In this document: piece by piece, positions 1 to 37,758 of the stretch
Layout: every line of letters begins with the position of its first letter
How positions within the stretch are numbered: position 1 is the first letter of the stretch
Source of the DNA: a virus
Lineage: Duplodnaviria; Caudoviricetes
IMG/VR virus record: IMGVR_UViG_3300042924_000307
Span: 1 to 37,758 of that record
Strand: one strand, 5' to 3'
DNA length: 37,758 nucleotides
The notes under the pieces: model-generated
The model's database searches: none
Told to the model about the DNA's origin: nothing
What the model saw: only the letters and a program-made list of their open reading frames with translations
Program-made: the position numbers and the translations under genes

Positions 1-1
1 G

Positions 2-109
2 AGCAAAGCGAAGGTGACTTCTTGTGCTGACATGGTTGGCATTCCGGTGGAGGTTTCATTCAATGGAAGCACTCTGCATTCATGGCGCATTCTTGAGGAG
101 GTGCTATGA
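2..109 (+). CDS. Partial (5'-truncated) phage hypothetical protein ending ...GIPVEVSFNGSTLHSWRILEEVL
   Basis: Open frame from base 2 to TGA at 107-109, overlapping the next ATG (ATGA coupling). Confidence 0.6.
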   Translation, partial: SKAKVTSCADMVGIPVEVSFNGSTLHSWRILEEVL

Positions 110-438
110 CACAAGATGAAATCATTAAGATGTTGCGGAATTCTGGGGCCATTGTCACCCCGATTGGTTTTGTTACTGAGCCGCCAACTTTGACTGTGGT
201 AGATGTAATGGAACGCTTTGCCAAGCTAGTAGCACAGCACACGCTTTCTAACATTGACCCAAGCAATTTCATGTCGTACCAAGAAGGCATGAAAGCAGGG
301 CGTTTAGCCGAGCGTGAGGCGTGTGCAAAGGTGTGTGATTCGCTTGAGGAGCAGTGCGAAAAACTTCTTGTGCCTGACGAGAAATGGCCGACACCATCTG
401 ACTGCGCCAACATCATCCGAGCAAGGGGACAAGCATGA
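106..438 (+). CDS. Phage hypothetical protein (AEREACAKVC-type small accessory protein)
   Basis: GAGGAGG RBS upstream; ATGA overlaps at both ends; EREACAK..C and IRARG motifs are common in small phage ORFs. Confidence 0.8.
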   Translation: MTQDEIIKMLRNSGAIVTPIGFVTEPPTLTVVDVMERFAKLVAQHTLSNIDPSNFMSYQEGMKAGRLAEREACAKVCDSLEEQCEKLLVPDEKWPTPSDCANIIRARGQA

Positions 439-674
439 CCCCAATAGCATGGTACGACCCAAGCAACGGCATGGTAAGTACAGATCAAGACTGCCCTTTG
501 TTTACACCACTGGGTCAGGTGTGGGGTTTGTATCCGGAGCGGGAATGGATAGGGCTGACAGATGAGGAGATTTTGGTTAAGTGTGAATCTGTGCCTGACT
601 ACGACATTGGCAATCATGACCTGATTCAATTTGCCAAAGCCATTGAAGCTAAACTCAAGGAGAAGAATACATGA
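435..674 (+). CDS. Phage hypothetical protein (WxGLTDEE...AIEAKLKEKN type)
   Basis: AAGGGG RBS, ATGA coupling, recurrent phage C-terminal motif. Confidence 0.8.
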   Translation: MTPIAWYDPSNGMVSTDQDCPLFTPLGQVWGLYPEREWIGLTDEEILVKCESVPDYDIGNHDLIQFAKAIEAKLKEKNT

Positions 675-901
675 CGTTAACTGAGATACGGCAATATTTT
701 TCCGACAAAGGCATTAGTCAGCGGGAAGTTGGCAGGTTCATTGGCGTAGATGATAGAACGATACGTCGTTGGTTTTCTGAAGAAGGCAGTTGGCCTAAGC
801 TTTTTGAACTGGCGATAGAAGCTGATATGTTTGATGTTGACCATTACCCTCTGGAGCGCATCAAAAACAGATTAAAAATAAGGGGAAGAACACATGACTG
901 A
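671..901 (+). CDS. Small helix-turn-helix DNA-binding protein (XRE/Cro-like)
   Basis: GISQREVGRFIGVDDRTIRRWF fits an HTH pattern; AAGGAG RBS. Confidence 0.75.
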   Translation: MTLTEIRQYFSDKGISQREVGRFIGVDDRTIRRWFSEEGSWPKLFELAIEADMFDVDHYPLERIKNRLKIRGRTHD

Positions 902-1130
902 CTGGACTAAAGAAGAAGACGAAGCCTTTAACGAGGTTGAGAAGCATAGCAACCTTGGCAAGCAGATTCTGCGTGACATTGAGGGTCAACCTTACCACTT
1001 TGATCTTTACGTTTCACCTTCACAGAGAAACGAAGTACTAGAAGAGGTTGCTAAGGAGTTTGATGCCATGATCGCCTTTGGTGACACAGCGGCATCATTT
1101 GCAGTATTTGTAAGGAATATGAAGAAGTGA
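894..1130 (+). CDS. Phage hypothetical protein
   Basis: AAGGGG RBS; overlaps neighbours in a tightly packed operon. Confidence 0.75.
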   Translation: MTDWTKEEDEAFNEVEKHSNLGKQILRDIEGQPYHFDLYVSPSQRNEVLEEVAKEFDAMIAFGDTAASFAVFVRNMKK

Positions 1131-1312
1131 ACGGATTTGTAAGACAACAATTAGATTTAAAAGGTATGCAGCCCAGCCTGCACCAGTTTAAACAATGTGA
1201 TAAATGCACGCAGCAGAAACCACCAGAAGGCGGCATCCAGATGGGTTTAAACAAATGGTACTGCGCCGGTTGCTGGACTTTACGAGCAACACGGAGACCA
1301 AAGAATGCCTAG
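1127..1312 (+). CDS. Small zinc-finger-like protein (CDKC...CAGC)
   Basis: GTG start overlapping the previous stop; two CxxC pairs. Confidence 0.65.
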   Translation: MNGFVRQQLDLKGMQPSLHQFKQCDKCTQQKPPEGGIQMGLNKWYCAGCWTLRATRRPKNA

Positions 1313-1496
1313 ACCTAAACCACCGTCAACACTCAAACATCGGTACATTAGGATGTCTGATGTTGAATGGTTGATGTTTCAAGAGTTGGGTGGCGCAGAA
1401 TGGCTACGTAAGTTTGTCAGGAAGAAGGCAACACTACCAATCAACCACTACGAAAAACAGGCTGAAGATGAACGAATGCAAAAAAGAATACTGTGA
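1305..1496 (+). CDS. Small hypothetical protein, possibly ribbon-helix-helix-like DNA binder
   Basis: MPRPKPP..RYIRMSDVEW..LGGAEWLR pattern; GGAG upstream. Confidence 0.6.
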   Translation: MPRPKPPSTLKHRYIRMSDVEWLMFQELGGAEWLRKFVRKKATLPINHYEKQAEDERMQKRIL

Positions 1497-1680
1497 GTTC
1501 ATAGGCAGTAAAGCCTTTGAAGATGACGACGGATGGAGCTACGAAGTTTGGCAGGCAGCCCAGCAGGCTGTGTTTAAACGCCTAGCAAAGAGGTTCATGG
1601 CTTATGGCGACATCGATTACACCGGTAAAGAGATAGCCAACTACATCCGGTTTTTGTCTGAGCAAGATGTACAGAAATAG
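1468..1680 (+). CDS. Phage hypothetical protein (probable start MNECKK at 1468 inside ORF 1390..1680)
   Basis: Fills the gap between coupled genes; start codon uncertain. Confidence 0.55.
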   Translation: MNECKKEYCEFIGSKAFEDDDGWSYEVWQAAQQAVFKRLAKRFMAYGDIDYTGKEIANYIRFLSEQDVQK

Positions 1681-1954
1681 AAAACTGCTTGACCTTGTGA
1701 GGGAATCACCATGTCAGATCTGCGGGGCGCAGGATGGCACGGTGGTTGCCGCTCATTCAAACCAACAACGGGATGGCAAGGGAATGGGACTCAAGGCCCA
1801 CGACTACAGAATTGCGGCACTGTGCTACACCTGCCATGCCAAGATTGACCAAGGCTATGAATGGACCAAGGACGCTAAGTTCAAAGCTTGGGATGAAGCC
1901 CATCGCAGAACCATTGGATGGCTCTTTGAGGGGGGTCATCTTACTGTGCAATAG
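1667..1954 (+). CDS. Zn-binding HNH-like nuclease, DUF1364/YbcO-like
   Basis: CQIC...TVVAAH...GKGMGLK.HD...ALCYTCH..ID motif. Confidence 0.75.
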   Translation: MYRNRKLLDLVRESPCQICGAQDGTVVAAHSNQQRDGKGMGLKAHDYRIAALCYTCHAKIDQGYEWTKDAKFKAWDEAHRRTIGWLFEGGHLTVQ

Positions 1955-4900
1955 TTTTCTTAATTTCTCGGATGTTAGATGTCATTGCAATCTGAGCTTG
2001 CGTGATGGCTGATAGCGTATCTCGCTTGTCTTCAGCAGACATGTCTGACGATCTGATTTGGATAACCGCTTCACGTAACGTTTTCATTTGTTTCTCTACG
2101 CTACTAATGTAGTTGCGTATACCAAACAAGTGAGCGTTCTTTTCAACATAGTCAGCCATGTCTTCCACGTTTCCTGTGCGCTCCATGAGATTGACGGTTC
2201 TTACAACCTCATCTACGGAGTTCTTCAGGTCATAGTAAGCGGTGACAGTTCCTTTGGCTTCCTTGTCCACAATGAATCGTTTGATCACGGGCATCTGTTC
2301 AAAGCGCTTGGCTGGCTTAGGTGAGTCGCCATTACTAAACAGGACTGCATCAATCAGGTCAATCGCATACATACCAAGAGATCCTGTGTAGCCCTTCATA
2401 ATGTGATCCACAATGATTGGGGACTCACCCAAAATTCCACCCAGTCTCTTAGCGGCTTCTGAGGTATTGGGAGCCATTTGGTATTCTTTGGCTACGTTCT
2501 CCATACCCTGTCCCACAATAGGACGCATTGTGAAGAACGAGTAGTTTGTACGAGCCTCAACAAAAGGCAGGACGGTCTGAGGGATTGGGTTAAACGCAAA
2601 TGTATTAATCAAGTTGCGTTTAAACGAGTCAGCCATATCCTTGCCGGTGTCGCTACCAAATGCGTATTCAAGAATACGTTCCGGAACAACTTTAAACAGG
2701 ACACCAACCTCAAAAGGAATTGGGATACGGATACCTGCTGACGGGAACAACCAATTGTTATCCCTTGTCTCTTGCTCTTGGTTTAGATATTCCTCTTCGT
2801 CATGGGTCAGGAACCAATACATGGACGTAAGAGCCATGAGAGTTGCACCACGGATAAAGAACGACTTCTGAATAGCGGCGGCATCTGCAGTAGCCATCTT
2901 TCCAAAGGCGGCACGGTAGAACACATCCAAGCCCTGCATACGAGCGTTAAGGAATGGCACAGCCGCAGTCAGAATACGAACAATGGCAAGGTTACCTTTA
3001 CGGTTGAAGTTCATCACTTCCATTGCACGGAAGATAGCTTCTGCTTCATTGCCTGTCTTCTCTAAAGTGGCTTTGTAGACTGCCATGCGGGTAGCGGCAT
3101 CAGATGCTTCTGTACCCTTTTCCAGACCGCGCCAGAGGCTTGTAAATGGCTTGAGAGCCTTCTCTGTACCAGTCTGAGTTCCTGTGGCTCTGCGTAGGCT
3201 TTCACCCAAGATAACACCGCTGTTCTCAACACCAGCGGCAAACTCATAACCACCAACCACACCCGCATTACGCAGGGCAATGTAGATAGGATCATTGCCG
3301 CCAATAGCCCTGCCAAAGTTAGCAATGGTAGAGGCGATAGGTGTCATCTTTGCACCGCTGGTAACCCACGCAGACAATGAGTCACGCATCAAGTTAGCCA
3401 TCATAAAGCCGGGATCTTTAGTCACCAAGTTACGGAGCAGATTTGCTGGCGCAGCAAAGAAACTTAGGAATGGCAATTCTGGTAGGTTTAAACTCTTGAC
3501 GGCATCAATGAACAACTGATCTGCTACGTCGTAAGAAACAGGTTTACCGTTCTCCAAGACTGTGACAACGCCGGGGGCGTAGGACACATCTTGACGCTTC
3601 TGGGCAACGTTTAAATACATAGCCTGACCAATAGCACGTTGAGCCGCAGTGTTCTTCATTCCTGATTGGATAATGGACTGCGTGTTACGGACAATGGTTT
3701 CTAGGAAGTCAGCAAAAGGAACGTCTTGTCCTTCTTTCAAACCCTTAAGCTTCTTAGGAGGAGTAACTCCTGAGATGTTTTGGAACAGTCTAGGACCGAC
3801 AGTCGTTTCACCATCTATCTGACGATAGAAGGGAATGTAGTCAGAGTACTTCATAAACTCTGCGGCCTTCTCAGGCGACAGAACTCCAGTAGAAACTGCG
3901 TACTTCATCAGGCCGTTGTTGTACTTAATCCAGTCTTCCTGCACCTGTTTAAACTCAGGATATTTAACCAGAAGTTCTTTGGCGTAATCTATCTCAGCCT
4001 TTGTGTAGGTGTGATCTGTGCCGTTAGCTAACAGACGAGAACCCCGCAGAGAACCAGCCCAGAATTGATAGGTTTGATAGATACGAGGATCACCAATCTT
4101 AGCCAAAGGCATGAGGATTTCTAGGACACCCTTCTCGCCATTAGCATTGCTGATTGTTGTGTAGCCTTTGTTAAAGACAGGGATGCCACCTTTACCTTCA
4201 ATACCGCAAGCCATAGTTGCAATAGCGGCGGCATTGTCTGACATCAAGGCGGCAGATTCTGCGCTTGAGTCAGCAAGCAGAGCGGCTCCACCCATACGCT
4301 TGGCAACTTCCTTGTCATACACACCAAGTTGGTTATATCGGTTTAGGAATTGTTGGCGCAGCGCATCTACGCTCTGTGGTTTAAACGCATTAATAATGCG
4401 CTCAAAGAAACCTTCTTGCTCACGGCCCGGGGCAATGCGGTTAATACTAGAGTTGATAGCCGCACCGTTAGGCAGTGTGCTAACTTCGTTTTGAACGTTT
4501 CGCAGACTATAACGGATGTCTTTAGATTCGCTGTAATCACCAAGGTTGCCTGTAGCTGACTTAACTTGGTTAGCGTCAAAGACTGCAAGGTTCTTTCTTC
4601 CACCTTCTAAAACATAGAAGGAATCAAAACCCGCATCTTTAATTGCTTGTTGAATATCTGCGTTCTCAATAATAGACCAGATGCCATTCTTAATGGCAGT
4701 CTCAGGCAGACTTCCACTCTCATTGCGGCTGTCTAACAATGCCTTATATGTTCTACGAATTTCTTCAATGCTGTCTTGGTTTTCGTAGTCAAACGGTTTC
4801 TCAGCACGTACCCACAAAGGATAGATGTATGGCTTGCCTTGCGCCTTGCCGAGGCGTTTAAGAGAGGCAAAGAACTCAGCATCATTTGGATTGGTGCTGA

Positions 4901-7900
4901 CAAAAATAGGCTTACGCTCAGAGAAGATGTTGAACTCATTTGGCGACCCATGATAGGCAACCATTGGGCGACCTTCTTCTTTGAATATGCTTTTACCAAA
5001 CCAGCGTTTAAACTCTGGTGTTGTTGGCGGAGCTTTCTTGTAGGCAGCATTCTCTGCGGCTTCGGGAGAGCGATAGAAAGACTTGAGGCTTTTCTTGCTT
5101 TCTTCTATACTTGACTCTTTAGAGGAGGCAGGTATGTTTAAAGTTCCTGAAGGCGCTAAGGTTTGGGCACTAGATGCCACACCAATTTTAGAACTCAAAG
5201 ATGGCTCAGTAGTCTTTGCCGCTAGACCAGACATCTCTGTGCCACCAGAAACATTTGCCAAGGCAGAACCTGCCGATGAAGGCGATATGGCATTCTGGGC
5301 AAAACGATACGCCTGACCATAAAGATCACGAGACAGGTCATCAAGCATGGCCTTCTTTGGATCTCCATCTACCAAGTTACGGCTCATTGCATAAAGCACA
5401 TGACCGCTGGTCTTGGCCTTGATCATCTCAGGAATGTTTAGTTGAATTTCAACAGCAAGACCGTTAGGTAATCTAACGTTCATCAAAATGTCCCGATAGC
5501 CTGTGTCCTGTGGATTTGTAAAGCGATCCTTTACACGCAGAACTTGCGGGAACTTCTTCTTGATTAACTCAAGCGCAGGTTGAATCTGACTCTCGCTATT
5601 GACAACGATGGTTGCACGTAGCAAGTCCATGATGTCAGAACCTTTTGGATTGCCAGCAATACCATCTTCAGTCTCAAGAATAAGCTTCTCTGCGGCTCTT
5701 CCCAAACCTTTAAGTCCGGGGATACGTGCCTCGCCATCTACTTCAGCGGCAATGTCTCTAATCTGTTTATCAAATTTAGGCTTGATTGCATTTGCCTTGT
5801 TGACATAAGGCATCAATGCTTGTTCAGCCTTAGCACGTTGCTCGGGCGTGACGCTTAAATTCTTAGGCTTCTCGGTGTATGTATTGAGAACCTCTTGAAT
5901 TTTGTAGAGAGTGCCATCACTGATAATCCCACGCAGATTTTCAGACTTCTGCGCGGCTTCAGTTGTGAGGGGAAGACTTAGCTTTCTTCTTCCTCTTTGG
6001 GAGGCGGGTTCTCCGAGTTCTGCTTGGAGTTGTCGAGTGGCTTCATCCCGAAGAACACGACTCCGCTCCCGAACAATTCCTCTTTCTCCTCTGGGGTCAT
6101 CTGACGGATTGGCATAGTTGTAACTTTCTTTTTCAGGGAATGCGGAATAAACATCTCCAACGGAAATATTGTAATCACCCTTTAGTTGATCATCAATCAA
6201 TGATGCCAACTCATTAGAATCAACGTTGGAATAATTCAACAGAATCATCTTGCCGTTCATGGTGGTTTGACCACCAATAGGCGTTTCTCCATCAACCTTG
6301 ATCTTACGAAGTTCTTGATAGATCTTGTCAATCTTGGCTGGGTCTTGCGTGTTTAAATCAACAGTGATGGCGCTGACTTTGTCTAAGCCTTTTGCTGGCT
6401 TAGGCGAAATAACCATCATGCTGTCTTGAGACAAAGCAAAGCCAATGAACTTGGAGATCTCTACGGAGTCACCAGAATTAAGGAATAAAGCAAATGATGG
6501 GTTGGTGTCATCCATATAACTACCAACTTGCGGGGCGATGTATCCATCTACATCAAAGTCAGCCATAGCCTTGCGCACAATGCTGCGTGCAATCTTTTCG
6601 CTAATGTTTAAACGAGTAGCTTGGTCTAAATTTCTCCACCGGTTGCTCAGTTCAACATTGTTGGGATCTGGCGCAACCTCAAAAACAACTTTCTTGCGGC
6701 GTGGCGCTTCACGCTCTTGCTCGATTACTGTTTTTGTTCTGTACTTTTCAAGGAACTCTTCCCGTTGTTGAGCTTCAAGCGGGCCAATTCTGTAAGGTTG
6801 TGTGCCAGCTGCTTGAGTTCTTTTGGCGACTGGCGCATTAGCCAATCGTTGTGTTGTTCTTGATCCAGATTTTGCTGCTGCGCTAAGTTGTCCTGCATCA
6901 TATCCCTCCTTTGTGAGAATCTTTTCCATTGCTCCTGCGTAGCTTTGACTTGTTACACGCAGTCTTACGCCAAGAGCCTTGTACAACTCTTGTTCAGGAT
7001 ACCAAATAGCCGCTTGCAAAGAAGCAGGCGGTACTCGCTTACCGTATTTTTCTTCAACCATGTCCACCATTTGACGGACAACATCACGCAAGTTTCTGCG
7101 TTCTGAACCACTGGCTGGCGCATCTCTGGGCTTATCTAATGAGTTAATCATTGACTCTGCCGCACCGACCAGCTTTGATTTTTCTTTTGTTTTGTCGTTG
7201 TATCCAGCGCGATTAACTTTGTAGTCACGCTCATGCGCACTCTTAACTTTACGCGCCAAAGCCTCAGCCGCATCATCATCTGTCTTTGCGGCTTCTACAT
7301 CTGCGTCATTAAACTGATTGGCAAAGACGCCATTGTCGCCTTTAATGTTTAAAGCATTTCTAAATTTACCAAGCTGTTCTTTGTAAAGCTCGGGATCAAA
7401 ATCTTTTAAGTTGCCAGTCAAACGACCAATGGTTCGCATAAACCACATGTCCATTGTTGTTGGCTCAAAGTTACCGTTTAAATTGGAATAGAAACCAAAT
7501 CCAATCTTCGGCCCAAAGACGGAAGAGCCTAGAACCTTCTCATCTTTTAGTTCTCCCTTGATGTCAAAGCCAGCACTGCGCATTTCATCAACAGTGAACT
7601 CTGTCTCAAGGAACTGACGCATAAGGTCTGGCCCCATGTCAGTCAGTAAAGCGTTAGCTAACTTAAAGTTGCTAACCATTGCGCCTTGATCAGCACCTTG
7701 GCCTATCTCTGGGAAACGTTTGTTAATTCTAAAAGAGTCATAGACTTTCATTGCAAACGCAAGATTGTCTTCAACGTTTAAACCCTGAGATGTAATAGCC
7801 ATTCCAACCCGGAAGGCTGATCGAGCATTTGGATCTGTATTGAGTTCTGGGTACTTAAGACCAGCCATACCCAATGTCTTGTTAATGACCGAGTCATACC

Positions 7901-10900
7901 ACTCAAGGTTAGCGCCACCAGAACGGATAGCCGCCATAGCCTCAATTGTCATCAATCTAGCAAGAGTCTTTCTGTCTTCCGGCTTTTCTGTATCAAGTAA
8001 AGGCAAGCCTGACTGACGACGTAAATCTTGCAAATGTTGAACAACAGCAGGCAACCTACCAATATCTGGGCCTTCAAACTGCTCAATGCCAGCTTTTCCG
8101 GTTTGATAAAGCAAAGATGTGGAAGCAAGCTCTTCGGGAGTTACTTCCATCTCATCAATGATGTCGTTTAAAACCTTTTCATACTTAGGCTGTATGGCGG
8201 GGTTAAGCATTCCATACTTTTCAGTCTTAAGAGCCATCTTAGACTCGCCACCAACGGTCGGAGCAGTACCCTTAAGCTCACCCTTCTCAATCTTGGCAAA
8301 GACATCCTTGTAAGTTTGGAAGCCTTGACCAGTTAAATAACTACGCAAGGCAGAGAAGAAATTACGCAACTTATTTAAGAGCGCAGTCAGCATTCCGGGA
8401 GGCGCTTTGGTTGCATCAAAGTCACCAAATGCATCGGCAATGGCCTCTTCAATCAGGTCTTCTTCGGTCAAACCATCTTTACTAGCAATGCCGGGAGTTT
8501 TGTAGGCTTCGTAACGGCTGATGACCTTGCCATCGTCAGTACGATAGCTCTTATCCTTAAGGTACTTCTGCACCCATTCTTTACGAGCCTGACGCTCCAA
8601 CGCAGACCACTGCTGGGGAGTGAAGAACCCCAGCTCTTTCAAGGCGTGGATAGCTTCATGGCGCAGGGTTTGAATAGGTTTTTCTGCGCTCAGTGCAATT
8701 TGAATAAGTTTTGCTTGGTAGGAGCCTTCAGCGCCACCCTCAATAGCATCAACAATCTTGAGGCCAACATCCTTTAAACCAAACTTGGTAAGCAGGGCTG
8801 GAAGCTCTACTTTCAACCTGTCCAGTTTGTCTTGTTGCTCAGGCGTTACCGCTGTTGCAGGAGCGCCCGTAACCGGCAATGCTGCTCTGCGTTGTATCTC
8901 TGCGTTTACACGCTGCTGTAACGCGGGCGAGCGCTTCTTGGCCAGCTCCTGAAGGTCTGTATCGGATAGATCCTCAAAGATGGCTTGTTCGGCCTCTTCA
9001 CGGGTCTGTTTCACCGTCTGAATGCCTTCGCCTTTACGCACTACGTAAGACTTAGGTTTAACCTTTGTAACGCCAATAGGAGCAACAGACAAGGGAGTTT
9101 GGTAAGACTCTTTCCTAGCCTTCAACTCGGCAATACGGGGGAATGCTTCATCAGTTACTTTTTGGTAAGCATCCTGTGCCGCCTTAAATTCTGGAGTACT
9201 GCGGTTGCCTGCAAGGATAAGTCTTTGGACTTCCTTCTCAGCCTTGCTTATCTTGGCTTCTTCGGCTTTAAGAGATTCATCAATGCTCTTAATTTCTTCT
9301 GCGGTCAGCTTGTTTAAACCTTCAACCTGTTGGTCGGCAGATTCTTTGGTTGTATGTTCGTCCAAAACCTCATCGCCACGTCTAACTTCATAGGAGGTAG
9401 CCTGCTCCTGCTCTGCACCAACTTCTTCAGAAATGCCGTATCCAGTAGGTGTAGTACGTGAGGGGACACTAACTTTTTTGTTTTTGGTAACAACATCACC
9501 CTTACGAGCGGCATCATTAATCAAAGCATTTACAGCAGAACCCTTAAGTCCTGTGGCTGTTTCTATTGCGTTTGTAACATCTTTAAAACCTAGCTCATCT
9601 GTGCCAAGCTCATCCATCTTGGTGTTTAAACTATCAATAGCCTGCGTAAACTGCTGCGGCGTGTAGTTTGTAGCGTTTAAACCTTCTGGCAGCGACTGCG
9701 TGGATGTAAATCCGGGCAGCTTTGCAAGCGCAGTAACAGCCGCATGGAGTTGTGGCTGAGACATCTGAGCAGGATCACTGACACCAGTTGTCCTAACAAG
9801 GAAGTCCTCAAAGCCCTGCGTACCTGTTTCAACGTTCTTGGCTTGAGCAGCTTCAATGATCTGCGTGGGCGTGTAAACCTCATTGGTGTAGCCGGTCTTC
9901 GCTGCAATTATTGCGTTTAAACTTGCAGACTCTGCTGCTTTGTCTTTTCCCGGCAGCGCATCAACAATGTCATCTAGACTAAAAGAAGTGAGTGCTGGCT
10001 TACCTGTATCAATACGGTGTTGCTCAACAACTTTAAATAAATCTGCACCAAGATCATCAGCAGTCAACATTCCCAGTGGGTTCTGGGTCATGCTTAACTC
10101 ATCGTTAATCTTCTTTTGGTTGGCTGCAATCTCTTCTTGCTGTTGTTTCTGGTATTCCTGCTGGCCTTTAAATTCATCCTGCACGTACTGCTGACGCATC
10201 TCTTTTAACTTAAGAGGAGATGCTCCAGCACCCAATATGCCACCTACTAATGCGTCATTTATAGCGTTGGCTAATACACCTTGGGTTAAATCTCTTTCAA
10301 CACCAGCTTGGTTAAGTGCAACGTTTGTACCGACAGTGCTAACCGCAGACTGAAGAGCTTCAGGCAAAGCTTCAGCTGCCGTGCTTCTACCAATAGCTTG
10401 CGCTACTGTTGGCTCAGGCAACTTTAATGATGGGCCTTTGACTTCAGGTAGTTTCTTGCCTATACGACCAACAAGCGATTCAACGCCTAGTCCACCAGCA
10501 AGAGCGCCAGCCGCACCGCCAGCAAGTTGACGTGGTGCATTCTCTAAAGAGTATTCTGCGGCTTTCTGAGCCAAACGTTCCGCTTCTTCTTCAGGTATCT
10601 TTCTATCAAGCAACTCACGCTTGACAGTCTCGTAGTCTTGGCCTTTCTGACCACCGACACCCATCATTGCGCCAACAGTAGATGCAGGGAGAGAGGAGGC
10701 AACTTTGGCGGCAGTACTGGCTGATACACCTAGCGAAGTTAATCGAGCGGCGGCGGCAGGCACAGCGGCTGCAGGCATTAACGCAGTTCCAAGAACCATA
10801 GGAACTATTGAGCCAGCACCCTGTGCAAGGGTCTGTAATGGAGCTTCAGCAAAGCCGCCAAGGACAGCTTTAATTTCTTCTAATGTATTGCCTTCAGCTT

Positions 10901-11228
10901 TCTTCTTAATCTCTTGGCGGCGCAGGATCTCAGCTTGACGCTCGGGAGTCATTGCCTCGCCAGCGGCTTGCTGGAGGCTAGTTAAGCCTTTAGAGACAAC
11001 GTTACCAGCACCAGCTACGTCGGTAACTGCTTGCGCACCACCGCCTACACCCTGACCAAAAGACAGGGCTAAATCTTTAAGGGAAAAACCCGCAGGCTTA
11101 GCTTCTTGCTCAGGTTTTTGAAAAACTTGTTGAGAAATGAGGTTCTGCGCCTGCTCTGGTGAGAGGCCAGCCGGAACTTCAAATCTAGCAATCCGGCCAT
11201 CCGGCATCTCAAAACGTGCGATTGGCAT
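1941..11228 (-). CDS. Giant (3095 aa) polyvalent virion/ejection protein: zincin metallopeptidase, HhH-glycosylase-like, RelA/SpoT-like nucleotidyltransferase, ART-PolyVal and C-terminal LPD38-like domains
   Basis: HEAIH..EEAIADAF (~8430-8660); GPKIG..TMDMWFMR..QAAIW (~6980-7910); K..R..K/DLLR/GYRD/EIQ (~5310-5780); FKRWFG..YHGS..FDANQVKSATGN..DIRYS (~4505-5030); NF.RKG..PFLNA..RIP.PFEVG (~2250-3010). Last gene of the structural module. Confidence 0.9.
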   Translation of the reverse strand: MPIARFEMPDGRIARFEVPAGLSPEQAQNLISQQVFQKPEQEAKPAGFSLKDLALSFGQGVGGGAQAVTDVAGAGNVVSKGLTSLQQAAGEAMTPERQAEILRRQEIKKKAEGNTLEEIKAVLGGFAEAPLQTLAQGAGSIVPMVLGTALMPAAAVPAAAARLTSLGVSASTAAKVASSLPASTVGAMMGVGGQKGQDYETVKRELLDRKIPEEEAERLAQKAAEYSLENAPRQLAGGAAGALAGGLGVESLVGRIGKKLPEVKGPSLKLPEPTVAQAIGRSTAAEALPEALQSAVSTVGTNVALNQAGVERDLTQGVLANAINDALVGGILGAGASPLKLKEMRQQYVQDEFKGQQEYQKQQQEEIAANQKKINDELSMTQNPLGMLTADDLGADLFKVVEQHRIDTGKPALTSFSLDDIVDALPGKDKAAESASLNAIIAAKTGYTNEVYTPTQIIEAAQAKNVETGTQGFEDFLVRTTGVSDPAQMSQPQLHAAVTALAKLPGFTSTQSLPEGLNATNYTPQQFTQAIDSLNTKMDELGTDELGFKDVTNAIETATGLKGSAVNALINDAARKGDVVTKNKKVSVPSRTTPTGYGISEEVGAEQEQATSYEVRRGDEVLDEHTTKESADQQVEGLNKLTAEEIKSIDESLKAEEAKISKAEKEVQRLILAGNRSTPEFKAAQDAYQKVTDEAFPRIAELKARKESYQTPLSVAPIGVTKVKPKSYVVRKGEGIQTVKQTREEAEQAIFEDLSDTDLQELAKKRSPALQQRVNAEIQRRAALPVTGAPATAVTPEQQDKLDRLKVELPALLTKFGLKDVGLKIVDAIEGGAEGSYQAKLIQIALSAEKPIQTLRHEAIHALKELGFFTPQQWSALERQARKEWVQKYLKDKSYRTDDGKVISRYEAYKTPGIASKDGLTEEDLIEEAIADAFGDFDATKAPPGMLTALLNKLRNFFSALRSYLTGQGFQTYKDVFAKIEKGELKGTAPTVGGESKMALKTEKYGMLNPAIQPKYEKVLNDIIDEMEVTPEELASTSLLYQTGKAGIEQFEGPDIGRLPAVVQHLQDLRRQSGLPLLDTEKPEDRKTLARLMTIEAMAAIRSGGANLEWYDSVINKTLGMAGLKYPELNTDPNARSAFRVGMAITSQGLNVEDNLAFAMKVYDSFRINKRFPEIGQGADQGAMVSNFKLANALLTDMGPDLMRQFLETEFTVDEMRSAGFDIKGELKDEKVLGSSVFGPKIGFGFYSNLNGNFEPTTMDMWFMRTIGRLTGNLKDFDPELYKEQLGKFRNALNIKGDNGVFANQFNDADVEAAKTDDDAAEALARKVKSAHERDYKVNRAGYNDKTKEKSKLVGAAESMINSLDKPRDAPASGSERRNLRDVVRQMVDMVEEKYGKRVPPASLQAAIWYPEQELYKALGVRLRVTSQSYAGAMEKILTKEGYDAGQLSAAAKSGSRTTQRLANAPVAKRTQAAGTQPYRIGPLEAQQREEFLEKYRTKTVIEQEREAPRRKKVVFEVAPDPNNVELSNRWRNLDQATRLNISEKIARSIVRKAMADFDVDGYIAPQVGSYMDDTNPSFALFLNSGDSVEISKFIGFALSQDSMMVISPKPAKGLDKVSAITVDLNTQDPAKIDKIYQELRKIKVDGETPIGGQTTMNGKMILLNYSNVDSNELASLIDDQLKGDYNISVGDVYSAFPEKESYNYANPSDDPRGERGIVRERSRVLRDEATRQLQAELGEPASQRGRRKLSLPLTTEAAQKSENLRGIISDGTLYKIQEVLNTYTEKPKNLSVTPEQRAKAEQALMPYVNKANAIKPKFDKQIRDIAAEVDGEARIPGLKGLGRAAEKLILETEDGIAGNPKGSDIMDLLRATIVVNSESQIQPALELIKKKFPQVLRVKDRFTNPQDTGYRDILMNVRLPNGLAVEIQLNIPEMIKAKTSGHVLYAMSRNLVDGDPKKAMLDDLSRDLYGQAYRFAQNAISPSSAGSALANVSGGTEMSGLAAKTTEPSLSSKIGVASSAQTLAPSGTLNIPASSKESSIEESKKSLKSFYRSPEAAENAAYKKAPPTTPEFKRWFGKSIFKEEGRPMVAYHGSPNEFNIFSERKPIFVSTNPNDAEFFASLKRLGKAQGKPYIYPLWVRAEKPFDYENQDSIEEIRRTYKALLDSRNESGSLPETAIKNGIWSIIENADIQQAIKDAGFDSFYVLEGGRKNLAVFDANQVKSATGNLGDYSESKDIRYSLRNVQNEVSTLPNGAAINSSINRIAPGREQEGFFERIINAFKPQSVDALRQQFLNRYNQLGVYDKEVAKRMGGAALLADSSAESAALMSDNAAAIATMACGIEGKGGIPVFNKGYTTISNANGEKGVLEILMPLAKIGDPRIYQTYQFWAGSLRGSRLLANGTDHTYTKAEIDYAKELLVKYPEFKQVQEDWIKYNNGLMKYAVSTGVLSPEKAAEFMKYSDYIPFYRQIDGETTVGPRLFQNISGVTPPKKLKGLKEGQDVPFADFLETIVRNTQSIIQSGMKNTAAQRAIGQAMYLNVAQKRQDVSYAPGVVTVLENGKPVSYDVADQLFIDAVKSLNLPELPFLSFFAAPANLLRNLVTKDPGFMMANLMRDSLSAWVTSGAKMTPIASTIANFGRAIGGNDPIYIALRNAGVVGGYEFAAGVENSGVILGESLRRATGTQTGTEKALKPFTSLWRGLEKGTEASDAATRMAVYKATLEKTGNEAEAIFRAMEVMNFNRKGNLAIVRILTAAVPFLNARMQGLDVFYRAAFGKMATADAAAIQKSFFIRGATLMALTSMYWFLTHDEEEYLNQEQETRDNNWLFPSAGIRIPIPFEVGVLFKVVPERILEYAFGSDTGKDMADSFKRNLINTFAFNPIPQTVLPFVEARTNYSFFTMRPIVGQGMENVAKEYQMAPNTSEAAKRLGGILGESPIIVDHIMKGYTGSLGMYAIDLIDAVLFSNGDSPKPAKRFEQMPVIKRFIVDKEAKGTVTAYYDLKNSVDEVVRTVNLMERTGNVEDMADYVEKNAHLFGIRNYISSVEKQMKTLREAVIQIRSSDMSAEDKRDTLSAITQAQIAMTSNIREIKKTIAQ

Positions 11229-11238
11229 AGAAACAACC

Positions 11239-13074
11239 TTATTTTTCGTAACCCAAGAATTTTACTTGCCCTGTACCTTGTGCGCTAGTGGGTAATGTAT
11301 CAATACCAGCACCTGAACCTTGACGTTGCAGATATTCTCTAACTTCTTTGTCCCTAGCAGCTTTCATCTCAATATACTTGGGATTTTTAGGGTTCAAAGA
11401 CAAAGCTTCAAGTAATCCATACTTCTTGTCAATGTCTGCAATACCTTTTTCAATGTTTTTCCGGCGAGTAACATCCGCAGATTCCATTGTTCCTGCAGCC
11501 CCAATTTCTGCGGCTCTTTGCATAGCTTGCTCAAGAGTCATCTTCTTGGTTGGGTCAGCAGCCATCAAGGCCATAGCACGGCTCATCAAGTTATCACGAT
11601 TCTGAGCGCCAATCTGAGCGGCACGAATGTTACTCTGACGGTTCTTCTCATTCTCCACAGCTTGTGCGGCAATCCTCTTAGCTTCATCGTCAGATGCATT
11701 AACAGACTTAGCGGCATCAAATGCCTTCTTAAAGATTTCATCACGCTCTTTAGAGGTCATGTCAAACATGCTCTTCTTTTCGGCAAACTCAGCTTCAGAC
11801 TTCTTAGCACCCAACTCAAGGATTTTGTCCATAAGTTCATTTTGCTTGCCTTCACGAGCAAGTTGAAGTTGTCTTTGACGAGCAGCGCCTATAGCGCCTG
11901 ATTCAGCAGATGAGCGTCCACCGCCTAGAGCAATTTGCTCTAAGTACTCCATTGTTGCGTCAAAACCTGTTTTAGGAGCGTTTAGTTTTTGTTTGCGTGC
12001 TTCAAGTTCTGCGGCTGTCTTGTCAAAAATAGACAGGTCACGATTACCAACTTCTCTCATGTAACGATTACGCAGTTCCTGAGCTTTGGCTTCAGGATCT
12101 TGGTTCATCATGTCAGTAAGCTTTTTATAAGCAGCACTTACAGAAGGAATGTTGGCTAAGTCTTTTAAGCCGCCGGGCATAGGCGCATTGTCTGCGTTTA
12201 CACGAGTCTGCGCATTAATATTGGCTTTTGGAGGTGCTGGTGGAGGAGGAGGCGTGCCGGGCTGCGCTCTAAAACCTGCATCTGCTGCGTTAAGTTGACT
12301 GCGTATAGCTGCTGGATCAGTTGCCACTACAGCGTTTTTTTGACGATCTTGTTCTGCAACTTTAACTTCTCTTTCAGTTGGCTTACGCAACATATCTGTA
12401 AATGGAGTTGGGCTAAATCTAAATTTATTACCAACTTGATCATCTGATTGAGTATTAACTTCTTTTCCAGTTAATGCACTACCAATACGGTTTAAGAAAC
12501 GTTCTAATCCAGAACCTGCATTTGCGGCCAAGTTGTAACCAGCGGCTATAGGTAACTGCGCAATATCCCCTGCAGCGGCTAAAGGCTCTAATAGTGCTCT
12601 GCGATCTTCTTCACGTTGGCGAGCTTTCTTTTCTTCTTCTGTTTCTTTAACTTTGTTGCCCGTGCTAAACCCAATAATTCCACCTTCAGCATATCCCTCA
12701 CCCACGTTAGATTCCAATGAATCTAAACCTTGTGCTTGCATCGGAGGACGGGGAATTCCGGGAGGAACTATGTTTGGCTGTCCGTTCTTGCGTTGTTGCT
12801 CCTGCGCCTGTTGCACCATAAGAGCTTGCAATGCCTGACGGGCACGCTCTTGTACGTCTTCAGCAACGGTAGGCATGTTGGTAGGAATCTGAAGAGCCTG
12901 TTGGATGCCCATGTTCTGACGACCCTGACTAAGGTCATAAGCAGCCATAAGCTGACGCAGATCCTGTGGAATCCCGCCATTCTTTTTCTTATCTGCTTCA
13001 ACCTTTGCGTTTAAAGGCTCAGGATTACCCTTGTACGCAGATGCAATTTGATTAACAGTTGGTTGTGTAAACAT
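11239..13074 (-). CDS. Putative internal virion/ejection protein (611 aa, helical, Q/A/K-rich)
   Basis: Position between the nozzle and the giant protein; coiled-coil-like C-half; YAEGG motif. Confidence 0.7.
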   Translation of the reverse strand: MFTQPTVNQIASAYKGNPEPLNAKVEADKKKNGGIPQDLRQLMAAYDLSQGRQNMGIQQALQIPTNMPTVAEDVQERARQALQALMVQQAQEQQRKNGQPNIVPPGIPRPPMQAQGLDSLESNVGEGYAEGGIIGFSTGNKVKETEEEKKARQREEDRRALLEPLAAAGDIAQLPIAAGYNLAANAGSGLERFLNRIGSALTGKEVNTQSDDQVGNKFRFSPTPFTDMLRKPTEREVKVAEQDRQKNAVVATDPAAIRSQLNAADAGFRAQPGTPPPPPAPPKANINAQTRVNADNAPMPGGLKDLANIPSVSAAYKKLTDMMNQDPEAKAQELRNRYMREVGNRDLSIFDKTAAELEARKQKLNAPKTGFDATMEYLEQIALGGGRSSAESGAIGAARQRQLQLAREGKQNELMDKILELGAKKSEAEFAEKKSMFDMTSKERDEIFKKAFDAAKSVNASDDEAKRIAAQAVENEKNRQSNIRAAQIGAQNRDNLMSRAMALMAADPTKKMTLEQAMQRAAEIGAAGTMESADVTRRKNIEKGIADIDKKYGLLEALSLNPKNPKYIEMKAARDKEVREYLQRQGSGAGIDTLPTSAQGTGQVKFLGYEK

Positions 13075-13085
13075 TTATATGTCTT

Positions 13086-15464
13086 TCAAACAGGGAATCC
13101 AAGATTCTTTAACAAATTATTTAAAGTGGTAGAGCCTTGAGCAAATTTAGTCAGGTTACTAGGCTGACTCATTTGATAGCTTTGAGCCGCCAATGGCAAA
13201 CCGCTAAGTAACGATTGTTGGAATTGAACCATCTTATAAGGGTTTGCCCTAGCTTCTTCAAACGCAGCCTTATCTGCCGCAATACCTTCAGCCTCAATGC
13301 CACGCTGTTGAGCGCCAAGAGCTGCTTGTTGTTGCAGGTTAGCCAAGCCCAATTGACCACTAGAGATGCCCAAATCACCTTGAGCTTTTGCAGCTTGAAG
13401 GCCAGTCTGAAGACCTTGCAGTCCCAAGTTAGCACCAAACTGTCTAGACTGTTCTTGTTGTCTTGCCGCATCCAGAGCTGCGCTGATGTTTCCTTGACCA
13501 GCAGTAAGTCCAGCTTGTTGGTTAGCCAAAGCCGCCTGTAGATTTTGTGCGCCAGCAGTGGTGGCCGCCTGCAAGCCTTGGCTTGCACCAAACTGACGAG
13601 ATGCCTCTTCAGCTTGACGACCAGCCAAACCATATTGAGCCGCAGACTGAGCGCCAGTCATGGCTTGTTGTTGGTTAAACTGACGGGCAGCTTCTTGAGC
13701 TTGCTGGGCAGACATTCCATACTGAGCCATCATCTGAGCCGCAGTCATAGACTGACCAGCACCAAATTGTTTGGATTGCTCAGAAGCCTGCTGAGCCTGC
13801 ATATTACGGGCTTGGTCAGCGTTGAATTGACTCATGGCGTTCTGGAACGCTGTGTCGTAGCCTTTACCAGTAATATTTGCTAAGTTAGTACCAAGGTTAC
13901 GTTGGTTCTCAGCGGCAAGAATAGCACCACGGCCACCACCAAAAGCACCGGCACGGGTCATTGCGGCTTTGTTTGCTTGCTCTGTAATCTGCGATTGACG
14001 GCGAGCTTCTTCCAGTTGGGGGTTCAGCGAAGCTTGCAAGTACGGGTTCATGTACTGCTGGGCTTGCTCTCCACCAAATGTGCCAGATGTAAACGCTGTA
14101 TTTTGATACTGACCGGGAGCTTGGAATTGGTTTGTAAAGTTAGTAGCAGCCGACTGTTCTGGTGCTTTGAACTGATTGCCAAATGTAGCGCCCTGATAGG
14201 CAGATGGGGCTTGGAATGTTGAGGAAACATTTTGCGCCGCCAACTTATCATACTGCGGAGCACCAGATGGTGAATAGCTTATGCCTTGAGCTTTAGAAGC
14301 AATATCACCAGCAGTTTGTGCGGCTGTACCAACACTAGCGGGAACTGCCAGATTAGCCGCAGTACCAAATGCTTGTTGCTGTAAGTTAGATGCACCAGCA
14401 GTCAATGGACCGCCGTATTCTTGATACGGCATCTCGGACAAAGCCTTGCCTTTACCAAGCATGTCAGTGACATACTCGCCCGCCCAGTTAGAAAGGTTGG
14501 ACTCAGCGCCAGTAATGCCTTGACTGGCGTTTTTATCAGCGGTAACCAAACTCGGGGTTTGACCAGAAAACTTTTTAATCTCGCCGCCAGCGGCATAAGC
14601 CAGACCACCGGGCATGAACTTGTCAGGATTAATTTTCTTGCCTTGTTTTTTGTTTCCTGTACGGGCCTTGCGAATCTTGTCCATCATGCTGTAGAGTTTT
14701 TTTGCACCAGCATCGGAATTACCATTACCCAAATGCGACACAACATCGGCAGGAATAACAAACTCACCATGACTAAGTGCCGCTGGTTGTTCTTTGCCAA
14801 TTCGTGCTGGAATTTTGTCGGCCATGCCATCAGTCCCGCCTCGTAAATATCTACCTTCGGCCATGCCGCCTTCGGCGTATCTTTCCCTTCCTTGCATATT
14901 TTCAGGCGTGTCATACTCACGAAGTGCGGCTCTTGGTGTATTTATGGCTTGCACGTCTTTTATAAGTTGCTGCGCTGCTGGATCTGTAGACGTAGTATTA
15001 CCAACCAAAGAAGCTAAACCGCCGCCGATTGGGGATGAACCTTGGGGTGTAAACGTTACATCACCACCGTAACGAGTTCCTCCTGCACCGGGACGACGAC
15101 CAGCAGGGGGCGCAGTAACCATACTGCGTGTTGCAGTGTATTTAGGAATGCCGCCTTGGTATCCAGAAGATGAAGATGAAGGAGTAGTTGAGCCAAGTAT
15201 GCCTGCTACACCGCCACCTAGAACGCCAAGTTTACGAAGGTCTATCCCACCCTTATCGTTGCCAAACAAAGACTTAAGGATGCCGCCTAGTTTGCTTGTA
15301 TCTATATTAGGAAGGGTTCCGCCGTAAGTTGGGTCAAATACAGACTCATCACCGCCGCCCATAACAGAGGATAACGCGCCACCATAAGTTGGATCAAATA
15401 CAGATTCGTCGTCCCCTCCGGAACTAGGCAGCATATTTAAGTTAATAAAATCTTCTAAGGTCAT
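13086..15464 (-). CDS. Putative DNA pilot/ejection protein (792 aa; G/A/Q-rich, repeated ExxRQF and F[QK]AP units)
   Basis: AAAGGAAA RBS; DGMADKIPA..LSHGEFVIPADVV block; MNPY..AGAFGG.R block; Q/A-rich helical repeats typical of podovirus DNA-transfer proteins. Confidence 0.75.
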   Translation of the reverse strand: MTLEDFINLNMLPSSGGDDESVFDPTYGGALSSVMGGGDESVFDPTYGGTLPNIDTSKLGGILKSLFGNDKGGIDLRKLGVLGGGVAGILGSTTPSSSSSGYQGGIPKYTATRSMVTAPPAGRRPGAGGTRYGGDVTFTPQGSSPIGGGLASLVGNTTSTDPAAQQLIKDVQAINTPRAALREYDTPENMQGRERYAEGGMAEGRYLRGGTDGMADKIPARIGKEQPAALSHGEFVIPADVVSHLGNGNSDAGAKKLYSMMDKIRKARTGNKKQGKKINPDKFMPGGLAYAAGGEIKKFSGQTPSLVTADKNASQGITGAESNLSNWAGEYVTDMLGKGKALSEMPYQEYGGPLTAGASNLQQQAFGTAANLAVPASVGTAAQTAGDIASKAQGISYSPSGAPQYDKLAAQNVSSTFQAPSAYQGATFGNQFKAPEQSAATNFTNQFQAPGQYQNTAFTSGTFGGEQAQQYMNPYLQASLNPQLEEARRQSQITEQANKAAMTRAGAFGGGRGAILAAENQRNLGTNLANITGKGYDTAFQNAMSQFNADQARNMQAQQASEQSKQFGAGQSMTAAQMMAQYGMSAQQAQEAARQFNQQQAMTGAQSAAQYGLAGRQAEEASRQFGASQGLQAATTAGAQNLQAALANQQAGLTAGQGNISAALDAARQQEQSRQFGANLGLQGLQTGLQAAKAQGDLGISSGQLGLANLQQQAALGAQQRGIEAEGIAADKAAFEEARANPYKMVQFQQSLLSGLPLAAQSYQMSQPSNLTKFAQGSTTLNNLLKNLGFPV

Positions 15465-15466
15465 AA

Positions 15467-18118
15467 TTATTTCCTTTGTGCGGTGTTCTCACCAGCGGGT
15501 GTTAAATCAATAGTTGACCCAAACAAATCTTCCATCAATTTTATATGGGCATAAGGGTCTTGCATAGGGGCTTGTTGCACTGGGGCTTGCTGTCCAATTA
15601 AAAGTGCCAGCAAACCTGATAAGTCCATATCAGACGAACGTGATGCAGGGGCACGGGTTGTTGGGGTTTTGGCCGGAGCTTTAGGTGCTGGGGCTACGCC
15701 GGGGGTAGTTGGCGCTGGGGTTGATGTAGTTGGCGGTCTATTGCCAACAATCTCCAGTTCGCCGCCGTCGTCAATTGGCGTAGGCATAAAGTCATCGTCC
15801 GTTGGCAGGTAGCTAGGTTCTTTGTTACCTGTGATGATAAGTCTCTCTAAATCTGATATCTCAGGATTTTTAATGGGTGTGGCTGGAAAGTCATTGTCCG
15901 TTGGCAAGTAAGCGGGTGGGCGATTACCAACAATTTCAACTCTATTAGAGTCGGCCACGGGAAGCGGTAGGAGAGGCTCACCTGCATCTTCAAGATTCCT
16001 GAAAATGTCCTCGGACACACCTTTGCCAACCGTATCACGATTGCCGGTAATAACAAGCCGCTCTAAATCTGTAATAGGCGCTTTGTATGGCTCTAATGAT
16101 TTAATAAACTCTTCTATGTTTGCAGGCTCTTGTTGAACCGTCATTTCTTCTTTTGGACGGTCGCCCGTTACTACTAACTCGGAAAGTTTTTCTGCTGGAG
16201 TCAGCGAGGGGAGTTCACCCGCATTTTCAAGATTGCTAGAAATGTCTCCAGACATACCCCTGCCGACAGTGTCACGGTTGCCGGTAATAATCATCTCATT
16301 ATTGGCGTTAACCATATTGAGAATGTCGTCGTTGCTTAGCCCGCTATCAGACGGTCTATCGATTGTTTTGATGCCAATCGACTTTAAGAAATCATCAGCC
16401 TCATCAACCTGCGGTTCAGGGGTAAAAGATCTTGTAGCTGACGACGGCCCATACATGCGCTCAAGGTCTTCAATTGCTCTTTGCGTATTTGCATCTTCCT
16501 CGTCAGGGGAAATTTGTGACCGACTAATAGCTGCGTTAAGTCTATTTTCTATGAGTTGTGTTTGCTCTTCTGGGCTAAGCGGGTCTTCTGTTTGCAAATC
16601 TGCGCTGGACTTTGTTGGTGAACTTCCACCGGATCCTGACATTGCATCCATGCCGTAAAGCATCATGGTTAAAGGATCACCACTCTCAATTGCTTTAACT
16701 GCGCCAATGGTTTTGGAAATATCTTTAAGATCTACTCCGCCAATGTTAGTTACCCCACCAAGATTAGCGCCAGAAAAAGCAATAGCCAATGGGTCGCCGC
16801 TCTTTACGGCGCTTGCAAATCTGGCTGCGTTGGCGACATCGGCCATCCCACTGATACCAGCCATGTTGCCAAGACCAGCAGCGCCCGCAATTGCGCCCAA
16901 CACATTACCTTGTTTGGCTGCGATTAGAGAGTTTAAACCTGCGGCAAAAGGCTGCAGACCGGGAACAAATGATGCAAGTGTTAATAACGGGGCAATCTTG
17001 CCAATGTCGCTACTAGATGCGCCTTGTGTGTAAAAAATAGGGTTGCCTTGGGCATCAAACTGTACGCCGTACCCAGTGTTTCCTTTACCTTCGTAGGTTC
17101 CACCAAAGAAATTACCTGTCTGGCGTTCTGTGTATGTGTTTGGAACGGCTTGACCTGTTTCTTTATTACCATAGGTTTGCTCAGTTACAGTCTGATAGAT
17201 TGGTTCACCTGTCTCTTCGTATCCTTGGATCTTTTGGACTTGTCGAGTTATTGGGCCAAACTGCTTGATGTCAGTAATTCCGATACCAGCCAAAATCTTA
17301 GCCATATCTTCAGCATTTTTTTCAGCTGAGCCATAGCCCGCGCCACTCCACTTTGATGTGTCGCTTGAGCCAAGAATCTGCTTAGTTAAAGAACCAAGCA
17401 CCTCGGGTGCTGGCCCTGCTGGTTTAGCGGGTTGTTCAGGCTGAGTTGGTTGAGGAGTTGGTGCTGGCGTAACGCGAGTCGGCTCAGTAACATCTTGCAC
17501 AAATCTTTCAAGTGGCTCTTCAACATCTTCAATGATGTCAGATTTTGGATTACTGGGTGCGAATGGAAGCGGCTCAGCTACTGGTTGAGCAGCGGGTTGA
17601 GTTGGCGTAGGAGGAGGCTCAGTAATATCTTGTACAAATTTTTCAAGCGGCTCTTCAACGACAATGTTATTTAAACCTCTAAAAGGTTCATACGCTGGAG
17701 CTGCTTCAGCAACGGGCTGTGCTATTGGTTGAGCGGCGGGTTCTGTTTTATCGTTAAAAAACTGAGCGTAGTTAAACGGCTCTTCAACATCCTCAATGAT
17801 GCCACTTGAACTATTAAAGGGTGCATACACTGGAGCTGGTTCAGCTATTGGTTGAGCAGTGGGTTGTGTTGGCTTAAAGTAATCCTCAAACTGCTGAGCA
17901 AAATAATTAACTTCAGGCGCAGCGGGTTCTTGGGACGCAAGTAATGCTGCAACAGGATCTATCTGGGGCGCAGCGGGTTGCGGTGTTGCTTGAACAAAAG
18001 GTTGTGGGGGGCGGATGATATTTGTTAAAAATTCTTCCTGAGAAGGACCATCCATCCCGAAGCCACCGTCTTCAAAGTCGTATCTAATTAAACCAAGGTC
18101 GCGATCAAATCTTGCCAT
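15467..18118 (-). CDS. Putative ejection protein (883 aa): acidic Pro-rich repeats, central globular and glycine-zipper hydrophobic segment, C-terminal TonB-box-like repeats
   Basis: AAGGA RBS; long intact ORF in the ejection cluster; repeats described under findings. Confidence 0.75.
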   Translation of the reverse strand: MARFDRDLGLIRYDFEDGGFGMDGPSQEEFLTNIIRPPQPFVQATPQPAAPQIDPVAALLASQEPAAPEVNYFAQQFEDYFKPTQPTAQPIAEPAPVYAPFNSSSGIIEDVEEPFNYAQFFNDKTEPAAQPIAQPVAEAAPAYEPFRGLNNIVVEEPLEKFVQDITEPPPTPTQPAAQPVAEPLPFAPSNPKSDIIEDVEEPLERFVQDVTEPTRVTPAPTPQPTQPEQPAKPAGPAPEVLGSLTKQILGSSDTSKWSGAGYGSAEKNAEDMAKILAGIGITDIKQFGPITRQVQKIQGYEETGEPIYQTVTEQTYGNKETGQAVPNTYTERQTGNFFGGTYEGKGNTGYGVQFDAQGNPIFYTQGASSSDIGKIAPLLTLASFVPGLQPFAAGLNSLIAAKQGNVLGAIAGAAGLGNMAGISGMADVANAARFASAVKSGDPLAIAFSGANLGGVTNIGGVDLKDISKTIGAVKAIESGDPLTMMLYGMDAMSGSGGSSPTKSSADLQTEDPLSPEEQTQLIENRLNAAISRSQISPDEEDANTQRAIEDLERMYGPSSATRSFTPEPQVDEADDFLKSIGIKTIDRPSDSGLSNDDILNMVNANNEMIITGNRDTVGRGMSGDISSNLENAGELPSLTPAEKLSELVVTGDRPKEEMTVQQEPANIEEFIKSLEPYKAPITDLERLVITGNRDTVGKGVSEDIFRNLEDAGEPLLPLPVADSNRVEIVGNRPPAYLPTDNDFPATPIKNPEISDLERLIITGNKEPSYLPTDDDFMPTPIDDGGELEIVGNRPPTTSTPAPTTPGVAPAPKAPAKTPTTRAPASRSSDMDLSGLLALLIGQQAPVQQAPMQDPYAHIKLMEDLFGSTIDLTPAGENTAQRK

Positions 18119-18127
18119 GTTTTTTCC

Positions 18128-18760
18128 TTAAGGCAGGGCCGACACAAACGACATAGTTGCCACTACCGACTGCGTAGACGGCTTAGTAGGCGTACCGGAA
18201 GCGGCAAGATGTTGGATGGTTACGGCAACATTAGGCACAGACCAATAGATTTCTATGTACTGACCCGCCGTCATACTTAGAAAATAGTTCCAGCCAACAA
18301 TTGCGTGTCCATCCGTTCCTGCGTGTCTGTTTGGAATAGATACAAAGCCAGTTGACCCCGGTATATCTACCCCGCTTTGTTTTAACCAGATGTAAACATC
18401 TTGAAAGGCAGTGTCTGTGTTTTGAAACTGGGCACTAAACTGTAGGTTGTAAATACCAGCAGTTGCTACAGTAATTTTAGAACTGCTGATGCTGACACCG
18501 TTGGCAAAATCGGTGGTATTCAGTGTCATCAACGTAGCTGTATTGGCTACTGCTGTCTGATCCTGATCGCTGGAAAACGCGCCATACGGAACCGACAAAG
18601 TTTGAAGCTGGTTAAGTATGCTTTCTAACCGGTTAAAGTACAGACGCAAAATGTTATTGAGTTGGTTCTGGTACTGCTCGTTATATACCGGCGTAGCAAA
18701 CGGCAATGCAGGGGGCTGCACCCTTTGGAGTTCGTACTCTGATGTAACAATCAAGCTCAT
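18128..18760 (-). CDS. Tail-associated structural protein with C1q/BclA-like jelly-roll C-terminus
   Basis: PYGAFS...ITVATAGIYNLQFSAQ...GQYIEIYW beta-strand pattern; N-terminal short coiled coil. Confidence 0.6.
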   Translation of the reverse strand: MSLIVTSEYELQRVQPPALPFATPVYNEQYQNQLNNILRLYFNRLESILNQLQTLSVPYGAFSSDQDQTAVANTATLMTLNTTDFANGVSISSSKITVATAGIYNLQFSAQFQNTDTAFQDVYIWLKQSGVDIPGSTGFVSIPNRHAGTDGHAIVGWNYFLSMTAGQYIEIYWSVPNVAVTIQHLAASGTPTKPSTQSVVATMSFVSALP

Positions 18761-20625
18761 GAGTTACCTCTGCGGCCATCTTGTTTGATGTCAATGCGGG
18801 GGCTACCCAGCTGCCATGCACAACCTAATTGATTGGACTCGATCTTCATAATCATCTGACGGCCACGCACCCTGACGTATACCTGACCCGTAAACTCTTC
18901 AATCGGCACAGTGGCTGTTCTTACAATCGTAGCGTCCGAATTACCGCCTAAAGAGATTGGGCTGTTGTAGCCTGAACCAGAGTTCTGCATAGGGATCAAC
19001 GTCATGGTCACTTGCGGGGAGGCAGTATCCGACCCACGGAACGTGATGTCAGGCACGATACGCCAGACAAACCCAAAGTGGTCGCCGTCATCAATGTCAA
19101 ACTCAGTAGTCTCAATCACTGCATTAATTGGCAGGGTTGTACCTGTCTCATTGTCATCATTGCCCTGCTCATGGAACACAATGTTGTAGCTGTAGGTAGC
19201 CGCCATTGGATGCTGGCGCAACGCAGAGTCAAGCCACGCTGTACGGGCCATTGTTCCATACGCCCACACATCTTCTGCGTAGTTATAGGTAACGTATTTA
19301 TCAATCGTAAACGAGTTGGCCGAGCAGTAGAAGAACCAGACTTCGTTAAAGCCTTCGTTGGTAGACGCAAAGATCTGAGCGGCCTGCTCTAAGTTAATGT
19401 CTTGGAAGATGTACTGACGCAAGTCACAACGCAACGTCTGTGTACGGCCATCGTATTTGTAGAACTTATCAATACCCATCCAGTAAGTCACACCAGACGC
19501 AATGGCGCACGCATTTGGACCAGCAATAGACAAGTTATCAGCCAATAACTGAGCGCCCCATACAGCTGGTGGGCCTTGGTACTGCATGGAATACAAAGCA
19601 GAATCTGTCCAAACCAATATCTCTTGGCGGGACTGTAAGGCCGTTACAATTTTAGACCCTCTAGACAGCTGTAAGCTACCAGCCTGATTGGTCGCAGCGG
19701 GAAACCATTCAAGGTAATCTTCTTGGTCAGACCAACGAATGAGCGTTGGGTTCTGGTCAGCCGAGCCGTAATCGTTACAGCCAAACGCAAACGTAAACCT
19801 AGATGAATCAGAAATCAGAATTAAGTTCTGAACTGTAGGAACAGAGCTAGCCCCTACCAAACTAGAAATCAAAACACCCCGTGTTGTCAATGACGTATTG
19901 GCTTTCCAGATGTATATTTGGCCTCCGTTAGGACCAAAGATTAAATCTTCACCAAAGTTAGCCTGACTCCAGATACGCATCTGGTTGGTTGATGCCGAAC
20001 CAATACCCCACGTACCAGACCCCCATGCACCCGCGCCCCAGCCAACTAAAGGAATGGCAAACGCTGTACCAACGTTAACTTGGTATGCCGCTACGACAGC
20101 TGCCCCACCGCCCGTAGTTGTTGCGTTAGCCGCAGATGCCGCTGTAATTTCATATGTTGTTGTAGACGTACCAATAGTAGAGAGTTGATATTCCCCATTA
20201 AGGGTTAGTCCGGCAACAGCTGTAGCACCGCTAAAGGTTACAAAGTCACCATTGATATAACCGCCCGTAGCATCCGTTACAACTACTGTGGTTGAGCCTG
20301 ATGTGGTAGCAAATGGGTTGTTAACAAGCGTTGCTGGGGTTTTGCGCAAGGGGGTGATGTCGTTGTACGCACCGCCAGACTCAATGTAGTACTTTAAATT
20401 TGTACCTACGCTCAGTAAGTTCTGCCCGCCCAGAGTTACCCAGTTCCACAAAGACCGGCAAACACCTTGGAATATCGTAGAAGAAATGCGTTGCCAGCCA
20501 CCAATTTTCTCGGGTGTGCCTTGGCGAAACCTTATCTTGTCCGAAACATAGTAGCCATTCTCCGATGTGTATCGAGTGTTTTCTCTGTTTACACCGGCTT
20601 TCTGCTGAAGTTTCTTTAATGGCAT
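18757..20625 (-). CDS. Tail nozzle / DNA stabilization protein (P22 gp10 / tubular protein B-like)
   Basis: 622 aa, beta-propeller-like (IRWSDQED, ILVWTD, EVWFFY, YNY.E.VW), typical C-terminus ..RIDIKQDGRR; podovirus synteny. Confidence 0.7.
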   Translation of the reverse strand: MPLKKLQQKAGVNRENTRYTSENGYYVSDKIRFRQGTPEKIGGWQRISSTIFQGVCRSLWNWVTLGGQNLLSVGTNLKYYIESGGAYNDITPLRKTPATLVNNPFATTSGSTTVVVTDATGGYINGDFVTFSGATAVAGLTLNGEYQLSTIGTSTTTYEITAASAANATTTGGGAAVVAAYQVNVGTAFAIPLVGWGAGAWGSGTWGIGSASTNQMRIWSQANFGEDLIFGPNGGQIYIWKANTSLTTRGVLISSLVGASSVPTVQNLILISDSSRFTFAFGCNDYGSADQNPTLIRWSDQEDYLEWFPAATNQAGSLQLSRGSKIVTALQSRQEILVWTDSALYSMQYQGPPAVWGAQLLADNLSIAGPNACAIASGVTYWMGIDKFYKYDGRTQTLRCDLRQYIFQDINLEQAAQIFASTNEGFNEVWFFYCSANSFTIDKYVTYNYAEDVWAYGTMARTAWLDSALRQHPMAATYSYNIVFHEQGNDDNETGTTLPINAVIETTEFDIDDGDHFGFVWRIVPDITFRGSDTASPQVTMTLIPMQNSGSGYNSPISLGGNSDATIVRTATVPIEEFTGQVYVRVRGRQMIMKIESNQLGCAWQLGSPRIDIKQDGRRGNS

Positions 20626-20633
20626 GGGCAGTC

Positions 20634-21110
20634 CTAGGATAAAAACACGGCCCGCTCGTCAATACGGCGATTCTGTAGCCCTTTGAGAATTTTACCCCCC
20701 GCCATGCAATATTTCAACAACTCTTCTGCTGCACCGTCCATATCACCACGCAGTACCTTTTGACGCAGAGTAGAACGCTGGAGAGTGCCCAGTCCTACAT
20801 TGAAAGCAAAAGATACCAATGCGTCAAACTGTCCTTGAGTAAGAGGCACAGGACAATAAGTAGCCACGCCTTTCTCAAACCGAGCAAGGTCTGCCCTAAG
20901 TATTGCATCGACTTCCTCCATTGAATGTTTACGCATGGCCTCTGGCGGTGGCACAAAGGCATCGCGCTGGTCTATCTTGAGCTTGCCTTGCTCTGGAAAC
21001 ATTACGTGCCCAACTCCCACAGTCCAGAGCTTGGCTGGGCATTTGTAGGGATTCTGCCTCACGCCCTCGTGATGGCGAATCATGTGGAGGCACTTGGCTG
21101 ATATTTTCAT
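20634..21110 (-). CDS. Endolysin, GH24 (phage lysozyme)
   Basis: HEG-x7-C-x5-T catalytic triad variant, WTVGVGH, QFDALVSFAFNVG, GL..RR..E..F motifs. Confidence 0.92.
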   Translation of the reverse strand: MKISAKCLHMIRHHEGVRQNPYKCPAKLWTVGVGHVMFPEQGKLKIDQRDAFVPPPEAMRKHSMEEVDAILRADLARFEKGVATYCPVPLTQGQFDALVSFAFNVGLGTLQRSTLRQKVLRGDMDGAAEELLKYCMAGGKILKGLQNRRIDERAVFLS

Positions 21111-21622
21111 TTGCCAAACGCCCGGCCACCAAAGTGGAAAGCAATGATGGAAGCAAACAACGCTTGGGTGTCAGAGTCCCACAGCATCTCTGCTAACTCT
21201 GTGAATGGCACATCACGGCTCCAGCCGTAGGCGAACAGACCAATGTCAATAAACAGTAGCAGGAAGAAGAAGCCGTATGTGATAACGGGACGAACAGAGG
21301 CTCGGAGGTTCTTCATCCATGTAGAAGTACCCTCGTTTAAACTTGTATCATGAGCGTAGATTGCCTGCATTTCAGCCTGCTGAGCGCCGATCAAAACCTG
21401 TGTCGTATTGGCTGCGCTTTCGGTTGCCAATTGTTCTGACTTGATGTGCTCAATCCGCTCTTGGGCTTCAAAGCCTGCTTTACGCAGTTCCAGCTCACGG
21501 GTAATCTGCATCTGGGCAAGGTTTAGCTCGTGTTTTTTGTCTGCACGGTCTTGAAAGAATTCCAGAATCTTGGGCAAACCACCCATCAGGAATGAGATTA
21601 GGGTTGATAGTAGTGTCAGCAT
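21107..21622 (-). CDS. Holin-like membrane protein (3TM, GTA-holin-like)
   Basis: Hydrophobic N-terminus, coiled coil, VRP + TM + F.FG.R C-terminus; adjacent to the endolysin. Confidence 0.65.
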   Translation of the reverse strand: MLTLLSTLISFLMGGLPKILEFFQDRADKKHELNLAQMQITRELELRKAGFEAQERIEHIKSEQLATESAANTTQVLIGAQQAEMQAIYAHDTSLNEGTSTWMKNLRASVRPVITYGFFFLLLFIDIGLFAYGWSRDVPFTELAEMLWDSDTQALFASIIAFHFGGRAFGK

Positions 21623-21631
21623 AGCGATCCT

Positions 21632-22243
21632 TTACTGTTTGCTTTTACTCAACATATTACTTGCAATTTGCAACATACTTATAGCCTTGGTGATGTCTTT
21701 GGGTTCTTTATCCCAGCCCACCGTGATCTGCCCAACAAACCTGCCCTGCTCTGGAGGCACACTGACACGGCATCCAAAGGTAACGCCCTTCTCAATGTAC
21801 CAAAGTCCAATCTCACTCTGAGCCACTGTGTATTCACTACAAGGAATCTCGTTAGCCATCAGTGCAATCACATCACGGTTATTGGACGCGCTCTGTGTAA
21901 ACAGCCCTACATCCAGTCCATCGTGCGTTTTATCTCTGCCTTCTCGGGTGTACGCCCGAAACAGAACTCTTGTCCCAAACAGTGGATTAACCTTGAATAT
22001 GGCTACCACCGTTGCGTCTGTGTTCTTAAACAGATGAGCCACAACATCCTCTGCCCGGTCTTCCGCAATCATTGGAAGCTTCTTGTTTTCTTTATAAGCC
22101 TCAAATAGAAACGACTGGTTCTGCCAAACAAAATACCCAGCAAACGCAAACACCGCCATGAGCAACAGAGCAAACAGTTTAAACGGGCTATCCACATAGG
22201 ACAGCACCTTGCTCAATACGTCTGTTGGCTTTTCGTCACTCAT
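21632..22243 (-). CDS. Single-TM protein with large soluble C-domain, resembling T4 holin T (GAF-like periplasmic domain)
   Basis: One N-terminal TM (FALLLMAVFAFAGYFVW), 203 aa, two Cys, motifs colinear with T4 T as recalled from memory; located in the lysis cassette. Confidence 0.55.
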   Translation of the reverse strand: MSDEKPTDVLSKVLSYVDSPFKLFALLLMAVFAFAGYFVWQNQSFLFEAYKENKKLPMIAEDRAEDVVAHLFKNTDATVVAIFKVNPLFGTRVLFRAYTREGRDKTHDGLDVGLFTQSASNNRDVIALMANEIPCSEYTVAQSEIGLWYIEKGVTFGCRVSVPPEQGRFVGQITVGWDKEPKDITKAISMLQIASNMLSKSKQ

Positions 22244-22377
22244 AGACCAAACATTCCTAATACTTTTTTAGCAACATCGTCAGGCAAGAAGCGGAGCAGG
22301 CCAAGCACCCACCACGCAATACACAGCCTGACAAAGACTTTAAGGAAGAGGTCAAACTGTTTCTGGTACTCATTCAC
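22240..22377 (-). CDS. Unlisted 45-aa membrane peptide MNEYQKQFDLFLKVFVRLCIAWWVLGLLRFLPDDVAKKVLGMFGL
   Basis: Read manually: GTG start overlaps the upstream TGA, and its TGA overlaps the downstream ATG; fills the gap exactly. Confidence 0.7.
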   Translation of the reverse strand: MNEYQKQFDLFLKVFVRLCIAWWVLGLLRFLPDDVAKKVLGMFGL

Positions 22378-22874
22378 CGACCACACCCTGTCTTGGCACA
22401 CAGTTCAGCCATCTCATTAAGCCCCCAGCCAATAGCACCTAAGAGCATCACGATCACAACAATCCCAACTGCCCATTCCATCTGCTCTTGCTCGGCTTCC
22501 TTGCGCTTCTTCTCTTCAGCCTTTAGCTCTGCCATCTCTCTGGCGTCATCTCTATCCATCTCAGCTTGCCGAGCCTTGGTTGCATTCCATACGTCTATGC
22601 GTCCCGCCTGCATGAACAGCATCTTTAGCTGTTCTTCAAACCGCTTGGCCTCATCCAAAGCCATCTCAATCTGTAGCGCCGCGCCAAGGTTAGATTTACC
22701 ACCTGTACGCTTTGCTTGAAGCATTGCCTTGGTCGCGGTGCTCTTAGCGTCAAAAAGCCGCGCAATGGATGGAGCCAAGCCTGCTAGATCACTTGCGACC
22801 TTACTAGCCTTCTTGACTACGCTGATTGCGCTTTGTAGTCCTTCTAACGCTGTTATCGGGTCTATTGGGATCAT
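22374..22874 (-). CDS. Coiled-coil protein with C-terminal TM helix (lysis-cassette associated, function unknown)
   Basis: Helical N-part, charged linker, TM WAVGIVVIVMLLGAIGWGL, Cys pair at the end. Confidence 0.7.
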   Translation of the reverse strand: MIPIDPITALEGLQSAISVVKKASKVASDLAGLAPSIARLFDAKSTATKAMLQAKRTGGKSNLGAALQIEMALDEAKRFEEQLKMLFMQAGRIDVWNATKARQAEMDRDDAREMAELKAEEKKRKEAEQEQMEWAVGIVVIVMLLGAIGWGLNEMAELCAKTGCGR

Positions 22875-22911
22875 AGGTACAACTCAAAACAAATTCCAGT
22901 AACCAAACAGC

Positions 22912-22927
22912 GGGGGCCGAAGCCCCC
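22912..22927 (-). terminator. GGGGGC-TTCG-GCCCCC hairpin (weak terminator or mRNA-stabilising hairpin)
   Basis: Perfect 6-bp stem with cUUCGg tetraloop 8 nt after the stop of 22936..23163; only a broken U-tract follows. Confidence 0.6.
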
Positions 22928-22935
22928 AGACAAGG

Positions 22936-23163
22936 TTACTTAGGTTCTACGTCCGACACCTTGGGTTCGGCCAGAGCTTGCTTCAGTAACTCAAAGAAGG
23001 CGTTGCGGCCTACGGTGAGTTGATCTACGTTAAATCGTGCTGAGTCTAGTTTGCGATCCAAATCTGCGACATGGTTCAACAGCGCTTGCTGCTGGGGTGT
23101 CAGGTCTTCAAACTGGTGCTCAACGCCATCGATTGTCACAGGGGTCTTTTCATTTTTTCCCAT
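22936..23163 (-). CDS. Small hypothetical protein (TIDG.E motif plus coiled coil), often found after tail fibres
   Basis: AAAGGA RBS; coiled-coil C-half. Confidence 0.75.
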   Translation of the reverse strand: MGKNEKTPVTIDGVEHQFEDLTPQQQALLNHVADLDRKLDSARFNVDQLTVGRNAFFELLKQALAEPKVSDVEPK

Positions 23164-23181
23164 GATGTTTCCTTTTAATGT

Positions 23182-23209
23182 GCCACCAAGGTCGGGTGGT
23201 GGCTTCCCG
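23182..23209 (-). promoter_or_regulatory. Predicted H-type RNA pseudoknot upstream of the RBS of 22936..23163
   Basis: mRNA CGGG-AA-GCCACCA-CCCG-ACCT-TGGTGGC: S1 4 bp, S2 7 bp. Confidence 0.5.
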
Positions 23210-23872
23210 TTATGCTGATGCGGCTTGCAATGGTGCTAGGTCTTTGGTCTTCCCAAGGACTTTATACCCATACTTCTCAGATTGTCCACGAAAAATTCTT
23301 GATCTAAGTGCCTGTCCTGATATTCCAAGATGTTCAGCAAGATCATTTATCGTTTTGTAGATTTTTCCATTGTATTCAACAGATTTTGCAAGCAGTGATT
23401 TTTCGCCACTAATTTTTTCTACAACTTCTGGTCGCTTCATAGACGAATTGACTGACATCCCAAGCCTAGCTTCAGCGGATTGTTTGCGTCCATACATAGG
23501 ATTATCTGAACCATAAAGACCATAACGTGGGTGTTTTTCACCAGACATTTTGCCTTTTAACTTTTCAGAAATCAAATGCTTAGTTTCAACGGTATGACGA
23601 TAGCCTTTTGTGCCACCGCAACCACCATCGGTTTTGTTTGCAAGGTTAATACCAAGCCTACGCAACTGGTCAATTCGCTCTTGCTCTACCAGAAATACAA
23701 GCTCCTCATCATTAGACTCGGCAATCAATCGACCTTCATATCCAGCCTTATTGACAATACCGTGCCAATGTTTGTTTCGCTTGTCTTTAGAGCGCACCCG
23801 ACCGCCGCACCCTTTACCGACATAAAAGACGGTATTGGTGTCAAGCCGAATGTGCTCGTAGACGTAGAACAT
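23210..23872 (-). mobile_element. Free-standing GIY-YIG-type homing endonuclease with NUMOD3-like repeats
   Basis: FYVYEH..FYVGKG..R..E..N catalytic pattern; HTVETKHLISEK, GEKHPRYG and GSDNPMYGRKQS DNA-binding repeats; C-terminal HTH-like part; TAATG coupling. Confidence 0.85.
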
Positions 23873-24096
23873 TACTTACCAGCGGCAATAGCGGCATTTA
23901 GCGGAGCCAAGTCTTGGCCCTGCATAAAGTCCTTGGCAACCATAATTTCTAAATGGGCAACGTTACGAGCAACAGTATCAGACCAGTCAGCATCTTCCAT
24001 GCCTTCTGGTTTACCTGCGTTAATCAGGTTTACTGAGTCCATTGCAGCGCTGTAGTGCTGTGCAATTTGTTCGGGGGTTTGTGTTTCAATAGTCAT
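23872..24096 (-). CDS. Small hypothetical protein immediately downstream of the tail fibre
   Basis: AAAGGA RBS; TPEQIAQHYSAAMDSVNLI..RN..HL motif. Confidence 0.8.
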   Translation of the reverse strand: MTIETQTPEQIAQHYSAAMDSVNLINAGKPEGMEDADWSDTVARNVAHLEIMVAKDFMQGQDLAPLNAAIAAGK

Positions 24097-24105
24097 GATT
24101 TTCCT

Positions 24106-27100
24106 TTAAAGGTTAGCGGCATCCAAACGTGCCTTGAGAGATTCAATGATTGCTTGTTGCTCTTGAATGGCTTTGACAAGAATTGCTTCTGTTTTTGCCC
24201 ATCCGCTCAATGTTTTCATACCATCTGGTCTTTCACCAATAGCATCTGGATAAATTTCTTCAAACTCTTGAGCGATAAAACTAATTTGATGCCCACCACC
24301 TTCAGATGCAATGTAGTCAAATTCAACAGGACGCAACGCCATGATGTTTGCAAGCTGTGGGGGCAAGTCAACAATGTTTTCTTTCAAACGTCTATCAGAC
24401 CAAGAAGTAAAAGTTGCTTGTGAAGCACCATTTGCTGTAATTACGCCTGAAGCCGTTCCTGTATTGTTAATCGTAAACCCAAGAAACCATTGACTTGTAG
24501 TGTTTGTAGACGAGTACTTATCAACCATTAAGGCAATACTGCCATCTGCCAATGATGGGCCGCCTGCAAATCGACCAGCTGGAACTGTATCATTTGAATA
24601 TGAGTTAAAAGTTCCGTAGCTTGTAAACGATGCTGTTCCAACCAACATTTGACCGTTAGTATTAAAGATACCCCGTGGATTCCCATCCCCATCAGACAGC
24701 ACGATGTAGTTGCTTGCTGTGCGAATGTCTAGGCCGCCTTGGTTGCCGTGAAATCCACCAATGATGGTATTTTTTGTTCCAGTTGTTACAAAATAGCCCG
24801 CTCCGACTGACGCATTTGTACAGCCGACAAAAGTGTTGCCAACCCCCGTTGTTGAATAACCAGCAGTCTGCCCAATAAAAGTGTTGTAACCAGCCGTGGT
24901 TGCGCTATATCCCGCCTGATAACCGACAGCCGTGTTGTAAGATGCTGTGGTGTTGAATTGCAGTGCCGTATGACCAAAAGCCACATTTTGACCACCAGTG
25001 GTGTTGGATACTAATGCCGCATGACCAAACGCTGAATTGCTTGTGCCAGTAGTGTTTGTAGCTAAAGCCGCATAACCAAAAGCATTGTTTGCTGATGCTG
25101 TGGTGTTATTTGTAAGTGTACCGACACCAAAAGCATTGTTGTATGAACCAGTGGTGTTTGCATACATTGACCCAAAATAAGAACCACCTAAATAAGTTCC
25201 AACTGCCGTATTAGCAACGCCAGATGTGTTGAGTTGCATAGCAGTGGAGCCTACTGCGGTATTTCCTGCGCCCGTATTGTTGCGAAGCGCACTGCCGCCA
25301 ATTGCAACAATGTTGTCAGCAGTATTATTAAGACCAGCTTGAGCGCCTACTGTGGTGTTGCCACTATTGGTGGTATTGGTATATCCAGCTTGATAGCCCA
25401 AAGCTACGTTGGATATGCCAGTAGTATTGCTATATCCCGCCTGATAACCAACAGCGGTGTTGTTAGAGGCTGTGGTGTTGGTTTGTAGGGCTTGTGCGCC
25501 TAATGCCGTGTTATTTGTACCAGTAGTATTGTTGTATAAAGCATAAGCACCAAATCCAGCACTCCAAGATGAAGTTGTATTGTTTCTTAATGCGCCATAT
25601 CCCATACCAGTATTGTCAGCACCAGTAGTGTTAAGGTATAAGGATTGATACCCAACAGCGGTGTTTTCTGATGCTGTGGTGTTGGAAGAAAGTGCTGCGA
25701 TACCTACAGCGGTGTTGCTAGAACCTGTTGTGTTAAATGTAAGAGCCGCATAATTTGTTCCAGTTGTATAACCACCAACCGCCACGTTTCCAGTTCCAGT
25801 TGTATTAGCAACTAAAGCTTGCGAACCAAACGCTGTAATTAGGCCGGTGGTATTAGAATAACCTGCTTGATAACCAACAGCGGTGTTGTAGGATGCTGTG
25901 GTGTTGGACTGAAGTGCAGATTGACCGACAGCAGTGTTGTAATCACCAGTAGTGTTTGCATACAAAGATACAGCACCCAAAGCAGTGTTTGATGTGCCTG
26001 TAGTGTTAAAGCGTAGAGTTTCTCTACCTACCGCCACTCCGTTTGTGCCAGTTGTGTTGGCATAGGCGGCTTGATAACCTACAGCAGTGTTGTTAGAGGC
26101 TGTTGTGTTGCTGTAAAGCGCTTGTTCTCCAATTGCTGTATTGCTTCCACCTGTTGTATTTGAGCGAGCCGCATTAGTTCCAAAGAAGGCGTTATACAAA
26201 CCAGTTGTGTTGCTATATCCAGCCTGACCACCAAAGGCGGCAAGGTTAGCGCCAGTTGTATTGCTATATCCAGCCTGATAACCAACGGCAGTATTTTGGT
26301 TTGCTGTGGTGTTGAAGCGCAAAGCGCCATGACCTAAAGCCGTGTTAAAAGTGCCGGTTGTGTTAAATTGAAGTGCTGTGTAACCAAGTGATGAGTTAAG
26401 AAAACCTGTTGTATTAGAACCCATTGCCGCACGACCAATGGCTGTATTTTGATAGCCTGTTGTATTAGCCGCAAAAGCCCCTAAACCAAAAGCAGAATTG
26501 TCATCGCCAGTTGTATTTGCGTATCCCGCTTGATGACCGACAGCTACGTTATTTGTACCAGTCGTATTTGCGTATAACGCCTGATAGCCAACAGCGGTGT
26601 TAAATGATGCGGTGGTGTTTGAGCCAAGAGCGCCATTACCAAGTGCAGTGTTGTTAGAGCCTGTGGTGTTAACGGCTAATGCAGAATTGTATGTAGCGCC
26701 ATCCCCAGCACCAATAGCAAGATTACTTGCGCCAGTTGTATTGTTATATAAAACATTCCAACCAACAGCAGTGTTATAACCGCCCGTAGTATTTGACCGT
26801 AATGCGCCCGAACCAATTGCGGTTAAATAAATTCCGGTGGTGTTTGTCAAGGCGGCTTGATAACCAACAGCCGTGTTAAATGAGGCTGTGGTGTTGGAGA
26901 AAAGCGCTGAATAACCAACAGCGGTATTGTTTTCAGCAGTAGTGCTTGCGTTCAAAGACCCCCAGCCAATTGCGGTGTTTAAACTGCCAGTAGTGTTTGC
27001 TATTAAAGCTGAACGACCTACTACTGTATTGCTATTTCCAGTTGTGTTTGCTTTGAGTGATTCAACCCCTACAGCGGTATTTGCAATACCAGTTGTGTTT

Positions 27101-28194
27101 GCAAATCCTGATTGCCGCCCAATAAAGGTGTTGTTATTGCCAGTAGTATTACTGAAACCAGCTTGATAACCAAATGCGTCTAATGTTGCACCAGTGGTGT
27201 TTGAATACCCAGCCTGAAAACCAATCGCAGTATTGTTACCCGCTGTGGTGTTGGCTTGGAGGGCTTGCACACCCAATGCAGAATTGTTTGCACCAGTTGT
27301 ATTAGATAAAAGCGCATGAAACCCAGAAGCTGTATTACTGCCACCTGTAGTATTTAACGCAAGAGCGTTTCTTCCAGTAGCGGTATTAGACGAACCTGAT
27401 GTATTTGTAAGAAGTGCTTGTTGACCAATAGCGGTGTTTTCAGTACCAGTATTTGAACCAGCCAAAGCACTAGCACCCACCGCAGTATTGGTAGACACAG
27501 CACCTGCACCACGACCAACAGTCAGACCATAAACAGTCAAATCAGTACCAGAGTACAACAGGTTAGCAGAATCAACCAACGCACCGCCTGTGCTTGCGTA
27601 AACCACGCGACCCGAAGTCAAGCCCGAATCAGCAAGGTCAGCAACCGTCAGGCGTGTGCCGTTAAACACCATGTTGGCAGAGTCAACCAGCAAACCGCTG
27701 GTGCTTGCGTATGGCACACGAGTAGCAGTCAAAGAGTTAACGGTCAGATTGCCCGTCACTGTTAGGTTTGTAAATGTGCCCGAGCCAGAAGTGTTACTCA
27801 CCTTCACAAAGTCAGAGCCGTTCCATGCACAAACAGCAGACTCACCGGCAACAATAGTCACACCAGTCGTTGGGCCAGCACCTACCAACTTGACAGAGAA
27901 GCCGCCTGTAGTGGCGTTGATAACCGTATAAATCTTTGACTGGGCTGGCGCTGTAACCGTACGCAATGCCGTACGTGCACCTGAGAACAAGAGGATAGCT
28001 TGACGAGCCGTATTTGCAGCGCCTGTGGTTGTGGTCAGTGTGACATCAGTATCCACGCTGACGTTGGTTGTACCCGCAACAGAGGTGTCGAGAAGAGATG
28101 TAATGCTGTTGTTTACAGTGTCACCCCAAGTGCCGCTCAATTCGCCTGTGACTGGAAGTGCCAGACCTAAGAGTGATGTATATGCTGTAGTCAT
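24106..28194 (-). CDS. Long tail fibre/spike (1362 aa): ~14-aa NTT[GA]xxNTAVGxxA[LG] beta-roll repeats and C-terminal peptidase S74 intramolecular chaperone
   Basis: Dozens of NTAxG repeats (~24750-27500); SDRRLKENI..LRPVEF..FIAQE plus terminal coiled coil (~24106-24400); N-terminal G..SGTWG..N anchor. Confidence 0.9.
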   Translation of the reverse strand: MTTAYTSLLGLALPVTGELSGTWGDTVNNSITSLLDTSVAGTTNVSVDTDVTLTTTTGAANTARQAILLFSGARTALRTVTAPAQSKIYTVINATTGGFSVKLVGAGPTTGVTIVAGESAVCAWNGSDFVKVSNTSGSGTFTNLTVTGNLTVNSLTATRVPYASTSGLLVDSANMVFNGTRLTVADLADSGLTSGRVVYASTGGALVDSANLLYSGTDLTVYGLTVGRGAGAVSTNTAVGASALAGSNTGTENTAIGQQALLTNTSGSSNTATGRNALALNTTGGSNTASGFHALLSNTTGANNSALGVQALQANTTAGNNTAIGFQAGYSNTTGATLDAFGYQAGFSNTTGNNNTFIGRQSGFANTTGIANTAVGVESLKANTTGNSNTVVGRSALIANTTGSLNTAIGWGSLNASTTAENNTAVGYSALFSNTTASFNTAVGYQAALTNTTGIYLTAIGSGALRSNTTGGYNTAVGWNVLYNNTTGASNLAIGAGDGATYNSALAVNTTGSNNTALGNGALGSNTTASFNTAVGYQALYANTTGTNNVAVGHQAGYANTTGDDNSAFGLGAFAANTTGYQNTAIGRAAMGSNTTGFLNSSLGYTALQFNTTGTFNTALGHGALRFNTTANQNTAVGYQAGYSNTTGANLAAFGGQAGYSNTTGLYNAFFGTNAARSNTTGGSNTAIGEQALYSNTTASNNTAVGYQAAYANTTGTNGVAVGRETLRFNTTGTSNTALGAVSLYANTTGDYNTAVGQSALQSNTTASYNTAVGYQAGYSNTTGLITAFGSQALVANTTGTGNVAVGGYTTGTNYAALTFNTTGSSNTAVGIAALSSNTTASENTAVGYQSLYLNTTGADNTGMGYGALRNNTTSSWSAGFGAYALYNNTTGTNNTALGAQALQTNTTASNNTAVGYQAGYSNTTGISNVALGYQAGYTNTTNSGNTTVGAQAGLNNTADNIVAIGGSALRNNTGAGNTAVGSTAMQLNTSGVANTAVGTYLGGSYFGSMYANTTGSYNNAFGVGTLTNNTTASANNAFGYAALATNTTGTSNSAFGHAALVSNTTGGQNVAFGHTALQFNTTASYNTAVGYQAGYSATTAGYNTFIGQTAGYSTTGVGNTFVGCTNASVGAGYFVTTGTKNTIIGGFHGNQGGLDIRTASNYIVLSDGDGNPRGIFNTNGQMLVGTASFTSYGTFNSYSNDTVPAGRFAGGPSLADGSIALMVDKYSSTNTTSQWFLGFTINNTGTASGVITANGASQATFTSWSDRRLKENIVDLPPQLANIMALRPVEFDYIASEGGGHQISFIAQEFEEIYPDAIGERPDGMKTLSGWAKTEAILVKAIQEQQAIIESLKARLDAANL

Positions 28195-28204
28195 GTTTTA
28201 AACC

Positions 28205-29026
28205 TCAAGTTACAATTTCTTCCCATTCGGGAGTTTGTGTTGTTGCGACTGTAGTCCAAGTGGGTGTCTGCGAATTGCTGATATTTTGCCAGTTTGCGTC
28301 TTGGCTGTCATCTATTGGTTTCCAATATACCGCAATTACATCACCAACTGCACCCGTTGCCGCAACACCTGTCAAAGCTTTAATGCGCTCTGCCACCGTC
28401 ATCGTGCCTACCGCGCCCGTAGTACCAACACCAGTCAGTGCAATTGAGCGATCAGCCGTTACAGAACCAACTTCACCTATCGCAGTGTTTGGTAGCAGAG
28501 GAACAATCACTTGCCCTGCAAGTCCCATAGCGGCAACGCCACTCAGAGCAACCGATGCCGACTGAACAACCGTGCCTACCGCGCCTGTACCTGCAACGCC
28601 TGTTATGGCTTTGCTTCTGTCTGGGCTAACCGTGCCAACTGCGCCAGAGGCCAATACGCCTGACAGGGCAACAGTGGATGAATTAACAACCGAGCCAACC
28701 GCGCCTGTAGCCGCTACACCCGAAAGATCAACGGCCTTGCTCTGAACAACTGTACCAACTGCGCCCGATGCGGCTACGCCTGTGAGGGCTACAAAAACTT
28801 CAATACCAACTGTGCCAACTTCACCTGTCGCTACATCACCCTGCTCGGGAATAATGATCGACTCTGTGACATCCCCAACTGCGCCCGATGCGGCTACGCC
28901 CGTAAGAGCGACTGTGCGATCAGCCGTGACAGAGCCAACCGCACCAGAAGCGGCAACGCCTGTTGCATCGAGAGTACCGCCCCAGCCATTACTCCCCCAC
29001 GCGCCGTCGCCCCAGCCGAGAGACAT
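28205..29026 (-). CDS. Structural protein made of ~20-aa (V/I)ALTGVAA(S/T)GAVG repeats
   Basis: Repeats visible in the protein; identical 26-nt blocks at 28755-28780 and 28875-28900; N-terminal WG repeats. Confidence 0.75.
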   Translation of the reverse strand: MSLGWGDGAWGSNGWGGTLDATGVAASGAVGSVTADRTVALTGVAASGAVGDVTESIIIPEQGDVATGEVGTVGIEVFVALTGVAASGAVGTVVQSKAVDLSGVAATGAVGSVVNSSTVALSGVLASGAVGTVSPDRSKAITGVAGTGAVGTVVQSASVALSGVAAMGLAGQVIVPLLPNTAIGEVGSVTADRSIALTGVGTTGAVGTMTVAERIKALTGVAATGAVGDVIAVYWKPIDDSQDANWQNISNSQTPTWTTVATTQTPEWEEIVT

Positions 29027-29036
29027 GGCTTACCTT

Positions 29037-29513
29037 TTAGGTTGTGGACAAGCGCAGCAAAGCGGTTGTTGTGGTGTTGGAAGGCATGGTCAGAGTGAAC
29101 GTACCAGCCGTGATGGTCTGAGAGCCGAATGTATGAACAGACACCGCCTTGTCAGACTGGCTGCTGTTATAGATCAACACGCAATCAAACGCTGTGCTCA
29201 AAGTCACAGTTGTGTACGTGATAGATGCCGAAGGTGTCCAGTACGCCACGCCAGCAGTTGCTGAGCTGTTTGTAGCAATCGGAGCCGTAGCGTTAGTCAC
29301 CGTAACACCGCCAGCCGTGTAGCCTGTACCCGTCACCTCGTTGGTAGATGAGTAAGCTGTGGTAGCTGCGTTAACAGTAGCTGAAGTCAAATACAGCGCT
29401 GCCTTGAATGTATCGGCAGTAGTAGCCGCACGGATCGGAGCAGTGCCAAAGTTGTGAGTGGCCGTCATGAGTTCGCCCATGAACGAAGTGCACATTGATT
29501 GAGTATTTGCCAT
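29037..29513 (-). CDS. Structural (tail-associated) protein, paralog B
   Basis: AAGGAG RBS supports the MANTQ start at 29513; K.ALY..TT.YS.TNEVTG.GY.AGG motif. Confidence 0.75.
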   Translation of the reverse strand: MANTQSMCTSFMGELMTATHNFGTAPIRAATTADTFKAALYLTSATVNAATTAYSSTNEVTGTGYTAGGVTVTNATAPIATNSSATAGVAYWTPSASITYTTVTLSTAFDCVLIYNSSQSDKAVSVHTFGSQTITAGTFTLTMPSNTTTTALLRLSTT

Positions 29514-29523
29514 TTGTGGCTCC

Positions 29524-29718
29524 TTATGCAATTGATGCGGCTTCAGCAGCCACGTAAGTTAATGGTTTCTTCAGAGTCACATGGGCCGACCGGTGAACTA
29601 ACTCACCCTCAAGCCAATACTCTACCCAAGTGGTGGTCTCATTGTCATTATCTACGACCCCTTCTTTTTTCTCAAGAAGAGAATCATCCATTTCGCCTTT
29701 GGTGGTAGTAACGATCAA
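29524..29718 (-). CDS. Small hypothetical protein (WVEYWL.GELVHRS)
   Basis: TTG start overlapping the upstream stop; AGGAG RBS. Confidence 0.7.
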   Translation of the reverse strand: MIVTTTKGEMDDSLLEKKEGVVDNDNETTTWVEYWLEGELVHRSAHVTLKKPLTYVAAEAASIA

Positions 29719-30131
29719 TTTGAACTCCTGATTAAAGCTGCCGTTGCAGTGTTGGCAGGCATTGTGATTGTGAAATTTGCAGATGTTTTGTCTGAACCAA
29801 AATCCAGCACGGCAATAGATTTATTACCCCGAGTCACGTTGTAGATCAAAGCACAACGAGAAGTTACGGATGCATTAAACACAACGTTATTAAAGTTAAT
29901 GTAAGCCGTATACCCATCAGAGTTAAGCGTCACCCCGGTTAGAGTGACACCGCCCGCTACATAACCACCGCCAGTCACTTCATTGGTTGTAGAGTAAATG
30001 GTTGTAGCTTCGTTTAAATTTGCGTTTGCTGTGTACAAAGCAATCTTGAGCGTGTCCGTAAGCATGTTGTGAACAGCTTGGTACAGCTCCGTCTTGAAGC
30101 TTGTGGTTTGAGTTTGGACAATTGAACTCAT
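29715..30131 (-). CDS. Structural (tail-associated) protein, paralog A
   Basis: Colinear similarity with 29037..29513. Confidence 0.75.
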   Translation of the reverse strand: MSSIVQTQTTSFKTELYQAVHNMLTDTLKIALYTANANLNEATTIYSTTNEVTGGGYVAGGVTLTGVTLNSDGYTAYINFNNVVFNASVTSRCALIYNVTRGNKSIAVLDFGSDKTSANFTITMPANTATAALIRSSN

Positions 30132-30976
30132 GAAACTTGAACCCTAACCTGTCCATCTCGGTAGGCATCACCACGTTGCTTACCATCACCAAGGTTTTTA
30201 TACAAAGCAATTGCCTGCATGTAACGCTCTTGAGCAAGGCCAATCATATCTGCCTCACCCTTCATGTAAACAAGAGCTTCACAGATCGTGCCGTACAGCA
30301 GTACAGAATCAAAGTTATCACCCAACCATGTAGTTCCAGCGGTAACGATAGACTCTGGGTAGTAGTAATAATGCAGCTCTGCAACGTAAGTTGCATTGGG
30401 TGTTGGGCCAACAATAAACGACAACTCGTTTGTAACCGTACCGCCAGTGACAGTAGGGCCGAACAGTGCGTAGTGCTTAGGCTCAGCCACATAAGATGAC
30501 AGAGGATAAGCAGAGCGGATGAAGTTCACATCCTTGTTTAACAAGTACAAGTAGTCACCTTGAAAGGTCACCGAGCTTGAGACTGTGGTTGCGTTGTTCT
30601 CAGTCAAGTAGATTGTAGTTCCGCTAATGCTACGAACAACGGCATTAGTCCCAATACCTGAACCTGTAACTTGCTGGCCCACCGCAATACCTGTCGTAGA
30701 TGCCACTACAATTGACTTTGCTCCGGCAGTGCCGGTAGCAGTTGTTGTGTTCTGCGGATATACCGCAAGGCTATATACAGAGAGGAAATCCTCTGGTGCA
30801 GACAAGTACTTGTTTGTTGAGGTAATCGTGCCTGTCACGTTCTTTCGCAAGTTGGCTGGCTGCGCAGTGTTATAGATGCGCTGCTCCGCCTGACGTATGA
30901 ACGTATTCATATTGTCAGTTGGGAAAGAGTTCTCGCAGTAATCGCTTACCTGCGTGACAAGCTCGGTGTAGTTCAT
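30128..30976 (-). CDS. Putative head-tail adaptor/connector protein with inserted beta-rich domain
   Basis: MNY.EL...FI.QAE.RI, P.DFL, GPTP..Y..ELHY, LLYG.I.EA pattern of adaptor proteins. Confidence 0.65.
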   Translation of the reverse strand: MNYTELVTQVSDYCENSFPTDNMNTFIRQAEQRIYNTAQPANLRKNVTGTITSTNKYLSAPEDFLSVYSLAVYPQNTTTATGTAGAKSIVVASTTGIAVGQQVTGSGIGTNAVVRSISGTTIYLTENNATTVSSSVTFQGDYLYLLNKDVNFIRSAYPLSSYVAEPKHYALFGPTVTGGTVTNELSFIVGPTPNATYVAELHYYYYPESIVTAGTTWLGDNFDSVLLYGTICEALVYMKGEADMIGLAQERYMQAIALYKNLGDGKQRGDAYRDGQVRVQVS

Positions 30977-31236
30977 GCCATCGGGCCTCTACTCATAAAG
31001 CCTTTGGTAGCTGCTCCAGCGCCACGCATTTTGATACCAGTTGTCTTTGTTGCTGGCTGTGCACGGCGACTAATATTTCCAACAGACATATTGACGGTAT
31101 TGGCATCGCTATGGTCAGGGCCAGAACCGGGATTTTCGGAAGCTTTAACAACTTTACCGGTCATGGTGTGAGGTGTGGCATAGACAGAAGCATCGCCAAC
31201 TTCTTTACCCATTAATTTTTTGCTAAATGTAGCCAT
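30973..31236 (-). CDS. Small basic protein (RGAGAATKG motif)
   Basis: GAGG RBS, coupled to the next gene. Confidence 0.7.
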   Translation of the reverse strand: MATFSKKLMGKEVGDASVYATPHTMTGKVVKASENPGSGPDHSDANTVNMSVGNISRRAQPATKTTGIKMRGAGAATKGFMSRGPMA

Positions 31237-31238
31237 GA

Positions 31239-31427
31239 TTAGCCTCGTTTCTGTGCGGCAATTTTTGCCAAGTTACGGCCCATAGACAACATATCGGCAT
31301 TGGTTTTACCCTTACCTTTACCTTTTCCACCGTGCATCATTTTAGCAACGGGGCCGCTATCACCATAGTTTTTACCTTCGGTCTTGCCTTTTTTAGCAAT
31401 ACCGTCAGCTGATTTTGTAAATGCCAT
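31239..31427 (-). CDS. Small basic protein (ADGIAKKGKT; MMHGG)
   Basis: AAGGAG RBS supports the MAFTKS start at 31427. Confidence 0.75.
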   Translation of the reverse strand: MAFTKSADGIAKKGKTEGKNYGDSGPVAKMMHGGKGKGKGKTNADMLSMGRNLAKIAAQKRG

Positions 31428-31437
31428 AATTAACTCC

Positions 31438-31821
31438 TTAAGATATTGATACTGTACCAACAAATGTTGTTGCCACCAAGTAGTTTGGTGTCAATCCTGC
31501 ATCAAAAAACCTAGCTCCGCCAACAGGTGACCAGCCCCACTGAATGTCTCGTGAACCACCTGATGGATTGCCGCTTGCGTTTACACCCGAAGTCACATAA
31601 GTTGTGTCCTTGCGAGGGTTACGCAAAGCCTGTGGATCATCCACTGGAAACGTTCCAAGCATTAACTGCGGTTGATCTGGATCCCAACACTCAGGGCAAA
31701 CCAACAACTCATACTTACGCTGCTTAATAATTTCATTCTTAAGCTTTTTGAGTTTAAACTGCTGGCCGCAGCGATCACATTCAGCAATCGCTATCTTGCC
31801 GGATGCGAAACGATTACCCAT
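31438..31821 (-). CDS. Zinc-ribbon protein (CDRC...CPEC-W-D.D.PQ)
   Basis: Two CxxC pairs; TAATG coupling. Confidence 0.75.
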   Translation of the reverse strand: MGNRFASGKIAIAECDRCGQQFKLKKLKNEIIKQRKYELLVCPECWDPDQPQLMLGTFPVDDPQALRNPRKDTTYVTSGVNASGNPSGGSRDIQWGWSPVGGARFFDAGLTPNYLVATTFVGTVSIS

Positions 31822-32747
31822 TATGTGTTACCTATGTACGTCTGACGAGGTACAAACCTAACAGCTGCTTTTTCTCGGTCTTCACCGGCTGCAGTCTCAA
31901 ATGTCTCATCGTAAATCTGTTTTAACATCTGGATGCGGGGCATCAGCTCAGGTACTTTAACTGCGATGTGATAAGCCAATCCAGCCACCAAACATGGCAG
32001 GAAGCGGAAGTTCATATCAGATGTTTCCATACCTGCACCCGCATCCTGCACTCGCCTCAAGCGCCAGTACACGAATTGATAGGTGGTGGTGTTATCAGGT
32101 GTAGGCCATACAGTAATGGCAGGAAGCTGCGGGACAAAGACTGCTGTGCCATCTGCTTGAGCGGCGGCTGTAGTGTTGTTCTGACCACGATAAACACCGC
32201 CAAGAGTGTTACCTGATATGTAGGTATAGTAGATGTCTTCTGAGTTTAAACGAATAAATCCTGCTCCCGCTAACCCAACCACCGTGTTAAGCGTGATCGT
32301 TGTTGCCGTGGAGGTGATGGCTCCATCCAAGACTGCATTCGTTGGATTAGTTTGCCCAGAAAGCCTTTGAATCCAAACTTGGATTGGTCTTGCTTGACTG
32401 AGTTTGTTTGGGATTGTTGCATAGGTAGAAACACTAATACGAGTGATAGTTAAATCAGCTTGAGTAGAAGATGTATTAGCTCCTGTGCGGATAACGTGTT
32501 CTAACAGATCAATAGTATCTGTAGGCAGGGCATACGTAGCTAAACCCGGAGTTAGGTTGATAATACCCTGCTCCATAGTCCACATGTTGATACCTTTGTT
32601 CTGCCACTCAATGGTCATTAGGTTCATAGATCTGCGTGCTGTGCGCAAGTCATAACCTGAACGCATTTCCCGACCCGCACGCTCCCACGCTTCCTCGGCG
32701 ATCTCCGTGAAGTCCATGTTGAACAGTGTGGTTCCGGTAGTGGTCAT
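31821..32747 (-). CDS. Putative head-tail adaptor / tail tubular protein A-like with inserted beta-rich domain
   Basis: EEAWER.G..ARRS.NL...W.N.G, WPTPD, FLPCLVAGLAY..A, Y.E.F..A..ED. Confidence 0.65.
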   Translation of the reverse strand: MTTTGTTLFNMDFTEIAEEAWERAGREMRSGYDLRTARRSMNLMTIEWQNKGINMWTMEQGIINLTPGLATYALPTDTIDLLEHVIRTGANTSSTQADLTITRISVSTYATIPNKLSQARPIQVWIQRLSGQTNPTNAVLDGAITSTATTITLNTVVGLAGAGFIRLNSEDIYYTYISGNTLGGVYRGQNNTTAAAQADGTAVFVPQLPAITVWPTPDNTTTYQFVYWRLRRVQDAGAGMETSDMNFRFLPCLVAGLAYHIAVKVPELMPRIQMLKQIYDETFETAAGEDREKAAVRFVPRQTYIGNT

Positions 32748-32977
32748 CTAAATCCTGCCGTTTTCTTTGCAATCGTTTTAGGTTGGGCTACAAACTGTTT
32801 GCCTGATGCCTTGCCAGCACGTTTGGCTTTGGTCGTAGCCGCATACTCTTGAGGAGACAATGACTTAATTGCTGCTTCAGGCAAATACCGCTCACCCGTC
32901 TTGCTTGACGGTTTACCAGACTTAGTGCGCCACTTTTGGTCGCCCCAGTCTTTAAGCGATTTCTGAGGAGCTTTCAA
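32744..32977 (-). CDS. Small basic protein (DUF5872-like C-terminal half)
   Basis: QKSLKDW..QKW.T..RYLP...GKQFV; TTG start with GGAGG upstream. Confidence 0.65.
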   Translation of the reverse strand: MKAPQKSLKDWGDQKWRTKSGKPSSKTGERYLPEAAIKSLSPQEYAATTKAKRAGKASGKQFVAQPKTIAKKTAGFR

Positions 32978-33249
32978 TCTCTGTATCCTCCGCCAGCTTC
33001 CTTGTATTTCTTAGCTACAAGCTGAGCTTTACGAGCCGACCATTGGCCTGCGCCAGTACCGTGGGTTGCTGCGGCTTTTACTTGAGACACAATCCGCTTG
33101 CGCAGACTAGGCTTGGTGTAATTACCTGCGGCATTAACTTTTCCGCCTTCAGCGTACTGCGTGAAATCAGTGCTGTCACGGCGGGCTTTCTTCTTCCCGC
33201 CGGGCATCTTAGAGGGAGATATTGCTCCCATCCCACGGCTTGCCATCAT
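32974..33249 (-). CDS. Small basic protein (YAEGG tag plus DUF5872-like N-terminal half)
   Basis: NYTKP.LR...GQWSARKAQL....Y...GGGY. Confidence 0.7.
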   Translation of the reverse strand: MMASRGMGAISPSKMPGGKKKARRDSTDFTQYAEGGKVNAAGNYTKPSLRKRIVSQVKAAATHGTGAGQWSARKAQLVAKKYKEAGGGYRD

Positions 33250-33250
33250 G

Positions 33251-33778
33251 TCAGCACTTTCCGCCGTAGTTCATCTTGATCATTGTGCCTTTAGTTTTAC
33301 CTTTAGTGGCACAACCATCTGCACGACTAGACGCAGAAGAAACAGAGCCACCTTTAGCAAACTTACTGCCGGGGAAGCTATTGTCAGGACGATCTGGTGA
33401 AAACACTTTTGGCTTTGGCTTTTGCGTAGTTTGTTTTGGAGCAGACCCGGGAGGTGTGTAACGAGGCGTTCTCATATCACGAGTGGCATCAATAGAATCT
33501 GCAGCTTCTTGTGCTGCTTTATCAGGAGAATCACCAGCGGTAGGATCTTTGGAAACACGACGCTTTAAACCACGCTCACGGTTTAGATAATCGCGCAAAC
33601 TCATGCCGGATTCTTCTAATTCTTTCTTAGAAACAACTCGGTTCTTGGGCTTTTCAGATTTAGGAGCTTTTTCATTTTTTGGGCCAGCGCCCATAGATGA
33701 AGCAATGTCCATAGCTTCTTGGGAAGCATTTGCCTCCTCTAAAATAGAACCGCCATCTTCATAAAATCTACGTTTCAT
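33251..33778 (-). CDS. Small basic disordered protein with YEDGG, FAKGG..ADGCATKGKTKG..MNYGGKC
   Basis: AAGGAG RBS; shared motif family. Confidence 0.75.
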   Translation of the reverse strand: MKRRFYEDGGSILEEANASQEAMDIASSMGAGPKNEKAPKSEKPKNRVVSKKELEESGMSLRDYLNRERGLKRRVSKDPTAGDSPDKAAQEAADSIDATRDMRTPRYTPPGSAPKQTTQKPKPKVFSPDRPDNSFPGSKFAKGGSVSSASSRADGCATKGKTKGTMIKMNYGGKC

Positions 33779-33787
33779 GTTAGCTCC

Positions 33788-34159
33788 TTAGCACTTGCCG
33801 CCACGTTTCATGGCAATCATTGTTCCTTTGGTTTTGCCTTTAGAAGCAATGCCATCAGGTGTTTTGCCAGTCTTTACAGCGCCCATCTTAGATGCAGCCA
33901 TACCGCCACCAGCCAGTTTAGTCATAGAAGAACCTTTGTGCAAACGGCCTTCGTGTTTGTTTACGGCCTTCTGCATCATTTTCTTGTCCATTTTTACGTC
34001 TTCGTGTTTCATGTCGCCACCTTTAGAAAATTTACGGCCTTTGTCAGCCTCGTTAAACTCTTTACCCACAGACTGTGGGACGCCTGCTTTCTTAGCAAAC
34101 GCTGGGTTGTTAGCCACCGCCGCCATGAAATTGTGTTGCTTCTTGCTTGTGCTTGGCAT
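33788..34159 (-). CDS. Small basic protein MPSTSKKQHNFM... with FSKGG, LAGGG, DGIASKGKTKG, MKRGGKC
   Basis: TAATG coupling; shared motif family. Confidence 0.75.
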   Translation of the reverse strand: MPSTSKKQHNFMAAVANNPAFAKKAGVPQSVGKEFNEADKGRKFSKGGDMKHEDVKMDKKMMQKAVNKHEGRLHKGSSMTKLAGGGMAASKMGAVKTGKTPDGIASKGKTKGTMIAMKRGGKC

Positions 34160-34428
34160 TACAGCACTCGACCCTTAGTCTTACCACGTTGGGCAATACC
34201 ATCAGCGCGTTTAGAAGCGGAACCAACTTTACCGCCTTTATTAAATTTTTTAGACCAGCTAACTCCATACCCCTTACCAACTTTGGCGGGTGCTAACGTA
34301 CCACCACCTAGAGGGATGCTTACAGCATCACGAAGACTTTTGCCAAGTGATGATGGCTCCCCAAAGTTTGGTGTGCCTTCACTTCTGGGTGGTGGTGATG
34401 GTGGTGGTGTAGGTGTTCCATTTGACAT
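34159..34428 (-). CDS. Small basic protein with Pro-rich N-terminus, FNKGG..ADGIAQRGKTKG
   Basis: AAAGGA RBS; shared motif family. Confidence 0.7.
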   Translation of the reverse strand: MSNGTPTPPPSPPPRSEGTPNFGEPSSLGKSLRDAVSIPLGGGTLAPAKVGKGYGVSWSKKFNKGGKVGSASKRADGIAQRGKTKGRVL

Positions 34429-34434
34429 GATTAG

Positions 34435-34680
34435 TTATCCTTTTTGAATAAGCTGGTCAATTTTTGCTTCAAGTTTGTTAAAGCGCTGGTCAATGTGGTT
34501 TGTAATGCGGTCAACTTCTGCTTGAGTAACGTTATCACGGGCAACCTCCTCACGAGTTTTGTTCAACAGGATCGTGACACGAGCCAGTTCCCTGAACTTT
34601 TCGTTCATCATGTAGCCCAGCAATCCAATCACTAACGATAGGATGGCAGACCAAGCGGTATTTAGATCTAACAATTCCAT
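34435..34680 (-). CDS. Small protein with N-terminal TM helix and coiled coil
   Basis: AWSAILSLVIGLLGYMM followed by heptads (RFNKLEAKIDQL); GAGGG RBS. Confidence 0.75.
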   Translation of the reverse strand: MELLDLNTAWSAILSLVIGLLGYMMNEKFRELARVTILLNKTREEVARDNVTQAEVDRITNHIDQRFNKLEAKIDQLIQKG

Positions 34681-34913
34681 GCCCTCAATGCTTTATTGAT
34701 CCGTGAATCCGGGTCGTTTGCCGTCTTTGCACTTGTCAGTTTCTTCTTCATGCCACTCATCCTTGCACAGAAAGAGTCGCGCCGTGAGCCGCCTTCCGGC
34801 TGGGGAGGTTTCAAGTTCATGCCTTGCGCTTTCGCGGAGGCCCGACCCTTGGCGTTCAAGCCGCCCTTCTCGGACTTGCCTTCTTTCCTCTGCCATGCTG
34901 GACTCTTAGCCAT
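34668..34913 (-). CDS. Small basic protein, DUF6321-like
   Basis: GGLNAKGR..LKPP..RRDSFCARM..DPDSRINKALRAWNC. Confidence 0.7.
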   Translation of the reverse strand: MAKSPAWQRKEGKSEKGGLNAKGRASAKAQGMNLKPPQPEGGSRRDSFCARMSGMKKKLTSAKTANDPDSRINKALRAWNC

Positions 34914-35409
34914 AATAAACGTTCGCAGAAAGTAAGTTACTCATGGTCATGTAGATACCGTTTCTTACCAAAATCCCCTCACCGGGAATCAAAGCAAAAT
35001 TACCAAAGGTATCACCTGCGCCAGTATCGTAAGTAGCAAGCCACAAAGATGCGTATGCCGCCGCTGTTCCGGCGACAATAGTTCCAGAGTTAATATCTGT
35101 CACTGTGAAAGTGTTTGCGCCAGTGCGTGTAACTGTGTAGTTACCGTTTGTGCCAGATGATCCGCTTGCTGTTGCAAACGTAAGCCCGACTACATTGCCA
35201 GTAACCAACCCGTGTGCGTTTCTGGTAACAGTGATAAGAGTACCCGCCCGCTCGTATGTAGCTGAGACAGGTGCTGTGGTTGTGTCAAAGATGTCTAGTG
35301 TTCCAGCCGTAGCTGTGCCAACCATAGATATACCTTTGAGCCTATTGCGACCCAAAACAACAAAACCTGAGTTGTTCAGGTGGCCCGATTTAACGTCAGT
35401 TTGCATCAT
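34906..35409 (-). CDS. Putative virion structural protein with inserted beta-barrel (HGL..G..V..F) domain
   Basis: AAAGGAG RBS favours the ATG at 35409; MQTDVK..R.RLKG..IPGEGIL..GIY core. Confidence 0.7.
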   Translation of the reverse strand: MMQTDVKSGHLNNSGFVVLGRNRLKGISMVGTATAGTLDIFDTTTAPVSATYERAGTLITVTRNAHGLVTGNVVGLTFATASGSSGTNGNYTVTRTGANTFTVTDINSGTIVAGTAAAYASLWLATYDTGAGDTFGNFALIPGEGILVRNGIYMTMSNLLSANVYYG

Positions 35410-35423
35410 AATCAATCTCCTTT

Positions 35424-35445
35424 AAAAAAGGGGCCGAAGCCCCTT
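35424..35445 (-). terminator. Rho-independent terminator GGGGC-TTCG-GCCCC-TTTTTT
   Basis: Stem 35430-35443 with cUUCGg loop and 6 U, just after the stop of 35453..36001. Confidence 0.85.
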
Positions 35446-35452
35446 GGGTTGA

Positions 35453-36001
35453 TTAGGAATCTGCGAAAGGTGTAGCGACAATGCCGGAACCAATAACGTT
35501 TCCAGTCACCATGTACTTATCAGCAGCAATTGCCACGATTTGAATCCATGTGCCAGCAACGCCGCCGGTGGTTGTACCGTTCAAGTTAATGAAGTCGTTA
35601 GACGAACCGTTAGCAGAGAAGGCAACTACAGCGCCAGATGAGTCTGAATCAATAGAAATAATAGCGCCAACATACAAATCGCCAGAACCAGAAGTTGTAC
35701 CAATCTTCAATGAACTTGTAGAGATGGTGGTAGGAACCCAGATCGTGTAAACAACGCCTTCGTTGTTAGCTGTGCTTGGGTCTTGACCGGGGCCAGATGT
35801 AACAGAGTTTGTTGAAACGTTAATTGCTGGCAATGTCAAAGTGACTGCTGCAGCCAAAGAACCACCAACAGCGATGATACGACCGCCGTGAGCTTCTGGG
35901 CTTAATGTGGTGCTTGTGGTGATGTCAACAACAGTAGCTGGACCTTGTTGATAAATGCCGCCCAATGAACGAACTGGGCCTTGAAACGTAGTGCGTGCCA
36001 T
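35453..36001 (-). CDS. Putative capsid-surface/decoration protein (MARTTFQGPVRS...)
   Basis: T/S/G/V-rich beta protein directly after the MCP; AAGGA RBS; has its own promoter and terminator. Confidence 0.7.
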   Translation of the reverse strand: MARTTFQGPVRSLGGIYQQGPATVVDITTSTTLSPEAHGGRIIAVGGSLAAAVTLTLPAINVSTNSVTSGPGQDPSTANNEGVVYTIWVPTTISTSSLKIGTTSGSGDLYVGAIISIDSDSSGAVVAFSANGSSNDFINLNGTTTGGVAGTWIQIVAIAADKYMVTGNVIGSGIVATPFADS

Positions 36002-36008
36002 GATGTAT

Positions 36009-36081
36009 TCCTTACATGCAAGTTGGGGTGTTCTGTCTGCATGTCGTCAGCCGGGACTGTCAGAACACCGGATAAGCCCGG
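36009..36081 (-). ncRNA. Structured cis-regulatory leader RNA with three interleaved helices (double pseudoknot)
   Basis: P1 36077-81/36051-55 (5 bp), P2 36061-69/36027-35 (9 bp), P3 36038-44/36014-20 (7 bp); all perfect complements. Confidence 0.7.
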
Positions 36082-36090
36082 ATTACTATG

Positions 36091-36119
36091 TTTATACCAC
36101 TACGTTTAAACCAATGCAA
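36091..36119 (-). promoter_or_regulatory. Sigma70-type promoter TTGCAT-N17-TATAAA with extended -10 TG
   Basis: -35 at 36114-36119, -10 at 36091-36096, 17-bp spacer, immediately after the MCP terminator. Confidence 0.7.
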
Positions 36120-36120
36120 C

Positions 36121-36151
36121 AAAAAAGGGGCCGAAGCCCCTTCTTTTTTTT
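36121..36151 (-). terminator. Rho-independent terminator after the major capsid gene (potentially bidirectional)
   Basis: GGGGC-TTCG-GCCCC stem 36127-36140 with T-runs on both strands. Confidence 0.88.
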
Positions 36152-36158
36152 GAACCTA

Positions 36159-37070
36159 TTAGGCTCCGGGTGAACCGAAGATGCCCAAAGGATCAGACAC
36201 GCCGAAGCTGTAACGCTCACGGGCTTTGTAACGAACGTTACCTGTGTCAAAGTCACCGTCCATGCTGGTAGACATGGGAGTGCGGATGAAGTGCTTCAAA
36301 CCGTTAGGCACATCAGTCAACAGGAACCAAGCATTGGTGTCTGTCAAGTAGTGGTTAACGCAGTAGCCATCAGGGATAGAACCGTTGTTCTTCAATGCGT
36401 TGATGTCATTGTCGGCAGTAGAAACACGGAGTTCGGTTTCAAGCAGACGAGTGGCAACGAATTGCAGAGCAGGTGGAATCACCAACTTTTTAGGTTTGGC
36501 GGCGATAAGCAAGCTACGCTCATCTGTCCAAGCAGCGATCTGAATGACGGCATTCTCAAGAGAAGTCTCGTTCAAGTCGGCAGGAGTAGATGGAGTGTTA
36601 CTGTTAGTACCACCGGAGACCAATGGGTGGGCAGTGTTACACAAAGTAACGCCGTCACCGTAAGTCACGCCAGAGCCAGAAAAAGCGTTGTTCAGGACGA
36701 AAGCGGCCTTAACTTGCTTTGTGTAAGCCATACCACGGGCCAGAGCCTTGGTATAACGTGAAGACAGGCTGTCGTACAAGTTATCTTCCACAGCTTCCTC
36801 TGTGATGGCAAAGCCCATCGCAATGGTTTCGTGGGTGTAACGTGCAGTGAAAGCTTCCTGCGCATTGTCATAAGCGATGGCAGCGCCCTCGTTTTTAACA
36901 GGTGCGGCAGCAAAGCCAGACAGCTTTGTCTCTTCTTCAAAGCTACGCTCAGATGATTCTGTTTCGTAGATTTCTTTGTGCTCTTCGCCGTATTTAGCGT
37001 ACTCAAGACCGAACAATGCGTTCAAGCCGGGGAGTAATTCTTTGAGCAGTTGTGCGCGTGAAATAGCCAT
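36159..37070 (-). CDS. Major capsid protein (HK97 fold, Mu gpT-like annotation class)
   Basis: 303 aa; MAISRAQLLKELLPGLNALFGLEY, KNEG..I.YD, P.KLVIPP.L, YKARERYSFG..DP; strong RBS and terminator. Confidence 0.88.
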   Translation of the reverse strand: MAISRAQLLKELLPGLNALFGLEYAKYGEEHKEIYETESSERSFEEETKLSGFAAAPVKNEGAAIAYDNAQEAFTARYTHETIAMGFAITEEAVEDNLYDSLSSRYTKALARGMAYTKQVKAAFVLNNAFSGSGVTYGDGVTLCNTAHPLVSGGTNSNTPSTPADLNETSLENAVIQIAAWTDERSLLIAAKPKKLVIPPALQFVATRLLETELRVSTADNDINALKNNGSIPDGYCVNHYLTDTNAWFLLTDVPNGLKHFIRTPMSTSMDGDFDTGNVRYKARERYSFGVSDPLGIFGSPGA

Positions 37071-37081
37071 GATTTAGCTCC

Positions 37082-37684
37082 TTAGATGCCAACGGCGTTA
37101 GTGAAAGCGGAAGCGCCGGGATTGAACTTAACAAACACTTCAGTGAAGCTGTCAGTCAATGGGGAGGCAAAACCAATAATCTTGAACGCAGCGGCAGTAG
37201 TAACTACTGTGCTTTCCAAGGCGCTGGTAGAGTTACCTGTACGGGTAGAACCTGTAGAAGTAGACTGAGCAGCAGCAAAGAAAGTGTTTGCGCCAAGGGC
37301 GGCTTGAGTAACTTGGCCATCCAATTGAGCTTGGAAAGTCACGTTAGGGTCAGTGATCACGTATGCAGTCACCACGCCGGTTGTGCCGGAGGGGTAGTAC
37401 TGACCGTAAATCTGCTGGCCTTGTGCGTTGATGTATGAAGCACCAACAAAAACGCCCCAAGCACCAAGACTAGAACCACCAAGGTTATTGGTAGTTAAAT
37501 CTTCGCCGGTAGCGGTACATAAAGCGATATAACCGTCTGCATTAATGAGAACAGCTTGTCCATAAAACAAGTTGGACGCAAGACCTGCGGGGTTAATCAG
37601 GAACTGACTCGTAGCGCCAGCATAAGGCATGCCGTCGTTACGGTTGATGGGGCGTAGCCCATAGGGAGCATTGGTAGTTGACAT
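37082..37684 (-). CDS. Capsid-associated (decoration/cement-like) protein upstream of the MCP
   Basis: APYGLRP..GVFVG..Y..DP...F..Q..TGNS pattern; GGAG RBS; synteny. Confidence 0.65.
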   Translation of the reverse strand: MSTTNAPYGLRPINRNDGMPYAGATSQFLINPAGLASNLFYGQAVLINADGYIALCTATGEDLTTNNLGGSSLGAWGVFVGASYINAQGQQIYGQYYPSGTTGVVTAYVITDPNVTFQAQLDGQVTQAALGANTFFAAAQSTSTGSTRTGNSTSALESTVVTTAAAFKIIGFASPLTDSFTEVFVKFNPGASAFTNAVGI

Positions 37685-37701
37685 TTAAGTCTCCAAAAAA
37701 A

Positions 37702-37758
37702 TTAAGTACCTTTTCCGAAAGTGACCGTGGACTTACGTTCTTTGAACATAGGCATCCT
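37702..37758 (-). CDS. C-terminal fragment of an upstream gene (...RMPMFKERKSTVTFGKGT*)
   Basis: Open frame from the window edge to TAA at 37702-37704. Confidence 0.6.
   Translation of the reverse strand, partial: RMPMFKERKSTVTFGKGT

Follow-up and report, generated by a model that had tools for sequence, protein, structure and literature searches.

The window analysed here is a linear virus record of 37,758 nt (37.8 kb), about 60% complete, which holds the structural half of a podovirus. The source phage is a freshwater podovirus of the HTVC023P type; in its capsid protein it shares 65% identity with Pelagibacter phages HTVC023P and HTVC027P and 73% with Pag-Yong1. The tail nozzle gene is followed by a gene for 210 aa and then by genes for 883, 792, 611, and 3,095 aa. 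The nozzle and the four large genes are:

18757 to 20625, minus strand: tail nozzle, 622 aa, by profile matches to phrog_3287 (E 3.5e-64), PDB 9nwi_Y (E 4e-19), and the 8zkk/8zkm nozzle (E 1e-7).
15467 to 18118, minus strand: 883 aa protein, two genes past the nozzle, first large gene of a putative ejection cassette.
13086 to 15464, minus strand: second cassette protein, 792 aa, Gln/Ala/Gly-rich, assigned by homology to cassette proteins.
11239 to 13074, minus strand: third cassette protein, 611 aa, without a known family.
1941 to 11228, minus strand: polyvalent protein, 3,095 aa, final cassette gene, with LPD38, ART-PolyVal (ADP-ribosyltransferase), and RelA/SpoT-like domains.

This order of nozzle and cassette is maintained in relatives. 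The 792 aa protein is homologous to cassette proteins of HTVC023P, Pag-Yong1, DSL-LC04, and RW, and has no sequence match in the PDB. Podovirus ejection proteins have been described, in the available text of PMC8954989, as an operon of a small set of growing ORFs. Based on that layout and on the location of its gene in a cassette directly past the nozzle, with a very large ORF downstream, the 883 aa protein is a putative ejection protein, the role that an earlier note on this DNA had given it and that the gene's position supports. The 3,095 aa polyvalent protein is likely to be host-takeover cargo for injection. Elsewhere in the window, a NUMOD3-containing homing endonuclease (23210-23872) is present between the tail and lysis genes.

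The 883 aa protein has no Pfam or NCBIfam family. Its single weak PHROG match, to the endolysin phrog_790 (E 9e-4, aa 259-455), was set aside because it lies in a Gly/Ala-rich stretch. The regions of the protein are:

17414 to 18118, minus strand: N-terminal region, aa 1-235, acidic and Pro-rich, disordered by prediction; aa 15 is the site of an aromatic-x-x-GG motif.
17009 to 17407, minus strand: conserved folded core, aa 238-370, as modelled by AlphaFold2, with no clear fold match.
16649 to 17008, minus strand: Gly/Ala-rich segment, aa 371-490, predicted to be helical.
15620 to 16309, minus strand: acidic, Pro-rich tail with the repeat array, aa 604-833, predicted coil with pLDDT mostly below 50.

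The AlphaFold2 model, built on an alignment of 64 sequences, is confidently folded at aa 238-370 only. Structure searches gave a best Z of 4.3 for the whole model and 3.4 for the core, with no domain-covering Foldseek match and no usable match in the ESM Atlas. A hydropathy of 1.5 is not reached in any 19-residue window and no signal peptide is seen by inspection. An aromatic/aliphatic-x-x-G-G motif is found in 7 of the 15 ORFs examined (regions 11239-18118 and 32974-34428), these being the 883, 792, and 611 aa proteins and four small basic ORFs past the capsid genes. It is absent from the capsid, nozzle, tail fibre, and 3,095 aa proteins, and it may be a head-packaging signal.

The six repeated motifs that the earlier note had read in this ORF (15467-18118, minus strand) are confirmed. 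They are listed with their scores on a profile of transporter TonB boxes, described below:

16274 to 16303, minus strand: copy 1, aa 606-615, weak, 3.0 bits, 5th percentile of true boxes.
16157 to 16186, minus strand: copy 2, aa 645-654, 19.2 bits, 49th percentile, best site in the proteome of the record.
16037 to 16066, minus strand: copy 3, aa 685-694, 16.5 bits, 36th percentile.
15920 to 15949, minus strand: copy 4, aa 724-733, weak on the TonB profile, 3.6 bits, fitting the TolB N-terminal strand better.
15821 to 15850, minus strand: copy 5, aa 757-766, 8.2 bits, 12th percentile.
15737 to 15766, minus strand: copy 6, aa 785-794, weakest, 0.9 bits.

The surroundings are acidic and Pro-rich as had been described (Asp+Glu 18%, Pro 10% in the array region). 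In the AlphaFold2 model all six copies are in coil, with pLDDT mostly below 50 and no solenoid, so that the prediction bears out the proposal of a disordered chain and places the motifs in flexible, probably exposed segments. The copies start 39, 40, 39, 33, and 28 aa apart, and the spacing across the family is 13 to 45 aa. A regular structural repeat or beta-solenoid is not indicated, given the spacing of 28-40 aa here and the lack of a predicted fold.

No DNA-level tandem array is reported at the motif region by Tandem Repeats Finder and synonymous sites are saturated among the six copies (pS 0.82, pN 0.32). The copies are therefore old. The residues have nevertheless been kept, with pN/pS at 0.39 in the motif and 0.88 over the next 10 residues, a contrast that is partly by construction. 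The motif regular expression forbids proline, so that a count of proline exclusion is circular and was not used. The spacers are not random, consisting of a few block types common to close relatives. Short blocks between the boxes are conserved across relatives, including Y-L-P-T-D-D-D-F and V-F-D-P-T-[FY]-G-G, the latter being found twice more at the start of the 792 aa gene (13086-15464); the inter-box blocks (15467-16309) may be further linear motifs.

Neutral expansion of a repeat in a low-complexity linker, with no binding partner, could produce such a tail. Copy number ranges from 0 to 7 among close relatives, many of which lack the motif, and the flanks are repeated as well. Set against this are the residues retained at saturated synonymous sites and the recurrence of the same pattern with unrelated spacers in distant lineages, which make this explanation very improbable.

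The likeness to TonB boxes was assessed using the 45 aa preceding the Plug domain (PF07715) in 134 TonB-dependent transporters, 127 from the Limnohabitans-bin family and related betaproteobacterial bins and 7 from Azospirillum; the TonB and transporter sets were chosen from a guessed host family. The motif learned from these segments by a Gibbs sampler, without any phage input, is L-x-[EPR]-V-[VTE]-V-T-[AG]-[TS]-R, mostly ending 4-9 residues ahead of the Plug. The phage consensus matches it column by column over 10 columns. On this profile, copies 2 and 3 are the top two of the 12,010 ten-residue windows in the proteome of the record and five of the six copies are the best five sites of the 883 aa protein, while the highest score among the 11,136 windows of the other 41 proteins is 12.6 bits. 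The summed score of 51.4 is not reached in any of 10,000 shuffles of aa 590-800 (mean -23.2, maximum 18.1), nor is it reached in any of 20,000 column permutations. Conversely, a profile built from phage sequences only (102 distinct motifs) locates the true box in 124 of the 134 transporters against 3.7 expected, although this test somewhat favours any free strand located in a linker rich in Ala and Pro.

The array has the sequence pattern of a TonB box, with three copies at only the 3rd to 6th percentile of true boxes. It does not have the position of one, being at aa 606-794 of 883 rather than N-terminal, in a protein without a Plug or a bacteriocin translocation domain. The phage differs from the transporters at column 4, where it mostly has Leu in place of Val, and at column 9, with Asn/Asp/Lys in place of Thr/Ser. 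The resemblance that had been claimed stands as an in-register match but is uneven, three of the copies being weak (3.6, 3.0, and 0.9 bits). Scored instead on alphaproteobacterial boxes (a profile of 39 boxes drawn from 40 segments), the best copy is only at the 8th percentile, a faint hint from sequence of a betaproteobacterial host.

It has to be considered that the motif may be a generic beta-strand that adds on to a phage partner or mediates self-assembly, in the inner core, the conduit wall, or strand complementation, and that it resembles a TonB box since both are free amphipathic strands. Single sites of at least 8 bits occur at 2.61 per 10,000 aa upstream of the nozzle, 1.63 in the nozzle, and 2.57 downstream, and single matches are common in beta-rich tail proteins. 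As single-site density is not raised in cassette proteins, multi-copy occurrence alone is used as evidence; multi-copy proteins number 1 of 460 upstream, 0 of 116 in the nozzle, and 8 of 351 downstream. Four of the 27 matches to a motif HMM are Ig- or cadherin-like repeat proteins, with strands scoring up to 22 bits, suggesting that the box pattern is in part that of a generic beta-strand. The tail has other conserved blocks, one common to the start of the next gene, and two relatives have 15-17 Thr-rich copies that resemble low-complexity drift. However, the match covers columns 1, 3, 7, 8, and 10, beyond strand alternation, and the box variants specific to particular lineages are each found in transporters. 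Neither the swapping of tails among near-identical cores, which fits an essential structural role poorly, nor the absence of a predicted solenoid favours a generic strand, and this explanation is considered unlikely. The motifs were also considered as prohead-protease cleavage sites, which was dropped as conservation extends to T-G-x-R; this reading is weakened too by the lack of a protease annotated among the Pag-Yong1 head genes.

A strand of this kind could alternatively address TolA, the paralogous motor, or both motors, by mimicking the N-terminal strand of TolB. In 29 genomes of the same bacterial family the first strand of TolB is Q-F-R-V-E-[IV]-[TS]-G-V-G, and copy 4 scores 7.1 on the TolB profile and 4.4 on that of TonB. 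When columns 3-8 alone are used, the TolB profile is preferred by 3 of the 6 copies. Structurally, the complex of TolA with TolB resembles that of TonB with its box, and the use of TolA by g3p is described in the text available of PMC7391070. Over all ten columns, however, the TonB profile is preferred by 91 of the 102 distinct phage motifs (87 with heavier pseudocounts) and that of TolB, built on only 10 distinct sequences, by the other 11. The phage ending [ND][RK] fits the transporters and not the V-G ending of TolB, which is seen in 0 of the 6 copies, and the medians on the phage profile are -5.2 bits for TolB strands and +5.4 bits for boxes. TolA as the target is thus improbable.

Homologue searches returned 58 proteins for the array region and 1,055 for the core (aa 240-500), 120 of the latter being among the matches listed. 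Among the 131 listed relatives with a core anchor, 58 carry 1-7 motifs and 73 carry none; the remaining 3 of 134 proteins were without the anchor and were left out. The presence or absence of the motif switches 8 times on a quick tree, and at least 3 of these switches are forced by well-supported branches. Between relatives whose cores are nearly identical the array tail has been gained or lost by swaps, motif-free relatives bearing other tails. As the label switches on a tree of core-anchored relatives, the tail is an exchangeable module, and its absence from 73 of the 131 listed close relatives makes the array accessory. It is probably useful only on TonB-rich hosts. Among the alternative tails on the same core (P0108, P0130, P0132, P0134, P0059-P0106) are, in some relatives, a domain that contains HExxH and is probably folded and, in others, short aromatic repeats resembling hairpins; the family has the look of a core that delivers interchangeable cargo.

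A further 112 loci, many of them partial, were retrieved by the nozzle alone. Two of these, L093 and L120, have multi-copy arrays with unrelated spacers, and three (L079, L084, and L109) have one scoring site each in the equivalent gene. Arrays are a minority trait among the nozzle-retrieved loci. The L093 protein used as a query found no match besides itself. One isolate genome has what looks like an integrated relative, L056 (10001-16822, on a 452 kb contig of Azospirillum soli), in which no gene of the array type was seen from the nozzle up to the next cassette gene.

The motif HMM was also run against 1.84 billion proteins. Its 27 matches comprise 9 proteins in or detectably related to the 883 aa family, 11 more of the same build (20 together), 4 Ig-like proteins, 1 ORF that is probably spurious, and 2 small signal-peptide-like proteins. 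Several come nearer to true boxes than the source phage does, sharing as many as 9 of 10 residues with a real box and scoring as high as the 92nd percentile. Two of the matches have relatives on viral contigs, where these are again the first cassette gene; at least 2 sites are present in 9 of 9 loci for one and 10 of 11 for the other, and the nozzle profile did not detect a nozzle in the first of these lineages. In the equivalent gene of distant phage lineages there are 2-17 copies, set between unrelated spacers, and different lineages carry different box variants, each present in transporters. Of the 27 multi-copy ORFs among 1,170 phage ORFs, 26 are the first cassette gene, most array-bearing loci having been retrieved with array-bearing queries. 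The expectation that the motif is kept while its spacers diverge holds across lineages with unrelated spacers; in close relatives the spacer blocks are kept as well and 73 of 131 proteins are motif-free. Extreme arrays are seen in the first cassette gene of L350 (5779-8325) and L351 (8001-10427), which has 17 box-like copies in the former and 15 in the latter, all of them Thr-rich.

For five of six cultured relatives (HTVC023P, CRP-902, DSL-LC04, QDWS535, and Pag-Yong1) there is no site of at least 8 bits in the equivalent gene. The sixth is Caulobacter phage RW, whose gp66c contains the best site of its 80 ORFs; at 16.8 bits this site stands at the 10th percentile when compared with alphaproteobacterial boxes. 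Three degenerate look-alikes in gp66c, spotted by eye, are each below 5 bits. This RW protein is common to three near-identical isolates, and the word TonB does not occur in the available text of the paper covering RW-like isolates (PMC11053796). Pelagibacter HTCC1062 has been reported to lack TonB-dependent transporters and roseobacters to have 0-5 (PMC3400609, in the text available). A good site in RW and none in the SAR11 phage HTVC023P is a pattern, resting on two phages, that fits a link to the host. No relative of the 883 aa protein was found in the genome_contigs database, where 32 nozzle-bearing contigs fall in the bins of many unrelated taxa. Three GenBank records of 65,014 bp each with equal capsid scores (OQ594354, OL906435, and PP438419) are assigned to three different cyanobacterial hosts, and their true host may be a co-cultured heterotroph.

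Read together, the sequences give about an even chance that the six repeats are handles for the host TonB motor, on the swappable tail of a probably ejected protein, that aid entry. The 883 aa protein would be packaged and exit through the nozzle so that its tail hangs in the periplasm. Each box could then be added as a beta-strand to the TonB C-terminal domain, as in FhuA-TonB, where the box pairs by strand addition according to the accessible part of PMC11658791. Several low-affinity copies would raise the chance of capture, repetition offsetting weak binding, and TonB-ExbBD would pull or tether the chain toward an energised patch of inner membrane, which would help the DNA conduit to form.

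Of the hijacking of TonB proposed in the earlier note, the register match, predicted disorder, recurrence, and cassette position are in favour; accessory presence, variable spacing, and the rival claim of TolB are not. Known boxes are N-terminal, ahead of the part that is pulled, and here the array is C-terminal, which counts against the TonB handle, as does the conservation of other short blocks in the tail. The idea of a ratchet with a fixed step is without support, given that neighbouring copies in the family can be anywhere from 13 to 45 aa apart.

The boxes may instead jam TonB, by titration or by blocking superinfection by TonB-dependent phages or bacteriocins, with no use of its force. 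The sequence evidence is identical for this and for the handle, variable copy number fits an avidity sponge, and there are small proteins (P0152, P0159) that combine tandem boxes with a signal-peptide-like start. Few copies of the phage protein would come with a virion, however, and newly made protein would not reach the periplasm, no signal peptide being apparent. Jamming is accordingly quite improbable, and the titration suggested before is unlikely for the few copies that a virion would bring. The small proteins P0152, P0160, and P0159 (108 and 152 aa) have, by inspection, a signal-peptide-like start and 3-6 tandem high-scoring TonB boxes with little else, and could be decoys or regulators of TonB in cells; a search of 251 genomes of the order did not find P0152.

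How short-tailed phages move ejection proteins across the periplasm, and what powers this, is an open question to which a TonB handle would speak. More tentatively, and with doubt prevailing, a widespread group of short-tailed phages may plug an ejected protein into TonB-ExbBD via box arrays, with proton-motive force drawing the DNA conduit across the periplasm and the array being gained or dropped through host-dependent tail swaps. Should the motifs bind TonB, these abundant aquatic phages would be coupled to the host motor independently of a receptor. The box variant could then point to the hosts of phages not yet in culture, and resistance through tonB mutation would form a new class. The cultured Caulobacter phage RW is an inexpensive first test system, if a weaker case than the source phage.

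Hijacking of TonB through a self-encoded box is already known in bacteriocins, as is capture of TolA by filamentous phages. The apparent lack of a previous description for tailed phages is borne out within the open-licence PMC and bioRxiv literature, judged by titles and abstract openings with supplements excluded, where no tailed-phage protein with its own TonB box was found; the main text of PMC8954989 on podovirus ejection proteins has no occurrence of TonB. The 883 aa protein shares with T7 gp14-16 and their relatives the small operon of growing ORFs (as far as the available source text describes it), here straight after the nozzle, and differs in that no sequence or fold match to them was found. 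Phages T1 and phi80 have infection that is linked to TonB, as is putatively the case here, but their need for it runs via the receptor FhuA and no phage-encoded box is described for them in the text available of PMC11658791.

In comparison with the TonB box of a transporter, the phage repeats have the same 10-column pattern and register and the same flexible setting, and the best copies score like median true boxes. The protein that carries them differs in having no Plug or barrel, six copies rather than one, and an internal, C-terminal array. Filamentous phage g3p engages a periplasmic motor by beta-strand addition from a virion protein, as is putative here; its N1 domain adds a strand to TolA, from a folded domain with one antiparallel site (PMC7391070, in the part available), whereas here there are linear repeats in a tailed phage and TonB is the likelier target. 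A further parallel is with the group B colicins and klebicin C, which carry their own TonB box in an unstructured N-terminus (PMC11658791, in the accessible part). In both cases a foreign protein would offer a box in a disordered segment for TonB-ExbBD to draw in, but these bacteriocins have one N-terminal box and, as described in the same part of that source, enter via a host receptor or TolC, whereas the phage has an array that would arrive through the nozzle. If binding holds, the array would work like the bacteriocin hijack of TonB, while by its position it is neither a transporter box nor a colicin box.

What the first reader, a model, noticed from the sequence alone, without database searches (positions are those of the whole stretch)
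36009..36119. Double-pseudoknot leader RNA between a dedicated promoter and the RBS of the gene after the major capsid gene
Seen: on the mRNA the order is P1a CCGGG, P2a GGTGTTCTG, P1b CCCGG, P3a ACATGCA, P2b CAGAACACC, P3b TGCATGT, then directly AAGGA and ATG. Three perfect interleaved helices in ~70 nt are unlikely by chance. The linkers carry repeated GAC triplets (GACAGT, CTGACGAC, CAGAC). The gene is insulated by a terminator on each side and has its own sigma70-like promoter. Inference: a riboswitch-like element, protein-binding translational operator or small ribozyme controlling one virion gene. It may match an orphan environmental motif (the Polynucleobacter-1 motif is one to test; I cannot confirm this), whose function would still be open.
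Basis: partly seen in the sequence, partly recalled or inferred. Interest (0 to 1): 0.78.

Follow-up and report, generated by a model that had tools for sequence, protein, structure and literature searches.

The report
Threefold knotted RNA leading capsid-spike gene
The 70 letters in front of a predicted capsid-surface gene of this phage keep the same knotted, three-armed base-pairing pattern across a large group of lake and ocean phages and end at the ribosome landing site, so they likely act as a switch that limits how much of that protein is made, possibly by binding the predicted three-part protein itself.

Summary
In detail: the three interleaved helices are present (0 of 200 shuffled windows hold such a set) and are kept by compensatory changes in related phages. 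The core is a three-way junction whose three strands each read G-A-C; the 5' and 3' tails pair into the loops of its two short arms.

No Rfam family matches (Polynucleobacter-1 tested, negative). The closest known RNA is the orphan Mu-gpT-DE motif (RF03012): same gene slot, same junction, different periphery, below model cut-off. In every layout seen, some helix abuts or covers the Shine-Dalgarno sequence or AUG, and in Mu-gpT-DE-type copies codon 2 tracks its pairing partner. The element follows the downstream gene, not the capsid gene. That gene varies in its body but keeps a short N-terminal arm; here it encodes a predicted trimeric capsid spike.

Most likely it is a translational operator. 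I favour feedback by the trimer on a pseudo-threefold junction (0.38, untested). The scan noted this element before in other genomes (33 notes). New variant of a known kind.

The parts
36159..37070 (-). major capsid protein gene (Mu gpT-like), upstream
   Evidence: PF25209 E 1.1e-12, PF10124 E 1.2e-5; phrog_371 major head E 4.7e-20
36121..36140 (-). terminator-like hairpin (36140-36127) with six U after it; an A-run on the other side makes it two-way
   Evidence: sequence; listed on the + strand
36091..36119 (-). sigma70-like promoter candidate: -35 at 36119-36114, TG plus -10 at 36099-36091; start inferred near 36085
   Evidence: sequence; not listed; -10 enriched in homologues; start site not shown
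36077..36081 (-). P1a, 5' tail; pairs with P1b (pseudoknot 1) or with 36072-36068 (alternative hairpin P0)
36068..36072 (-). alternative partner of P1a (P0), overlapping the outer end of P2a; lineage-specific
   Evidence: in 34 of 100 homologues, 0 of 53 of the two marine pattern sets; changes with P1a and P1b
36061..36069 (-). P2a, 5' strand of the closing stem
   Evidence: 9 of 9 pairs with changes on both sides, 96.6% of cells paired
36059..36061 (-). junction strand 1 (G-A-C; unpaired A36060)
36048..36059 (-). arm 2: 3-bp helix P3 whose loop holds P1b (36055-36051)
   Evidence: 2 of 3 pairs change on both sides, first pair C-G in 62 of 62
36046..36048 (-). junction strand 2 (G-A-C; unpaired A36047)
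36037..36046 (-). arm 3: inferred C36046-G36037 pair plus G36045/A36038; its loop is P4a (36044-36039)
   Evidence: 4-5 bp long in most minimal forms
36035..36037 (-). junction strand 3 (G-A-C; unpaired A36036)
36027..36035 (-). P2b, 3' strand of the closing stem
36014..36019 (-). P4b, 3' tail; pairs with P4a (pseudoknot 2) and ends directly before the SD
36009..36013 (-). Shine-Dalgarno-like AAGGA
   Evidence: sequence
35453..36001 (-). 182-aa gene: predicted homotrimeric capsid spike or decoration protein; first ~15 codons encode the arm shared by all genes in this slot
35424..35443 (-). second terminator-like hairpin, the same 14 letters as the first, with six U
   Evidence: sequence; not listed

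Best explanation
The element is a conserved, doubly pseudoknotted three-way-junction RNA that lies directly before the ribosome-binding site of a predicted capsid-spike gene and likely works as a translational OFF operator, probably bound by the predicted trimeric product of that same gene. Shown by comparison: the helices, the strand, the link to the downstream gene, and the overlap of the fold with the initiation region. Inferred steps: the leader is transcribed from just before P1a; unbound, it breathes (P0 competes with P1 at near-equal energy) and ribosomes load; when trimers exceed the free capsid sites, their three N-terminal arms, which meet at the trimer axis, would bind the pseudo-threefold G-A-C junction, lock P1 and P4 (or the closing stem in other layouts) and block initiation; new capsids would draw the trimers off and release translation.
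For: Structure: on a MAFFT alignment of 62 distinct copies, 83.8% of cells pair against 58.7% in shuffles and 28-39% in slid registers; covariation score 0.652 against 0.218. P1 and P4 strands find a partner in their own leader in 196 and 191 of 211 cores against 14% and 9% when swapped (protein-selected only: 45 and 40 of 59 against 19% and 11%). G-U outnumber A-C 126 to 27 in P2, so the mRNA strand folds. Translation link: P4b ends between 3 nt inside and 6 nt before an SD core in 98 of 99 scored copies; in copies without an upstream P4b, P4a reads GCC with codon 2 GC and CCC with codon 2 GG in 27 of 28; in 16 of 16 hand-picked minimal leaders the SD is in arm 3 and the AUG in the closing stem. 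The element stays next to the downstream gene across 240-1660 nt of inserted DNA. Ligand: 342 of 348 readable downstream ORFs match the arm motif while 189 complete bodies fall in 18 clusters; the only RNA letters kept in all layouts are the three junction strands. The product matches the knob of the trimeric Pa223 capsid spike (Foldseek E 1.9e-4; Z 9.7, rmsd 2.3, 100 aligned), which is anchored by an N-terminal domain (passages). Three copies score 0.94 against a best control of 0.00 (mark reached by 20 of 30 solved homo-pairs and 1 of 23 single chains; contacts agree at least 93%, pLDDT at least 89), with residues 1-24 in the interface; the pass may reflect likeness to solved trimers. Precedent: T4 gp32 binds a leader pseudoknot (passage).
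Against: No binding, expression or start-site data. RNA and arm may travel together only because recombination swaps the gene body downstream of the arm. Six related loci keep the arm and lack the RNA (L547, L550, L551, L556, L561, L562). The arm has one mostly basic position (R or K in 132 of the aligned proteins) and no known RNA-binding fold. The arm-3 C-G pair is invariant in 23 of 23 letter-free-anchored cores, so it does not covary there; only L445 (U-A) and L477 (U-G) vary, by eye. The P2 closing pair is A-U in 29 of 211, and the two knots break the symmetry. The codon-2 link rests on 4 supported independent pairs (3-4 agree, none opposes, p 0.125). In this window P4 abuts but does not cover the SD. 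P0 is absent from both marine pattern sets.
Confidence: 0.38

Rival explanations
1. A translational operator read by another protein: free major capsid protein, scaffold, the conserved 200-aa gene before the capsid gene, or a host protein. It would time spike synthesis to capsid assembly.
For: Same structural and positional evidence. The capsid gene ends within the fetched upstream DNA in 174 of 201 RNA-selected loci and is far more conserved than the downstream body. P22 scaffold autoregulation is a precedent (recalled; one search gave no paper that I read).
Against: The RNA stays with the downstream gene, never with the capsid gene, when DNA is inserted between them. Relatives with a similar capsid gene lack it (L447, L448, L452). 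One copy per genome here, so no regulon points to a shared regulator.
Confidence: 0.2
2. A ligand-free translation tuner and 5'-end stabiliser: the fold sets a fixed spike-to-capsid ratio and shields the message.
For: The RNA starts a few bases after a -10-like box; a compact knot at the 5' end could slow decay; some lineages drop it.
Against: A plain hairpin would do this. It does not explain why the three junction strands persist when arms shrink to one pair and both knots are lost, or why P0 changes together with P1.
Confidence: 0.2
3. A riboswitch for a small molecule or ion held in the three-adenosine junction, turning spike synthesis off by closing P4.
For: Invariant junction letters, two pseudoknots, a last helix at the SD and a competing hairpin are riboswitch-like (established knowledge of preQ1 and SAM-II type leaders). 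In L625 P4a pairs with the SD itself.
Against: The gene is a virion part, not metabolic. Only 7 columns are invariant in 62 copies, four of them in pairs. Junction letters vary in some copies (first A to G in L608; a changed junction in L445). No riboswitch family matches.
Confidence: 0.15
4. A self-cleaving ribozyme or processing site.
For: Compact double pseudoknot; the window holds a CUGANGA-like stretch (36050-36044; hammerhead motif recalled).
Against: That stretch is part of P3 and changes to CAG with its partner. Strand order differs from HDV-like ribozymes (recalled). No Rfam ribozyme hit. The core tolerates SD and AUG inside it.
Confidence: 0.03
5. A DNA-level site or an RNA acting in trans, such as a packaging RNA forming rings by pairing P1 and P4 between molecules.
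For: Loop-tail pairings could form between molecules; Rfam types Mu-gpT-DE as an sRNA.
Against: G-U bias marks one strand; no terminator follows the element; its 3' helix tracks the SD and codon 2.
Confidence: 0.04

Closest known systems
Mu-gpT-DE RNA motif (Rfam RF03012; 53 positions, typed sRNA; function unknown to my knowledge; origin in Weinberg et al. 2017 recalled, supplement unreadable)
   Same: Same slot, between a gpT-like capsid gene and a gene with the same N-terminal arm (72.3 bits in roseophage CRP-902). Same core: closing stem, A, C-G-closed arm, A-C, 6-9 nt strand, G-A, closing stem. Bridging copies (L464, L469, L470, L481, L485, L491) have this window's P1 knot and long P2 but pair P4a with the start codon as RF03012-type copies do.
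   Different: RF03012 has a short closing stem holding the SD, a long hairpin instead of P3 plus P1, and no modelled pseudoknot; its model ends at the AUG and misses the start-codon pairing. CaCoFold lists it under loop and non-Watson-Crick types, not new pseudoknots. The models do not recognise each other. It is named a downstream element of gpT; the data make it a leader of the next gene.
T4 gene 32 leader pseudoknot (autogenous translational operator)
   Same: Phage leader pseudoknot next to the initiation region of the gene whose product is said to bind it (passage in PMC10690425).
   Different: gp32 is an ssDNA-binding protein and its leader is a simple pseudoknot (recalled). No homology tested or claimed; this is a works-like comparison only.
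Pseudoknot riboswitches that close on the SD (preQ1, SAM-II; recalled)
   Same: Last helix abuts or overlaps the SD.
   Different: No model match; three-way junction with two loop-tail knots; virion gene context.
Pa223 capsid spike gp52 (PDB 9NY6), for the downstream protein
   Same: Fold match to the C-terminal knob (chain residues 195-294); trimer anchored by an N-terminal domain.
   Different: 12-13% identity, no triple beta-helix; the same small domain also matches baseplate and tailspike proteins (Z 8-10), so capsid location rests also on gene position.

Membership tests
Mu-gpT-DE (RF03012) | score at or above the gathering threshold of 49 bits | tested here: not met
   no match at E<=10 in the window's genome; none
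Mu-gpT-DE (RF03012) | lies just downstream of a Mu gpT-like capsid gene | tested here: met
   PF10124 hit; 78 nt from the capsid stop to P1a
Mu-gpT-DE (RF03012) | closing stem, single A, C-G-closed inner helix, A-C, linker, G-A | tested here: met
   consensus
Mu-gpT-DE (RF03012) | inner hairpin of 5 or more pairs, and SD inside the closing stem | tested here: not met
   3-bp P3 plus P1 knot; SD lies after P4b
Polynucleobacter-1 (RF01718) | covariance-model match (141 positions, 37 bits) | tested here: not met
   0 candidates, no match at E<=10
known riboswitch or self-cleaving ribozyme classes in Rfam 15 | model match over the element | tested here: not met
   no hit at gathering score on any four-helix copy; weak hits fall mostly on terminators, all below cut-off
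riboswitch (functional class) | binds a small ligand without protein and changes expression | not testable with these tools
   needs in-line probing and reporters
autogenous translational operator (T4 gene 32 type) | structure overlaps or abuts the initiation region of its own gene | tested here: met
autogenous translational operator (T4 gene 32 type) | the gene product binds the RNA and represses translation | not testable with these tools
   no protein-RNA test available
capsid spike or decoration protein (downstream gene) | fold and oligomer like solved trimeric capsid spikes | tested here: met
   predictions only:
capsid spike or decoration protein (downstream gene) | present on the virion surface | not testable with these tools
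   the slot gene of DSL-LC04 is annotated 'cement protein'; no PDB sequence match

The most novel reading that the evidence does not exclude
A natural pseudo-threefold RNA junction (three G-A-C strands) is read by the three N-terminal arms of a capsid-decoration trimer, the same arms that anchor it on the capsid. The RNA then acts as a decoy for a capsid threefold site and counts free trimers: an assembly-feedback switch shared by thousands of aquatic phage sequences, and the function of the orphan Mu-gpT-DE family.
Probability: 0.3. Interest if true: 0.88.

Novelty: new variant of a known kind. Interest (0 to 1): 0.66.

Why it matters
It gives an orphan Rfam motif a much larger family (pattern scans estimate about 790, 770 and 2300 IMG/VR stretches for three subtypes), a corrected role (leader of the next gene, not a 3' element of the capsid gene), a minimal core and a testable partner. 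It sits in cultured phages (HTVC023P, HTVC027P, DSL-LC04, CRP-902), so it can be tested; HTVC023P-type phages are among the most abundant marine phages (recalled). RNA-level feedback on a capsid decoration protein, or symmetry-matched reading of an RNA junction by a trimer, would be new to my knowledge. If it is instead a riboswitch, it would be one controlling a virion part.

Tried and rejected
Rfam scans of the window and of 43 loci found no family over a four-helix copy. Polynucleobacter-1 rejected. Weak RF03012 hits elsewhere in MinM2 and DSL-LC04 (24.9 and 16.2 bits) lie before unrelated genes and look like chance SD/ATG matches. blastn of the leader against cultured phages found nothing; homologues were reached through proteins. 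Pfam, PHROGs and PDB sequence searches gave no family for the 182-aa protein. A deep alignment could not seed a locus scan. MAFFT put P1a and P4b of different subfamilies in different registers, so the tool's P1 (55% paired) and P4 (82%) figures understate them; the swap test was used instead, and the pair tables are fitted to the structure. Metatranscriptome runs share only 13-17% of words; contigs of four runs from four studies cover the region with relatives but cannot show transcription, strand or ends: no evidence either way. MAG hits of the capsid protein span unrelated taxa and look like binned phage contigs, so no host is assigned. A kink-turn reading was considered and dropped: the P2 closing pair covaries G-C/A-U, leaving no tandem G-A pairs. 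Literature: 'Mu-gpT-DE' is held by 2 records of one paper; searches found no description of this fold. The Weinberg 2017 supplement and the alignment archives and one table of Fremin 2023 (files 1, 2, 4) could not be searched, so a partial earlier model there is not excluded.

Full report
Observation. A letter-free search for three interleaved perfect helices of 5, 9 and 7 bp within 80 nt finds only this site in the window and none in 200 shuffled windows. The element lies between a Mu gpT-like major capsid gene with a terminator-like hairpin, and a 182-aa gene with no Pfam or PHROG family. The promoter candidate misses the last T of the -10 box and was not listed by the scan.

Family. The downstream protein brought in 80 close loci, and 49 distinct leaders among them already showed compensatory changes. 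tblastn found the protein in pelagiphages HTVC023P and HTVC027P, whose leaders have the same layout with different pairs. Patterns from the three subtypes match an estimated 790, 770 and 2300 IMG/VR stretches (120 fetched each; a few are chance). To avoid selecting on the RNA I also fetched loci by two other slot proteins, by the capsid protein in MAGs, and 10 of 22 annotated phage records with this capsid type beside the two pelagiphages. Of 30 capsid-selected MAG loci in which a gene with the arm motif was found, 26 have a junction score of 10 or more; shuffled leaders reached 9 in 0-5 of 20. A model built from 62 copies scores the window 68.2 bits (it is in the training set), HTVC023P 70.2, DSL-LC04 51.9 and HTVC027P 51.0, missed the Manatee Spring copy L449 and all Mu-gpT-DE-type copies given, and finds one copy in the window's genome.

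Structure. Anchoring on junction letters only (400 leaders, 211 distinct cores), the P1 and P4 inner strands find a partner in their own leader in 196 and 191 cases against 14% and 9% for swapped leaders; in the 59 protein-selected cores, which include other layouts and some mis-anchored rows, 45 and 40 against 19% and 11%. Sixteen P1 and eleven P4 helix sequences occur among 100 copies. G-U outnumber A-C 126 to 27 in P2, which points to the mRNA strand. The repeated GAC are the three strands of one junction, each reading last G of one helix, unpaired A, first C of the next. An earlier scan note's title ('symmetric ... three-way-junction') prompted this reading; I then tested it. With an anchor that uses only P2 pairing and spacing, 23 of 40 protein-selected cores have A at all three positions (the other 17 are terminators or shifted registers), and all 23 have C-G at the start of both short arms; the second pair of arm 3 is G/A in 12, Watson-Crick in 8, other in 3. 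In 16 minimal leaders picked by eye, both knots are gone, the three GAC remain, and arm 3 has 1-5 pairs (4-5 in 12) with the SD inside it. So the window's RNA is a three-way junction whose 5' tail pairs into the loop of arm 2 (P1) and whose 3' tail pairs into the loop of arm 3 (P4). In the window's lineage P1a has a second partner (P0), found in 34 of 100 copies, none of 53 in the two marine pattern sets, and changing together with P1 (L061 and L593 by eye). P0 and P1 have similar nested energies (-5.7 and -6.0 kcal/mol).

Closest known. No Rfam family covers any four-helix copy and Polynucleobacter-1 fails. Roseophage CRP-902 has Mu-gpT-DE (RF03012, 72.3 bits) in the same slot, with the same junction but a short closing stem that holds the SD and a long inner hairpin. 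RF03012 does not detect the window. Bridging copies join the two layouts. I reached this link before reading earlier notes, which agree. In print I found the name only in the CaCoFold paper (passage, section 12 part 1 and supplement file 8 part 1), where it is listed under loop and non-canonical covariations. The Weinberg 2017 main text does not mention gpT (passages) and its supplement was unreadable.

What it controls. The RNA stays next to the downstream start codon when 240-1660 nt lie between it and the capsid gene. P4b ends from 3 nt inside to 6 nt before an SD core in 98 of 99 scored copies. In 32 distinct copies without an upstream P4b, the arm-3 strand pairs with the start-codon region by 4 or more pairs in 30, against 103 of 504 when the codon-2 type is swapped; GCC goes with codon 2 GC and CCC with GG in 27 of 28 (Fisher p 1.4e-6, not corrected for kinship); on a protein tree both traits change 7-8 times, but only 4 supported independent pairs exist (p 0.125). 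A -10-like box precedes P1a in 66 of 91 against 33.0 expected. Thus four layouts all place a helix on or beside the initiation region.

The gene. Of 348 readable ORFs after RNA-selected hits, 342 match a loose N-terminal arm motif (T-T-F-x-G-P-V type); 189 complete proteins split into 18 clusters beyond residue 20. The window's protein folds with pLDDT 85, matches the Pa223 capsid spike knob and related baseplate and tailspike domains, and is predicted to form a trimer (0.94 against 0.00; 20 of 30 solved homo-pairs and 1 of 23 single chains reach the mark; contacts agree at least 93%, pLDDT at least 89; three copies and my alignment lie outside the calibration, and likeness to solved trimers may drive the pass) with residues 1-24 in the interface. 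Pa223's spike is a trimer anchored at threefold axes by residues 2-41 (preprint passages). DSL-LC04 annotates its slot gene as cement protein.

Mechanism. Cis control of translation is well supported by comparison, not by experiment. The ligand is open. The variable gene body cannot be it. What stays constant is a pseudo-threefold junction in the RNA and a short arm in a trimeric protein, which suggests autogenous feedback: free trimers bind the junction and close the initiation region, capsids titrate them away (0.38). Against this: co-travel can come from recombination alone, six loci keep the arm without the RNA, the arm is barely basic, and symmetry may only reflect a stable fold. Rivals: another protein (0.20), ligand-free tuner (0.20), small-ligand riboswitch (0.15), trans or DNA role (0.04), ribozyme (0.03). 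Metatranscriptome contigs gave no usable evidence.

Verdict. A real, widespread, uncatalogued variant of an orphan motif, with a corrected role and a specific testable partner. The scan noted it before in at least 33 genomes. Novelty: new variant of a known kind; interest 0.66.

Noticed in passing
window 35424-35443 and 36121-36140: The two terminator-like hairpins share the same 14 letters. The second ends directly before the SD of the next gene (34906-35415), leaving no room for a promoter, so it must be read through.
   Followed up: no
L443 1528-1631 (MinM2; records of the same length and capsid score are filed as Pag-Yong1 and Pra-JY27): The same slot holds a different two-hairpin leader; a strand in the second loop is complementary both to the first loop and to the SD region, by eye. 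Three records of 65,014 bases carry three different host names.
   Followed up: partly
L445 3940-4028 (phage 023Pt_psg01): All helices kept, but junction letters changed and arm 3 closed by U-A and extended; a natural test case for the junction.
   Followed up: partly
L204, L206, L229, L444, L520, L591 and others, around P4b: In a subset, P4b lies in the loop of a further 2-4-bp hairpin with varying pairs, making P4 a loop-loop contact.
   Followed up: no
L474, L475 1190-1300: A diverged layout with a long inner hairpin and a changed arm 3; only a weak model hit (17 bits).
   Followed up: partly
L004, L011, L049, L590, L593, L600, L617 (between capsid stop and leader): Other DNA of up to 1.6 kb is often inserted between the capsid gene and the promoter of the leader; the inserted genes were not identified.
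   Followed up: no
window 1941-11228 (-) and 24106-28194 (-): A 3095-aa ORF, not examined, and a 1362-aa ORF with many short N-T-A-x-G repeats, probably a tail fibre.
   Followed up: no
window 33251-34428 (-), 30973-31463 (-): Several small lysine-rich ORFs sharing short K/A-x-G-G motifs near their ends, between head and adaptor genes.
   Followed up: no
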